Positions 1-27,887 of a stretch of 27,887 bases of DNA are shown here, piece by piece. The notes beneath the pieces are model-generated. The model ran no database searches. It saw only the letters and a list, made by a program, of their open reading frames with translations, and was not told where the DNA came from. The position numbers and the translations under genes were made by a program. Numbering within the stretch: position 1 is the stretch's first letter; the number at the start of each line of letters is the position of its first letter. Source of the DNA: a virus (taxonomy: Duplodnaviria; Heunggongvirae; Uroviricota; Caudoviricetes). The stretch is taken from the IMG/VR virus record IMGVR_UViG_2585427725_000003; one strand, given 5' to 3'.

Positions 1-332
1 TTGCGGTAAATCCGGCATGTACAGGATTCATTGTCCTGCTCAAAGTCCATGCCATCAAACTGCTGGTTTTCATTGATGATGCGGGACCAGCCATCAACGC
101 CCACCACCGGAACGATGCCGTTCTGCTTATCAGGGAAGGCGTAAATTTCTTTCGTCCACGGATTAAGGCCGTACTGGTTGGCGACGATCAACAATGCGAT
201 GAACTGCGCATCGCTGGCATCACCTTTAAATGCCGTCTGGCGAAGAGTGGTGATCAGTTCCTGTGGGTCGACAGAATCCATGCCGACACGTTCAGCCAGC
301 TTCCCTGCCAGCGTTGCGAGTGCTGTACTCAT
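1..332 (-). CDS. bet: Red beta single-strand annealing protein Bet, N-terminal part (gene runs off the window start)
   Basis: Minus-strand ATG at 332..330 translates MSTALATLAGKLAERVGMDSVDPQELITTLRQTAFKGDASDAQFIALLIVANQYGLNPWTKEIYAF..., matching lambda Bet as I remember it. Frame stays open to position 1. Immediately upstream of gam, as in lambda. Confidence 0.9.
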   Translation of the reverse strand, partial: MSTALATLAGKLAERVGMDSVDPQELITTLRQTAFKGDASDAQFIALLIVANQYGLNPWTKEIYAFPDKQNGIVPVVGVDGWSRIINENQQFDGMDFEQDNESCTCRIYR

Positions 333-337
333 CCGTT

Positions 338-754
338 TTATACCTCTGAATCAATATCAACCTGGTGGCGGGCAATAGTTTCAACCATGTACCGGATGTG
401 TTCTGCCATGCGCTCCTGAAACTCAACATCGTCATCAAACGCACGGGTAATGGCTTTTTTGCTGGCCCCGTGGCGTTGCAAATGATCGATGCAGAGTGAT
501 TCAAACAGGTGCTGGGGCAGACCTTTTCCCATGTCGTCTGCCAGTTCTGCCTCTTTCTCTTCACGGGCGATCTGCTGGTAGTGACGCGTCCAGCTCTGAG
601 CCTCAAGACGATCCTGAATGTAATAAGCGTTCATGGCTGAACTCCTGAAATAGCTGTGAAAATATCGCCCGCGAAATGCCGGGCTGATTAGGAAAACAGG
701 AAAGGGGGTTAGTGAATGCTTTTGCTTGATCTCAGTTTCAGTATTAATATCCAT
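338..754 (-). CDS. gam: Gam, RecBCD inhibitor (138-aa long form)
   Basis: Track ORF 338..754(-): [55 protein letters not shown]... is near-identical to lambda Gam from memory. Confidence 0.92.
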
Positions 755-852
755 TTTTTATAAGCGTCGACGGCCTCACGAAACATCTTTTCATCGCCAA
801 TAAAAGTGGCGATAGTGAATTTAGTCTGGATAGCCATAAGTGTTTGATCCAT
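709..852 (-). CDS. kil: Kil (host cell-division inhibitor), 47 aa
   Basis: Internal ATG (complement of 850..852) in track ORF 709..978 gives [47 protein letters not shown], matching lambda Kil from memory. Overlaps gam 3' side and cIII, as in lambda. Confidence 0.8.
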
Positions 853-985
853 TTTTTGGGACTCCTGGCTGATTAAGTATGTCGATAAGGCGTTTCCATC
901 CGTCACGTAATTTACGGGTGATTCGTTCAAGTAAAGATTCGGAAGGGCAGCCAGCAACAGGCCACCCTGCAATGGCATATTGCAT
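821..985 (-). CDS. cIII: cIII (FtsH/HflB inhibitor), 54 aa
   Basis: Minus-strand ATG at 985..983 translates [54 protein letters not shown] then TAA at 823..821. Matches lambda CIII from memory. Not in the ORF track because it is under 60 aa. Confidence 0.85.
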   Translation of the reverse strand: MQYAIAGWPVAGCPSESLLERITRKLRDGWKRLIDILNQPGVPKNGSNTYGYPD

Positions 986-1014
986 GGTGTGCTCCTTATT
1001 TATACATAACGAAA

Positions 1015-1034
1015 AACGCCTCGAGTGAAGCGTT
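1015..1034 (-). terminator. Hairpin plus short T-run on the leftward (pL) transcript between ral and cIII
   Basis: Minus strand reads AACGCTTCAC-TCGAGGCGTT (8-bp stem with one G.U, 4-nt loop) followed by TTTCG. Weak U-tract. Confidence 0.35.
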
Positions 1035-1046
1035 ATTGGTATGCAT

Positions 1047-1072
1047 ATAAAAAGGCCCTCACATTAGAGGGC
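1047..1072 (-). terminator. Putative intrinsic terminator on the leftward transcript
   Basis: Minus strand reads GCCCTC-TAATGT-GAGGGC (perfect 6-bp GC stem) followed by C-TTTTT-A. Confidence 0.45.
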
Positions 1073-1229
1073 AAAGAAGATTTCCAATAATCAGAACAAG
1101 TCGGCTCCTGTTTAGTTACGAGCGACATTGCTCCGTGTATTCACTCGTTGGAATGAATACACAGTGCAGTGTTTATTCTGTTATTTATGCCAAAAATAAA
1201 GGCCACTATCAGGCAGCTTTGTTGTTCTG

Positions 1230-1409
1230 TTAACCAAGTTCTCTGGCAATCATTGCCGTCGTTCGTATTGCCCATTTATCGACATATTTCCCATCTTCCA
1301 TTACAGGAAACATTTCTTCAGGCTTAACCATGCATTCCGATTGCAGCTTGCATCCATTGCATCGCTTGAATTGTCCACACCATTGATTTTTATCAATAGT
1401 CGTAGTCAT
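1230..1409 (-). CDS. ral: Ral (restriction alleviation), 59 aa
   Basis: Minus-strand ATG at 1409..1407 translates MTTTIDKNQWCGQFKRCNGCKLQSECMVKPEEMFPVMEDGKYVDKWAIRTTAMIARELG then TAA. Matches lambda Ral from memory except for a shorter C-terminus. Confidence 0.8.
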   Translation of the reverse strand: MTTTIDKNQWCGQFKRCNGCKLQSECMVKPEEMFPVMEDGKYVDKWAIRTTAMIARELG

Positions 1410-1479
1410 ACGGATAGTCCTGGTATTGTTCCATCACATCCTGAGGATGCTCTTCGAACTCTTCAAATTCTTCTTCCAT
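1393..1479 (-). CDS. Small acidic protein, 28 aa (lambda orf28-like position upstream of ral)
   Basis: Minus-strand ATG at 1479 preceded by GAGGTGA: MEEEFEEFEEHPQDVMEQYQDYPYDYDY. Its stop overlaps the ral start out of frame. Confidence 0.45.
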   Translation of the reverse strand: MEEEFEEFEEHPQDVMEQYQDYPYDYDY

Positions 1480-1533
1480 ATATCACCTCAAATAAGTTGT
1501 TTGCTGCGAAAGTAAATACGCTTAAGTTACCTG

Positions 1534-1671
1534 TTATTTATCCCACCAAGTTCCGTATCTATCTATCCAGTTACACCAATCATCGACACTCCATTTTGTT
1601 GTGTCGCATTTTGGCAACTGGCATGAATATCTACCTTCTTTGTAAAGTCGGCGTTTGACTTTCTTGAGCAT
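1534..1671 (-). CDS. Small basic Cys/Trp-rich protein, 45 aa, unknown function
   Basis: Minus-strand ATG at 1671, 8 nt after the N stop, with GAGGT Shine-Dalgarno overlapping the N stop codon. Translates MLKKVKRRLYKEGRYSCQLPKCDTTKWSVDDWCNWIDRYGTWWDK then TAA at 1536..1534. Confidence 0.4.
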   Translation of the reverse strand: MLKKVKRRLYKEGRYSCQLPKCDTTKWSVDDWCNWIDRYGTWWDK

Positions 1672-1679
1672 GGCTTACC

Positions 1680-2012
1680 TCAATCGTAATAAGCTGGAAT
1701 TGATTTTCCGCGTTGCTTCTGGCGGCCTGAGCAAGTCACACCCATTTCACAGCGTGGCTTGCTGTACCATGTGCGCTGATTCTTGCGCTCAATACGTTGC
1801 AGGTTGCTTTCAATCTGTTCGTGGTATTCAGCCAGCACCGTAAGGTCTATCGGATTCAGTGCGCTTTCTACTCGTGATTTCGGTTTGCGATTCAGCGAGA
1901 GAATAGGGCGGTTAACTGGTTTTGCGCTTACCCCAACCAACAGGGGATTTGCTGCTTTCCATTGAGCCTGTTTCTCTGCGCGACGTTCGCGGCGGCGTGC
2001 TTGCGCATCCAT
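1680..2012 (-). CDS. N: Antiterminator N
   Basis: Track ORF 1680..2102(-); internal ATG at 2012 gives MDAQARRRERRAEKQAQWKAANPLLVGVSAKPVNRPILSLNRKPKSRVESALNPIDLTVLAEYHEQIESNLQRIERKNQRTWYSKP..., lambda N-like with a divergent C-terminus. The upstream in-frame extension would run through nutL, so it is not used. Confidence 0.88.
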   Translation of the reverse strand: MDAQARRRERRAEKQAQWKAANPLLVGVSAKPVNRPILSLNRKPKSRVESALNPIDLTVLAEYHEQIESNLQRIERKNQRTWYSKPRCEMGVTCSGRQKQRGKSIPAYYD

Positions 2013-2122
2013 CTGGATTCTCCTGTCAGTTAGCTTTGAGTAACGCGCCGTGATGCTTATCTCCACGGTTGCTGTCTTGCAGCTGCATTTCGCGCTACTC
2101 AAAGCCTTCTGCTTTGAATGCT

Positions 2123-2153
2123 GCCCTTCTTCAGGGCTAAATTTTTAAGAGCC
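2123..2153 (-). promoter_or_regulatory. nutL: nutL (boxA plus boxB hairpin)
   Basis: Minus strand reads GGCTCTTAAAAATTTA-GCCCTGAAGAAGGGC: boxA-like CTCTTAA, then boxB stem GCCCT / AGGGC with loop GAAGA, upstream of N. Confidence 0.8.
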
Positions 2154-2197
2154 TCACCTTCATGGTGGTCAGTGCGTCCTGCTGATGGCTTAAAATT

Positions 2198-2266
2198 ACA
2201 AGAAAGATTGTATGTTGTAAACAAGAAATATTGTAAAAAAGGGGCGTGAAAAACAAACTCCATTGT
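2198..2266. promoter_or_regulatory. Left operator region (OL) with three 434-type operators; pL expected to overlap
   Basis: Three 14-bp ACAA-N6-TTGT sites: ACAAGAAAGATTGT (2198..2211), ACAAGAAATATTGT (2221..2234), ACAAACTCCATTGT (2253..2266). Confidence 0.7.
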
Positions 2267-2315
2267 TTTTAAATGAAAAATAGTTTGTTTTTGGTTATCG
2301 AGATTGAGGTGGGGA

Positions 2316-3668
<1,353 letters not shown>

Positions 3669-3676
3669 GACATTCC

Positions 3677-3708
3677 CGCTCTTACACATCCCAGCCCTGA
3701 AAAAGGGC
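3677..3708 (+). promoter_or_regulatory. nutR: nutR (boxA CGCTCTTACA plus boxB GCCCTGAAAAAGGGC)
   Basis: Sequence CGCTCTTACACATCCCAGCCCTGAAAAAGGGC read directly; identical in form to lambda nutR. Confidence 0.85.
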
Positions 3709-3720
3709 ATCAAATTAAAC

Positions 3721-3770
3721 CACACCTATGGTGTATGCATTTATTTGCATACATTCAATCAATTGTTATC
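3721..3770 (+). terminator. tR1-like (rho-dependent terminator region) between cro and cII
   Basis: CCACACCTATGGTGTATGCATTTATTTGCATACATTCAATCAATTGTTATC matches the lambda tR1 region as I recall it. No intrinsic-terminator structure expected. Confidence 0.45.
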
Positions 3771-3787
3771 TAAGGAAATACTTACAT

Positions 3788-4081
3788 ATGGTTCGTGCAA
3801 ACAAACGCAACGAGGCTCTACGAATCGAGAGTGCGTTGCTTAACAAAATCGCAATGCTTGGAACTGAGAAGACAGCGGAAGCTGTGGGAGTTGATAAGTC
3901 GCAGATCAGCAGGTGGAAGAGAGACTGGATTCCAAAGTTCTCAATGCTGCTTGCTGTTCTTGAATGGGGGGTCGTTGACGACGACATGGCTCGATTGGCG
4001 CGACAAGTTGCTGCGATTCTCACCAATAAAAAACGCCCGGCGGCAACCGAGCGTTCTGAACAAATCCAGATGGAGTTCTGA
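3788..4081 (+). CDS. cII: Transcriptional activator cII
   Basis: ATG at 3788: MVRANKRNEALRIESALLNKIAMLGTEKTAEAVGVDKSQISRWKRDWIPKFSMLLAVLEWGVVDDDMARLARQVAAILTNKKRPAATERSEQIQMEF, lambda CII-like. Confidence 0.92.
   Translation: MVRANKRNEALRIESALLNKIAMLGTEKTAEAVGVDKSQISRWKRDWIPKFSMLLAVLEWGVVDDDMARLARQVAAILTNKKRPAATERSEQIQMEF
3797..3810 (-). promoter_or_regulatory. cII-binding repeats of pRE (TTGC-N6-TTGC)
   Basis: Minus strand reads TTGCGTTTGTTTGC, overlapping the cII 5' end as in lambda pRE. Confidence 0.55.
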
Positions 4082-4103
4082 GGTCATTACTGGATCTATC
4101 AAC
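4027..4103 (-). ncRNA. oop: oop antisense RNA
   Basis: Minus strand reads GTTGATAGATCCAGTAATGACCTCAGAACTCCATCTGGATTTGTTCAGAACGCTCGGTTGCCGCCGGGCGTTTTTTATT: GC hairpin plus U-tract, antisense to the cII 3' end. Matches lambda oop from memory. Confidence 0.75.
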
Positions 4104-4113
4104 AGGAGTCATT

Positions 4114-5013
4114 ATGACAAATACAGCAAAAATACTCAACTTCGGCAGAGGTAACTTTGCCGGACAGGAGCGTAATGTGGCAGATCTCGATGATGGTTAC
4201 GCCAGACTATCAAATATGCTGCTTGAGGCTTATTCGGGCGCAGATCTGACCAAGCGACAGTTTAAAGTGCTGCTTGCCATTCTGCGTAAAACCTATGGGT
4301 GGAATAAACCAATGGACAGAATCACCGATTCTCAACTTAGCGAGATTACAAAGTTACCTGTCAAACGGTGCAATGAAGCCAAGTTAGAACTCGTCAGAAT
4401 GAATATTATCAAGCAGCAAGGCGGCATGTTTGGACCAAATAAAAACATCTCAGAATGGTGTATCCCTCAAAACGAGGGAAAATCCCCTAAAACGAGGGAT
4501 AAAACATCCCTCAAATTGGGGGATTGCTATCCCTCAAAACAGGGGGACACAAAAGACACTATTACAAAAGAAAAAAGAAAAGATTATTCGTCCGAGAATT
4601 CTGGCGAATCCTCTGACCAGCCAGAAAACGATCTTTCTGTGGTTAAACCGGATGCTGCAATTCAGAGCGGCAGCAAGTGGGGAACAGCAGAAGACCTGAC
4701 CGCCGCAGAGTGGATGTTTGACATGGTGAAGACCATCGCGCCATCAGCCAGAAAACCGAATTTTGCTGGGTGGGCTAACGATATCCGCCTGATGCGTGAA
4801 CGTGACGGACGTAACCACCGCGATATGTGTGTGCTTTTCCGCTGGGCCTGCCAGGACAACTTCTGGTCCGGTAACGTGCTGAGTCCGGCCAAACTCCGCG
4901 ACAAGTGGACCCAGCTCGAAATCAACCGTAACAAGCAACAGGCAGGCGTGACAGCCAGCAAACCAAAACTCGACCTGACAAACACTGACTGGATTTACGG
5001 GGTGGATTTATGA
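4114..5013 (+). CDS. O: Replication initiator O
   Basis: Track ORF 4114..5013, 299 aa, MTNTAKILNFGRGNFAGQERNVADLDDGYARLSNMLLEAYSG..., lambda O-like. Contains the ori iterons. Confidence 0.93.
   Translation: MTNTAKILNFGRGNFAGQERNVADLDDGYARLSNMLLEAYSGADLTKRQFKVLLAILRKTYGWNKPMDRITDSQLSEITKLPVKRCNEAKLELVRMNIIKQQGGMFGPNKNISEWCIPQNEGKSPKTRDKTSLKLGDCYPSKQGDTKDTITKEKRKDYSSENSGESSDQPENDLSVVKPDAAIQSGSKWGTAEDLTAAEWMFDMVKTIAPSARKPNFAGWANDIRLMRERDGRNHRDMCVLFRWACQDNFWSGNVLSPAKLRDKWTQLEINRNKQQAGVTASKPKLDLTNTDWIYGVDL
4462..4590. repeat. ori-lambda: four ~18-bp iterons plus AT-rich tract, inside O
   Basis: ATCCCTCAAAACGAGGGA, ATCCCCTAAAACGAGGGAT, ATCCCTCAAATTGGGGGAT, ATCCCTCAAAACAGGGGGA, followed by AAAAGACACTATTACAAAAGAAAAAAGAAAAGATTATTCG. 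Confidence 0.88.
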
Positions 5014-5711
5014 AAAACATCGCCGCACAGATGGTTAACTTTGACCGTGAGCAGATGCGTCGGATCGCCAACAACATGCCGGAACAGTACGACGAAAAGC
5101 CGCAGGTACAACAGGTAGCGCAGATCATCAATGGTGTGTTCAGCCAGTTACTGGCAACTTTCCCGGCGAGCCTGGCTAACCGGGACCAGAACGAACTGAA
5201 CGAAATCCGCCGCCAGTGGGTGCTGGCTTTCCGGGAAAACGGGATCACCACAATGGAACAGGTTAACGCAGGAATGCGCGTAGCCCGTCGGCAGAATCGA
5301 CCATTTCTGCCATCACCCGGGCAGTTTGTTGCATGGTGCCGGGAAGAAGCATCCGTTATCGCCGGACTGCCAAACGTCAGCGAGCTGGTTGATATGGTTT
5401 ACGAGTATTGCCGGAAGCGAGGCCTGTATCCGGATGCGGAGTCTTATCCGTGGAAATCAAACGCGCACTACTGGCTGGTTACCAACCTGTATCAGAACAT
5501 GCGGGCCAATGCGCTTACTGATGCGGAATTACGCCGTAAGGCCGCAGATGAGCTTGTCCATATGACTGCGAGAATTAACCATGGTGAGGCGATCCCTGAA
5601 CCAGTAAAACAACTTCCTGTCATGGGCGGTAGACCTCTAAATCGTGCACAGGCTCTGGCGAAGATCGCAGAAATCAAAGCTAAGTTCGGACTGAAAGGAG
5701 CAAGTGTATGA
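5010..5711 (+). CDS. P: Replication protein P (DnaB helicase loader)
   Basis: Track ORF, 233 aa, MKNIAAQMVNFDREQMRRIANNMPEQYDEKPQVQQVAQII..., lambda P-like. ATGA overlap with O. Confidence 0.93.
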   Translation: MKNIAAQMVNFDREQMRRIANNMPEQYDEKPQVQQVAQIINGVFSQLLATFPASLANRDQNELNEIRRQWVLAFRENGITTMEQVNAGMRVARRQNRPFLPSPGQFVAWCREEASVIAGLPNVSELVDMVYEYCRKRGLYPDAESYPWKSNAHYWLVTNLYQNMRANALTDAELRRKAADELVHMTARINHGEAIPEPVKQLPVMGGRPLNRAQALAKIAEIKAKFGLKGASV

Positions 5712-5998
5712 CGGGCAAAGAGGCAATTATTCATTACCTGGGGACGCATAATAGCTTCTGTGCGCCGGACGTTGCCGCGCTAACAGGCGCAACAGTAACC
5801 AGCATAAATCAGGCCGCGGCTAAAATGGCACGGGCAGGTCTTCTGGTTATCGAAGGTAAGGTCTGGCGAACGGTGTATTACCGGTTTGCTACCAGGGAAG
5901 AACGGGAAGGAAAGATGAGCACGAACCTGATTTTTAAGGAGTGTCGCCAGAGTGCCGCGATGAAACGGGTATTGGCGGTATATGGAGTTAAAAGATGA
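5708..5998 (+). CDS. ren: Ren
   Basis: Track ORF, 96 aa, MTGKEAIIHYLGTHNSFCAPDVAALTGATVTSINQAAAKMARAGLLVIEGKVWRTVYYRF..., lambda Ren-like. Overlaps the P stop. Confidence 0.85.
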   Translation: MTGKEAIIHYLGTHNSFCAPDVAALTGATVTSINQAAAKMARAGLLVIEGKVWRTVYYRFATREEREGKMSTNLIFKECRQSAAMKRVLAVYGVKR

Positions 5999-6023
5999 CC
6001 ATCTACATCACTGAGCTAATAAC

Positions 6024-6055
6024 AGGCCTGCTGGTAATCGCAGGCCTTTTTATTT
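6024..6055 (+). terminator. Intrinsic terminator between ren and ninB (tR2-like position)
   Basis: AGGCCTGC-TGGTAATC-GCAGGCCT (perfect 8-bp stem) followed by TTTTATTT. Confidence 0.6.
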
Positions 6056-6071
6056 GGGGGAGAGGGAAGTC

Positions 6072-6512
6072 ATGAAAAAACTAACCTTTGAAATTCGATC
6101 TCCAGCACATCAGCAAAACGCTATTCACGCGGTACAGCAAATTCTTCCAGACCCAACCAAACCAATCGTAGTAACCATTCAGGAACGCAACCGCAGCTTA
6201 GACCAGAATCGAAAGCTTTGGGCTTGCCTTGGTGACGTCTCTCGTCAGGTTGAATGGCATGGTCGCTGGCTGGATGCAGAAAGCTGGAAGTGTGTGTTTA
6301 CCGCAGCATTAAAGCAGCAGGATGTTGTTCCTAACCTTGCCGGGAATGGCTTTGTGGTAATAGGCCAGTCAACCAGCAGGATGCGTGTAAGCGAATTTGC
6401 GGAGCTATTAGAGCTTATACAGGCATTCGGTACAGAGCGTGGCGTTAAGTGGTCGGACGAAGCGCGACTGGCTCTCGAATGGAAAGCGCGATGGGGAGAC
6501 AGGGCGGCATGA
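6072..6512 (+). CDS. ninB: NinB (Orf-family recombination mediator)
   Basis: ATG at 6072 after GGGAGAGGGAAG: [56 protein letters not shown]..., lambda NinB-like. The track start at 6054 is a TTG. Confidence 0.88.
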
Positions 6513-6691
6513 GACGACAGCGACGAAGTATCACCGACATCATCTGCGAAAACTGCAAATACCTTCCAACGAAACGCTCCAGAAATAAACGCAAGCCAAT
6601 CCCAAAAGAATCTGACGTAAAAACCTTCAACTACACGGCTCACCTGTGGGATATCCGGTGGCTAAGACATCGTGCGAGGAATACAAGGTGA
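6509..6691 (+). CDS. ninE: NinE-like small basic protein (60 aa)
   Basis: ATG at 6509 overlapping the ninB stop (ATGA): [60 protein letters not shown]. Assigned as NinE from memory; the ninD versus ninE label is uncertain. No ninC-sized ORF lies between ninB and this gene. Confidence 0.65.
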
Positions 6692-6858
6692 TTGACCCAA
6701 ATCGAAGTTACGAACAAGAAAGCGTCGAGCGGGCTTTAACGTGCGCTAATTGCGGTCAGAAGCTGCATGTGCTGGAAGTTCACGTGTGTGAGTACTGCTG
6801 TGCAGAGCTGATGAGCGATTCGAATAGCTCGATGCACGAGGAAGAAGATGATGGCTAA
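6688..6858 (+). CDS. ninF: NinF-like Cys-rich protein
   Basis: GTG at 6688 (GAGGA 7 nt upstream, GTGA overlap with previous stop): [56 protein letters not shown]. The track gives a longer GTG-initiated frame from 6646. Confidence 0.65.
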
Positions 6859-7462
6859 ACCAGCGCGAAGACGATGTAAAAACGATGAATGTCGGGAATG
6901 GTTTCACCCTGCATTCGCTAATCAGTGGTGGTGCTCTCCAGAGTGTGGAACCAAGATAGCACTCGAACGACGAAGTAAAGAACGCGAAAAAGCGGAAAAA
7001 GCAGCAGAGAAGAAACGACGACGAGAGGAGCAGAAACAGAAAGATAAACTTAAGATTAGAAAACTCGCCTTAAAGCCCCGCAGTTACTGGATTAAACAAC
7101 CCCAAAAAGCCGTAAACGCCTTCATCAGAGAAAGAGACCGCGACTTACCATGTATCTCTTGCGGAACGCTCACGTCTGCTCAGTGGGATGCCGGACATTA
7201 CCGGACAACTGCTGCGGCACCTCAACTCCGATTTGATGAACGCAATATTCACAAGCAATGCGTGGTGTGCAACCAGCACAAAAGCGGAAATCTCGTTCCG
7301 TATCGCGTCGAACTGATTAGCCGCATCGGGCAGGAAGCAGTAGACGAAATCGAATCAAACCATAACCGCCATCGCTGGACTGTCGAAGAGTGCAGGGCCA
7401 TCAAGGCGGAGTATCAGCAGAAACTCAAAGACCTGCGAAACAGCAGAAGTGAGGCCGCATGA
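6848..7462 (+). CDS. ninG: NinG / Rap (recombination endonuclease)
   Basis: Track ORF, 204 aa, [46 protein letters not shown]..., lambda NinG-like. Confidence 0.88.
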
Positions 7463-7505
7463 CGTTCTCAGTAAAAACCATTCCAGATCACAAGGGAGAA
7501 GGCGC

Positions 7506-7994
7506 ATGGGCATAAGAGAACTAAACCTCACCAAAGAACAGCACGAGTGGCTGAATGGCTGGCTTGAACTGTGGGGCGCATGGGTTTATTCAGGTCGTCT
7601 GGAAAAGCGCATGAGCAGCGTAATAGCTAAGTTCATGGAGAGCGTAGAGCCGGGAAGAGTTATGACAAGGCCAATGTGTAATGATGATGATGGAATGTTG
7701 ATTTCTCAGGTCGTCGATTCCGTCATGTACATTGACAAGAAAGCCTTTGGCATCCTCCTCAGCTACTACGCCCACGGCTCTTCCAAGCACGCCATTGCAT
7801 CTTACTATCATCGCGTCGCAAGACCTCGCAAGATGTTATGCCGGGGCGGCGGGCGCATTCAAAAACCATCGCTCGCAACCTGTCGACGGGAAGTTGACGA
7901 AATCCTCAATGCCTCGTTGTTTATGATTTACCCGGTTCTGGATAGTGCGTTTAAAAACCGGAAACGTGTAGAGAAAATTAAACATGTAGCATAG
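7506..7994 (+). CDS. Q: Late-gene antiterminator Q (non-lambda allele, 162 aa)
   Basis: ATG at 7506 after AAGGGAGAAGG: MGIRELNLTKEQHEWLNGWLELWGAWVYSGRLEKRMSS... Sits between ninG and the lysis genes and is unlike lambda Q as I remember it. Resembles short Q proteins of other lambdoid phages. No ninH/ninI-sized ORFs between ninG and Q. Confidence 0.7.
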   Translation: MGIRELNLTKEQHEWLNGWLELWGAWVYSGRLEKRMSSVIAKFMESVEPGRVMTRPMCNDDDGMLISQVVDSVMYIDKKAFGILLSYYAHGSSKHAIASYYHRVARPRKMLCRGGGRIQKPSLATCRREVDEILNASLFMIYPVLDSAFKNRKRVEKIKHVA

Positions 7995-8000
7995 AACGTG

Positions 8001-8030
8001 TTGACATCATTGAGCAAATGAGCAACACTA
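8001..8030 (+). promoter_or_regulatory. Candidate late promoter pR' / Q-utilisation region
   Basis: TTGACA at 8001..8006, 7 nt after the Q stop; -10 not convincing (CACTAT-like). Positional argument only. Confidence 0.3.
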
Positions 8031-8043
8031 TTCGCATAAGCTG

Positions 8044-8081
8044 CCGTTAGTGACTCTTAAGTTGCAACGGTGGCTTTTTTT
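8044..8081 (+). terminator. Candidate tR'-like terminator (weak stem, strong T-run)
   Basis: CCGTT...AACGG stem with long loop, then TGGC-TTTTTTT at 8075..8081, just before the tRNA genes. Confidence 0.3.
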
Positions 8082-8085
8082 ATTT

Positions 8086-8160
8086 GGGTCAGTCGTATAA
8101 AGGTCATTACGGAAGGCTGTTAACCTTCTTATCGTGGTTCGAGTCCACGCTGTCCCGCCA
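8086..8160 (+). tRNA. tRNA-like gene, anticodon GTT (Asn), 75 nt, slightly non-canonical
   Basis: Hand-folded cloverleaf: acceptor GGGTCAG/CTGTCCC (one U-U mismatch), perfect anticodon stem GAAGG/CCTTC with loop CTGTTAA, T-arm CGTGG-TTCGAGT-CCACG, discriminator G plus CCA. D-stem only 3 bp. Confidence 0.55.
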
Positions 8161-8165
8161 AATAT

Positions 8166-8241
8166 GCTGGTTTAGCTCCAATGGTAGAGCGGTCGCCTTG
8201 TAAGCGAATGGGTAGCGGTTCAAGTCCGTTAACCAGCACCA
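8166..8241 (+). tRNA. tRNA-Thr (anticodon TGT), 76 nt
   Basis: Hand-folded: acceptor GCTGGTT/AACCAGC (7/7), D-arm GCTC-CAATGGTA-GAGC, anticodon loop CTTGTAA, T-arm AGCGG-TTCAAGT-CCGTT, discriminator A plus CCA. Confidence 0.75.
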
Positions 8242-8359
8242 TAACTGAGCCGTAGCCACTGGATGTCCTGAATTCATCAGTGATAGTTATGCTGCGGTCT
8301 TCTTTTTCTCCCTTCCCAATATAAGAACTACGCAATCCGTTACTGGCGGAGGCGTTGCT

Positions 8360-8575
8360 ATGAAATCAATGGACAAAATCTCAACTGGCATTGCCTACGG
8401 AACATCCGCTGGTAGTGCGGGATACTGGTTTTTGCAGTGGTTGGATCAGGTCAGTCCATCACAGTGGGCTGCGATTGGGGTGCTTGGAAGCCTTGTGTTG
8501 GGCTTTCTCACCTATCTGACAAATCTGTACTTCAAAATCAGAGAAGACAGAAGAAAGGCTGCGAGAGGTGAATAA
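8360..8575 (+). CDS. S: Holin S, phage-21 pinholin type with dual start (Met1 antiholin / Met4 holin)
   Basis: GGCGGAGG then ATG at 8360: [71 protein letters not shown]. Second in-frame ATG at 8369. Matches S21 from memory. Confidence 0.88.
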
Positions 8576-9072
8576 TGCCTCCATCATTACGAAAAGCCGT
8601 TGCTGCGGCTATTGGTGGCGGGGCTATTGCTATAGCATCTGTGTTAATCACTGGCCCAAGTGGTAACGATGGTCTGGAAGGCGTCAGCTACATACCATAT
8701 AAAGATATCGTTGGTGTATGGACTGTATGTTACGGGCATACCGGAAAAGACATTATGCTCGGTAAAACGTATACCGAAGCAGAATGCAAAGCCCTCCTGA
8801 ATAAAGACCTTGCCACTGTCGCCAGACAAATTAACCCGTACATCAAAGTCGATATACCGGAAACAACGCGCGGCGCTCTTTACTCGTTCGTTTACAACGT
8901 TGGTGCTGGAAATTTCAGAACATCGACGCTTCTTCGCAAAATAAACCAGGGCGATATCAAAGGCGCATGTGATCAGCTACGGCGCTGGACATACGCTGGC
9001 GGTAAGCAATGGAAAGGGCTGATGACTCGCCGTGAGATTGAGCGTGAAGTCTGTTTGTGGGGGCAACAATGA
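8575..9072 (+). CDS. R: Endolysin R, SAR (signal-anchor-release) lysozyme of phage-21 type
   Basis: Track ORF, 165 aa, with Gly/Ala-rich weakly hydrophobic N-terminus ([20 protein letters not shown]) followed by a lysozyme-like domain. TAATG overlap with S. Confidence 0.88.
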
Positions 9073-9506
9073 GTAGAGTAACCGTGATTATCTCCGCTCT
9101 GGTTATCTGCATCATCGTCTGCCTGTCATGGGCTGTTAATCATTACCGTGATAACGCCATGACCTACAAAGAACAGCGCGATAAAGCCACATCCATCATC
9201 GCTGATATGCAGAAGCGTCAACGTGATGTAGCAGAACTCGACGCAAGATATACAAAGGAACTTGCTGATGCTAACGCGACTATCGAAAGTCTCCGTGCTG
9301 ATGTTTCTGCTGGGCGTAAGCGCCTGCAAGTCGCCGCCACCTGTGCAAAGTCAACGACCGGAGCCAGCAGCATGGGCGATGGAGAAAGCCCAAGACTTAC
9401 AGCAGATGCTGAACTCAATTATTACCGTCTCCGAAGTGGAATCGACAGGATAACCGCGCAGGTTAACTACTTGCAGGAATACATCAGGACGCAATGCCTT
9501 CGATGA
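9069..9506 (+). CDS. Rz: Rz (inner-membrane spanin)
   Basis: ATG at 9069 overlapping the R stop (ATGA): [26 protein letters not shown]..., N-terminal TM segment then coiled-coil-like region. Confidence 0.85.
9268..9453 (+). CDS. Rz1: Rz1 (outer-membrane lipoprotein spanin) embedded in the +1 frame of Rz
   Basis: ATG at 9268 after AAAGGAA: [36 protein letters not shown]..., lipobox LGVSAC and Pro-rich mature part, entirely inside Rz. Confidence 0.8.
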
Positions 9507-9948
9507 TAGCGATAATTTTACTCATCATCCTTCACATCTGGCTCTGTAGACAGGGTGGTGATCACTTCTGGAGTGAATCCAGATTAAACATCTCATTGCT
9601 GATGCTTGAAGTTGAGCATCTGGCGCGCGGTAAGGGGCTGCGTTGAGATAAGAGCCAGTTCATTACAAAGCCTATCTACGGGTGGGCTTGATAATGAAAC
9701 CGGAATTTATTCTGGGCAACCAGTTACGGCAGTACAGCGAAACAACCCAAGCCAGTAAGTGGGGAAATAACACTGGCAGCCACTGAAAGATGAACCTCCA
9801 GCCTTATGGCAAAAAAGATTCTTTGTGGTGGCGGACTGATGGAAAGACATCGGTTATTGCAGAGACCATTCAATGAGTGGTCTCGACAATGGCTTATATC
9901 CTGCTAAGAGTGATTAACTGGGTGGCAAAAGTTCACCACCAACATCAA

Positions 9949-10380
9949 TTAGATTAAATTATTTCGATAAGCAGAATCGATTAGAGCGTTCATAAAGAGA
10001 TACTCAACATCTTCGGTATAGTCGATGTCTATTGGAGCTGTTGAGTCAAGCGCCCCAAAATGCATGCAATTGTTCCAATCAAGAAAAATTTTATGAAACT
10101 CCTGTTTTTTTCCATCTCGCGATGTGTAAAAAGTAATAACCCCAATTAATGAGCCTTCGTGAAGTGAAAGCTTACTTTCTGTAAAACACTTAAAGCGTAG
10201 CTGTGGAATTGAAACCTCAAGCTCTCCATCATTTAGCTCTATGGAAATTTGCTTATTAAGGTCTCGTTTGTTATTCCATGCGGTGTTAACACGTTCTAAT
10301 AAATCATTCGTATTTTGCTGTAATAACTCACCTTTCCTAGAAAGTAACTGTGACAATCCGATAAACGTTAATGAGCTCAT
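9949..10380 (-). CDS. Hypothetical protein (143 aa), antisense to the late operon between Rz and terminase (bor-like moron position)
   Basis: Minus-strand ATG at 10380 preceded by AAAGGTGA: MSSLTFIGLSQLLSRKGELLQQNTNDLLERVNTAWNNKRDLNKQISIELNDGELEVSIPQLRF... No motif I recognise. Noticeably AT-rich by eye. The track ORF extends to 10407 but that start lacks an RBS. Confidence 0.6.
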   Translation of the reverse strand: MSSLTFIGLSQLLSRKGELLQQNTNDLLERVNTAWNNKRDLNKQISIELNDGELEVSIPQLRFKCFTESKLSLHEGSLIGVITFYTSRDGKKQEFHKIFLDWNNCMHFGALDSTAPIDIDYTEDVEYLFMNALIDSAYRNNLI

Positions 10381-10400
10381 AAATTCACCTTTGAGAAAAA

Positions 10401-10952
10401 ATGGCACTCACAGACAAGCAAGAGATGTTCTGTCGCGAGTACCTCATCGATTTAAACGCCACGCAAGCGGCTATTCGGGCGGGGTACAGCGCAAAAACAG
10501 CCAACCGTACCGCATCCGAAAACCTGTCAAAACCTGACATCAAGTTAAGAATCGCCGAACTGAAAGCGCAACGCAATGATCTTGTTGGTATTAATGCAGA
10601 ATATGTACTTAATCGCCTTATTGAAATCGACCAGATGGATGTGCTTGACATTCTCCTGCAAAACGGTGAGCTAAAACCCATTAAAGACTGGCCTAAGGTA
10701 TGGCGCACAACGTTATCAGGAATGGATGTCGTGGAGATGGCATCCGCAGATAGCGCCGCACTTCTGAAGAAAATCAAATGGCCTGATAAGGTTAAAAACC
10801 TTGAGTTGCTCGGGCGTCATGTTTCTGTTCAGGCGTTTAAAGACAATGTCAAAAATGAAGTGACTGGTGCTGACGGAGGACCAGTCAGAACAGAAATTAC
10901 CAACTTAACGCCGGAGCAGGTTGCAGAAGCGTATAGAAAAATGATGGGCTAA
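10401..10952 (+). CDS. Terminase small subunit (P27-family-like)
   Basis: Track ORF, 183 aa, [34 protein letters not shown]..., a typical TerS N-terminus. Immediately precedes terL. Confidence 0.78.
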
Positions 10953-10954
10953 GT

Positions 10955-12577
10955 ATGCCGTTACCATTCCCCTTCGATTTTAAAAATCCTGATTACCAGA
11001 TGGTTTTTGAATGGCGGATGGAACGCTTACAGCGCATTCGCCAGAACCCTGAAATATTGCCAGCACTAAAACAGTTTTACCGAACCAATCCGGCTCAGTT
11101 CATCATCGACTGGGGCATGACAACGGACCCGCGTAATATTGATTATGGCCTGCCGGTGACCATTCCGTTTTTACTCTTCCCTAAGCAGGAGGAGTGGATC
11201 CACTGGATTATGGAACGCTGGAGCAATCGGGAGAATGGTATTACCGAAAAATCCCGTGAAATGGGGCTCAGTTGGACCGCGATCGGACTGGCATGCTCGC
11301 TTTGTCTCTTCAACAAAGAAATGGTTATCGGTTTTGGCTCCCGTAAAGAGGAATACGTCGACAGCACTGGTGACCCGAAAGCATTGTTCTGGAAGGCGCG
11401 CAAGTTCGTGGAAACGCTACCTGTAGAGTTTCGCGGTTCGTGGAGTGAGAAGAAGCACGCGCCATATATGCGTGTTGAGTTTCCTGAAACTGGTGCCGTT
11501 ATCAAAGGCGAGGCTGGCGATAATATTGGTCGTGGTGACCGTACCACGCTTTATCTGGTTGATGAGGCTGCATTCCTTCAGCGTCCTCTGCTGATTGATG
11601 CGGCGTTGTCACAAACGACGCGTTGCCGTATCGACCTGAGTTCAGTTAACGGCATGGCTAACCCGTTCGCTCAGAAGCGTCATGGCGGGAAGATACCGGT
11701 ATTCACATTCCACTGGCGGGATGATCCTCGCAAGGATGAAGAGTGGTATCGCAGGGAATGCGAGAAAATCGATAATCCGGTGGTGGTGGCACAGGAACTT
11801 GATCTGAACTACAGCGCATCAGCGGAAGGCGTCCTGATTCCATCCGAATGGGTACAGGCTGCCGTTGATGCGCATATCAGACTGGGTATCCAGCCAACAG
11901 GCAAACGACTTGGCGCGATGGATGTCGCTGATGAAGGCAGGGACAAAAATGCCTTTTCCACCCGTCATGGCTTCCTCCTGGAAAATGTGCGGGAATGGTC
12001 CGGTGTGGGCAGCGACATTTATCAGTCCGTCGAGAAGGTTTTCGGCTTTTGCGAACAGGACAACCTCGAAGAGTTTCGCTTTGACGAGGACGGGCTGGGC
12101 GCTGGCGTTCGCGGCGATGCACGCGCTATCAACGAACTGCGTAACGCTGCGCGTCGACCGTCAATACTTGCCACACCGTTTCGAGGTAGTGGCGCGGTAT
12201 TTGATCCGGATGATGAAGCTGTTCGCGGGGACAACGGGCAAGCCGCACGTCTGAACAAGGACTTCTTCGCTAACGCCAAAGCCCAGAGCTGGTGGCGGTT
12301 ACGTAAACTTTTTCAGAATACCTGGCGCGCCGTGGTTGAAGGTATGGCTTACAACCCGGACGAAATCATCTCAATCAGCAGTAGCATGGCACTCAAAGAT
12401 AAACTCATCATCGAGCTTTCGCAGCCGACCTATTCCATTAATGGTGTGGGAAAAATAGTTATTGATAAACAGCCTGATGGAACCCGATCGCCAAACCTTG
12501 CCGACTCGGTGATGATCAACTATGCCCCAATGAATTCAGCCCTGAACATCTGGGAGCTGCTAGGGAGACAGGCCTGA
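10955..12577 (+). CDS. Terminase large subunit
   Basis: Track ORF, 540 aa. Walker-B-like LYLVDEAAF; size and position between terS and portal. Confidence 0.82.
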
Positions 12578-14043
12578 TGGCACGAAACAAACAAGCCCTG
12601 CGGCGAACTGCGCAGGCCACAGCTGATGGTTATGAGAATTTTATTGCCCGCGTAGGGATGCAGACAACTAACCAGCACTCAGCATCCACCTACCGGGCTA
12701 ATTTCACCAGTCGTAACCGCATGCTGGTGGAATGGTCCTATCGTTCGTCCTGGATCATCGGCGAAGCGGTCGATGCTATCCCGGATGATATGACCCGCAA
12801 AGGCATTCGCATCACTTCGGAAATTGATGCAAAAGATCGCGGCATTCTCGAATCACAACTGGATGAGTTGCAAATCTGGGATGCGCTGAATGACGTGCTG
12901 AAATGGTCGCGCCTCTACGGCGGCGCGGTGGGTTTCATCATGATTGAGGGGCAGGCACCAATGACCCCGCTGCGACCCGAAACCATCGGTAAGGGCAAGT
13001 TTAAGGGGATTCTCCCGCTCGACCGCTGGATGATTGACCCGGTACTGACCCGCCGCATTAAAGATATGGGGCCGGACCTGGGTAAACCTGAGTTTTACGA
13101 TGTGGTGACCACAGCAACGGGAATTCCTGCCTGGCGCATTCATCACAGTCGACTGATTCGCTTTGATGGCGTCACGCTGCCATTTCAGCAGAAGATGACC
13201 GAGAACGAATGGGGAATGTCGGTTGTAGAGCGTATCTGGGATCGTCTTACCGCGTTCGACAGCGCTACTGTCGGCGCGGCGCAGCTGGTCTACAAAGCGC
13301 ATTTGCGTACCTACAGCGTGGAGAAGCTACGCGAGCTTATCGCACTTGGTGGTCCTGCGTATGAAGCGTTGCTGAAGAATATTGACCTGATTCGACAGTT
13401 CCAGAGCAATGAAGGCATGACTCTCATGGACTCGCGGGATAAGTTTGAAACCCATCAGTACAGCTTCAGTGGTCTGGATGACATCCTTTCACAGTTTGCA
13501 GAACAGATTAGTGGCGCTGTTGGTATCCCACTGGTGCGGTTGTTCGGACAGTCCCCGAAGGGATTTTCTACCGGCGATGCAGACCTTGCCAACTATTACG
13601 ACCGGGTAAGCTCGTTGCAGGAGAGGCGTTTACGTCTTCCGGTGCGGCGGATACTGGACATCATGCATCGTTCGGAGCTTGGCAAGCCGCTGCCGGACGA
13701 TTTCACGTTTGAGTTTAACCCGCTCTGGCAAATGTCTGATGTCGATCGCTCAACGGTGGCGTTAAACACTACCAACGCAATCAGTACAGCGCTGGGTGAT
13801 GGTCTGATGACACTGAAAGCCGCTATGACTGATTTGCGAGAAAATTCTGACGTAACCGGCATCGGGGCATCCATTACCGACGAGGACATAGAGAATGCCG
13901 AAGACGAAGCGCCGCCCGGCATCGGCGAACCTGATGACGAACCGCAGGAACCGTCAGGCGGAAATCCGGTATCGAACCAGCCTACGCAGGATAGCGCGGG
14001 CGGTAGGGGACATCGTAAATGGTCACTACGATGGTTCAAATGA
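12577..14043 (+). CDS. Portal protein
   Basis: Track ORF, 488 aa, directly after terL (TGATG overlap). Acidic disordered C-terminal tail typical of portals. Confidence 0.78.
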   Translation: MARNKQALRRTAQATADGYENFIARVGMQTTNQHSASTYRANFTSRNRMLVEWSYRSSWIIGEAVDAIPDDMTRKGIRITSEIDAKDRGILESQLDELQIWDALNDVLKWSRLYGGAVGFIMIEGQAPMTPLRPETIGKGKFKGILPLDRWMIDPVLTRRIKDMGPDLGKPEFYDVVTTATGIPAWRIHHSRLIRFDGVTLPFQQKMTENEWGMSVVERIWDRLTAFDSATVGAAQLVYKAHLRTYSVEKLRELIALGGPAYEALLKNIDLIRQFQSNEGMTLMDSRDKFETHQYSFSGLDDILSQFAEQISGAVGIPLVRLFGQSPKGFSTGDADLANYYDRVSSLQERRLRLPVRRILDIMHRSELGKPLPDDFTFEFNPLWQMSDVDRSTVALNTTNAISTALGDGLMTLKAAMTDLRENSDVTGIGASITDEDIENAEDEAPPGIGEPDDEPQEPSGGNPVSNQPTQDSAGGRGHRKWSLRWFK

Positions 14044-14668
14044 CAGTATCACGGAAATTATTGAGGCGCTGGAACGCTACAGTGAAATCATCACCCCCTG
14101 GGCGACAAAGGTCGCGGAAAACTTTACCGCCGATATTGTGCGCAAGAATGATGAGCAGTGGCGTAAACACAGCAAAACCATCAGCCGTGAGCTACGCAAT
14201 CTGGTAAACAGTGCCCCGCCAGGGCAGGTGATGAAATCCATCGTTGCTGAACAGGTTAAGTACATTAAATCGCTACCCCTCGAGGCGGCTGACAGGGTGT
14301 ACGACATCCAGAATCGGGCGATTGAAGCTGTTGTGACCGGTGGGAGAGCGGAACATTTTGCTAAAGAAATAGCCGCATCGGGTGATATAGCAAAGTCCAG
14401 AGCTGACCTGATTGCCCGTACTGAACTTGGACGTGCAACCGGCGCGCTGGATCAGGCGCGTGCGCTGGCAATTGGTTCGAATGGTTATATCTGGCGTACA
14501 GCCGAAGATGGTGACGTCAGGCATTCTCATCGGGAAATGGAAGGTAAATTTGTCGAATGGGGCAAACCTCCAACGCTTGATGGCATGACCGGTCACGCTG
14601 GCGAGCTCCCGAATTGTCGCTGTTATAAAGAAATCGTTTTTCCCACCTCCCATTCTTATCCCGCCTGA
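13895..14668 (+). CDS. Head morphogenesis / minor head protein (Mu F / SPP1 gp7-like)
   Basis: Track ORF, 257 aa; ATG at 13895 with GAGGA 8 nt upstream. Position after portal. Overlaps the portal 3' end by 149 nt in another frame. Confidence 0.7.
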   Translation: MPKTKRRPASANLMTNRRNRQAEIRYRTSLRRIARAVGDIVNGHYDGSNDSITEIIEALERYSEIITPWATKVAENFTADIVRKNDEQWRKHSKTISRELRNLVNSAPPGQVMKSIVAEQVKYIKSLPLEAADRVYDIQNRAIEAVVTGGRAEHFAKEIAASGDIAKSRADLIARTELGRATGALDQARALAIGSNGYIWRTAEDGDVRHSHREMEGKFVEWGKPPTLDGMTGHAGELPNCRCYKEIVFPTSHSYPA

Positions 14669-14682
14669 ATCGCAGGTAACAC

Positions 14683-15903
14683 ATGAAATATTTTTTCAAT
14701 ACCCGGCTGGGGGAAACCCGCTATCAGCTGGCTGACGGCTCGTTGCTGTGCAAAGACGTGCCGATAGGACGAACAGGTAAGCAGCTCTATGGTGCTGATG
14801 ACCTGCCAAAACTGAAACCCGATAAGTTCGGTGAAATAGTCGTCACGCGTTCTCCTGAGCAGGTATTCCATCCCGCCACGCTTGCCTCATTCGAAGGAAT
14901 GAGTATCACGGTGTTGCATCCCGAGGATGAAAACGGGGATGTGCGGCTGGTGAATCCAGAGAACTGGAAAGAGCTCGCGGTCGGGCATCTTCAGAATGTC
15001 CGGCGCGGGACGGGTGTGCAGTCTGATTTGATGCTGGCTGACCTTATCGTCAAAGACGAAAACGCCATTCAGCTGATCGAAGATGGCCTGCGCGAAGTGT
15101 CGTGTGGCTATGACGCGGAATATAAGCAGACTGAGCCGGGTAAGGCTGAGCAGGTTGATATTACCGGAAACCATGTGGCTCTTGTCCCTAAAGGCAGAGC
15201 CGGAAATCGTTGTGCAATTGGAGACAGAGACACAATGGCAAATCAAAAGAAAAGCTGGTGGACCCGCATGCGCACGGCCATCAAAACGGGTGACGCTGAC
15301 ACCATGAACGAACTGGTGGAGTCGGCTCCCGCATCGGTTACAGGAGATGAGGGGGATTTGCCGCAGGGCGTTAATCTCAACATCAACCTGTCCCCGCAGC
15401 AACCGCTACCGGACAAAGCACCAGAGATGGGCGGAGGTCCAACGGGCGACAGTGATGATGACCTCAAAACATTACTGAAAGCCCTGCTGGCTAAGCTGGA
15501 AGGAAATGCGACGGGCGATAACGACAATAAGCCTGACGATAATCCGACCGGTGACGGCGAGGACGATGAAGAGGAAACCACGATTACTGGTGACTCAGCC
15601 TGGCGTGCCGAAGTTATCGTTCCGGGTATTGATCTGAGCCGTAAGATGAAACCGACCGCGTTCAAACGTGAGGTTCTGGCTTCTGCTGACAAAACGCTGG
15701 TTCGCCAGATAGTCGGTGATGCGGATATCCGCAAATTGCCGAAACAATCAGTCGACATGGCGTTTAATGCCGTGTCTGAGATTGCCAAAGGGCGAAACAC
15801 CCGCGCCACCACCGGCGATGCACAGCGCCCAAATATGGGCATGACCAGTATCGCTTCCCTGAACAAACAAAACGCTGAATTCTGGGCAAACCGTAAAGGG
15901 TAA
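14683..15903 (+). CDS. Putative scaffolding protein (possibly with N-terminal protease-like domain)
   Basis: Track ORF, 406 aa. Highly acidic, low-complexity central region (GDSDDDL...GDGEDDEEE). Position immediately before the capsid genes. Confidence 0.5.
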   Translation: MKYFFNTRLGETRYQLADGSLLCKDVPIGRTGKQLYGADDLPKLKPDKFGEIVVTRSPEQVFHPATLASFEGMSITVLHPEDENGDVRLVNPENWKELAVGHLQNVRRGTGVQSDLMLADLIVKDENAIQLIEDGLREVSCGYDAEYKQTEPGKAEQVDITGNHVALVPKGRAGNRCAIGDRDTMANQKKSWWTRMRTAIKTGDADTMNELVESAPASVTGDEGDLPQGVNLNINLSPQQPLPDKAPEMGGGPTGDSDDDLKTLLKALLAKLEGNATGDNDNKPDDNPTGDGEDDEEETTITGDSAWRAEVIVPGIDLSRKMKPTAFKREVLASADKTLVRQIVGDADIRKLPKQSVDMAFNAVSEIAKGRNTRATTGDAQRPNMGMTSIASLNKQNAEFWANRKG

Positions 15904-15906
15904 AAA

Positions 15907-16413
15907 ATGAATAATGTATTTCTGTACCGGATGCCTGTTGGCATTGCCGGGGCTGTCTCTCGCCCGCAGGACTTAACCGTCGAACCGGTGGTCCTTAAAT
16001 CCGATAACGCCTTTGCTGCCTATGGGCTGGCTGGTAAATACGATGATGACGGTTTTTTCGTGCCGCTGGCAGATGGTGATACCGCAGACAAGGTGAAGGG
16101 GATCTACGTGCGCCCTTATCCGACCACGTCGCAGCCGGACATGGTTCGCCAGGTGGGAACAGGCAAGAACTTCCCGGGCGACGCAATGAAGCGTGGCTAC
16201 GTGACCGTTAATCTCGGTTCTGATTTTGATGCCAGCACCATCAAAAAAGGCGACCCGGTATACGTTGTCGTCTCCACTGATGAATCCATCAAAGTGCCGC
16301 TGGGTGGATTCATGGCCACGTCAGTCAGTGGCAAAAACGTGGTGCTGACCAACGCTGAATTCACAGGTGCCGGTGATGCTAACGGCAATGCAGAAATTTC
16401 CTGGAAGATTTAA
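15907..16413 (+). CDS. Head structural protein (possible decoration/auxiliary capsid protein)
   Basis: Track ORF, 168 aa, between scaffold and major capsid gene. Function from position only. Confidence 0.4.
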   Translation: MNNVFLYRMPVGIAGAVSRPQDLTVEPVVLKSDNAFAAYGLAGKYDDDGFFVPLADGDTADKVKGIYVRPYPTTSQPDMVRQVGTGKNFPGDAMKRGYVTVNLGSDFDASTIKKGDPVYVVVSTDESIKVPLGGFMATSVSGKNVVLTNAEFTGAGDANGNAEISWKI

Positions 16414-16424
16414 GGAACAGACGA

Positions 16425-17366
16425 ATGATTACTTTTGATCAGGCAACCGTTGACAGCTCTGGTGCCTTTCTCATCGGGGAGCTGGAGCGACTCGACCAGA
16501 CGCTGAACCTGCCACTGGTGGGGTACACCTGGACCCGCGATATCCAACTGCGTGAAGATGTCTCCATCGCAGATGACATTTCCAGCTGGACGAATACCAG
16601 CTTCGCCGCTGCGGGTACTGGTGCAAATCCGAATGGCAAAAACTGGGTAGGCAAAGACTCAACCGCTATTGCTGGCGTGAACGTGGATATCGGCAAATCT
16701 GGTAACCCGCTGAACCTGTGGGGGATGGAACTTGGCTGGACGGTCATAGAATTGCAGGCTGCTCAGCAGGTCGGCCGCCCGATTGATACGCAGAAGTATG
16801 ACGGTATGCAACTGAAATGGCAGATGGATAACGATGAACAGGTATATGTTGGCGATTCCGCATTAAACCTGAAAGGCCTTGTTACCCTGGACGGCGTGCC
16901 TGTCAACAACGCTGCCAAAACGTGGGCAACCTCAACACCGGACGAAATCCGCGCAAGCATTAACCAGGTACTGTCTGATGCGTGGGCCGCTTCCGGTTAC
17001 TCTGTGGTTCCGCGTGATTTGCTGATCCCGCCTGAGCAGTTTGCTCTGTTGTCCAGCATCATCGTTTCATCTGCGGGTAACCAGTCCCTGTTGACGTACC
17101 TTCAGACCAACACCATCAGCTATCACCAGAACGGTATTCCGCTGAATATCCGCGCGGTTAAATGGCTGAAAGGCCGTGGTGTGGGGAATAAGGATCGCAT
17201 GGTTGCGTACACCAACGATAAAAAATACGTCCGCTACCCGCTGGTTCCGCTTCAGAGCGTGCCGGTGCAGTATCGCGGTCTGTATCAGATCGTCACTTAC
17301 TACGGCAAGCTGGGTGCAGTCGAGCCAGTGTACAAAGAAACCATTTCGTACGTTGATGGCATTTAA
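16425..17366 (+). CDS. Major capsid protein
   Basis: Track ORF, 313 aa, following scaffold-like gene and followed by a strong GC hairpin. Assignment from size and position. Confidence 0.65.
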   Translation: MITFDQATVDSSGAFLIGELERLDQTLNLPLVGYTWTRDIQLREDVSIADDISSWTNTSFAAAGTGANPNGKNWVGKDSTAIAGVNVDIGKSGNPLNLWGMELGWTVIELQAAQQVGRPIDTQKYDGMQLKWQMDNDEQVYVGDSALNLKGLVTLDGVPVNNAAKTWATSTPDEIRASINQVLSDAWAASGYSVVPRDLLIPPEQFALLSSIIVSSAGNQSLLTYLQTNTISYHQNGIPLNIRAVKWLKGRGVGNKDRMVAYTNDKKYVRYPLVPLQSVPVQYRGLYQIVTYYGKLGAVEPVYKETISYVDGI

Positions 17367-17373
17367 CAGCCAC

Positions 17374-17394
17374 ATGGCCCCCTGGCGGGGCCAT
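17374..17394 (+). other. Stable GC hairpin 8 nt after the major capsid gene (no U-tract)
   Basis: ATGGCCCC-CTGGC-GGGGCCAT: perfect 8-bp stem, 5-nt loop, followed by TAAGGATG. Confidence 0.5.
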
Positions 17395-17407
17395 TAAGGA
17401 TGACCCG

Positions 17408-17629
17408 ATGGCAAAAAATAATGCAGTAATACACGTACATACCCCGTTTGTGCTCACGCTTCCCGACGGTTCACGGCGCGAGTTTGTTAAAGGCCGTCAT
17501 GCTGTGGAGGAAGACGTTGCCACGCACTGGTTCACTCGTGCGCACGCGGAAGTATCCGTTGGCAAAGCCACAGACGCGCGTAACGAGGTAAAAAATGCCA
17601 AAGAATCAAAGTCTGCCAGCGGTAAGTGA
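17408..17629 (+). CDS. Small hypothetical head/neck protein (73 aa)
   Basis: Track ORF with AAGGA upstream of ATG 17408. Confidence 0.45.
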
Positions 17630-18002
17630 TTTTCGCCGCGACTTCCCGCAGTTTGCTGACCCTGCCAAATATCCCGAAGCGCAAATCCAGTTTCGTCTGA
17701 ATCTGGCCGATGAACTGCTGAGCGAAAACGTCACCGGCAAAAAGTTGTTTCCGTACTTTGCCGGGTTGTTCGTTGCGCACTACATGACGCTCTGGGCGGC
17801 AGACAGCCGGGCGATGCTGGCTGGTGGTTCGGGCGGTTCAACCAATGGTGTTCAGTCCTCAAAGTCCGTGGATAAGGTAAGCGTCAGTTATGACACCAGC
17901 GCGACGCTGAATCCTGATGCAGGTTTCTGGAATAACACCCGATATGGCGCTGAATTTTATCAGTTGATCACGATGTTCGGTGCAGGCGGTCGCCAGCTAT
18001 GA
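17595..18002 (+). CDS. Putative head-tail connector/adaptor protein
   Basis: Track ORF, 135 aa, GAGGT 5 nt upstream. Position in the head-to-tail joining block. Confidence 0.45.
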
Positions 18003-18553
18003 GTTTCAAAAGCGGTGTAACAACGAGGGTGGATAACGCTAAGGCCATTCTGGATGCGCTCAGGTCGTTAACCAAAAAAGATGTGCTGGTCGGCATCCCT
18101 TCGGAAGACAGCGAGCGGGATGATGTTCCGTTTGGTAATGCGGGCATCGGTTACCTCAACGAATACGGCTCACCAGAGCAGAACATCCCGCCACGACCTC
18201 ACCTGATCCCCGGCGTTAAATCGGTAGAGGAACAGACGTTGCCGCAGCTCAAAACAGCGGCGCAGGCTGCGCTTGATGGAAATGCGGCGGGGGCGGAAAG
18301 AGCGCTCAACCGCGCCGGAACGCTGGCCGCTAATGGCGTCAGGCGTTACATGACTATTACCGGCTTTACACCGCTTGCTGATAGCACCGTTGAAGCCCGC
18401 GCGCGTCGAGGGCGTAAAGGGGCGAAAGCGGAACTTGCCCGGCGTGCTGCTGGCGAATCTCCCGGAACCGATCTGGCGAAACCATTAATTGACACCGGGC
18501 AATATCGCAGAGCTATTACCCATGTAGTGAGGGATAAAGATGCCGACTCTTGA
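17999..18553 (+). CDS. Putative head-tail joining protein
   Basis: Track ORF, 184 aa, ATGA-coupled to the previous gene. Confidence 0.45.
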
Positions 18554-18929
18554 TGTAACAGATGTGCTTTTTGACCCCGATTTTTGCGACTTCAATTTGT
18601 GGGTAACACGCCGAGTGCAAACGGTGGATGAGGACGGGATCGGCAGCGACAGCGAAGTTAAAAAGCAGTTTGCCGGAGTCGTAACTGTTGATCGCTCTCT
18701 GGAAAACCGCCGTATGCAGGCAGGGCAGGTAATCAGCGGTGCAATTCTGATTGTGACGACTGAGCGACTGACGCAGGGACAGACTGGCCGTGATGCCGAT
18801 ATCGTGACGTATCAGGGCCGTGATTATCGTGTGACCTTCGTCGACCCGTATACAGCTTATGGTGCCGGATTCGTTCAGGCGCATTGTGAGTTGCTGCCGT
18901 TTGATGGGGGAATTCCGGTTGAGCAATAA
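18540..18929 (+). CDS. Putative head-tail joining / tail completion protein
   Basis: Track ORF, 129 aa, overlapping the previous gene by 14 nt. Confidence 0.45.
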   Translation: MPTLDVTDVLFDPDFCDFNLWVTRRVQTVDEDGIGSDSEVKKQFAGVVTVDRSLENRRMQAGQVISGAILIVTTERLTQGQTGRDADIVTYQGRDYRVTFVDPYTAYGAGFVQAHCELLPFDGGIPVEQ

Positions 18930-19467
18930 CACCAGTACAGAGCGCGGATGGCTGATACCAACCAGTGGCGATCCGGATTATGACGAAGCGCTCGACAGGC
19001 TGTTAAGCCAGTGGATGCGTAACGTTTCCGGTCTGTCTGCCGGGATGGTTCGCCCGCGCTGGCAGAAAGAGCAGCCGCCACTGCTACCGGCTGAAACGAA
19101 CTGGTGTGCGTTTGGGGTTATCGGATGGTCAGGTGATGACAGTCCGGCATTCACCAGACAGACCGATGATGGCTCTAAGCTCTGGCGGCATGAAACGATT
19201 GAGTGTATGGCTTCGTTTTATGGTCCGGCGGGGATGGTGTATGCGTCCCGGTTTCGTGACGGTATATCTGTACCGCAGAACAATGCAGCACTGAATGCGC
19301 TGGGGCTGTCTCTTGGCGATTACACAGGTCTGACCCCCTTCCCTGAACTTATTAATCAGCAATGGGTCCGCCGCTACGATATGACGGTGCGCCTGCGCCG
19401 GAAGGTTGTGCGCGAGTACGGTATTAAATCGCTGGTGGAAGCACCAGTCATCTTTTTCGGAGATTAA
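18904..19467 (+). CDS. Putative tail completion / neck protein
   Basis: In-frame ATG at 18904 within track ORF 18859..19467; immediately precedes the sheath-like gene. Confidence 0.4.
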   Translation: MGEFRLSNNTSTERGWLIPTSGDPDYDEALDRLLSQWMRNVSGLSAGMVRPRWQKEQPPLLPAETNWCAFGVIGWSGDDSPAFTRQTDDGSKLWRHETIECMASFYGPAGMVYASRFRDGISVPQNNAALNALGLSLGDYTGLTPFPELINQQWVRRYDMTVRLRRKVVREYGIKSLVEAPVIFFGD

Positions 19468-19470
19468 GCT

Positions 19471-20616
19471 ATGGCACAGGGCTTGCCTGTATCAAACGTT
19501 GTTAATGTTGATGTGATCATGTCGCCGCGTGCAGCATCAGGGCGAAATTTTGGTGCATTACTCATTCTCGGCCCGTCCACAATCATTCCGGTAAGTGAGC
19601 GCATTCGCCGTTATTCTGCCGCGGAAGATATTGGAAAAGATTTTGGCGTGGAATCACCAGAATATAAGGCTGCGCAGGTGTTTTTCTCACAATCACCGAA
19701 ACCTCAGGAGGTTTTTGTTGGTCGTTGGGTGAAAACGAAGGGTGACAGCGAACAGGCCACGCCTGAGACGCTGGAGCAGGCTGTGAATGCCATGCTCGAT
19801 TATACTTCATGGTATGGGCTGGGGATTGCAGACGATGAAGATATTCCGGATGCAGACTGGCTGAAAGTGGCTGCGGCGATCGAATCCTCTTCTGTAAGCC
19901 GTATTCTGGCGATTACGACAAGCGATGATAAATGCCTGCAGACTGCATCCAGCGATGATTTGGCATCAAAACTGAAAACCGCCGGATATTCACGCAGTTT
20001 TATTCAGTATTCATCGGGTAATAAATACGCTGCGTTATCTGCATTTGGCCGGGTATTCACGGTTAATTTCAATGGCAGTAATACCGCGATTACGCTCAAG
20101 TTTAAGCAGGAGCCGGGTGTCGGGTATGAAACACTGACAGTCAGCCAGGCATCGGCACTTGATGCAAAAAACTGCAATGTATTCGTGTACTACCAGAATG
20201 ATACGGCTATCCTCCAGCAGGGAGTGATGGCTAACGGCGATTTCTTTGATGAACGCCACGGCCTGGACTGGTTACAGAATTATGTGCAGACCAACCTCTA
20301 TAACCTGCTTTATACCAGCACCACGAAAGTTCCCCAGACTGAAGCCGGTATTACCCGACTGTTATCAAATGTTGAAAAATCACTGGATCAGGCCGTTCAG
20401 AATGGACTGATTGCTCCGGGCGTATGGAACGGGGGCGACCTTGGTCAGTTGTCATCAGGTGACACACTGCCCAAAGGTTATTACGTATACGCCCAGCCGC
20501 TGGATGAACAGGCACAATCAGAACGTGAAGCCCGTAAGGCTCCGGTGATTCAGGCTGCAATAAAACTTGCAGGCGCGGTTCATTACGCTGACGTACAGAT
20601 TAATGTTGTTCGCTAA
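19471..20616 (+). CDS. Putative tail sheath protein
   Basis: Track ORF, 381 aa, followed by a 146-aa tube-sized gene, a frameshifting chaperone and tape measure: the canonical sheath-tube-chaperone-TMP order. Confidence 0.55.
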
Positions 20617-20626
20617 GGGGAAGTGA

Positions 20627-21067
20627 ATGTCTACCTATTCTTTTATGGATGTCACTGCGACGCTGACCGGCCCGACCGGTTCGATTGACCTCGGGTACGG
20701 TTCTGCAAGTTCTGAAGAGGGGATTGTGGTTGCGATGGGCGGTCCTAAAAACACCATGACCATCGGTGCTGATGGTGAAGTGATGCACAGCCTCCATGCA
20801 GATAAAAGCGGGACGATTACCGTTAACCTTCTGAAGACATCACCGACAAATAAAAAATTGTCGCTGGCGTATAACGCACAGAGCCAGTCTTCTGCCACAT
20901 GGGGGAATAACGTTATCGTGATCCGCAACAAGGTCAGCGGCGACATCATCACGGCACGCAGTGTTGCGTTCCAGAAACAACCGGATAATGCCAACGCTAA
21001 AACCGGTAATACGATGCCGTGGGTGTTTGACTGCGGCAAGATTGACCAGGTTCTCGGGGAGTTTTAA
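20627..21067 (+). CDS. Putative tail tube protein
   Basis: Track ORF, 146 aa, between sheath-like gene and tail chaperone. Confidence 0.5.
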   Translation: MSTYSFMDVTATLTGPTGSIDLGYGSASSEEGIVVAMGGPKNTMTIGADGEVMHSLHADKSGTITVNLLKTSPTNKKLSLAYNAQSQSSATWGNNVIVIRNKVSGDIITARSVAFQKQPDNANAKTGNTMPWVFDCGKIDQVLGEF

Positions 21068-21070
21068 TAC

Positions 21071-21523
21071 ATGGAGTTCGAAATCAAAGGCGTGAAATAT
21101 CGCGTGGCAAAACTCAGCGTTTTTGACCAACTGAAAGTGACCCGCAAACTTCTGCCGGTGCTGGCAGGAATGATGTCAGATTTCGGGAGCATTCGCTCCC
21201 GTTTGCCTGCTGATGGCAAAATCGACACCGTGAAATTCGAGCAGTTAAAACCGGTGTTTGAAACCATGCTCCCGCGTATCGCTGAGGAACTGTCTTCCCT
21301 GACCGAAGATGACACCAGTGCGATTATTCATCCCTGTCTTGCGGTGGTATCGCGGCGTCATATGGACGGATGGGTTCCGGTATTTACCCAGGGCGAACTG
21401 ATGTTTGATGATATTGACTTGCTGGTCATGCTGCAGCTGGTGGCGCGGGTGGTCGCCGATTCGCTGGGAAATTTTTTGCCTACACCCCTTACCAGCACGA
21501 CGCAGAGCCTGCAACAGGGCTGA
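21071..21523 (+). CDS. Tail assembly chaperone (short, in-frame form)
   Basis: Track ORF, 150 aa, immediately upstream of the tape measure gene; contains slippery heptamer G GGA AAT. Confidence 0.6.
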   Translation: MEFEIKGVKYRVAKLSVFDQLKVTRKLLPVLAGMMSDFGSIRSRLPADGKIDTVKFEQLKPVFETMLPRIAEELSSLTEDDTSAIIHPCLAVVSRRHMDGWVPVFTQGELMFDDIDLLVMLQLVARVVADSLGNFLPTPLTSTTQSLQQG

Positions 21524-21711
21524 CGTTTAACAGCCTGCCGGACGGGCTGTCCTACCTTCTCAATCCGGTTGACGCCGGGTTAATTCCTTATACAGCACTT
21601 AAAGATGGCTCTGTCGATTTGTACGATATTGCTCTTTTGAATGACCATCTGGCGGTAAAAGCGGATAACCAGCGGCGCATTGAGAAATGGAGAGAGGATA
21701 ATGAACGCTGA
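21071..21711 (+). CDS. Tail assembly chaperone, -1 frameshift-extended form (G/GT-like)
   Basis: Slippery G_GGA_AAT at 21466..21472 (zero-frame codons GGA AAT), followed by TTTTTT. The -1 frame is open for about 80 codons (…FFAYTPYQHDAEPATGLTFNSLPDGLSY…RRIEKWREDNER) to TGA at 21709..21711, overlapping the tape-measure start. Confidence 0.6.
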
Positions 21712-23689
21712 AACTATTAAAGATTTCCTCGTCTCGCTTGGCTTCAGTGTGGATGATGCAGGAGCGAAAAAGTTCGGTTCTGTCCTCGCCGGTACAACTG
21801 CAAATGTCATCAAAATGGGGCTGGCCGTTGAAGGAGCCGCGCTGTCCGTGGTGGCCTTCACGGCTAAGATCGCCTCCGGTCTGGATAATCTTTACTGGGC
21901 GTCACAGCGCACTGGAGCGACAGTCCAGGGAATTCAGTCTATTGGCTATGCGGTTTCGCAGGTTGGCGGCAGCGTGGACGCTGCGCGATCTTCTCTGGAA
22001 AGCCTCTCCCGGTTTATTCGTAATAATCCCGGTGCAGAGGGATTTCTGAATCGCCTGGGGGTACAGACACGGGATGCCAGCGGTAACATGCGTGACATGG
22101 CCGCTATTTTTACAGGTGTAGGCCAGAAGCTCAGCGGCATGCCGTATTACCGGGCTAACCAGTATGCGCAGATGCTGGGCATTGACGAAAATACCCTTAT
22201 GGCGATGCGTCGGGGTGTGGGTGGTTTCTCCGGGCAGTACAGCGCAATGGCGAAAGCTATCGGCTTCAATGCTGACGAGGCGGCCAGAAGCTCCAACAAA
22301 TTTATGACCTCCCTGCGTGAGTTTAGCGCGATGGCAGGCATGGCCCGTGACAAAATCGGCTCTAATCTTGCGGGTGGGCTTGCGGGTTCGCTGGACCCCC
22401 TGCGCCGCCATATCCTGGACAACTTCCCTCGTATCGAGCTGACCCTGACGAAAGCCATAAAAGGCATTCTGGCGCTCGGGGATATTATCGGGCGGCTGTT
22501 CTTCAGACTGATTGAAGGAACATCAGGTCTCATCACCTGGTGGCAATCGCTGGATAAGCAAACGCGGCAGTTGATCTCGCTGTTTGGCGCACTGACGATT
22601 GCGCTGCGCATTCTGAACAGTACGTTCTGGATGTCGCCGATTGGCCTTATTACTGCGCTGGCGGCGGGGATTGCCCTTCTGTGGGAGGACTATCAGACCT
22701 GGAAGGAAGGCGGCGACAGCCTGATTGACTGGGGCAAGTGGAAACCGGAGGTCGATGCCGCGTTGAAGATGGTTCGTGACCTTAAAACAACCGTTAACGA
22801 CCTGGCGAAAGCGCTGGCGAAACTGCTCAATATTGACCCCAAATCATGGTCCCTGAAGTGGGATTTCAGCAACTTCATCGACCAGATGGGCGAATTCAGC
22901 AAAATGCTGAACATGATCGCCGACCTGCTCAACGCTATCAAAGATGGCCGCTGGGCTGATGCCGTCAGCATCAGCAAACAGATACTTAATCAGGGCAGCG
23001 AAAATCCGTCAGCGATGCCGATGGTTACAGACAGCGCTAACAGTACTGCCGACTGGATTAAAGAGCACTGGGGATTCGATCCTCGCAGCGTGGGCCGGAC
23101 GGTACGCGGCTGGTTTGGTGATGATGAGCCGGAACAATATGCACAGGCTACGAAACGAGGAGAACGGAATAACAATCCGGGAAACCTTAATTTTGCTGGT
23201 CAGGCAGGGGCTTCTCTTGAACGCCCGGGCGGGCGATTTGCCAGATTTGAAACTGCTTTTGATGGATTACGGGCTCTTGCTCGTCAGTTAATGCTGTACG
23301 CCGGACGGGGAATAAACAGTGTGGAGAAAATTATCTCTACCTGGGCACCTGCGTCTGATAATAACAACACAACTGCGTATATCAGGGCTGTATCGCAACG
23401 ACTGGGAGTGGATCCCCGGGCTGCCCTGAATATGAGCGATCCGCAAACCATGTCAGCATTGATGAGCAGCATTATCCAGCATGAAAATGGAAGAAATATC
23501 TATTCCCGAGAGCTGATTAATAAGGCTGCCGTGGCAGGAATTAGTGGCAAAGTGACAGAGGTTAACCAGCAAAATACCTACCACATTTACGGTGGCGGAG
23601 ATCCGCACGCTGTCGGTAATGAGGTTGCACGTCGGCAACAGTCTGCAAATGCTCAGGTCATGCGAAGTAATCAGGTGAGGGTGGGTTAG
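21701..23689 (+). CDS. Tail tape measure protein
   Basis: ATG at 21701 after GGAGAGAGGA (track start 21680 is TTG). 662 aa, Ala/Gly-rich with internal hydrophobic segments; largest gene of the tail block. Confidence 0.8.
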   Translation: MNAETIKDFLVSLGFSVDDAGAKKFGSVLAGTTANVIKMGLAVEGAALSVVAFTAKIASGLDNLYWASQRTGATVQGIQSIGYAVSQVGGSVDAARSSLESLSRFIRNNPGAEGFLNRLGVQTRDASGNMRDMAAIFTGVGQKLSGMPYYRANQYAQMLGIDENTLMAMRRGVGGFSGQYSAMAKAIGFNADEAARSSNKFMTSLREFSAMAGMARDKIGSNLAGGLAGSLDPLRRHILDNFPRIELTLTKAIKGILALGDIIGRLFFRLIEGTSGLITWWQSLDKQTRQLISLFGALTIALRILNSTFWMSPIGLITALAAGIALLWEDYQTWKEGGDSLIDWGKWKPEVDAALKMVRDLKTTVNDLAKALAKLLNIDPKSWSLKWDFSNFIDQMGEFSKMLNMIADLLNAIKDGRWADAVSISKQILNQGSENPSAMPMVTDSANSTADWIKEHWGFDPRSVGRTVRGWFGDDEPEQYAQATKRGERNNNPGNLNFAGQAGASLERPGGRFARFETAFDGLRALARQLMLYAGRGINSVEKIISTWAPASDNNNTTAYIRAVSQRLGVDPRAALNMSDPQTMSALMSSIIQHENGRNIYSRELINKAAVAGISGKVTEVNQQNTYHIYGGGDPHAVGNEVARRQQSANAQVMRSNQVRVG

Positions 23690-24276
23690 TGGATATTCTC
23701 TCTACACTTTTTCATCAGCAGAGCAGAAAAATAGGAATGATTGTTCCCAGTGTTGTTATTTCAGAGAAGCATACAGATATGCTTGAAATAACAGAGCATC
23801 CGGTAGAGGTCGGGGCTGCTGTCGCTGATCATGCCTATAAAAAACCGTCAGAAGTGGTGATGGAGGTTGGTTTCGCCGGTGGCGGCGCATTGCTGGATTT
23901 TGCCAGTAACCTGACGGCTACCAGCCTGCTCGGCCTGAGTCCTCAGCAGACGTATCAGGAGCTACTGGATCTGCAGGAAAGCCGTATCCCCTTCGATGTG
24001 GTAACCGGTAAACGGCTGTACAGCAACATGTTGATCCGGGCGCTGGAAGTGACGACGGACAAGACAACCGAAAACGTCCTGTCCGCCGTCCTCACCCTGA
24101 GGGAGGTCCTTATCTCCCGGACACAGCAGATCACCGTCGCTGATAAAACCAACATGAAGGAAGGGGCCAGCACGTCGGCGGTACAGAACAGCGGCAACAA
24201 AACCACAAAGCCTCCAGATACTTCACTGCTGAAAAGCATCACGGGTAACGTGGTGTCATTACTGGGAGGCGGATAA
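23689..24276 (+). CDS. Tail / baseplate assembly protein (unknown)
   Basis: Track ORF, 195 aa, GTG start overlapping the TMP stop. Confidence 0.45.
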   Translation: MDILSTLFHQQSRKIGMIVPSVVISEKHTDMLEITEHPVEVGAAVADHAYKKPSEVVMEVGFAGGGALLDFASNLTATSLLGLSPQQTYQELLDLQESRIPFDVVTGKRLYSNMLIRALEVTTDKTTENVLSAVLTLREVLISRTQQITVADKTNMKEGASTSAVQNSGNKTTKPPDTSLLKSITGNVVSLLGGG

Positions 24277-24578
24277 TGACAATTCAGGAAATTCCGCTGA
24301 CAGCGGACAACCAGCAGTTCAGCATCGTCCTGGGTGGTGTCACCTGGCGGATTAGCATCATATGGCGCGATCCTTACTGGATTATGGACCTGCAGAACGA
24401 CAGAGGGGAGCCGGTAATCTCCGGTATACCTCTCGTCACTGGCGCTGACCTGCTGGCGCAGTACGCCTGTATGGGACTTGGTTTTAAGCTGTTGGTGGTC
24501 TGCGATGACAACACACAGGATTATCCCACGAAAACTGACCTGGGCGGGCGCAGTCATTTACTGGTATCAACGGAGTAA
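24276..24578 (+). CDS. Small tail / baseplate protein (unknown)
   Basis: Track ORF, 100 aa, TAATG-coupled to the previous gene. Confidence 0.45.
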   Translation: MTIQEIPLTADNQQFSIVLGGVTWRISIIWRDPYWIMDLQNDRGEPVISGIPLVTGADLLAQYACMGLGFKLLVVCDDNTQDYPTKTDLGGRSHLLVSTE

Positions 24579-24580
24579 GC

Positions 24581-25648
24581 ATGACACAGAACTGGATGAG
24601 ACATTTCGAGCTGCAGCTTGTGGACGGGAACGGTCAGGGAATTGAGCTAAGTGATTTCAAAGTCACCTTTACGATCGACTGGTTCAACATCAGCAGCGCG
24701 TCCCGGGTAGGGACTATCAAAATTTATAACCTCTCGGCAGATACTGTGAACCGAATTACCGGGCAGGAGTTTTCGAAAGTGCGTCTGATTGCGGGTTACG
24801 ACGGTATCGCGCCGGAGGTGTCGGCAAGCGATGTCGGGACCGTGCGGGAGGTTGATGCGGCGGACGTGGGCCAGAGTGATGGCCGCAACTACGGACTGAT
24901 TTTCAGCGGTGAAATTCGCTACTCGGTCACAGGAAAAGACAGCCCGGTTGATTCCTACGTCCTGATTCAGGCAGCCGATACAGATCTGGCTTTTGCCACC
25001 AGTATAACCTCACAGACGCTGGCTGCCGGTTACACGGTCGCTGATGTGAACCGTGCGCTGATGAAAGACTTCGAAGCCAAAGGTGCGACCGAAGGCCTGA
25101 CGCCTGAAATGCCTGCTACTGTATTCCCCCGGGGGCGGGTACTCTTTGGCATGACGCGGCATCTTATGGATAATGTAGCCGGGCAATGTGGCGCAACATG
25201 GCAATTCGTGGATGGTCAACGCCAGATGGTGGCGAATAATGAATATGTTCACGAAGCGATTGTGCTCAACAGCGCTACCGGGCTTATTGGCATGCCGCAG
25301 CAGACTATCGGTAACGGCGTAAACGTCCGCGCGCTTATTAATCCGAACATCCGGGTTAACGGGCTCATTCAACTGGATCAGGCTTCAGTGTATCGTACCG
25401 CGTTGTCGAACAACGATATCGCGATGGCCGGTGGGCAGATCACCGACCAGAACACGGACGGAAATATTACGCTAAGCGGCACCACATCGCAGCCTGCCAG
25501 CATCGCAACGGATGGCGTTTATATTGTGCGTGGGATTATGTACACTGGCGACACAAGGGGGCAGGCGTGGTACATGGATATGATGTGTGAAGCACGTGGC
25601 GCGGCTGATCTACTTTCGTCCTCAGCGCAGCAAAGGATTTATTCATGA
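24581..25648 (+). CDS. Putative baseplate hub / tail protein
   Basis: Track ORF, 355 aa, directly after the preceding tail genes. Function by position and size only. Confidence 0.45.
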   Translation: MTQNWMRHFELQLVDGNGQGIELSDFKVTFTIDWFNISSASRVGTIKIYNLSADTVNRITGQEFSKVRLIAGYDGIAPEVSASDVGTVREVDAADVGQSDGRNYGLIFSGEIRYSVTGKDSPVDSYVLIQAADTDLAFATSITSQTLAAGYTVADVNRALMKDFEAKGATEGLTPEMPATVFPRGRVLFGMTRHLMDNVAGQCGATWQFVDGQRQMVANNEYVHEAIVLNSATGLIGMPQQTIGNGVNVRALINPNIRVNGLIQLDQASVYRTALSNNDIAMAGGQITDQNTDGNITLSGTTSQPASIATDGVYIVRGIMYTGDTRGQAWYMDMMCEARGAADLLSSSAQQRIYS

Positions 25649-25992
25649 AGCGTATGAAGTTAGTTTTGACAATTTCGTTATTATTTTCTTGTTCAGCAGC
25701 TTTTGCTGATTTGCAATGCGGCGGATATCTACTTCATGCAGCTGATAACGGTTGGACAAAAATCAACGGTGAGCAGGTAACATCACAGAAGATTACGTTT
25801 CTTGGTAAGAAAGATGACTGGGACAACGTTAAAACTAACATGGGCCTGATGCCTTCTCGCGATGGCAACAATTACGGCTTTGAGTTTGTGAAGCGTAACG
25901 GAAAAGCTTTCCTGAACGTCCAGCTTCTGCAGAACAGCATGGATGCGCCTAAAATCATCGGATCATTCCCTTGTAAAAAGGCGTTACGCTAA
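25645..25992 (+). CDS. Secreted or lipoprotein-like small protein (115 aa), low-GC moron appended to the tail operon
   Basis: ATGA overlap with the upstream gene stop. MKRMKLVLTISLLFSCSAAFADLQCGG...: N-terminal signal peptide (possible lipobox LFSC or SPase I site AFA/D), two further Cys. Visibly AT-richer than the tail genes. Confidence 0.6.
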   Translation: MKRMKLVLTISLLFSCSAAFADLQCGGYLLHAADNGWTKINGEQVTSQKITFLGKKDDWDNVKTNMGLMPSRDGNNYGFEFVKRNGKAFLNVQLLQNSMDAPKIIGSFPCKKALR

Positions 25993-26029
25993 AGTTTGAT
26001 GTCAATCTTCCGAGATGAGCGCTTTAAGG

Positions 26030-26058
26030 TTGACGAGATATTGTTCAAAGTTCACAAT
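26030..26058 (+). promoter_or_regulatory. Candidate sigma70 promoter for the two-gene cargo module
   Basis: TTGACG (26030..26035), 17-bp spacer, CACAAT (26053..26058), about 30 nt upstream of the ATG at 26088. Confidence 0.35.
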
Positions 26059-26087
26059 CACAATCCCTTTAGTAAGAGAAATAATCC

Positions 26088-26861
26088 ATGGCGGCAGGCA
26101 TCCCATTAGAAAAAGCGCAAAAATATATTGAACAATTCAATGCGCTTCTATTGGATAGGGAAAGTTTAGATCCCTTCACTGAAAAGAAAATTCGAGAGGA
26201 ACTTTCTGTCTCTCCAACGCCTGCTACCAACATTGCACTATCTTATCTGGATGCAATAACCGGAAAGATTGAAAGCGCGTTACGTTATCTCAGGATAAGC
26301 CTAGAAGTAAACGATGTAACGTTGGCAATGCACTATCATCACATTTTAATTAATACATTTAGCTATAATGAACTCAAGGATGTCTATGTCCCGCTGGCAA
26401 AGAAGTATCGGACAAAACTCTTTAGTCACAACGCATACAGTTGGGCGTACCGTTGCGGCGAGCGTGAACAGTTAAAATTTTATATGGAAGAGCACATTAA
26501 GCTTCTTTCTGAATCAGAAGGCAGGAGTAATGCTATGAAGCACAAAGAAGAACTCCTTGCAGAAATGGATAATTTCTATAGCGCCACACAGTGCTCGAAG
26601 GAACAGTTCCAGACCTTAGCATCCATAATCTGGGGCTTGCTAAGTGAATACAAGGCTACGACAGGTTTCGTTCAGCTTAGTGGAAGCGGTTGCTATGTTG
26701 TTGATATTAAAAATCTTGAGCCTAAAACTATTGCCAAAATGAACTTCGACTTGGCTGATAGAGTCTGCGCTGAATCTAAACTGGATGATTGTTCCCTGTT
26801 AGCTAGATTTACCTCTCCGCGTCAGTTGCATACGGGGGTGAGCTACCATGTCGGTAACTAG
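26088..26861 (+). CDS. Hypothetical protein (257 aa), first gene of an AT-rich two-gene module
   Basis: Track ORF. No recognisable motif; specifically no GS...DxD nucleotidyltransferase signature. Its last codons overlap the start of the next ORF by 14 nt. Confidence 0.6.
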   Translation: MAAGIPLEKAQKYIEQFNALLLDRESLDPFTEKKIREELSVSPTPATNIALSYLDAITGKIESALRYLRISLEVNDVTLAMHYHHILINTFSYNELKDVYVPLAKKYRTKLFSHNAYSWAYRCGEREQLKFYMEEHIKLLSESEGRSNAMKHKEELLAEMDNFYSATQCSKEQFQTLASIIWGLLSEYKATTGFVQLSGSGCYVVDIKNLEPKTIAKMNFDLADRVCAESKLDDCSLLARFTSPRQLHTGVSYHVGN

Positions 26862-27129
26862 CAATCAGATTCTCGATACCGCTCGATTATGTCTGTCTGA
26901 AAATATTGAGAGTGGATTTCGAAGCGCTATCTCAAGGGCGTATTACAGTATGTTACATGAGTCTATTAGCTCACTTACTGCCATACCGCATTTTACCCAT
27001 GAGCATCACAAAAATACTGTGGGTTATATGTCAACGCCCTCAGAGTGCAAATCAGAGCCATACCCGACAAATACACTGAAATCCCTAGCTTTCGTACTTC
27101 GCCAGTGGCGGGATGCTAGAAATGAATAG
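26848..27129 (+). pseudogene. HEPN-like protein gene, 3' end interrupted by IS2
   Basis: ATG at 26848 after GGGGGTGA. MSVTSNQILDTARLCLSENIESGFRSAISRAYYSMLHESISSL... contains S-R-AYYSML-H (R-x6-H), resembling the conserved HEPN helix motif as I recall it. The reading frame ends at TAG 27127..27129, which is the first three bases of the IS2 terminal repeat. Confidence 0.5.
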
Positions 27130-27217
27130 ACTGGCCCCCTGAATCTCCAGACAACCAATATCACTTAAATAAGTGATAGTCTTAATACTAGTTTTTAGAC
27201 TAGTCATTGGAGAACAG

Positions 27218-27583
27218 ATGATTGATGTCTTAGGGCCGGAGAAACGCAGACGGCGTACCACACAGGAAAAGATCGCAATTGTTCAGCAGAGCTTTGAACC
27301 GGGGATGACGGTCTCCCTCGTTGCCCGGCAACATGGTGTAGCAGCCAGCCAGTTATTTCTCTGGCGTAAGCAATACCAGGAAGGAAGTCTTACTGCTGTC
27401 GCCGCCGGAGAACAGGTTGTTCCTGCCTCTGAACTTGCTGCCGCCATGAAGCAGATTAAAGAACTCCAGCGCCTGCTCGGCAAGAAAACGATGGAAAATG
27501 AACTCCTCAAAGAAGCCGTTGAATATGGACGGGCAAAAAAGTGGATAGCGCACGCGCCCTTATTGCCCGGGGATGGGGAGTAA
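27218..27583 (+). CDS. insC: IS2 transposase OrfA (InsC)
   Basis: ATG at 27218: [56 protein letters not shown]... (helix-turn-helix), 121 aa. The track start at 27173 is a GTG inside the inverted repeat. Confidence 0.9.
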
Positions 27584-27887
27584 GCTTAGTCAGCCGTTGT
27601 CTCCGGGTGTCGCGTGCGCAGTTGCACGTCATTCTCAGACGAACCGATGACTGGATGGATGGCCGCCGCAGTCGTCACACTGATGATACGGATGTGCTTC
27701 TCCGTATACACCATGTTATCGGAGAGCTGCCCACGTATGGTTATCGTCGGGTATGGGCGCTGCTTCGCAGACAGGCAGAACTTGATGGTATGCCTGCGAT
27801 CAATGCCAAACGTGTTTACCGGATCATGCGCCAGAATGCGCTGTTGCTTGAGCGAAAACCTGCTGTACCGCCATCGAAACGGGCACA
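27541..27887 (+). CDS. insD: IS2 transposase OrfB (InsD) frame, partial; expressed as OrfAB by -1 frameshift at A6G
   Basis: Slippery A_AAA_AAG at 27535..27541 near the end of insC. The -1 frame is open from there to the window end (…[66 protein letters not shown]…). Confidence 0.8.

Follow-up and report, generated by a model that had tools for sequence, protein, structure and literature searches.

A single-gene moron cassette in a divergent slot abutting the small terminase gene of Enterobacterales temperate phages

Between the lysis cassette and the small terminase gene (terS) of a lambdoid prophage is an antisense gene, here called the cargo gene, which is the sole gene of a cassette of ~500 bp in a fixed divergent slot of Enterobacterales temperate phages. 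It is an exchangeable moron cassette, variably present at the same map position and distinct in base composition. Its product founds a small uncharacterised family of 143–147 amino acids, for which a role as a lysogeny-expressed, non-enzymatic binder in defence or exclusion is our preferred but tentative reading, with a probability of about 40%. The prophage lies within the 27,887-nt stretch of DNA that was analysed, referred to here as the window (IMG/VR record IMGVR_UViG_2585427725_000003, Caudoviricetes).

A divergent cargo slot at the terS start codon

The cargo gene faces a late operon running on the plus strand, the annotation of which was taken from the 98%-identical locus of E. coli SCU-301 (L001). 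The prophage has a lambda-type cIII region, as the Rfam model Lambda_thermo (cIII thermoregulator RNA) matches at 940–998 on the minus strand with 88.5 bits. The layout of the late region is as follows.

8086–8160, tRNA-Asn(GTT), between the Q antiterminator gene and the holin gene, at the start of the late transcript
8166–8241, tRNA-Thr(TGT), between the same two genes, at the start of the late transcript
Holin 8360, lysozyme 8575, Rz 9057, terS 10401, terL 10955 and portal 12577, plus strand, late genes (ORF list; annotation of L001)
9904–10400, single-gene cassette of ~497 bp, bounded by the conserved post-Rz backbone and by the start codon of terS
9949–10380, minus strand, cargo gene, 143 amino acids (ORF and start codon, homologues, dN/dS, model)
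10381–10400, spacer of 20 nt, with AAAGGTGA for the cargo gene (minus strand, 10385–10392) and GAGAA for terS (plus strand, 10393–10397)
10401–10952, plus strand, terS of the Terminase_2 (PF03592) type, 183 amino acids (L001 annotation, Pfam calls in homologous loci, junction mapping)

In the ORF list the gene extends over 9949–10407 on the minus strand, with 152 amino acids from a GTG codon; the start in all homologues is the in-frame ATG at 10380, giving 143 amino acids (MSSLTF...), and the ribosome-binding site lies 4 nt before it. The GC content of the ORF is 35.9% (GC3 33%), versus 50.1% for the window. The preliminary description of the locus was accurate in these respects: it had listed a 143-residue minus-strand ORF with a good Shine–Dalgarno sequence, AT-rich by eye, starting 20 bp from the start of terS, antisense to late transcription and placed in a bor-like slot between the lysis cassette and the terminase genes.

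At all loci of close homologues the gene and a Terminase_2 terS diverge across a gap of exactly 20 nt, and the terL, portal and head modules vary among these loci. The DNA that they have in common with the window comprises the ORF and the 5′ part of terS only (9911/9970 to 10654/10843). Loci with more divergent cargo retain the arrangement.

Cronobacter phage ES2: gap to terS 20 nt; identity to the window, cargo 20%, terS 70%
L179: gap to terS 21 nt; identity to the window, cargo 36%, terS 63%
L051: gap to terS 14 nt; identity to the window, cargo 23%, terS 65%
L176: gap to terS 21 nt; identity to the window, cargo 32%, terS 71%

Overall, identity to the window is anywhere from 20 to 84% for the cargo and stays within 63–80% for terS; cargo and terS have independent histories.

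Among 160 sampled loci that encode a terS of this type, 80 from species genomes and 80 from IMG/VR contigs, the family is found in eight, and in each of these it is divergent from and adjacent to terS. When any divergent ORF of at least 45 amino acids starting no more than 70 nt from the terS ATG is counted, one is present in 75 of 77 usable viral (IMG/VR) loci and in 46 of 76 genome loci, mostly at a gap of 14–30 nt. Across the viral and Enterobacterales genome loci (L017–L176) these ORFs make up about 30 unrelated families; singleton ORFs in GC-rich, non-enterobacterial loci look spurious. With only 8 of 160 loci carrying the family and unrelated genes at the same position in others, the tight linkage to terS is attributable to the slot and not to the protein. 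Among complete E. coli genomes the gene is carried by 7 of 5,426, and carriers are gut and clinical Enterobacteriaceae; that it is an accessory gene, as initially proposed, is borne out by both counts and by the unrelated divergent genes found elsewhere.

The right boundary of the slot is sharp: mapped against the window, homology resumes at 10393–10401 in nearly all viral loci. The left junction varies (9902, ~9855, 9669, 9499, 9185 and others), with inserts of 377–2,900 bp. Nine IMG/VR loci in which other cargo is found match the window up to 9902 (or 9904) on the left and again from 10393–10401 on the right; loci carrying the family share homology from 9911/9970 onward. Serving as one left arm of the slot is the post-Rz segment 9494–9903, which holds a plus-strand ORF of 50 amino acids (9494–9646) and is 96–98% identical in ~190 phage records of the P22-like, HK620, Sf6 and epsilon34 types. 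These records match the window only up to ~9903. The slot is not described in the lateral-transduction paper.

Back-to-back Shine–Dalgarno sequences in a CTCC..GGAG-like layout, often palindromic, are found in nearly all of 53 distinct cassette spacers (for example, TCTCCATGGAGG and CCTTAAGG; the window spacer is CACCTTTGAGAA). The spacer belongs to the exchangeable cassette and not to the conserved terS arm. As it holds both Shine–Dalgarno sequences, each cassette supplies the ribosome-binding site of terS as well as its own.

Two sets of other cargo proteins were searched. Ten proteins starting beside terS matched, in Pfam, only DUF2158, DUF2441 (weakly) and CxxCxxCC, and matched nothing in PADLOC; ten larger proteins of the region between Rz and terS included proteases, one PADLOC candidate and one weak HEPN-like match. 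As these 20 proteins gave few defence matches, the slot is not demonstrably a defence hotspot. The PADLOC candidate is a trypsin-like protease matching PDC-S45 (E = 6e-100; L114, L116, L120 and L121), encoded by a sense-strand ORF of 294 amino acids ~650–1,530 nt upstream of terS and scanned as 266 amino acids from an internal start. A second Trypsin_2 protein and a ClpP-like protein are encoded in the Rz–terS region of other sister phages. A weakly HEPN-like protein is likewise encoded in this region, as are Rha-like genes, which were named from related-phage annotation and sequence resemblance.

The protein family and its predicted fold

The window protein has the same sequence as the ‘hypothetical protein’ WP_000097127.1, encoded at a 100%-identical locus in E. 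coli SCU-301. This exact sequence is present on 385 contigs and is hypothetical in every annotation; the literature search found no paper naming WP_000097127. A search of 5.8 billion proteins returned 15 close clusters from Escherichia, Enterobacter, Citrobacter and Klebsiella, at 68–99% identity and every one of 143 amino acids. Exhaustive phmmer over 1.84 billion representatives gave only 11 matches, including proteins of 143–147 amino acids at 22–36% identity, and a profile search added a few further distant members; the most distant full-length homologues are ~20% identical. In tblastn against 50,697 phage genomes the window protein and the relatives P0023 and P0017 found no match, and P0025 found only Cronobacter phage ES2. 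The ES2 member, AEM24710.1 (L016, 6501–6935), is labelled ‘transcriptional regulator’ in GenBank, a label that we reject, as the model contains no helix-turn-helix and the sequence lends it no support.

The dN/dS ratio (Nei–Gojobori) is 0.12 between the window and Citrobacter genes and 0.18 between L002 and L005, with synonymous sites saturated in more distant orthologue pairs. These ratios show purifying selection on a genuine protein-coding gene and, with full-length homologues extending to ~20% identity, rule out a chance ORF.

Searches with the window protein against Pfam, PHROGs, NCBIfam and PADLOC gave no match, the sole Pfam line being DUF6861 at E = 0.32. Its 27 family relatives had no match in Pfam and only scattered noise at E > 1e-3 in PADLOC. 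The preliminary description had recognised no motif in the protein, and the homology and structure searches agree, having matched no known family and no structural or housekeeping phage protein. The Gifsy defence protein GiPD474 was considered and set aside, being an ATPase unrelated to the window protein.

Conserved positions across the family are confined to the hydrophobic core (L13, L20, P59, F63, F84, A137 and I143), and the family alignment contains no conserved polar or catalytic residues. Because no polar residue is conserved, the window protein is most likely a non-enzymatic binding protein rather than an enzyme. From its sequence (pI ~5–5.8, GRAVY −0.31, no predicted signal peptide or transmembrane segment) it is expected to be soluble, mildly acidic and cytoplasmic. 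A role as a DNA mimic was rejected, the protein being merely mildly acidic. Its N terminus, MSSLTFIGLSQLLSRKGELL, contains neither a cysteine nor a hydrophobic signal sequence and so provides no lipobox; the protein is not Bor-like, as had been judged initially.

Modelling with AlphaFold reached a pLDDT of 78.5 with 16 close sequences, and a pLDDT of 90.3 and pTM of 0.85 with 27 sequences including distant ones, all five models agreeing. The model comprises a 32-residue helix (residues 6–37), six antiparallel strands (46–108) and a C-terminal helix (125–139), with a loop bearing the subfamily motif ID.DY; the predicted fold is a generic two-layer α/β sandwich of helix, six-stranded sheet and helix. 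The model gives no sign of homology to a characterised structural family, and Foldseek against the PDB returned nothing significant (best E = 0.24). Frataxin/CyaY entries appear there at E = 0.8–1.1 with a TM-score of at most 0.43. To these and to the folds of type-III-secretion chaperones (CesT/SycT-like) the likeness is weak and at the level of topology (identity 7–15%), and the 32-residue N-terminal helix is far longer than in either fold. Neither Pfam Frataxin_Cyay nor a Pfam chaperone family of this kind has a match in the window protein or the 27 relatives, and the PDB profile search returns no frataxin. That search (family profile A3) did return the plant LRR receptor kinases ERL1 and BIR2 (E ~1e-4, residues 41–90), which is probably an artefact of leucine spacing, since residues 41–90 are modelled as β-sheet and not as a solenoid. 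Just one structural neighbour is convincing, the uncharacterised, 151-residue A0A873WDE3 of Burkholderia phage Mana (Foldseek probability 1.00, TM-score 0.74/0.71 over 149 columns, identity 10%).

Some family members lie elsewhere. In a Klebsiella prophage the member occupies the same inter-module region, also antisense, with a second antisense gene separating it from terS; in an Enterobacter HK97-like phage (HNH, Terminase_4) it is the one closest to the lysis genes among four consecutive antisense genes. Outside late operons, members adjoin RnlA/RnlB-like genes and a HEPN/RES protein (L015), Abi_2 or PemK with an AbiEi-like helix-turn-helix protein (L177 and L178) and Fic (L180). By guilt by association, these neighbours suggest, but do not prove, a link of the family to conflict systems. 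In all four of these elements, which may be satellite-like, the family member is at the edge of a variable region; L015 and L180 have on the other side a conserved block encoding TMP_3-domain and DUF5681 proteins, to which L015 adds a P4-alpha-type primase.

Transcription signals and the 5′ end of terS

Owing to the 20-nt gap, a dedicated promoter must overlap terS if the cargo gene has its own transcript. Candidate signals on either side of the gene are listed here.

10530–10504, minus strand, best sigma-70-like candidate, TTGACA-N15-TACGGT (PWM scan)
10397–10405, minus strand, extended −10-like candidate TGcCATTTT, overlapping the terS ATG (by eye only)
10431–10451, low synonymous variation in terS nt 31–51 (TGT CGC GAG TAC CTC ATC GAT; third-position entropy)
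9921–9940, minus strand, 8-bp hairpin 9 nt downstream of the cargo stop codon, with no U tract
9862–9884, 7-bp hairpin in the conserved post-Rz backbone, likewise with no U tract

No promoter passes a sigma-70 consensus scan of 9400–10900. The best candidate, TTGACA-N15-TACGGT, has a PWM score of 10.0 versus 8.6 ± 1.65 for the best match in shuffles, within one standard deviation, and is kept in 55 of 99 unique sequences. The initial placement of the promoter inside the terS 5′ coding region gained no support from these scans. In two distant members located away from terS (L010 and L012), an ATGTCA-N17-TATTGT motif is found just upstream, in an alignment read by eye, which lends some plausibility to a dedicated promoter.

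The first 30 residues of TerS are invariant among six diverse sequences compared. Within the corresponding DNA, terS nt 31–51 has an entropy of 0.10–0.23 at four two-fold codons versus 0.4–1.0 nearby (80 unique 5′ ends), and could hold an embedded signal, be it an antisense promoter element, a pac or TerS-binding site, or an RNA structure. Relics of the same region are found in elements without this terS, at ~80% DNA identity and with the start codon destroyed. That in L015 (7798–7976) retains terS nt 3–181 upstream of the cargo gene, beside the RnlA/RnlB-like pair; that in L012 (7251–7308), an HNH/Terminase_4 phage, is a minimal relic of terS nt 4–62 before a different cargo gene, and nt 31–51 fall within it. 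A promoter inside terS gains indirect support from the persistence of terS 5′ relics upstream of cargo where terS is gone. Together, the synonymous dip and the relics point tentatively to a functional element within the initial ~60 nt of terS; they could equally be explained by a pac or TerS-binding site and recombination scars.

At the other end of the gene, a terminator scan found no canonical intrinsic terminator. The RNA fold of 9840–9960 (minus strand) has a free energy of −33.8 kcal/mol (z = −3.67 versus shuffles), and the hairpin at 9921–9940 may be a 3′-end or stability element of the cargo transcript.

Possible functions and comparison with known systems

In our preferred reading, leftward transcription of the cargo gene would start within the 5′ end of terS or overlap it. 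The lysogen would thus produce the protein, and production would stop at induction, as Q-antiterminated late transcription would then meet the cargo gene head-on and pair with its mRNA. The protein would act by stoichiometric binding of another protein and not by catalysis, with the prophage most likely excluding other phages or satellites or defending against them in this way, and the very divergent alleles would reflect different target specificities. A conflict role is favoured by the toxin, Abi and Fic-type neighbours of the relatives outside late operons and by the PDC-S45 match, the second trypsin-like protease and the weakly HEPN-like protein of the Rz–terS region in sister phages. Speaking against the reading are the scans, which found neither a consensus promoter nor an intrinsic terminator, and the lack of any PADLOC match above noise for the window protein or its 27 relatives. 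‘Defence or host interaction’, as the preliminary description put it, is a guess with positional support only. A bolder and improbable extension is that the first 60–180 nt of terS act as a recombination arm and an antisense promoter or leader, forming a docking site for one-gene cassettes in which the back-to-back ribosome-binding sites couple cargo and terS oppositely, cargo being on in lysogeny and off at induction through head-on transcription and an RNA duplex; the 143-residue family would then be a single-protein anti-phage or anti-satellite factor with allele-specific targets.

A small binder could instead serve counter-defence, neutralising a host or prophage immune system rather than defending the lysogen. 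We consider this unlikely: an antisense position in the late operon, far from the early region, ill suits immediate early expression, structural similarities are at noise level, and the relatives sit beside toxin and Abi genes like cargo of the same kind.

That the gene is a moron for host physiology or virulence, a functional analogue of lambda Bor conferring a trait unrelated to phages, is very unlikely. Its map position and orientation are those of bor in the lambda gene order, its AT-rich composition is that of horizontally acquired DNA, and its carriers are of gut and clinical origin; however, the protein is predicted to stay in the cytoplasm, lacks a signal peptide, a lipobox and a transmembrane segment and resembles no virulence family, and the neighbours of its relatives are of toxin–antitoxin and Abi type, not virulence genes.

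Highly improbable is a packaging accessory that binds TerS or the pac region and tunes or blocks packaging by its own phage, rivals or satellites. Such a function would explain why the gene stays beside the half of terS encoding the DNA-binding N terminus: all close and several 20–36% identical homologues start 14–21 nt (20 in most) from a terS of the Terminase_2 type, with terL, portal and head genes that differ, the common DNA block is limited to the ORF and the terS 5′ part, and relatives belong to elements outside phage late operons that may be satellite-like, one of which retains a relic of the terS 5′ end. Against it, 152 of the 160 terS loci lack the family, unrelated genes take the same position, and other members are in Terminase_4 and HNH phages or split from terS by another gene. 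An obligatory partnership with TerS was rejected on the same eight-locus count.

A non-functional ORF, whether a chance antisense frame or a decaying remnant, might account for annotation never going beyond ‘hypothetical’ and for the lack of a recognisable promoter or terminator, but it is effectively refuted by the dN/dS of 0.12–0.18 with saturated synonymous change, a constant length of 143–147 amino acids across genera, a model that is confident and self-consistent once distant homologues are included, and the exact sequence on 385 contigs.

Returning to the preferred reading of a lysogeny-expressed binder, the cargo gene itself is one more uncharacterised prophage moron, and prophage cargo in hotspots is of an already known kind. 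The family has a confident structure model and no annotation, and its genomic context gives good reason to include it, at little cost, in screens for defence and anti-defence. More is to be gained from the slot, which has a sharp boundary and a locked orientation at the start codon of terS and takes ~30 unrelated, mostly unknown families in 160 loci. It could be mined systematically, like the P2 and P4 hotspots, and offers a simple test bed for antisense coupling between lysogeny-expressed cargo and the first packaging gene.

The closest positional parallel is bor of lambda, which encodes a lipoprotein of lysogenic conversion and lies antisense to the late operon, with Rz on one side and cos/nu1 on the other. 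Like bor, the window cargo follows the lysis cassette and precedes the terminase genes, and is antisense, accessory and compositionally distinct. Bor is a secreted lipoprotein with a lipobox, whereas the window protein is predicted to be cytoplasmic, is unrelated in sequence and has no match to Pfam Lambda_Bor. Unlike bor, the slot in the window is anchored precisely on the start codon of terS.

The defence hotspots of P2 and P4 are reportedly fixed sites in temperate phages at which many unrelated cargo genes alternate between conserved flanks. The terS slot shares with them the alternation of unrelated cargo between conserved flanks in similar genomes. It differs in phage group and position, in cargo that is strictly divergent and mostly 14–30 nt from terS, and in that very little of this cargo matches known defence models.

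A precedent for reciprocal control of antisense genes within phage operons comes from phages of S. aureus, where ‘noncontiguous operons’ (ith/tha in 80alpha) were shown experimentally within the lysogeny (cI) operon (Rostol et al. 2024; PMC11087260). In the window we infer the architecture, and the nested gene faces the late operon instead; by analogy, cargo and late genes may be under reciprocal control here as well.

What the first reader, a model, noticed from the sequence alone, without database searches (positions are those of the whole stretch)
25645..25992. Signal-peptide protein gene fused onto the end of the tail operon (ATGA overlap); possible Cor-like exclusion lipoprotein
Seen in sequence: a 115-aa ORF starts on the stop codon of the preceding 355-aa tail gene. 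The product has a classic N-terminal signal peptide (MKRMKLVLTISLLFSCSAAFA...) with a possible lipobox Cys. GC content by eye is well below the structural genes. Established knowledge: several lambdoid phages carry small outer-membrane lipoproteins near tail genes (for example Cor, which blocks receptor-dependent superinfection). Inference: an envelope-targeted moron co-expressed with tail genes.
Basis: partly seen in the sequence, partly recalled or inferred. Interest (0 to 1): 0.5.

Follow-up and report, generated by a model that had tools for sequence, protein, structure and literature searches.

The report
Secreted beta-barrel protein behind baseplate hub
The ORF is a real, conserved prophage gene for a small protein exported to the periplasm and made together with the tail baseplate hub; it is not a Cor-type lipoprotein, it is not at the end of the tail operon, and its function is still unknown (most likely an envelope-protecting binding or inhibitor protein).

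Summary
The 115-aa ORF (25645-25992) is real. Its ATG overlaps the TGA of the 355-aa baseplate hub gene, it has a Sec signal peptide, and its GC is 42.5% against 54% for the hub. Two parts of the reading fail. The gene is not at the operon's end: an IS2 at about 27127 cuts the module, and intact relatives continue with spike, wedge and fibre genes. The "lipobox" Cys16 is not conserved (strict lipobox in 2 of 129 relatives). A small-x-small signal-peptidase I site (128 of 129) and two invariant cysteines are conserved. The product is a roughly 94-residue periplasmic eight-stranded beta-barrel (AlphaFold pLDDT above 90 in the mature part), in PHROG 3443, with no Pfam, NCBIfam or PADLOC match. 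In 84 SEN34-like prophages and phages it always follows the hub, with start/stop overlap in 80. It lies just before a variable cargo slot, is under strong purifying selection (dN/dS 0.07), and is exchanged independently of the structural proteins. Sister phages lack it, and Erwiniaceae carry stand-alone chromosomal homologues. No sequence link to Cor, MliC/PliC or Spackle was found. The best guess, at low confidence, is a self-sufficient periplasmic inhibitor or binding protein that shields the envelope.

The parts
24581..25648 (+). Baseplate hub gene (355 aa). Its TGA stop overlaps the start codon of the gene under study.
   Evidence: phrog_196 'baseplate hub' at E=2e-88 and a weak PF22759 E217_GP41 match. 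It has the same position in 84 loci.
25633..25637 (+). Shine-Dalgarno-like AAGGA, 7 nt before the ATG and inside the hub coding sequence.
   Evidence: Read directly from the sequence.
25645..25707 (+). Signal peptide (21 codons): n-region MKRMK, hydrophobic core LVLTISLLF, and an AFA|D signal-peptidase I site. It contains the non-conserved Cys16 (25690-25692).
   Evidence: Across the family, 129 of 129 members have a hydrophobic core, 125 of 129 have K/R at the N-terminus, and 128 of 129 have a small-x-small site 1-7 residues before the conserved Cys. A strict lipobox occurs in only 2 of 129.
25708..25992 (+). Mature periplasmic domain (94 aa plus stop): an eight-stranded beta-barrel with invariant Cys25 (25717-25719) and Cys110 (25972-25974) on the first and last strands.
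   Evidence: AlphaFold2 model mb980c8685e18, with pLDDT of 90-94 over residues 21-90. Invariant columns in alignments A1 and A2. dN/dS of 0.05.
26030..26085 (+). Two promoter-like sites in the 95-nt spacer after the gene. They probably start the neighbouring moron and are not part of the gene under study.
   Evidence: The number of sites found is not above chance for the region, so this is only suggestive.
26088..26861 (+). First moron gene (257 aa, phrog_17809, function unknown).
   Evidence: It is present in only some related loci.
26848..27129 (+). Second moron gene, truncated at codon 93 of 131 by the IS2.
   Evidence: Alignment with the intact prophage L001 15249..15644. In L001 the gene is followed by the terminator AAACCCGCTTCGGCGGGTTTTTT just before the spike gene.
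27127..27887 (+). Left end of an IS2-type IS3-family element. The first transposase ORF is listed at 27173-27583, and the window ends inside the element.
   Evidence: HTH_Tnp_1 at E=2e-19. Homology to the intact prophage stops at window 27126.

Best explanation
SHOWN. The gene encodes a Sec-exported protein of about 94 residues after cleavage by signal peptidase I. The predicted fold is a small eight-stranded beta-barrel, with invariant cysteines on the first and last strands that would form a disulfide in the periplasm. It belongs to an uncharacterised family (PHROG 3443). That family is a fixed accessory gene of SEN34-like temperate myophages of Enterobacterales. The gene lies immediately after the baseplate hub gene and its start overlaps the hub stop. 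It marks the left edge of a variable hub-spike cargo slot. It is dispensable for the virion, it is exchanged as a cassette independently of the structural proteins, and it has stand-alone chromosomal homologues in Pantoea, Erwinia and Mixta. INFERRED. It is made from the Q-dependent late transcript and acts on its own in the periplasm as a binding or inhibitor protein. MOST LIKELY MECHANISM (about 30%). It shields the cell envelope against a muralytic or penetrating activity that arrives from outside. The most probable target is the tail tip or tail-borne lytic transglycosylase of superinfecting or re-adsorbing phages. This is the logic of T4 Spackle, carried out by an unrelated fold resembling the MliC/PliC/PhiA class of inhibitors.
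Confidence: 0.4

Rival explanations
1. Lysogenic-conversion lysozyme inhibitor. The protein would be a PliC/MliC-like periplasmic protein that protects the bacterium from animal, insect or plant-associated lysozymes rather than from phages.
For: The barrel size and fold class are those of PliC and PhiA. One member is named 'C-type lysozyme inhibitor domain-containing protein' in UniRef. There are stand-alone single-gene chromosomal homologues in host-associated Erwiniaceae. There is no co-variation with any phage protein, as expected if the target is conserved and not of phage origin.
Against: There is no MliC Pfam hit even at E<=10. hhalign gives 6.9% and hmmsearch E above 0.3 in both directions. 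The SxSGAxY loop seen in the MliC and PliC alignments is absent. There is no evidence of expression during lysogeny.
Confidence: 0.15
2. Cor/Llp-like exclusion. The protein would be an outer-membrane lipoprotein that inactivates the phage's own receptor from the periplasmic side.
For: This allele has a lax lipobox (LLFSC). It is a tail-module gene of a temperate phage. A relative fused to a genuine lipoprotein domain occupies the same slot. T5 Llp shows that such a mechanism exists (PMC9586334).
Against: Cys16 is not conserved, even among alleles more than 90% identical (C/S/G). A strict lipobox occurs in 2 of 129 members, whereas a signal-peptidase I site occurs in 128 of 129. There is no similarity to any PHROG, Pfam or PADLOC exclusion family. 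Alleles are uncorrelated with the fibre or its C-terminal part (r 0.07-0.20, partial about 0).
Confidence: 0.08
3. A ligand-binding or host-physiology modulator. The barrel would be an avidin- or lipocalin-like protein that binds a small molecule or a host periplasmic protein, for example an envelope-stress sensor, for a purpose unrelated to phage exclusion.
Against: A 94-aa barrel is smaller than avidins and lipocalins and probably has no cavity (inference). Nothing points to a particular ligand. Its position in a phage defence and cargo slot favours a phage-related role.
Confidence: 0.15
4. A baseplate structural component or assembly factor.
For: The gene has a constant position and is translationally coupled to the hub in 80 of 84 loci. 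It is under strong purifying selection.
Against: A Sec signal peptide and a periplasmic-type Cys pair do not fit cytoplasmic virion assembly. The gene is absent from sister phages with the same baseplate gene set. It is decoupled from the co-evolving structural block. Stand-alone chromosomal homologues exist.
Confidence: 0.03

Closest known systems
T4 Spackle (gp61.3), a periplasmic inhibitor of the tail-spike lysozyme gp5 (PMC7677548, PMC7650644)
   Same: Both are small phage-encoded proteins of about 100 aa, exported with a signal peptide and acting alone in the periplasm. The proposed logic is also the same: neutralising the muralytic tip of an incoming tail.
   Different: Spackle is helical, an early gene and unrelated in sequence. 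Here the fold is a beta-barrel and the gene is coupled to a late baseplate gene of a temperate phage. Inhibition of any lysin is untested, and alleles do not co-vary with the tape-measure transglycosylase domain.
MliC/PliC/PhiA periplasmic inhibitors of lysozymes and peptidoglycan hydrolases (PF09864; PDB 2f09, 3f6z, 4mir, 7dpy)
Cor (phi80/N15/T1) and T5 Llp receptor-blocking lipoproteins (PMC9586334)
   Same: They are envelope-targeted accessory proteins encoded among or near phage tail genes.
   Different: Those are lipoproteins matched to one receptor (FhuA). This family is predicted to be soluble and cleaved by signal peptidase I. It has no homology to them, lies between the hub and spike genes of a myophage, and its alleles are uncorrelated with the fibre.
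Tail-operon morons such as lambda lom/bor and HK97 gp15 (PMC3594210)
   Same: The gene has lower GC than the flanking structural genes, is non-structural, sits inside the late tail region and is absent from sister lineages.
   Different: It has no promoter or terminator of its own and its start overlaps the hub stop codon. It is constant across the enterobacterial lineage rather than sporadic. The real moron slot begins after it.
PHROG 3443 (function unknown)
   Same: The match is full length (residues 1-112 of a 115-position profile, E=1e-53), so this is the family the gene belongs to.
   Different: The PHROG carries no functional information.

Membership tests
PHROG 3443 (uncharacterised phage protein family) | Full-length profile match | tested here: met
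   E=1.1e-53, residues 1-112 against profile positions 1-112 of 115.
Cor / Llp receptor-blocking lipoproteins | Sequence homology to a Cor or Llp family | tested here: not met
   The only hit in PHROGs is 3443. There were no hits in Pfam, NCBIfam or PADLOC.
Cor / Llp receptor-blocking lipoproteins | Lipoprotein signal peptide with a conserved lipobox Cys | tested here: not met
   The window allele fits only the lax pattern. A strict lipobox is found in 2 of 129 members. Cys16 varies (C/S/G) among close alleles, whereas a signal-peptidase I site is present in 128 of 129. LipoP and SignalP could not be run.
Cor / Llp receptor-blocking lipoproteins | Specificity matched to the phage's own receptor-binding protein | tested here: not met
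   The correlation of allele distances with the fibre is 0.20 and with the fibre C-terminal part 0.07. The partial correlation given the hub is about 0.
Cor / Llp receptor-blocking lipoproteins | Blocks adsorption or DNA entry of receptor-dependent phages | not testable with these tools
   Needs expression in a naive host and a panel of phages.
MliC/PliC lysozyme inhibitors (PF09864) | Pfam or profile match | tested here: not met
   None of 21 members hit PF09864 at E<=10. hhalign of A2 against A3 gives 6.9% probability. hmmsearch --max in both directions gives E above 0.3. The profile has no PDB sequence hits at E<=10.
MliC/PliC lysozyme inhibitors (PF09864) | Conserved SxSGAxY lysozyme-binding loop | tested here: not met
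   The loop is visible in the MliC and PliC alignments. It has no counterpart in A1 or A2.
MliC/PliC lysozyme inhibitors (PF09864) | Small eight-stranded periplasmic beta-barrel | tested here: met
MliC/PliC lysozyme inhibitors (PF09864) | Inhibits lysozyme | not testable with these tools
   Needs an enzyme assay.
T4 Spackle-type tail-lysin inhibitors | Homology or helical fold of Spackle | tested here: not met
   There is no PHROG or Pfam hit other than 3443, and the model is all-beta.
T4 Spackle-type tail-lysin inhibitors | Periplasmic location through a cleavable signal peptide | tested here: met
   This is a sequence-based prediction only.
T4 Spackle-type tail-lysin inhibitors | Binds and inhibits the tail-associated muralytic domain | not testable with these tools
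The co-variation test with the tape-measure C-terminal domain was negative.
Moron (independent transcription unit inside a late operon) | Own promoter and terminator | tested here: not met
   The start codon overlaps the hub stop in 80 of 84 loci. No terminator-like site was found in 24500-27300, and no promoter-like site lies close upstream.
Moron (independent transcription unit inside a late operon) | Base composition unlike the flanking genes, and patchy distribution | tested here: inconclusive
   GC is lower than the hub in 81 of 84 loci, by a mean of 9 points. The gene is absent from sister lineages but constant within the enterobacterial lineage.

The most novel reading that the evidence does not exclude
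The family is a new, fold-distinct class of periplasmic inhibitor or 'immunity' proteins. It would neutralise the muralytic or membrane-penetrating tip of contractile phage tails, or a lysozyme type for which no inhibitor is known. It would be carried as a fixed passenger of the baseplate module and repeatedly domesticated by Erwiniaceae chromosomes.
Probability: 0.2. Interest if true: 0.6.

Novelty: new member of a known kind. Interest (0 to 1): 0.33.

Why it matters
If the protein does block envelope penetration or a muralytic enzyme, it would add a new protein family to the short list of periplasmic superinfection-exclusion or lysozyme-inhibitor proteins. About 6% of complete E. coli genomes carry a DNA-level relative, as do many Klebsiella, Salmonella and Yersinia prophages, so it could affect phage-therapy host ranges. 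Whatever the function, the analysis defines the hub-spike junction of SEN34-like prophages as a cargo hotspot with a conserved secreted 'anchor' gene. That makes it a convenient place to look for new defence genes. If the function proves mundane, the finding is an ordinary hypothetical secreted prophage protein.

Tried and rejected
1. MliC/PliC membership. A UniRef name and the fold pointed this way. It was rejected at the sequence level by a Pfam scan at E<=10, hhalign, and hmmsearch in both directions.
2. Specific partnership with the tape-measure transglycosylase domain, the spike or the fibre. Mantel and partial-correlation tests over 43-60 loci gave no signal.
3. Complex prediction.
5. 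Defence databases. PADLOC had no hit for this gene, its fusion relative, or the two neighbouring moron genes.
6. Lysis role (spanin or antiholin). Rejected because a complete holin, SAR-endolysin and Rz/Rz1 cassette lies elsewhere in the window.
7. Outer-membrane Lom/Ail-type barrel. Rejected by inspection: the protein is too small, its strands are short and hydrophilic, and there is no Pfam hit.
8. Hub-gene fusion by -1 frameshift. No X XXY YYZ heptamer is present in the last codons of the hub gene (read), and four loci have the gene separated by 2-5 nt.
9. Own promoter inside the hub gene's 3' end. No consensus site was found. Synonymous diversity does drop in the last 50 or so hub codons, but this could equally mark a recombination junction.
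10. Collection scans. The genome-contig scans for distant members and an alignment-based scan failed or gave spurious hits.
11. Literature. The SEN34 paper and searches on superinfection exclusion gave nothing on this family.

Full report
**What is at the coordinates**

The ORF 25645..25992 (+) encodes 115 aa. Its ATG (25645-25647) overlaps the TGA (25646-25648) of the preceding 355-aa gene. An AAGGA lies 7 nt upstream. The product starts MKRMKLVLTISLLFSCSAAFA|DLQCGG, which is a basic n-region, a hydrophobic core and an A-x-A site. GC is 0.425 for this gene against 0.540 for the upstream gene. GC stays at 0.40-0.45 until an insertion sequence begins.

**What the surroundings are**

The window is a lambda-like-regulated temperate myophage of the SEN34 (Brunovirus) type. 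It contains:
- a CI-like repressor, O/P replication genes, NinB/NinG and a Q antiterminator;
- two tRNA genes;
- a holin, SAR endolysin and Rz/Rz1;
- terminase, head, sheath and tube genes;
- a tape measure with a C-terminal transglycosylase-like region;
- a Dit-like protein, a Pam3_gp18-like plug and a baseplate hub.

The 355-aa gene is the hub (phrog_196, E=2e-88), not a terminal tail gene. An E. coli chromosome (strain 357900) carries the same prophage at 100% identity over window 23600-27126. There the order continues: hub, the 115-aa gene, a 257-aa gene, a 131-aa gene, a terminator, spike, sheath-initiator-like protein, baseplate J, wedge and fibre.

In the window, homology stops at 27126, where the inverted repeat and first transposase ORF of an IS2-type element begin. 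The element cuts the 131-aa gene at codon 93. So "the end of the tail operon" is an artefact of the IS insertion.

**The gene is real and belongs to a defined family**

It matches PHROG 3443 (function unknown) end to end at E=1e-53. It has no Pfam, NCBIfam or PADLOC match. A search of 5.8 billion proteins found 404 clusters, all from Enterobacterales. A full HMM search of 1.84 billion representatives found only 65 clusters at the 50% identity level, so the family is narrow. Among 65 distinct gene sequences the median dN/dS is 0.07, and 0.05 for the mature part.

**Export signal: signal peptidase I, not lipoprotein**

The counts below are for 129 full-length relatives.

| Feature | Members |
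|---|---|
| Hydrophobic core | 129 |
| K/R near the N-terminus | 125 |
| Small-x-small site 1-7 residues before the first conserved Cys | 128 (94 of them exactly 3 residues before) |
| Strict lipobox | 2 |
| Lax PROSITE lipobox pattern | 11 |

The window's LFSC fits only the lax pattern. Cys16 is S or G in close alleles and is missing from the second large allele class, MKRFCLALVMMVTAPAMA|AIQCG. In contrast, Cys25 and Cys110 are invariant across the whole family. I read this as a soluble periplasmic protein with one disulfide. The probability that this particular allele is lipidated is about 15%. SignalP and LipoP could not be run.

**Fold**

AlphaFold2 with a 21-sequence alignment gives mean pLDDT 84, and 90-94 over residues 21-90. 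The model has eight strands after the signal helix, and the two cysteines lie on the first and last strands.

- Foldseek against PDB and BFVD finds nothing significant.
- One member is called "C-type lysozyme inhibitor domain-containing protein" in UniRef, so I tested this lead. No member hits Pfam MliC at E<=10. hhalign against an MliC/PliC alignment gives 6.9%. hmmsearch in both directions gives E above 0.3. The SxSGAxY loop is absent.

The resemblance to MliC/PliC is therefore one of fold class, size and end-to-end cysteines. It is not family membership.

**Position and coupling**

I collected 84 loci: 80 IMG/VR contigs, three isolated phages and the E. coli prophage.

- In every locus the gene directly follows the hub.
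- In 80 of 84 its start codon overlaps the hub stop: 49 with ATGA and 31 with a one-base overlap.
- GC is below that of the hub in 81 of 84 loci, by a mean of 9 points.
- The spike gene follows after 22 to 1392 bp, median 955. The variable cargo slot therefore begins after this gene.
- Members only about 40% identical, and a 292-aa version fused to an N-terminal lipoprotein domain, occupy the same position.
- No promoter-like site lies just upstream, and no terminator-like site was found in 24500-27300.

The gene is thus part of the Q-dependent late transcript and is translationally coupled to the hub. The neighbouring 257-aa + 131-aa pair looks like a classic moron. It has promoter-like sites in the 95-nt spacer and a textbook terminator in the intact prophage.

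**It is not a baseplate part**

- In Providencia PSTCR3, Bordetella IFTN9, Acinetobacter Ab105-1phi and Ralstonia PY059YO380 the hub gene is followed directly by the spike gene.
- Hafnia phage yong1, whose hub is 77% identical, has an unrelated non-secreted protein in this place.
- Pairwise distances of the structural proteins (tape-measure N-terminal part, Dit, plug, hub, sheath initiator, J) correlate at 0.85-0.97 with each other. This protein correlates at only 0.27-0.69 with them.
- Many loci combine a 97-99% identical hub with a 68% identical copy of this protein, so it is swapped as a cassette.

**Search for a partner**

After controlling for the hub, its allele distances show no correlation with the tape-measure C-terminal domain, the spike, the fibre or the fibre's C-terminal 150 residues (partial r from -0.12 to 0.07). 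This argues against a receptor-matched Cor/Llp-type function. It also gives no support to a lock-and-key relation with the phage's own tail lysin. It is compatible with a conserved target.

**Stand-alone homologues**

A profile of the most distant members finds a subgroup in Pantoea, Erwinia and Mixta. These are single chromosomal genes:
- next to fliE in two Pantoea species;
- between two LysR genes in Erwinia;
- between yciY and yciI in Mixta, where the gene is followed by its own terminator.

A related E. coli member again sits behind a prophage hub, as do the Edwardsiella and Photorhabdus copies. The protein therefore works without any phage partner encoded beside it, and it is worth keeping for a bacterium.

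**The slot downstream**

Cargo ORFs from the 84 loci cluster into 37 families. They include:
- a recurrent small protein (26 loci) paired with variable 243-266-aa partners;
- a YafO toxin pair;
- a T5orf172/MUG113 protein;
- a reverse transcriptase;
- several secreted or membrane proteins;
- one probable diverged paralogue of the gene under study (hhalign 89%).

**Interpretation**

Shown: the gene is real and its product is predicted to be a periplasmic disulfide-stapled beta-barrel. It is non-structural, specific to this phage lineage and coupled to the hub. It is exchanged independently, under purifying selection, and self-sufficient.

Inferred: it is expressed late, and it is an inhibitor or binder rather than an enzyme.

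My preferred mechanism (about 30%) is that it shields the envelope against an incoming muralytic or penetrating activity, most plausibly phage tail tips. This follows the logic of T4 Spackle (PMC7677548).

Rivals are a PliC-like inhibitor of animal lysozymes (15%), a ligand- or host-protein binder (15%), a Cor/Llp-like receptor blocker (8%) and a structural role (3%). The remainder is "something else".

The main weaknesses are that expression in lysogens is unproven, no similarity to any characterised inhibitor was found, and the co-variation tests were negative.

**Verdict**

The Cor-like lipoprotein interpretation is not supported. The finding is an uncharacterised but clearly functional secreted accessory protein, of modest interest until tested.

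Noticed in passing
window 27127-27887: An IS2-type element (IS3 family; first transposase ORF listed at 27173-27583) is inserted inside the tail module. It truncates a 131-aa gene at codon 93 and separates the hub from the spike, wedge and fibre genes, which lie beyond the window. The prophage may be defective for tail assembly.
   Followed up: partly
window 26088-27129; L001 14489-15700: A two-gene moron (257 aa, phrog_17809, plus 131 aa, phrog_5176). It has promoter-like sites upstream and, in the intact prophage, a textbook terminator just before the spike gene. Relatives of the small protein occur in 26 loci, paired with different 243-266-aa partners. This looks like a modular two-component system of unknown function, with no Pfam or PADLOC hit.
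   Followed up: partly
L005-L084, L112-L114 (region between the studied gene and the spike gene): The hub-spike junction of SEN34-like prophages is a cargo hotspot of 22-1392 bp. It holds 37 ORF families, including a YafO toxin pair, T5orf172/MUG113, a reverse transcriptase, a secreted tRNA_anti-like OB-fold protein and several membrane proteins.
   Followed up: partly
L052 10363-10731: A second secreted 122-aa protein directly downstream of the studied gene looks like a diverged paralogue of it (hhalign probability 89%, E=2e-6). It has a signal peptide, KCGD near the N-terminus and a Cys near the C-terminus.
   Followed up: partly
L100 8001-8879 (protein P0134): A 292-aa variant occupies the same slot. 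It has an N-terminal lipoprotein domain of about 195 aa (lipobox LSGC) with no Pfam match, fused to the beta-barrel domain.
   Followed up: partly
L115/L122 6001-6402, L117 6001-6369, L121 6001-6357: Stand-alone chromosomal homologues are found in Pantoea (next to fliE), Erwinia (between LysR genes) and Mixta (between yciY and yciI, with its own terminator). They suggest gene flow between phage and chromosome, in an unknown direction.
   Followed up: partly
L087 6299-6622; L086 4463-4936; L003 6358-6780: Related phages carry other, non-homologous signal-peptide or membrane-anchored small proteins around the hub gene: a 107-aa protein in EKP1, a 157-aa protein between plug and hub in Providencia PSTCR3, and a homologue of the EKP1 protein downstream in SEN34. 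Envelope-targeted passengers seem to recur in this module.
   Followed up: no
window 24581-25648 (last 50 or so codons, about 25500-25645): Synonymous-site diversity of the hub gene across 56 distinct sequences falls to 0.12-0.24 in the last 50 or so codons, against a gene mean of 0.28. This could be an embedded regulatory element or a recombination junction for exchange of the cassette.
   Followed up: no
window 8086-8241: tRNA-Asn (GTT) and tRNA-Thr (TGT) genes lie between the Q antiterminator gene and the holin gene.
   Followed up: no
window 8360-9506: A complete lysis cassette: a 71-aa holin, an endolysin with an N-terminal signal-anchor-release-type hydrophobic segment, Rz, and an embedded Rz1 lipoprotein ORF (9262-9453).
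   Followed up: partly
window 21680-23689 (residues about 450-660): The tape measure protein carries a C-terminal region that matches phage transglycosylase and endolysin PHROGs. It is annotated as lytic transglycosylase in related records. This C-terminal part is much more variable between loci (mean distance 0.46) than the rest of the module.
   Followed up: partly
window 9949-10407 (- strand): A 152-aa ORF lies on the opposite strand between the lysis genes and the small terminase gene. It may be another accessory gene and was not analysed.
   Followed up: no

Follow-up and report, generated by a model that had tools for sequence, protein, structure and literature searches.

HEPN RNases are common effectors of toxin-antitoxin (TA), abortive-infection and CRISPR-associated systems. 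In type VII HEPN/MNT systems (HepT/MntA), a small HEPN gene lies downstream of, and overlaps, the gene of its nucleotidyltransferase (MNT) partner; HepT itself represents the DUF86 branch with a canonical Rx4-6H motif. Prophage HEPN proteins are established abortive-infection effectors as well, for example HepS (PMC13043305), and structural proteins of incoming phages set off both HepS of Gifsy-1 and Tha of S. aureus phages (PMC13043305, PMC11087260). Genetic coupling of HEPN effectors to alpha-helical repeat proteins has been described for AbiU2, whose operons include a Sel1-repeat gene, and for LA2681, which is either joined with TPR in one protein or adjacent to it (Anantharaman et al. 2013, Table 1). 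A further variant is the AF0298-type HEPN-T protein, where D replaces H, the Arg is kept and an alternative His is located in the helix 2-3 insert (PMC3710099). For this PF05168/AF0298 branch, which lacks the catalytic His, no demonstrated mechanism was found in the literature.

Here, we analyze a two-gene cassette in a 27,887-nucleotide stretch of Caudoviricetes DNA (IMG/VR record IMGVR_UViG_2585427725_000003), called the window below. It is about an even call, in our judgement, that this cassette, inactivated in the window, represents a moron of TA-like or abortive-infection type whose partner is not an MNT and whose effector is a putative RNase of the HEPN type. Like type VII HEPN/MNT loci, it carries a small HEPN gene downstream of and overlapping its partner gene; unlike them, it encodes no nucleotidyltransferase. 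With HepS and Tha it shares the presence of a HEPN protein as prophage accessory cargo. However, HepS works alone, has a canonical R100-H105 site and is located between replication and antirepressor genes, whereas the cassette HEPN, in contrast to HepS and Tha, is always found with a dedicated partner gene. HepS was not retrieved by profile or fold searches with ORF2, the downstream gene. The AbiU2 and LA2681 pairs resemble the cassette in coupling a HEPN effector to an alpha-helical repeat protein, but belong to other HEPN families with canonical motifs, and neither a sequence relationship of these pairs to either gene nor an experimental model of them was found. Two further candidates were considered and rejected, DefensePredictor DS-28 (HEPN plus a 252-aa protein), whose gene order is reversed and whose sequences bear no relationship to the pair, and AbiV, the antitoxin of which is an RNA.

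Layout of the cassette and its interruption by IS2

The following features were identified in and around the cassette:

25645..25992, plus strand: 115-aa gene, signal-peptide/lipoprotein-like, STY1065/STY2022 family (ORF, phrog_3443, RefSeq family name)
26030..26058, plus strand: candidate sigma-70 promoter; -35 TTGACG at 26030-26035, 17-nt spacer, -10 CACAAT at 26053-26058
26088..26861, plus strand: ORF1, 257 aa, TPR-like partner protein (ORF scan)
26848..27126, plus strand: ORF2, first 93 codons of a 131-aa HEPN-T protein, AF0298-like (ORF scan, intact alleles)
26935-26937, 26956-26958, 27007-27009 and 27118-27120, plus strand: ORF2 codons of the conserved residues R30, H37, H54 and R91, respectively
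27127..27887, plus strand: left end of IS2, with the terminal repeat starting TAGACTGGCCCCC, orfA and the start of orfB; inserted in ORF2 and running off the window

Both ORFs had been proposed in a sequence-only reading of the window and were confirmed here, including their 14-nt overlap. A Shine-Dalgarno candidate for ORF2, GGGGTGAG, is found 6-13 nt upstream of its start. Counted with its stop, the open frame of ORF2 spans 26848..27129 (93 aa), and this stop is a TAG formed by the first three bases of IS2 (27127 on). The element interrupts ORF2 after codon 93, the last intact codon being E93 (27124-27126), and A94, D95, Y96 and helix 4 are lost. As the earlier reading had anticipated, IS2-free homologues supply the intact 3′ end, which gives a protein of 131 aa. 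The intact pair occurs in E. coli 357900, for example, and an intact cassette spans 2777197-2778507 of NZ_CP038859.1. In all intact E. coli copies the match with the window ends at 27126, and the breakpoint is visible in an alignment of the window, locus L099 and the intact locus L001. Thousands of E. coli records annotate the inserted sequence as an IS3-like element of the IS2 family. The ORF2/IS2 junction itself was found in one IMG/VR contig and was absent from the complete E. coli genomes of the collection. The end of the 93-aa frame is not a natural gene end. Since ORF2 is disrupted by IS2, the copy in the window cannot be a working module: its effector is dead and ORF1 is the sole intact gene.

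The base composition of the cassette deviates from its surroundings. GC content between about 25600 and 27200 is 0.39-0.435, compared with 0.52-0.58 for the tail genes upstream and 0.53-0.55 within IS2. The AT-rich module of the sequence-only reading therefore withstood the computation of GC content that could have overturned it, except that the AT-rich stretch begins about 450 nt earlier than noted and also takes in the 115-aa gene. Translational coupling links this gene to that of the baseplate hub, and homologues of about 100-116 aa are found at the same position in most related phages examined. It is treated here as context only.

Both proteins are conserved over their full length across phages of Enterobacterales, Aeromonas and Vibrio. 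For ORF2, pN is 0.07-0.41 with synonymous sites saturated, and dN/dS is 0.035-0.057 where measurable, indicating purifying selection. A one-base length difference among E. coli copies is located in the spacer before the spike gene, outside the HEPN ORF. Judged from these sequence comparisons, ORF1 and ORF2 are both genuine genes. One could instead read them as chance frames or decaying functionless remnants, given that, of the 27 complete E. coli genomes carrying the HEPN ORF, 24 lack it in their RefSeq annotation and that neither protein has a curated family. This reading, to which we assign next to no probability, is refuted by the full-length conservation, by the restrained amino-acid change at saturated synonymous divergence and by the high-confidence folds predicted for both proteins.

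An AF0298-like HEPN protein with a non-canonical candidate site

On its own, the E. coli ORF2 protein gave no Pfam, NCBIfam or PADLOC match and falls into a PHROGs family without assigned function. The ORF2 family profile, in turn, matches the HEPN chains 9xbd (E 2.6e-6), 9xbc (E 1.1e-5) and 2hsb (E 2e-3), and PF05168 is matched by 4 of 10 ORF2 relatives (best E 5.8e-5). An AF2 model was generated for the 89%-identical orthologue P0001 in place of the intact E. coli protein (pLDDT 89.4, pTM 0.85). The best Foldseek match of this model in the PDB is 2hsb (probability 1.0, TM 0.66-0.68), followed by the HEPNs sacsin, HepT and Csx1, with all E-values weak, at least 0.06. The HEPN fold claimed earlier for the downstream protein is thus borne out by profile, model and family matches, and ORF2 is on this basis a HEPN-fold protein of the AF0298-like HEPN-T (PF05168) group. 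No mention of 9XBD, nor of UPF0332 together with HEPN, was found in the literature. ORF2 resembles the AF0298/UPF0332 proteins (2hsb, 9xbd, 9xbc) in its four-helix fold, its length of roughly 125-131 aa, the signature S-R-a-Y-Y in helix 2, retention of the Arg with loss of the His at the helix 3 end (R-x3-D-Y) and the conserved His of its helix 2-3 insert. It differs from them in several respects: the E. coli protein has diverged so far that the Pfam model misses it, its helix 2-3 insert is longer and includes the motifs HH-x-N-x2-GYM and ECK-x-EP, and it is phage-borne and accompanied by a TPR-like protein instead of an MNT or no partner.

The string ...SRAYYSMLH..., which the sequence-only reading had taken for the HEPN R-x4-6-H motif, is present in ORF2, and neither R30 nor H37 varies among close family members. 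However, the model, with helices at residues 21-43 and 74-95 and a helix 2-3 insert at residues 44-73, places R30-x6-H37 in helix 2, whereas the Rx4-6H motif belongs at the end of helix 3; moreover, H37 is retained in just 28 of 72 distant HEPN-T relatives. R30-x6-H37 is thus not the catalytic motif. The helix 3 end reads R88-D-A-R91-N-E-A-D95-Y96 and contains no His, so the canonical Rx4-6H motif is absent. Since the D-for-H change is the documented deviation of the AF0298 type, this absence does not exclude membership in the subgroup. Both elements of an AF0298-like HEPN-T site are found, the motif Arg as R91 and the alternative His as H54, which is positioned in the helix 2-3 insert and retained in 52 of the 72 distant relatives. 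Residues R25, R30, H54, R91, D95 and Y96 are invariant in the ORF2 family. With the canonical catalytic His absent, RNase activity rests on an alternative site that is itself only predicted (PMC3710099).

The replacement of the canonical His by D-Y is also what would be seen if the HEPN protein were a non-catalytic nucleotide- or RNA-binding adaptor and the pair a regulator or binding-type inhibitor instead of an RNase toxin, and HEPN domains without an Rx4-6H motif may indeed work through binding alone (PMC3710099). We consider this improbable, as the invariant residues listed above exceed the usual needs of binding and the same residue pattern is found in HEPN-T proteins paired with MNT antitoxins. 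In addition, a solved relative was deposited along with a Tyr-to-Phe variant at the position equivalent to Y96, which suggests that this residue is considered functional by others as well.

A TPR-like partner in the place of a nucleotidyltransferase

Single-sequence searches of Pfam, NCBIfam and PADLOC assigned ORF1 to no family, and no mention of its accession was found in the literature; in PHROGs it corresponds to phrog_17809, a family without assigned function. Homologues form 121 clusters among 1.84 billion representatives, most of them full-length at about 250-260 aa. In its AF2 model (pLDDT 91.8), TPR-like helical repeats span about residues 7-139 and are followed by a long helix at residues 146-167 and by a small C-terminal domain of alpha/beta type at residues 171-242. 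Tandem helix-turn-helix units, as expected for a TPR-like repeat, are thus combined with profile similarity, the broad ORF1 profile matching TPR and PPR chains with E-values of 1e-7 to 1e-10. An alignment of 62 diverse members contains zero invariant or near-invariant columns and no conserved polar residues, and the protein bears no enzymatic signature.

No nucleotidyltransferase was detected in ORF1 at E-values up to 10, and neither PF01909 nor a conserved G-S or D-x-D was found, in line with the earlier view that the upstream protein lacks an MNT signature and belongs to no described family. AMPylation-type neutralisation is therefore very unlikely. The same searches did detect true MNTs beside distant HEPN-T relatives. 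A degenerate MNT motif (G-S-G...V-V-D-I-K) in the C-terminal domain of ORF1 was considered and rejected, as neither D206 nor the G-S is conserved across the wider family and the topology is predicted to be that of a beta-hairpin. ORF1 (257 aa) likewise gave no HTH, RHH or AbrB-type match; at twice the size of the effector and without a DNA-binding domain, it differs from typical type II antitoxins.

A moron-like cassette in a tail-module cargo slot

A phage moron, as known from HK97 and HK022, is a promoter-gene-terminator unit between late genes of temperate phages. The cassette analyzed here occupies a slot of SEN34-like temperate myoviruses that is flanked by the genes for the baseplate hub and the spike. 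The TTGACG-N17-CACAAT promoter of the sequence-only reading is present with a consensus score of 9/12, but as a single match it does not exceed chance, with 2 sites found against 3.2 expected from shuffles. Comparison lends it more weight: of 17 diverged upstream regions, 13 preserve -35 TTGAC and a -10 of the form NANAAT or TAnAcT in register, with a varying spacer. Intact copies carry an intrinsic terminator at the end of the cassette, a hairpin plus T-run that comes after the stop of the HEPN gene in 22 of 22 loci. The description as prophage cargo with its own promoter can thus be kept, and extended to a terminator of its own in intact copies. A search for an RNA antitoxin or type III-like repeats yielded only sub-threshold Rfam matches on the terminator hairpin and no meaningful repeats. 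Having its own promoter and terminator, a deviant composition, a position at a late-gene junction and variable occupancy, the cassette shows no difference in anatomy from a moron, a concept that is silent on function.

In related phages, the same slot holds a divergent TPR and HEPN pair, a DUF2335 gene or unrelated ORFs without assigned function, and the isolated phages SEN34, Mulock, YP3 and vB_EcoM-689R2 carry unrelated genes there. The slot is retained across hosts as distant as Enterobacter, Rahnella, Rouxiella and E. coli. The cassette is also found in a Klebsiella phage, adjoining the tape-measure gene, and a distant version is located between the late-control gene and replication gene A of a P2-like Vibrio phage. 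Other cargo of the slot contains no recognisable defence domains, and the label of a defence hotspot is therefore not established. PADLOC-DB 2.0 had no match for ORF1, ORF2 or the divergent pair of E. coli; the one match, a weak one to HEPN_IX (E 1e-4), was obtained with the distant HEPN of the Vibrio phage.

A terminator scan found no terminator between the cassette and the upstream late genes, so transcription during lytic growth is also possible and the cassette could serve the phage at that stage. Expressed by read-through of the late tail operon in which it is embedded, the pair might function in degradation or binding of host or competitor RNA, in counter-defence or in baseplate assembly, and the retention of the slot in distant hosts would suit such a role. 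We nevertheless judge it unlikely. The unrelated slot genes of related phages, including isolated ones, imply that the pair is dispensable for virion formation, and a lytic role also sits poorly with the conserved promoter and terminator, the foreign base composition and the non-tail positions of the cassette in other phage types.

Linkage of the pair and proposed function

The ORF1 homologue overlaps the HEPN start in all 11 close HEPN copies having upstream sequence. Conversely, a HEPN gene is located directly downstream in 40 of 40 IMG/VR loci retrieved via ORF1, a scan for which the closer ORF1 alignment was used, the broad one being too diverged. The overlap of the two genes is retained in all 40 of these loci and in the genome loci. 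Co-occurrence of the pair in other genomes, predicted by the sequence-only reading, was thus observed throughout. Identities of ORF1 and the HEPN protein co-vary (r=0.96), and in 93% of 561 pairs it is ORF1 that is less conserved. ORF1 and ORF2 are a strictly linked, co-diverging pair. More distant HEPN-T relatives have a classical 111-aa MNT (PF01909) in the upstream position.

In arrangement, the cassette corresponds to a type II TA locus, with the gene of the putative antitoxin placed upstream of, and coupled to, that of the putative toxin. Partner-first order, the 14-nt overlap and strict co-inheritance would suit any TA pair, including a plain addiction module that stabilises the prophage or persists selfishly without sensing or blocking phages, and an IS insertion in a putative toxin with an intact partner is a common fate of TA loci. 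Even so, we see little likelihood of simple addiction. ORF1 is a large, well-folded, TPR-like protein without a DNA-binding or autoregulatory domain and not a small labile antitoxin, and its faster evolution relative to the effector suggests an external ligand. Post-segregational killing would be of little gain to an integrated prophage, and the content of the slot turns over.

Returning to the TA-like or abortive-infection moron, we hypothesize that intact ORF2 would most likely be a dimeric metal-independent RNase, with a site made up of R91...D95-Y96 where helix 3 ends and His54 from the helix 2-3 insert. ORF1, in the position taken by the MNT antitoxin in HEPN/MNT pairs, would bind the HEPN protein and hold it inactive. 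The fast-evolving TPR surface of ORF1 may then sense a protein of an infecting phage, whereupon the RNase would be released. Expressed from a lysogen, the pair would act as an abortive-infection or superinfection-exclusion module. More specifically and more tentatively, the pair could represent an undescribed prophage abortive-infection family in which an AF0298-type HEPN RNase with a non-canonical site would be restrained by a TPR-like sensor-antitoxin of its own instead of an AMPylating MNT; the hub-spike junction of SEN34-like phages would then be a hotspot of such cargo that had gone unrecognised. This is a possibility that we would place somewhat below an even chance.

For the window itself the message is more modest, since its module is already broken by IS2. 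The analysis links the AF0298 branch of HEPN proteins to a new non-enzymatic partner in the position of the MNT antitoxin. The analysis also flags a tail-module cargo slot in widespread temperate enterobacterial phages that holds genes without assigned function, and a HEPN effector gene that goes unannotated in the majority of the complete E. coli genomes having it. The pair offers a tractable E. coli model for the candidate alternative HEPN active site, for HEPN control without AMPylation and for sensing by a TPR module.

Gene architecture and disruption by IS2

Both ORFs of the cassette were located at the positions proposed by the sequence-only reading, with a 257-aa ORF overlapping the downstream one by 14 nt in the window copy. 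A Shine-Dalgarno sequence, GGGGTGAG, lies 6-13 nt 5' of the ORF2 start.

Features of the cassette region
26030-26058: promoter-like sequence TTGACG-N17-CACAAT
26088..26861, + strand: ORF1, upstream partner gene, 257 aa
26848..27129, + strand: ORF2 as read in the window, HEPN gene, 93 aa
27127..27887: left part of IS2 (identical junction at 5040..5151 of the homologous locus L099)

The pair had also been described as AT-richer than the flanking tail genes, and computed GC content agrees: it is 0.39-0.435 over about 25600-27200, while the tail genes upstream have 0.52-0.58 and the IS element downstream 0.53-0.55. This low-GC stretch also takes in a 115-aa gene at 25645..25992.

The 93-aa length of ORF2 is an insertion artefact, because the match to every intact E. 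coli copy ends at 27126 and IS2 starts at 27127 with TAGACTGGCCCCC, contributing the stop codon. As the break falls after E93, the window copy lacks A94, D95, Y96 and the whole of helix 4, and the cassette is inactivated by IS2 in the window. IS2-free homologues, suggested earlier as a source of the missing 3' end, supplied it: intact ORF2, as found in E. coli 357900 (locus L001), encodes 131 aa; 3' of it come the hairpin AAACCCGC-TTCG-GCGGGTTT with a T-run and then immediately the spike gene. The intact 131-aa gene lies at 7249..7644 in L001 and at 7069..7464 and 5001..5396 in the homologous loci L002 and L003. The same IS2 junction occurs in one IMG/VR contig, IMGVR_UViG_2585427779_000001 (L099), whose end falls inside IS2, and was found in none of 5,426 complete E. 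coli genomes. The insertion is polar in the tail operon, 5' of the spike and baseplate genes, and the prophage of the window is therefore probably defective for tail formation.

ORF2 as a HEPN protein

As a single sequence, ORF2 matched no Pfam, NCBIfam or PADLOC model. Its homologues form 28 clusters in Enterobacterales and Aeromonas, a few of them labelled HEPN or UPF0332 by their sources, and a profile of these homologues finds the solved HEPN chains 9xbd (E 2.6e-6), 9xbc (E 1.1e-5) and 2hsb (AF0298, E 2e-3). Direct PF05168 (HEPN-T) matches were obtained for 4 of 10 relatives. The AlphaFold model (pLDDT 89.4) is a helical bundle (helices 5-17, 21-43, 74-95 and 105-130) with a partly helical insert at 44-73, and its best Foldseek match in the PDB is 2hsb (TM 0.66-0.68), followed by further HEPN structures, all with weak E-values. 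The earlier assignment of the second protein as HEPN-like thus stands. ORF2 is under purifying selection (dN/dS 0.035-0.057 where estimable, pN 0.07-0.41, synonymous sites saturated).

The motif on which that assignment had relied proved to be a different one. The conserved Rx4-6H motif sits at the end of helix 3 (Anantharaman et al., PMC3710099), while R30-x6-H37 lies in helix 2; R30 is part of a family-wide S-R-a-Y-Y signature and H37 is present in only 28 of 72 distant HEPN-T relatives. In the AF0298-type HEPN-T group the arginine is retained, D replaces the histidine and the helix 2-3 insert supplies an alternative conserved histidine (PMC3710099). ORF2 shows the same pattern, with R91, D95 in place of the histidine, and H54 in the insert; these residues and Y96 are invariant in the ORF2 family. 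H54 is found in 52/72 distant relatives and, like H37, was absent from the retrieval patterns, whereas the distant-set counts of R91, D95 and Y96 are inflated because loci were fetched with patterns containing them. Fold, profile and residue pattern together support membership of the HEPN superfamily and its AF0298-like HEPN-T subgroup. The protein may be an RNase working through this alternative site; the rival reading is a non-catalytic HEPN.

The closest solved relatives by sequence, 9xbd and 9xbc, are two recent PDB entries titled only 'HEPN domain-containing protein', for which no descriptive paper was found in the literature. The difference between the two entries is Tyr versus Phe at the position of Y96 (RNRSDYDL versus RNRSDFDL).

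ORF1, the partner protein

Close homologues of ORF1 form 40 clusters, and a wider search, over 1.84 billion representatives, gave 121 matches (E ≤ 0.001), chiefly to full-length proteins some 250-260 aa long. The model (pLDDT 91.8) consists of paired helices (7-139), a long helix (146-167) and a small helix-strand-strand-helix-strand domain (171-242). Its alignment contains no invariant or near-invariant column, which argues against ORF1 being an enzyme. No nucleotidyltransferase signal was detected in ORF1, in line with the lack of an MNT (nucleotidyltransferase antitoxin) signature noted on first inspection.

Linkage of the two genes

Co-localisation of the pair in other genomes was evident from both sides. 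Searching IMG/VR from ORF1, the HEPN gene lay directly downstream in 40/40 loci; from the HEPN side, with one genome per species, each close copy with upstream sequence had an ORF1 homologue overlapping its start, including a divergent E. coli pair (identity 39% for HEPN, ~18% for the partner). Between pairs of loci, identity in one protein tracks identity in the other (r=0.96, 34 distinct loci), and ORF1 is the less conserved in 93% of 561 pairs. The two genes form one unit.

Other partners accompany distant HEPN-T relatives. Cyanobacterial ones carry a classical 111-aa MNT (PF01909) at the ORF1 position. Others, in hosts including Roseateles, Acidovorax, Methylophilus, Paraburkholderia, Enterobacter pulveris and Methanogenium, have unrelated overlapping upstream genes of 210-260 aa in several unrelated clusters without Pfam match (just 5' of the HEPN match at about 6001 in L016, L019, L030, L036, L045, L066, L075 and L085). 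Homologous neither to MNT nor to ORF1, these genes suggest that the AF0298-like HEPN branch has further unrecognised partner classes.

Moron anatomy and the variable slot

The cassette is a moron, a promoter-gene-terminator cargo unit. The promoter proposed earlier is present but, taken singly, its match in the window is not above chance; what speaks for it is that, of 17 diverged upstream regions, 13 show a -35 TTGAC and a -10 NANAAT or TAnAcT in a constant register with varying spacer sequence. All 22 loci examined have a GC-rich hairpin and T-run after the HEPN stop.

E. coli, Enterobacter and Rahnella are among the hosts whose prophages carry the cassette between the baseplate hub gene, with a small protein of ~110 aa, and the spike gene. 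Different genes occupy this slot in related phages and prophages.

Cargo of the hub-spike slot
SEN34: 77 aa + 138 aa
vB_EcoM-689R2: 170 aa
Mulock: 148 aa
YP3: 266 aa
E. coli BEN2908: DUF2335 protein (membrane protein)
E. coli AH19B041: divergent TPR+HEPN pair
Cargo regions: L095 4179-4850; L096 4397-4909; L097 4407-4853; L098 4577-5377; L006 4722-5294; L093 4246-5130

None of the listed cargo matched known defence domains or PADLOC models, and across SEN34-like temperate myoviruses it consists mostly of genes without known function.

The 115-aa gene (25645..25992, + strand), a member of the STY1065/STY2022 family (phrog_3443), shows translational coupling to the hub gene; at its N-terminus the product has a signal peptide that ends in a lipobox-like LFSC. 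Most related phages examined have a gene of ~100-116 aa and variable sequence at this position. One possibility is that its product is a lipoprotein taking part in exclusion; another is a baseplate accessory.

A Klebsiella phage carries the cassette as well, close to its tape-measure gene. A distant pair in the P2-like Vibrio phage 10N.286.54.E4_PE001 (L004 4223..5417), flanked by a homologue of late-control gene B and by replication gene A, encodes a 262-aa protein and a 138-aa HEPN (34% identity) and ends in a terminator of its own; the similarity of its partner protein to ORF1 is marginal and lies at the C-terminal helix. Intact cassettes are present in 27 of 5,426 complete E. coli genomes, in 24 of which RefSeq annotation omits the HEPN ORF, and the GenBank record of Klebsiella phage ST405-OXA48phi1.3 gives the gene as two small CDSs, yet the frame is continuous.

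Proposed function and novelty

These facts fit a toxin/partner module with a TPR-like protein in the place of the MNT antitoxin. ORF1 would bind the HEPN protein and silence it, and its faster-evolving TPR surface would recognise a phage product, so that the lysogen would abort infection or exclude superinfecting phages. We consider this reading, with RNase, silencing partner and phage sensing, an even call; the pair might instead be a plain addiction module or have a lytic-cycle function. Roles like the one proposed are established for prophage HEPN proteins such as HepS and Tha. These show no detectable relationship to the ORF2 protein.

Of the original proposal, a toxin-antitoxin or abortive-infection module with an undescribed partner as prophage cargo, the new partner and the cargo status are retained, and a HEPN/MNT-type partner is absent. 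The pair therefore falls outside the type VII HEPN/MNT family, whose defining partner it lacks. Pfam, NCBIfam and PADLOC contain neither protein as such, the PHROG families of both have no assigned function, and no paper on either was found. What is new here is a HEPN effector paired with a new class of partner, and the hub-spike slot of SEN34-like phages that carries it is possibly an uncharted cargo hotspot.

Follow-up and report, generated by a model that had tools for sequence, protein, structure and literature searches.

HEPN domains are commonly RNase toxins, and in the AF0298-like HEPN-T proteins an aspartate replaces the canonical histidine of the motif at the end of helix 3, with an alternative conserved histidine in an insert between helices 2 and 3 (Anantharaman et al., PMC3710099). 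The references for this type (PDB 2hsb and 9xbd, Pfam PF05168) are four-helix bundles of about 130 aa that combine the insert and its histidine with an R..RNxxDY-type motif. In the HEPN-MNT (HepT-MntA) type VII toxin-antitoxin systems, a small HEPN gene lies downstream of its partner gene and overlaps it, and HepT is AMPylated on a tyrosine beside the arginine motif. Prophage morons and the defence hot spots of P2 and P4 (PMC9122126) offer another point of comparison: low-GC cargo with a terminator of its own occupies a fixed slot in a structural operon and is exchanged there. On the side of the mobile element, IS2 has a left inverted repeat (IRL) of 42 nt, reading 5'-TAG...TTAA-3' on the top strand, and a right inverted repeat (IRR) that ends CA-3' (Lewis et al., PMC3299598). 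The copy IS2A in yaiX of E. coli K-12 is 1331 bp long, has both of these termini, is flanked by a 5-bp duplication (ATTAC) and breaks its host ORF in two. Accessory genes are routinely knocked out by IS2.

The stretch of DNA analysed here (the window; 27,887 nt, IMG/VR record IMGVR_UViG_2585427725_000003) is a lambdoid prophage, with bet, gam, kil and cIII at its start and with a CI-like repressor, NinB, NinG, a Q antiterminator and a lysozyme. Its tail module is of the contractile, myovirus type and resembles those of E217 and Pam3, and its closest relatives among complete genomes share about 98% identity with it across 85-94% of the query. The window is mosaic, a lambda-like early region (1-9500) standing against the E217/Pam3-like tail region (10400-27126). 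In a variable slot between the baseplate genes lie two genes on the + strand: an intact partner gene of 257 aa (26088..26861) and, overlapped at its start by 14 nt, a truncated HEPN-type gene (26848..27129) that retains 93 of 131 codons and takes its stop from IS2, as seen from the ORF list and from alignment to the loci L001, L002 and L003. We consider it highly probable that a complete IS2 inserted between codons 93 and 94 of this gene, duplicated ATGAA and so left a null HEPN allele in a prophage cargo module, as a recent single event. The insertion as such is a real and ordinary knockout of a prophage accessory gene by a well-known element, and it resembles IS2A in yaiX in element length, termini, size of duplication and the splitting of the host ORF; unlike there, the target is a prophage cargo gene, at a site occupied by IS2 in 0 of 5426 complete E. 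coli genomes.

The element was compared with the annotated IS2A mobile element of K-12 MG1655, which starts at L004:2261 with TAGACTGG. When window positions 27100-27887 are aligned to it, 760/761 bases are identical from 27127 to the end, and similarity is absent 5' of that position; the window letters from that position on are TAGACTGGCCCCCTGAATCTCC..., so that the IRL start 5'-TAGACTGG is present at the junction. The IRL itself (27127..27168, +; 42 bp, starting TAGACTGGCCCC) is placed by the alignment together with the published description, and because the two agree (PMC3299598) the boundary falls at 27127 and the stop codon TAG (27127-27129) is the first triplet of IS2, bases 1-3 of the left inverted repeat. 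The first-pass annotation had named the element, its boundary and the origin of the stop in just this way, and on each point the alignment bears it out. IS2 bases 1-761 of 1331 occupy 27127..27887 (+), the window end falling within the element, and the transposase genes run in the same orientation as the prophage late genes. They comprise orfA (insC; 27218..27583, +, positioned from K-12 insC1), a helix-turn-helix transposase component matching Pfam HTH_Tnp_1 at E 1.9e-19, and the 5' part of orfB (insD; 27541..27887, +, positioned from K-12 insD1), which is cut by the window end; an A6G slippery site, AAAAAAG, lies in the orfA/orfB overlap at about 27535-27541. The orfB part is one base apart from K-12 and otherwise identical, the sole difference from IS2A being C instead of A at window position 27732 (IS2 position 606).

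The other end of the element lies beyond the window. From the K-12 copy, the right junction was predicted to read GGGGCAAATCCA followed by ATGAA and GCTGACTATGATC, and this prediction is matched exactly in a further IMG/VR contig, UViG_2585427725_000002 (L013), which reads ...GGGGCAAATCCA|ATGAA|GCTGAC. Reverse-complemented, L013 is identical to the window over the terminal 287 bases of the latter (287/287), and the variant base at IS2 position 606 falls within this overlap, which ties the window and L013 to the same IS2 copy or lineage; we infer that the two contigs, though separate, come from the same genome. Merged, they give an element of 1331 bp that is identical to IS2A at 1330/1331 positions and ends GGGGCAAATCCA, in agreement with an IRR that ends CA-3'. 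The left copy of the 5-bp target-site duplication, ATGAA, is at 27122..27126, and its right copy follows the IRR in L013. The far end of IS2 and the 5-bp duplication, which the first-pass annotation had left to be found downstream, are thereby in hand, and the uninterrupted gene can be rebuilt from its flanks: removal in silico of IS2 and one ATGAA yields a 131-aa ORF that is identical to the BH100N allele over 396/396 nt. The left junction also occurs in the independent assemblies L005, L006, L007 and L014, which include a Logan contig common to 8 samples, two ENA metagenome contigs and a second IMG/VR genome. The junction of gene and IS2 is absent from all 5426 complete E. coli genomes searched, and none was found among the GTDB species representatives searched for it. 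IS2 matches in the 5426-genome search that reach 12-27 nt past the end of the element were taken as chance among about 22,000 copies. On the reverse strand of L013, at about 5185-5023, the lost 38-codon frame stays open into the IS2 IRR, starting from GTG (VITDVWKYRGKSNEADYDL...); the resulting fusion of IRR and C-terminus, about 52 aa long, is a putative ORF that exists on paper only.

The IS-free state is well represented. The 1127 bases 5' of the junction are found in 27 of the 5426 complete E. coli genomes, as a single chromosomal copy in each case, and the gene is uninterrupted in every one of these carriers (27/27). The alleles of BH100N, KOr019 and TB06051 match the window through the GAA at 27124-27126 and then continue GCTGACTATGATCTG...; IS-free alleles thus part from the window immediately after that codon, where they read GCTGACTATGAT..., and the intact 131-aa protein of these three strains ends ...ARNE-ADYDLTNVTVSKEMGQDAIEAAELYFERWEQLKSAR(V/A)S. 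By comparison, the product of the window ORF has 93 aa and ends ...LRQWRDARNE. The insertion thus falls between E93 and A94, with 38 aa lost and none added, and the earlier statement that the native C-terminus had been replaced needs rewording: it is gone, as claimed, but nothing stands in its stead, so that it was deleted rather than replaced. The in-frame TAG at the tip of IS2 is not remarkable; in this orientation it is expected in one insertion frame of three, and an insertion in either of the remaining frames would be read on for 5 or 16 codons.

Assignment of the gene product to the HEPN domains rests on indirect routes, since scans of the 93-aa and 131-aa proteins against Pfam, NCBIfam and PADLOC gave no match. 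A family profile built from 26 homologues matches the structures PDB 9xbd/9xbc, described as 'HEPN domain-containing protein' (9xbd, E 3.9e-6), and PDB 2hsb (AF0298, a UPF0332 HEPN; E 2.5e-3), in each case over nearly the full length. Among ten sampled distant relatives, seven match the Pfam HEPN family PF05168, four of them above the gathering score. An AF2 model of the homologue P0001 (89% identical; pLDDT 90.7) has helices at 5-17, 21-42, 53-62, 74-96 and 105-130, and its best Foldseek match is again 2hsb (prob 1.00, TM 0.57), the next matches being HepT toxins and the sacsin HEPN domain with weak E-values. The label 'HEPN-like' is therefore justified by transitive homology and fold, and the evidence supports a predicted AF0298-like HEPN-T domain, in which four helices form a bundle and helices 2 and 3 are separated by an insert.

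The details of the motif point the same way. Alignment of the 26 homologues reveals a near-invariant RDARNEADY, in which R88-x6-D95 and R91-x4-Y96 stand out; its counterpart in the alignment to PDB 9xbd is RNrSDYDL. It sits where the Rx4-6H motif would be, at the end of helix 3, has no histidine within it and is accompanied by a conserved H53-H54 in the helix 2-3 insert. Motif and modelled helix layout agree with the published AF0298-like HEPN-T pattern, and the protein shares with the references its length of about 130 aa, its fold, the aspartate in place of histidine and the histidine of the insert. Unlike them, it escapes direct Pfam detection, has about 20% identity to 2hsb and is found on prophages of Enterobacterales.

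It is against this motif that the site of insertion has to be read. The cut falls inside it (RDARNE|ADY), near the end of core helix 3. Only the first half, R88-D-A-R91-N-E93 (27109..27126, +), is retained, along with the first two helices, the insert and the greater part of helix 3, including H37, H53 and H54. A94, D95, Y96 and all beyond are lost, including core helix 4 (about residues 105-130) and its conserved A115, F119, W122 and K126. Because the cut splits the conserved motif and removes the last core helix, inactivation is very likely, and from alignment and model the allele would be a null; a fragment that keeps R88, R91, H53 and H54 might, formally, still bind some RNA. The suggestion that the insertion may be neutral if the catalytic helix is intact consequently looks unlikely.

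As to mechanism, a 1331-bp IS2 would have transposed into codon 93/94 of the 131-codon gene and duplicated ATGAA; because the left end of IS2 begins with TAG and landed in frame, translation should stop at once and give a 93-aa product free of foreign residues, which the split motif and the missing helix 4 would leave unable to fold or act. By analogy with HEPN toxins and abortive-infection systems, the intact HEPN protein may be the effector, acting as an RNase, with the upstream protein as regulator or sensor. The insertion looks like one event carried by a single lineage, most simply an accessory gene lost with neutral or mildly beneficial effect. It can be called recent because the flanking sequence is the same as in intact alleles and the tail genes beyond it remain open: in L013 these are genes for a spike (250 aa), a 117-aa protein, baseplate J (399 aa) and a DUF2612 protein (226 aa), and the tail-fibre and assembly genes are open as well.

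Natural homologues give little room for a shorter functional form. Nearly all of the 28 homologues from Enterobacterales and Aeromonas have 131-132 aa (for a few of them the source gives the label 'HEPN domain-containing' or 'UPF0332'), the profile of PHROG 5176, of unknown function, aligns over 1-131 of its 132 positions, and an exhaustive profile search returned 1350 representative relatives at E<=0.001, of which the best 150 are mostly about 120-140 aa long and align from end to end. Among the 28 homologues and these best 150 of 1350 relatives, none that is called at full length stops close to residue 93, so that the reading of the gene as truncated withstands the comparison in which natural endings at this residue were sought. 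One apparent short form, P0023 (86 aa), was rejected as a gene-caller start artefact over an intact ORF. In two JGI metagenome loci (L011, 3001-3261; L012, 2189-2449) the homologue is called from an internal methionine as an 86-aa protein over a complete and open 131-codon ORF, and database entries of this kind may mimic truncated alleles. A further short entry, P0011 (119 aa; L010, 3001-3360, contig JARCCX010018519.1 of GCA_029782595.1), has lost 36 bp in frame, and with them precisely the conserved motif, QWRDARNEADYD; as an independent knockout it was judged unreliable, several genes on the same contig being broken, and the deletion may be an assembly error or the mark of a decaying prophage instead of a second targeted knockout.

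Several other accounts of the junction can be envisioned. There is next to no chance that it reflects an assembly artefact, a chimeric join at a repeat or a natural gene end: the window does end inside IS2, as short-read contigs commonly do, but both junctions were recovered from independent assemblies with matching 5-bp duplications and an exact 287-nt overlap, and homologues run to 131-132 aa. With the reciprocal junction and the target duplication found, an artefact of assembly is excluded. It is also highly improbable that the 93-aa product still functions; R88, R91, H37, H53 and H54 all lie upstream of the cut, which is what such a view would build on, yet D95, Y96 and the entire fourth core helix with A115, F119, W122 and K126 are gone, no full-length-called homologue stops near residue 93, and the short entries that were checked proved to be start-calling artefacts. 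Accepting a complete IS2 and a very likely null allele leaves the matter of why the allele exists. The first-pass annotation had proposed that the insertion may have inactivated or attenuated a toxic product, as is often seen for toxins without cognate control. Its first half, inactivation, is very likely right. Its second half amounts to positive selection, with IS2 rescuing the host from a poorly controlled HEPN toxin, a reading that finds no support and that we regard as unlikely even though HEPN domains are commonly RNase toxins (PMC3710099), the cut strikes the most conserved motif, the insertion allele is found in several samples and isolates, and the L010 allele also lacks exactly the motif residues QWRDARNEADYD. 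Against these points stand the general breakage of the L010 contig, the fact that all occurrences share one site and one IS2 variant and so amount to a single insertion event, and the distribution of the gene: it is intact in all 27 complete genomes and in many other Enterobacterales, always with its conserved upstream partner, and for that reason does not behave as a toxin without control.

A different account would make the truncation incidental, the consequential effect being that IS2 cripples virion production from the late operon and so domesticates the prophage. IS elements are classically polar, and this one stands between the baseplate genes on one side and the spike, baseplate J and tail-fibre genes on the other. 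The prophage nonetheless encodes a Q antiterminator, and an intrinsic terminator occupies the same place even in IS-free alleles; since those alleles carry one there, late transcription must already read through terminators. Domestication through polarity is on this evidence quite improbable as the explanation, and a polar effect on the tail genes beyond the element may come on top of what we continue to read as a single, recent IS2 knockout of the HEPN gene.

The modest interest of the locus lies only in the uncharacterised module of TPR-like and HEPN-T genes that IS2 has struck. The 257-aa partner has a TPR-like helical repeat at its N-terminus followed by a small alpha/beta C-terminal domain (model pLDDT 91.7), and its fold matches TPR proteins only. 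Family scans and fold comparison gave no nucleotidyltransferase match or signature, and the partner likewise has no Pfam, NCBIfam or PADLOC match and falls only in PHROGs of unknown function. Neither the HEPN protein nor the partner is matched in PADLOC-DB 2.0 at E<=10, no accession match for either appears in the accessible part of the DefensePredictor supplements, and the literature consulted holds nothing relevant on PDB 9xbd/9xbc or on any prophage system that combines TPR and HEPN. The two genes stand side by side in every locus read, both families recur in the same genera, and the pair is found at 41-49% identity, in a different genomic position, in the Klebsiella phage ST405-OXA48phi1.3. 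There the two-gene module (L008, 4280-5396; MK416008) lies upstream of the tape-measure gene, and its HEPN homologue is an intact 131-aa ORF over which the record annotates two small CDSs.

With HEPN-MNT the module shares a small HEPN gene downstream of, and overlapping, its partner, as well as a conserved tyrosine at the place that corresponds to the AMPylated tyrosine of HepT; it differs in its 257-aa TPR-like partner with no nucleotidyltransferase signature and in the absence of the canonical Rx4-6H histidine. Its GC content is 41.9% against 53.1% for the structural genes, a strong terminator hairpin follows it, and a sigma-70-like site (TTGACG-17-CACAAT; 26030..26058, +; L001 4031-4059) precedes it as a consensus match only, of a kind whose number in the region is not above shuffled expectation. 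Related prophages match only up to about window position 25979, and the 41-bp terminator region alone is matched in 23 complete genomes. In E. coli E308 the slot that separates the spike gene from the 115-aa gene, corresponding to window positions ~25993-27126 together with the missing 3' part, contains a DUF2335 gene (L009, 2915-3487) in place of the TPR-HEPN pair; from the terminator hairpin on, which both have in common, the sequences are homologous again. The slot looks like a hot spot of cargo exchange in the baseplate module, and because of its distinct GC content, its terminator and the replacement by a DUF2335 gene, the two-gene module is, as far as composition and gene order indicate, moron-type cargo and not a canonical HEPN-MNT pair. 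The resemblance to morons and to the P2/P4 hot spots extends to low GC, the terminator, the fixed slot in a structural operon and exchange of contents; unlike those hot spots, this slot belongs to the baseplate region of a lambdoid prophage whose tail resembles those of E217 and Pam3, and its content has no PADLOC match.

It is possible, and we advance it tentatively, that the TPR-like 257-aa protein and the AF0298-like HEPN-T protein form an undescribed two-gene prophage system of a defence or toxin-antitoxin-like kind, in which a TPR sensor or regulator replaces MNT. If so, the IS2 allele would be a natural knockout of the effector and would indicate tolerance of the partner on its own. Carrier strains survive although their HEPN gene is broken and the partner gene is whole; this speaks against the HEPN protein being an antitoxin on which containment of the partner depends, and it fits a role of HEPN as effector. 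For a widespread module that pairs a TPR-like protein with a divergent HEPN domain, the allele should offer a clean natural null with isogenic intact alleles at hand.

Some further observations concern the annotation and surroundings of the module. In the RefSeq records of BH100N (L001, 4849-5244) and TB06051 (L003) the intact 131-aa HEPN ORF is missing from the annotated features, leaving a gap between the 257-aa gene and the spike gene; a near-identical gene is annotated in KOr019 as WP_042108964.1. Upstream of the pair, at 25645-25992 (+), the window encodes a 115-aa protein with a signal-peptide-like segment at its N-terminus (MKRMKLVLTISLLFSCSAAFA...), which belongs to phrog_3443 and has a GC content of 42.5%. 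This gene is retained in prophages with different downstream cargo and may be a separate moron.
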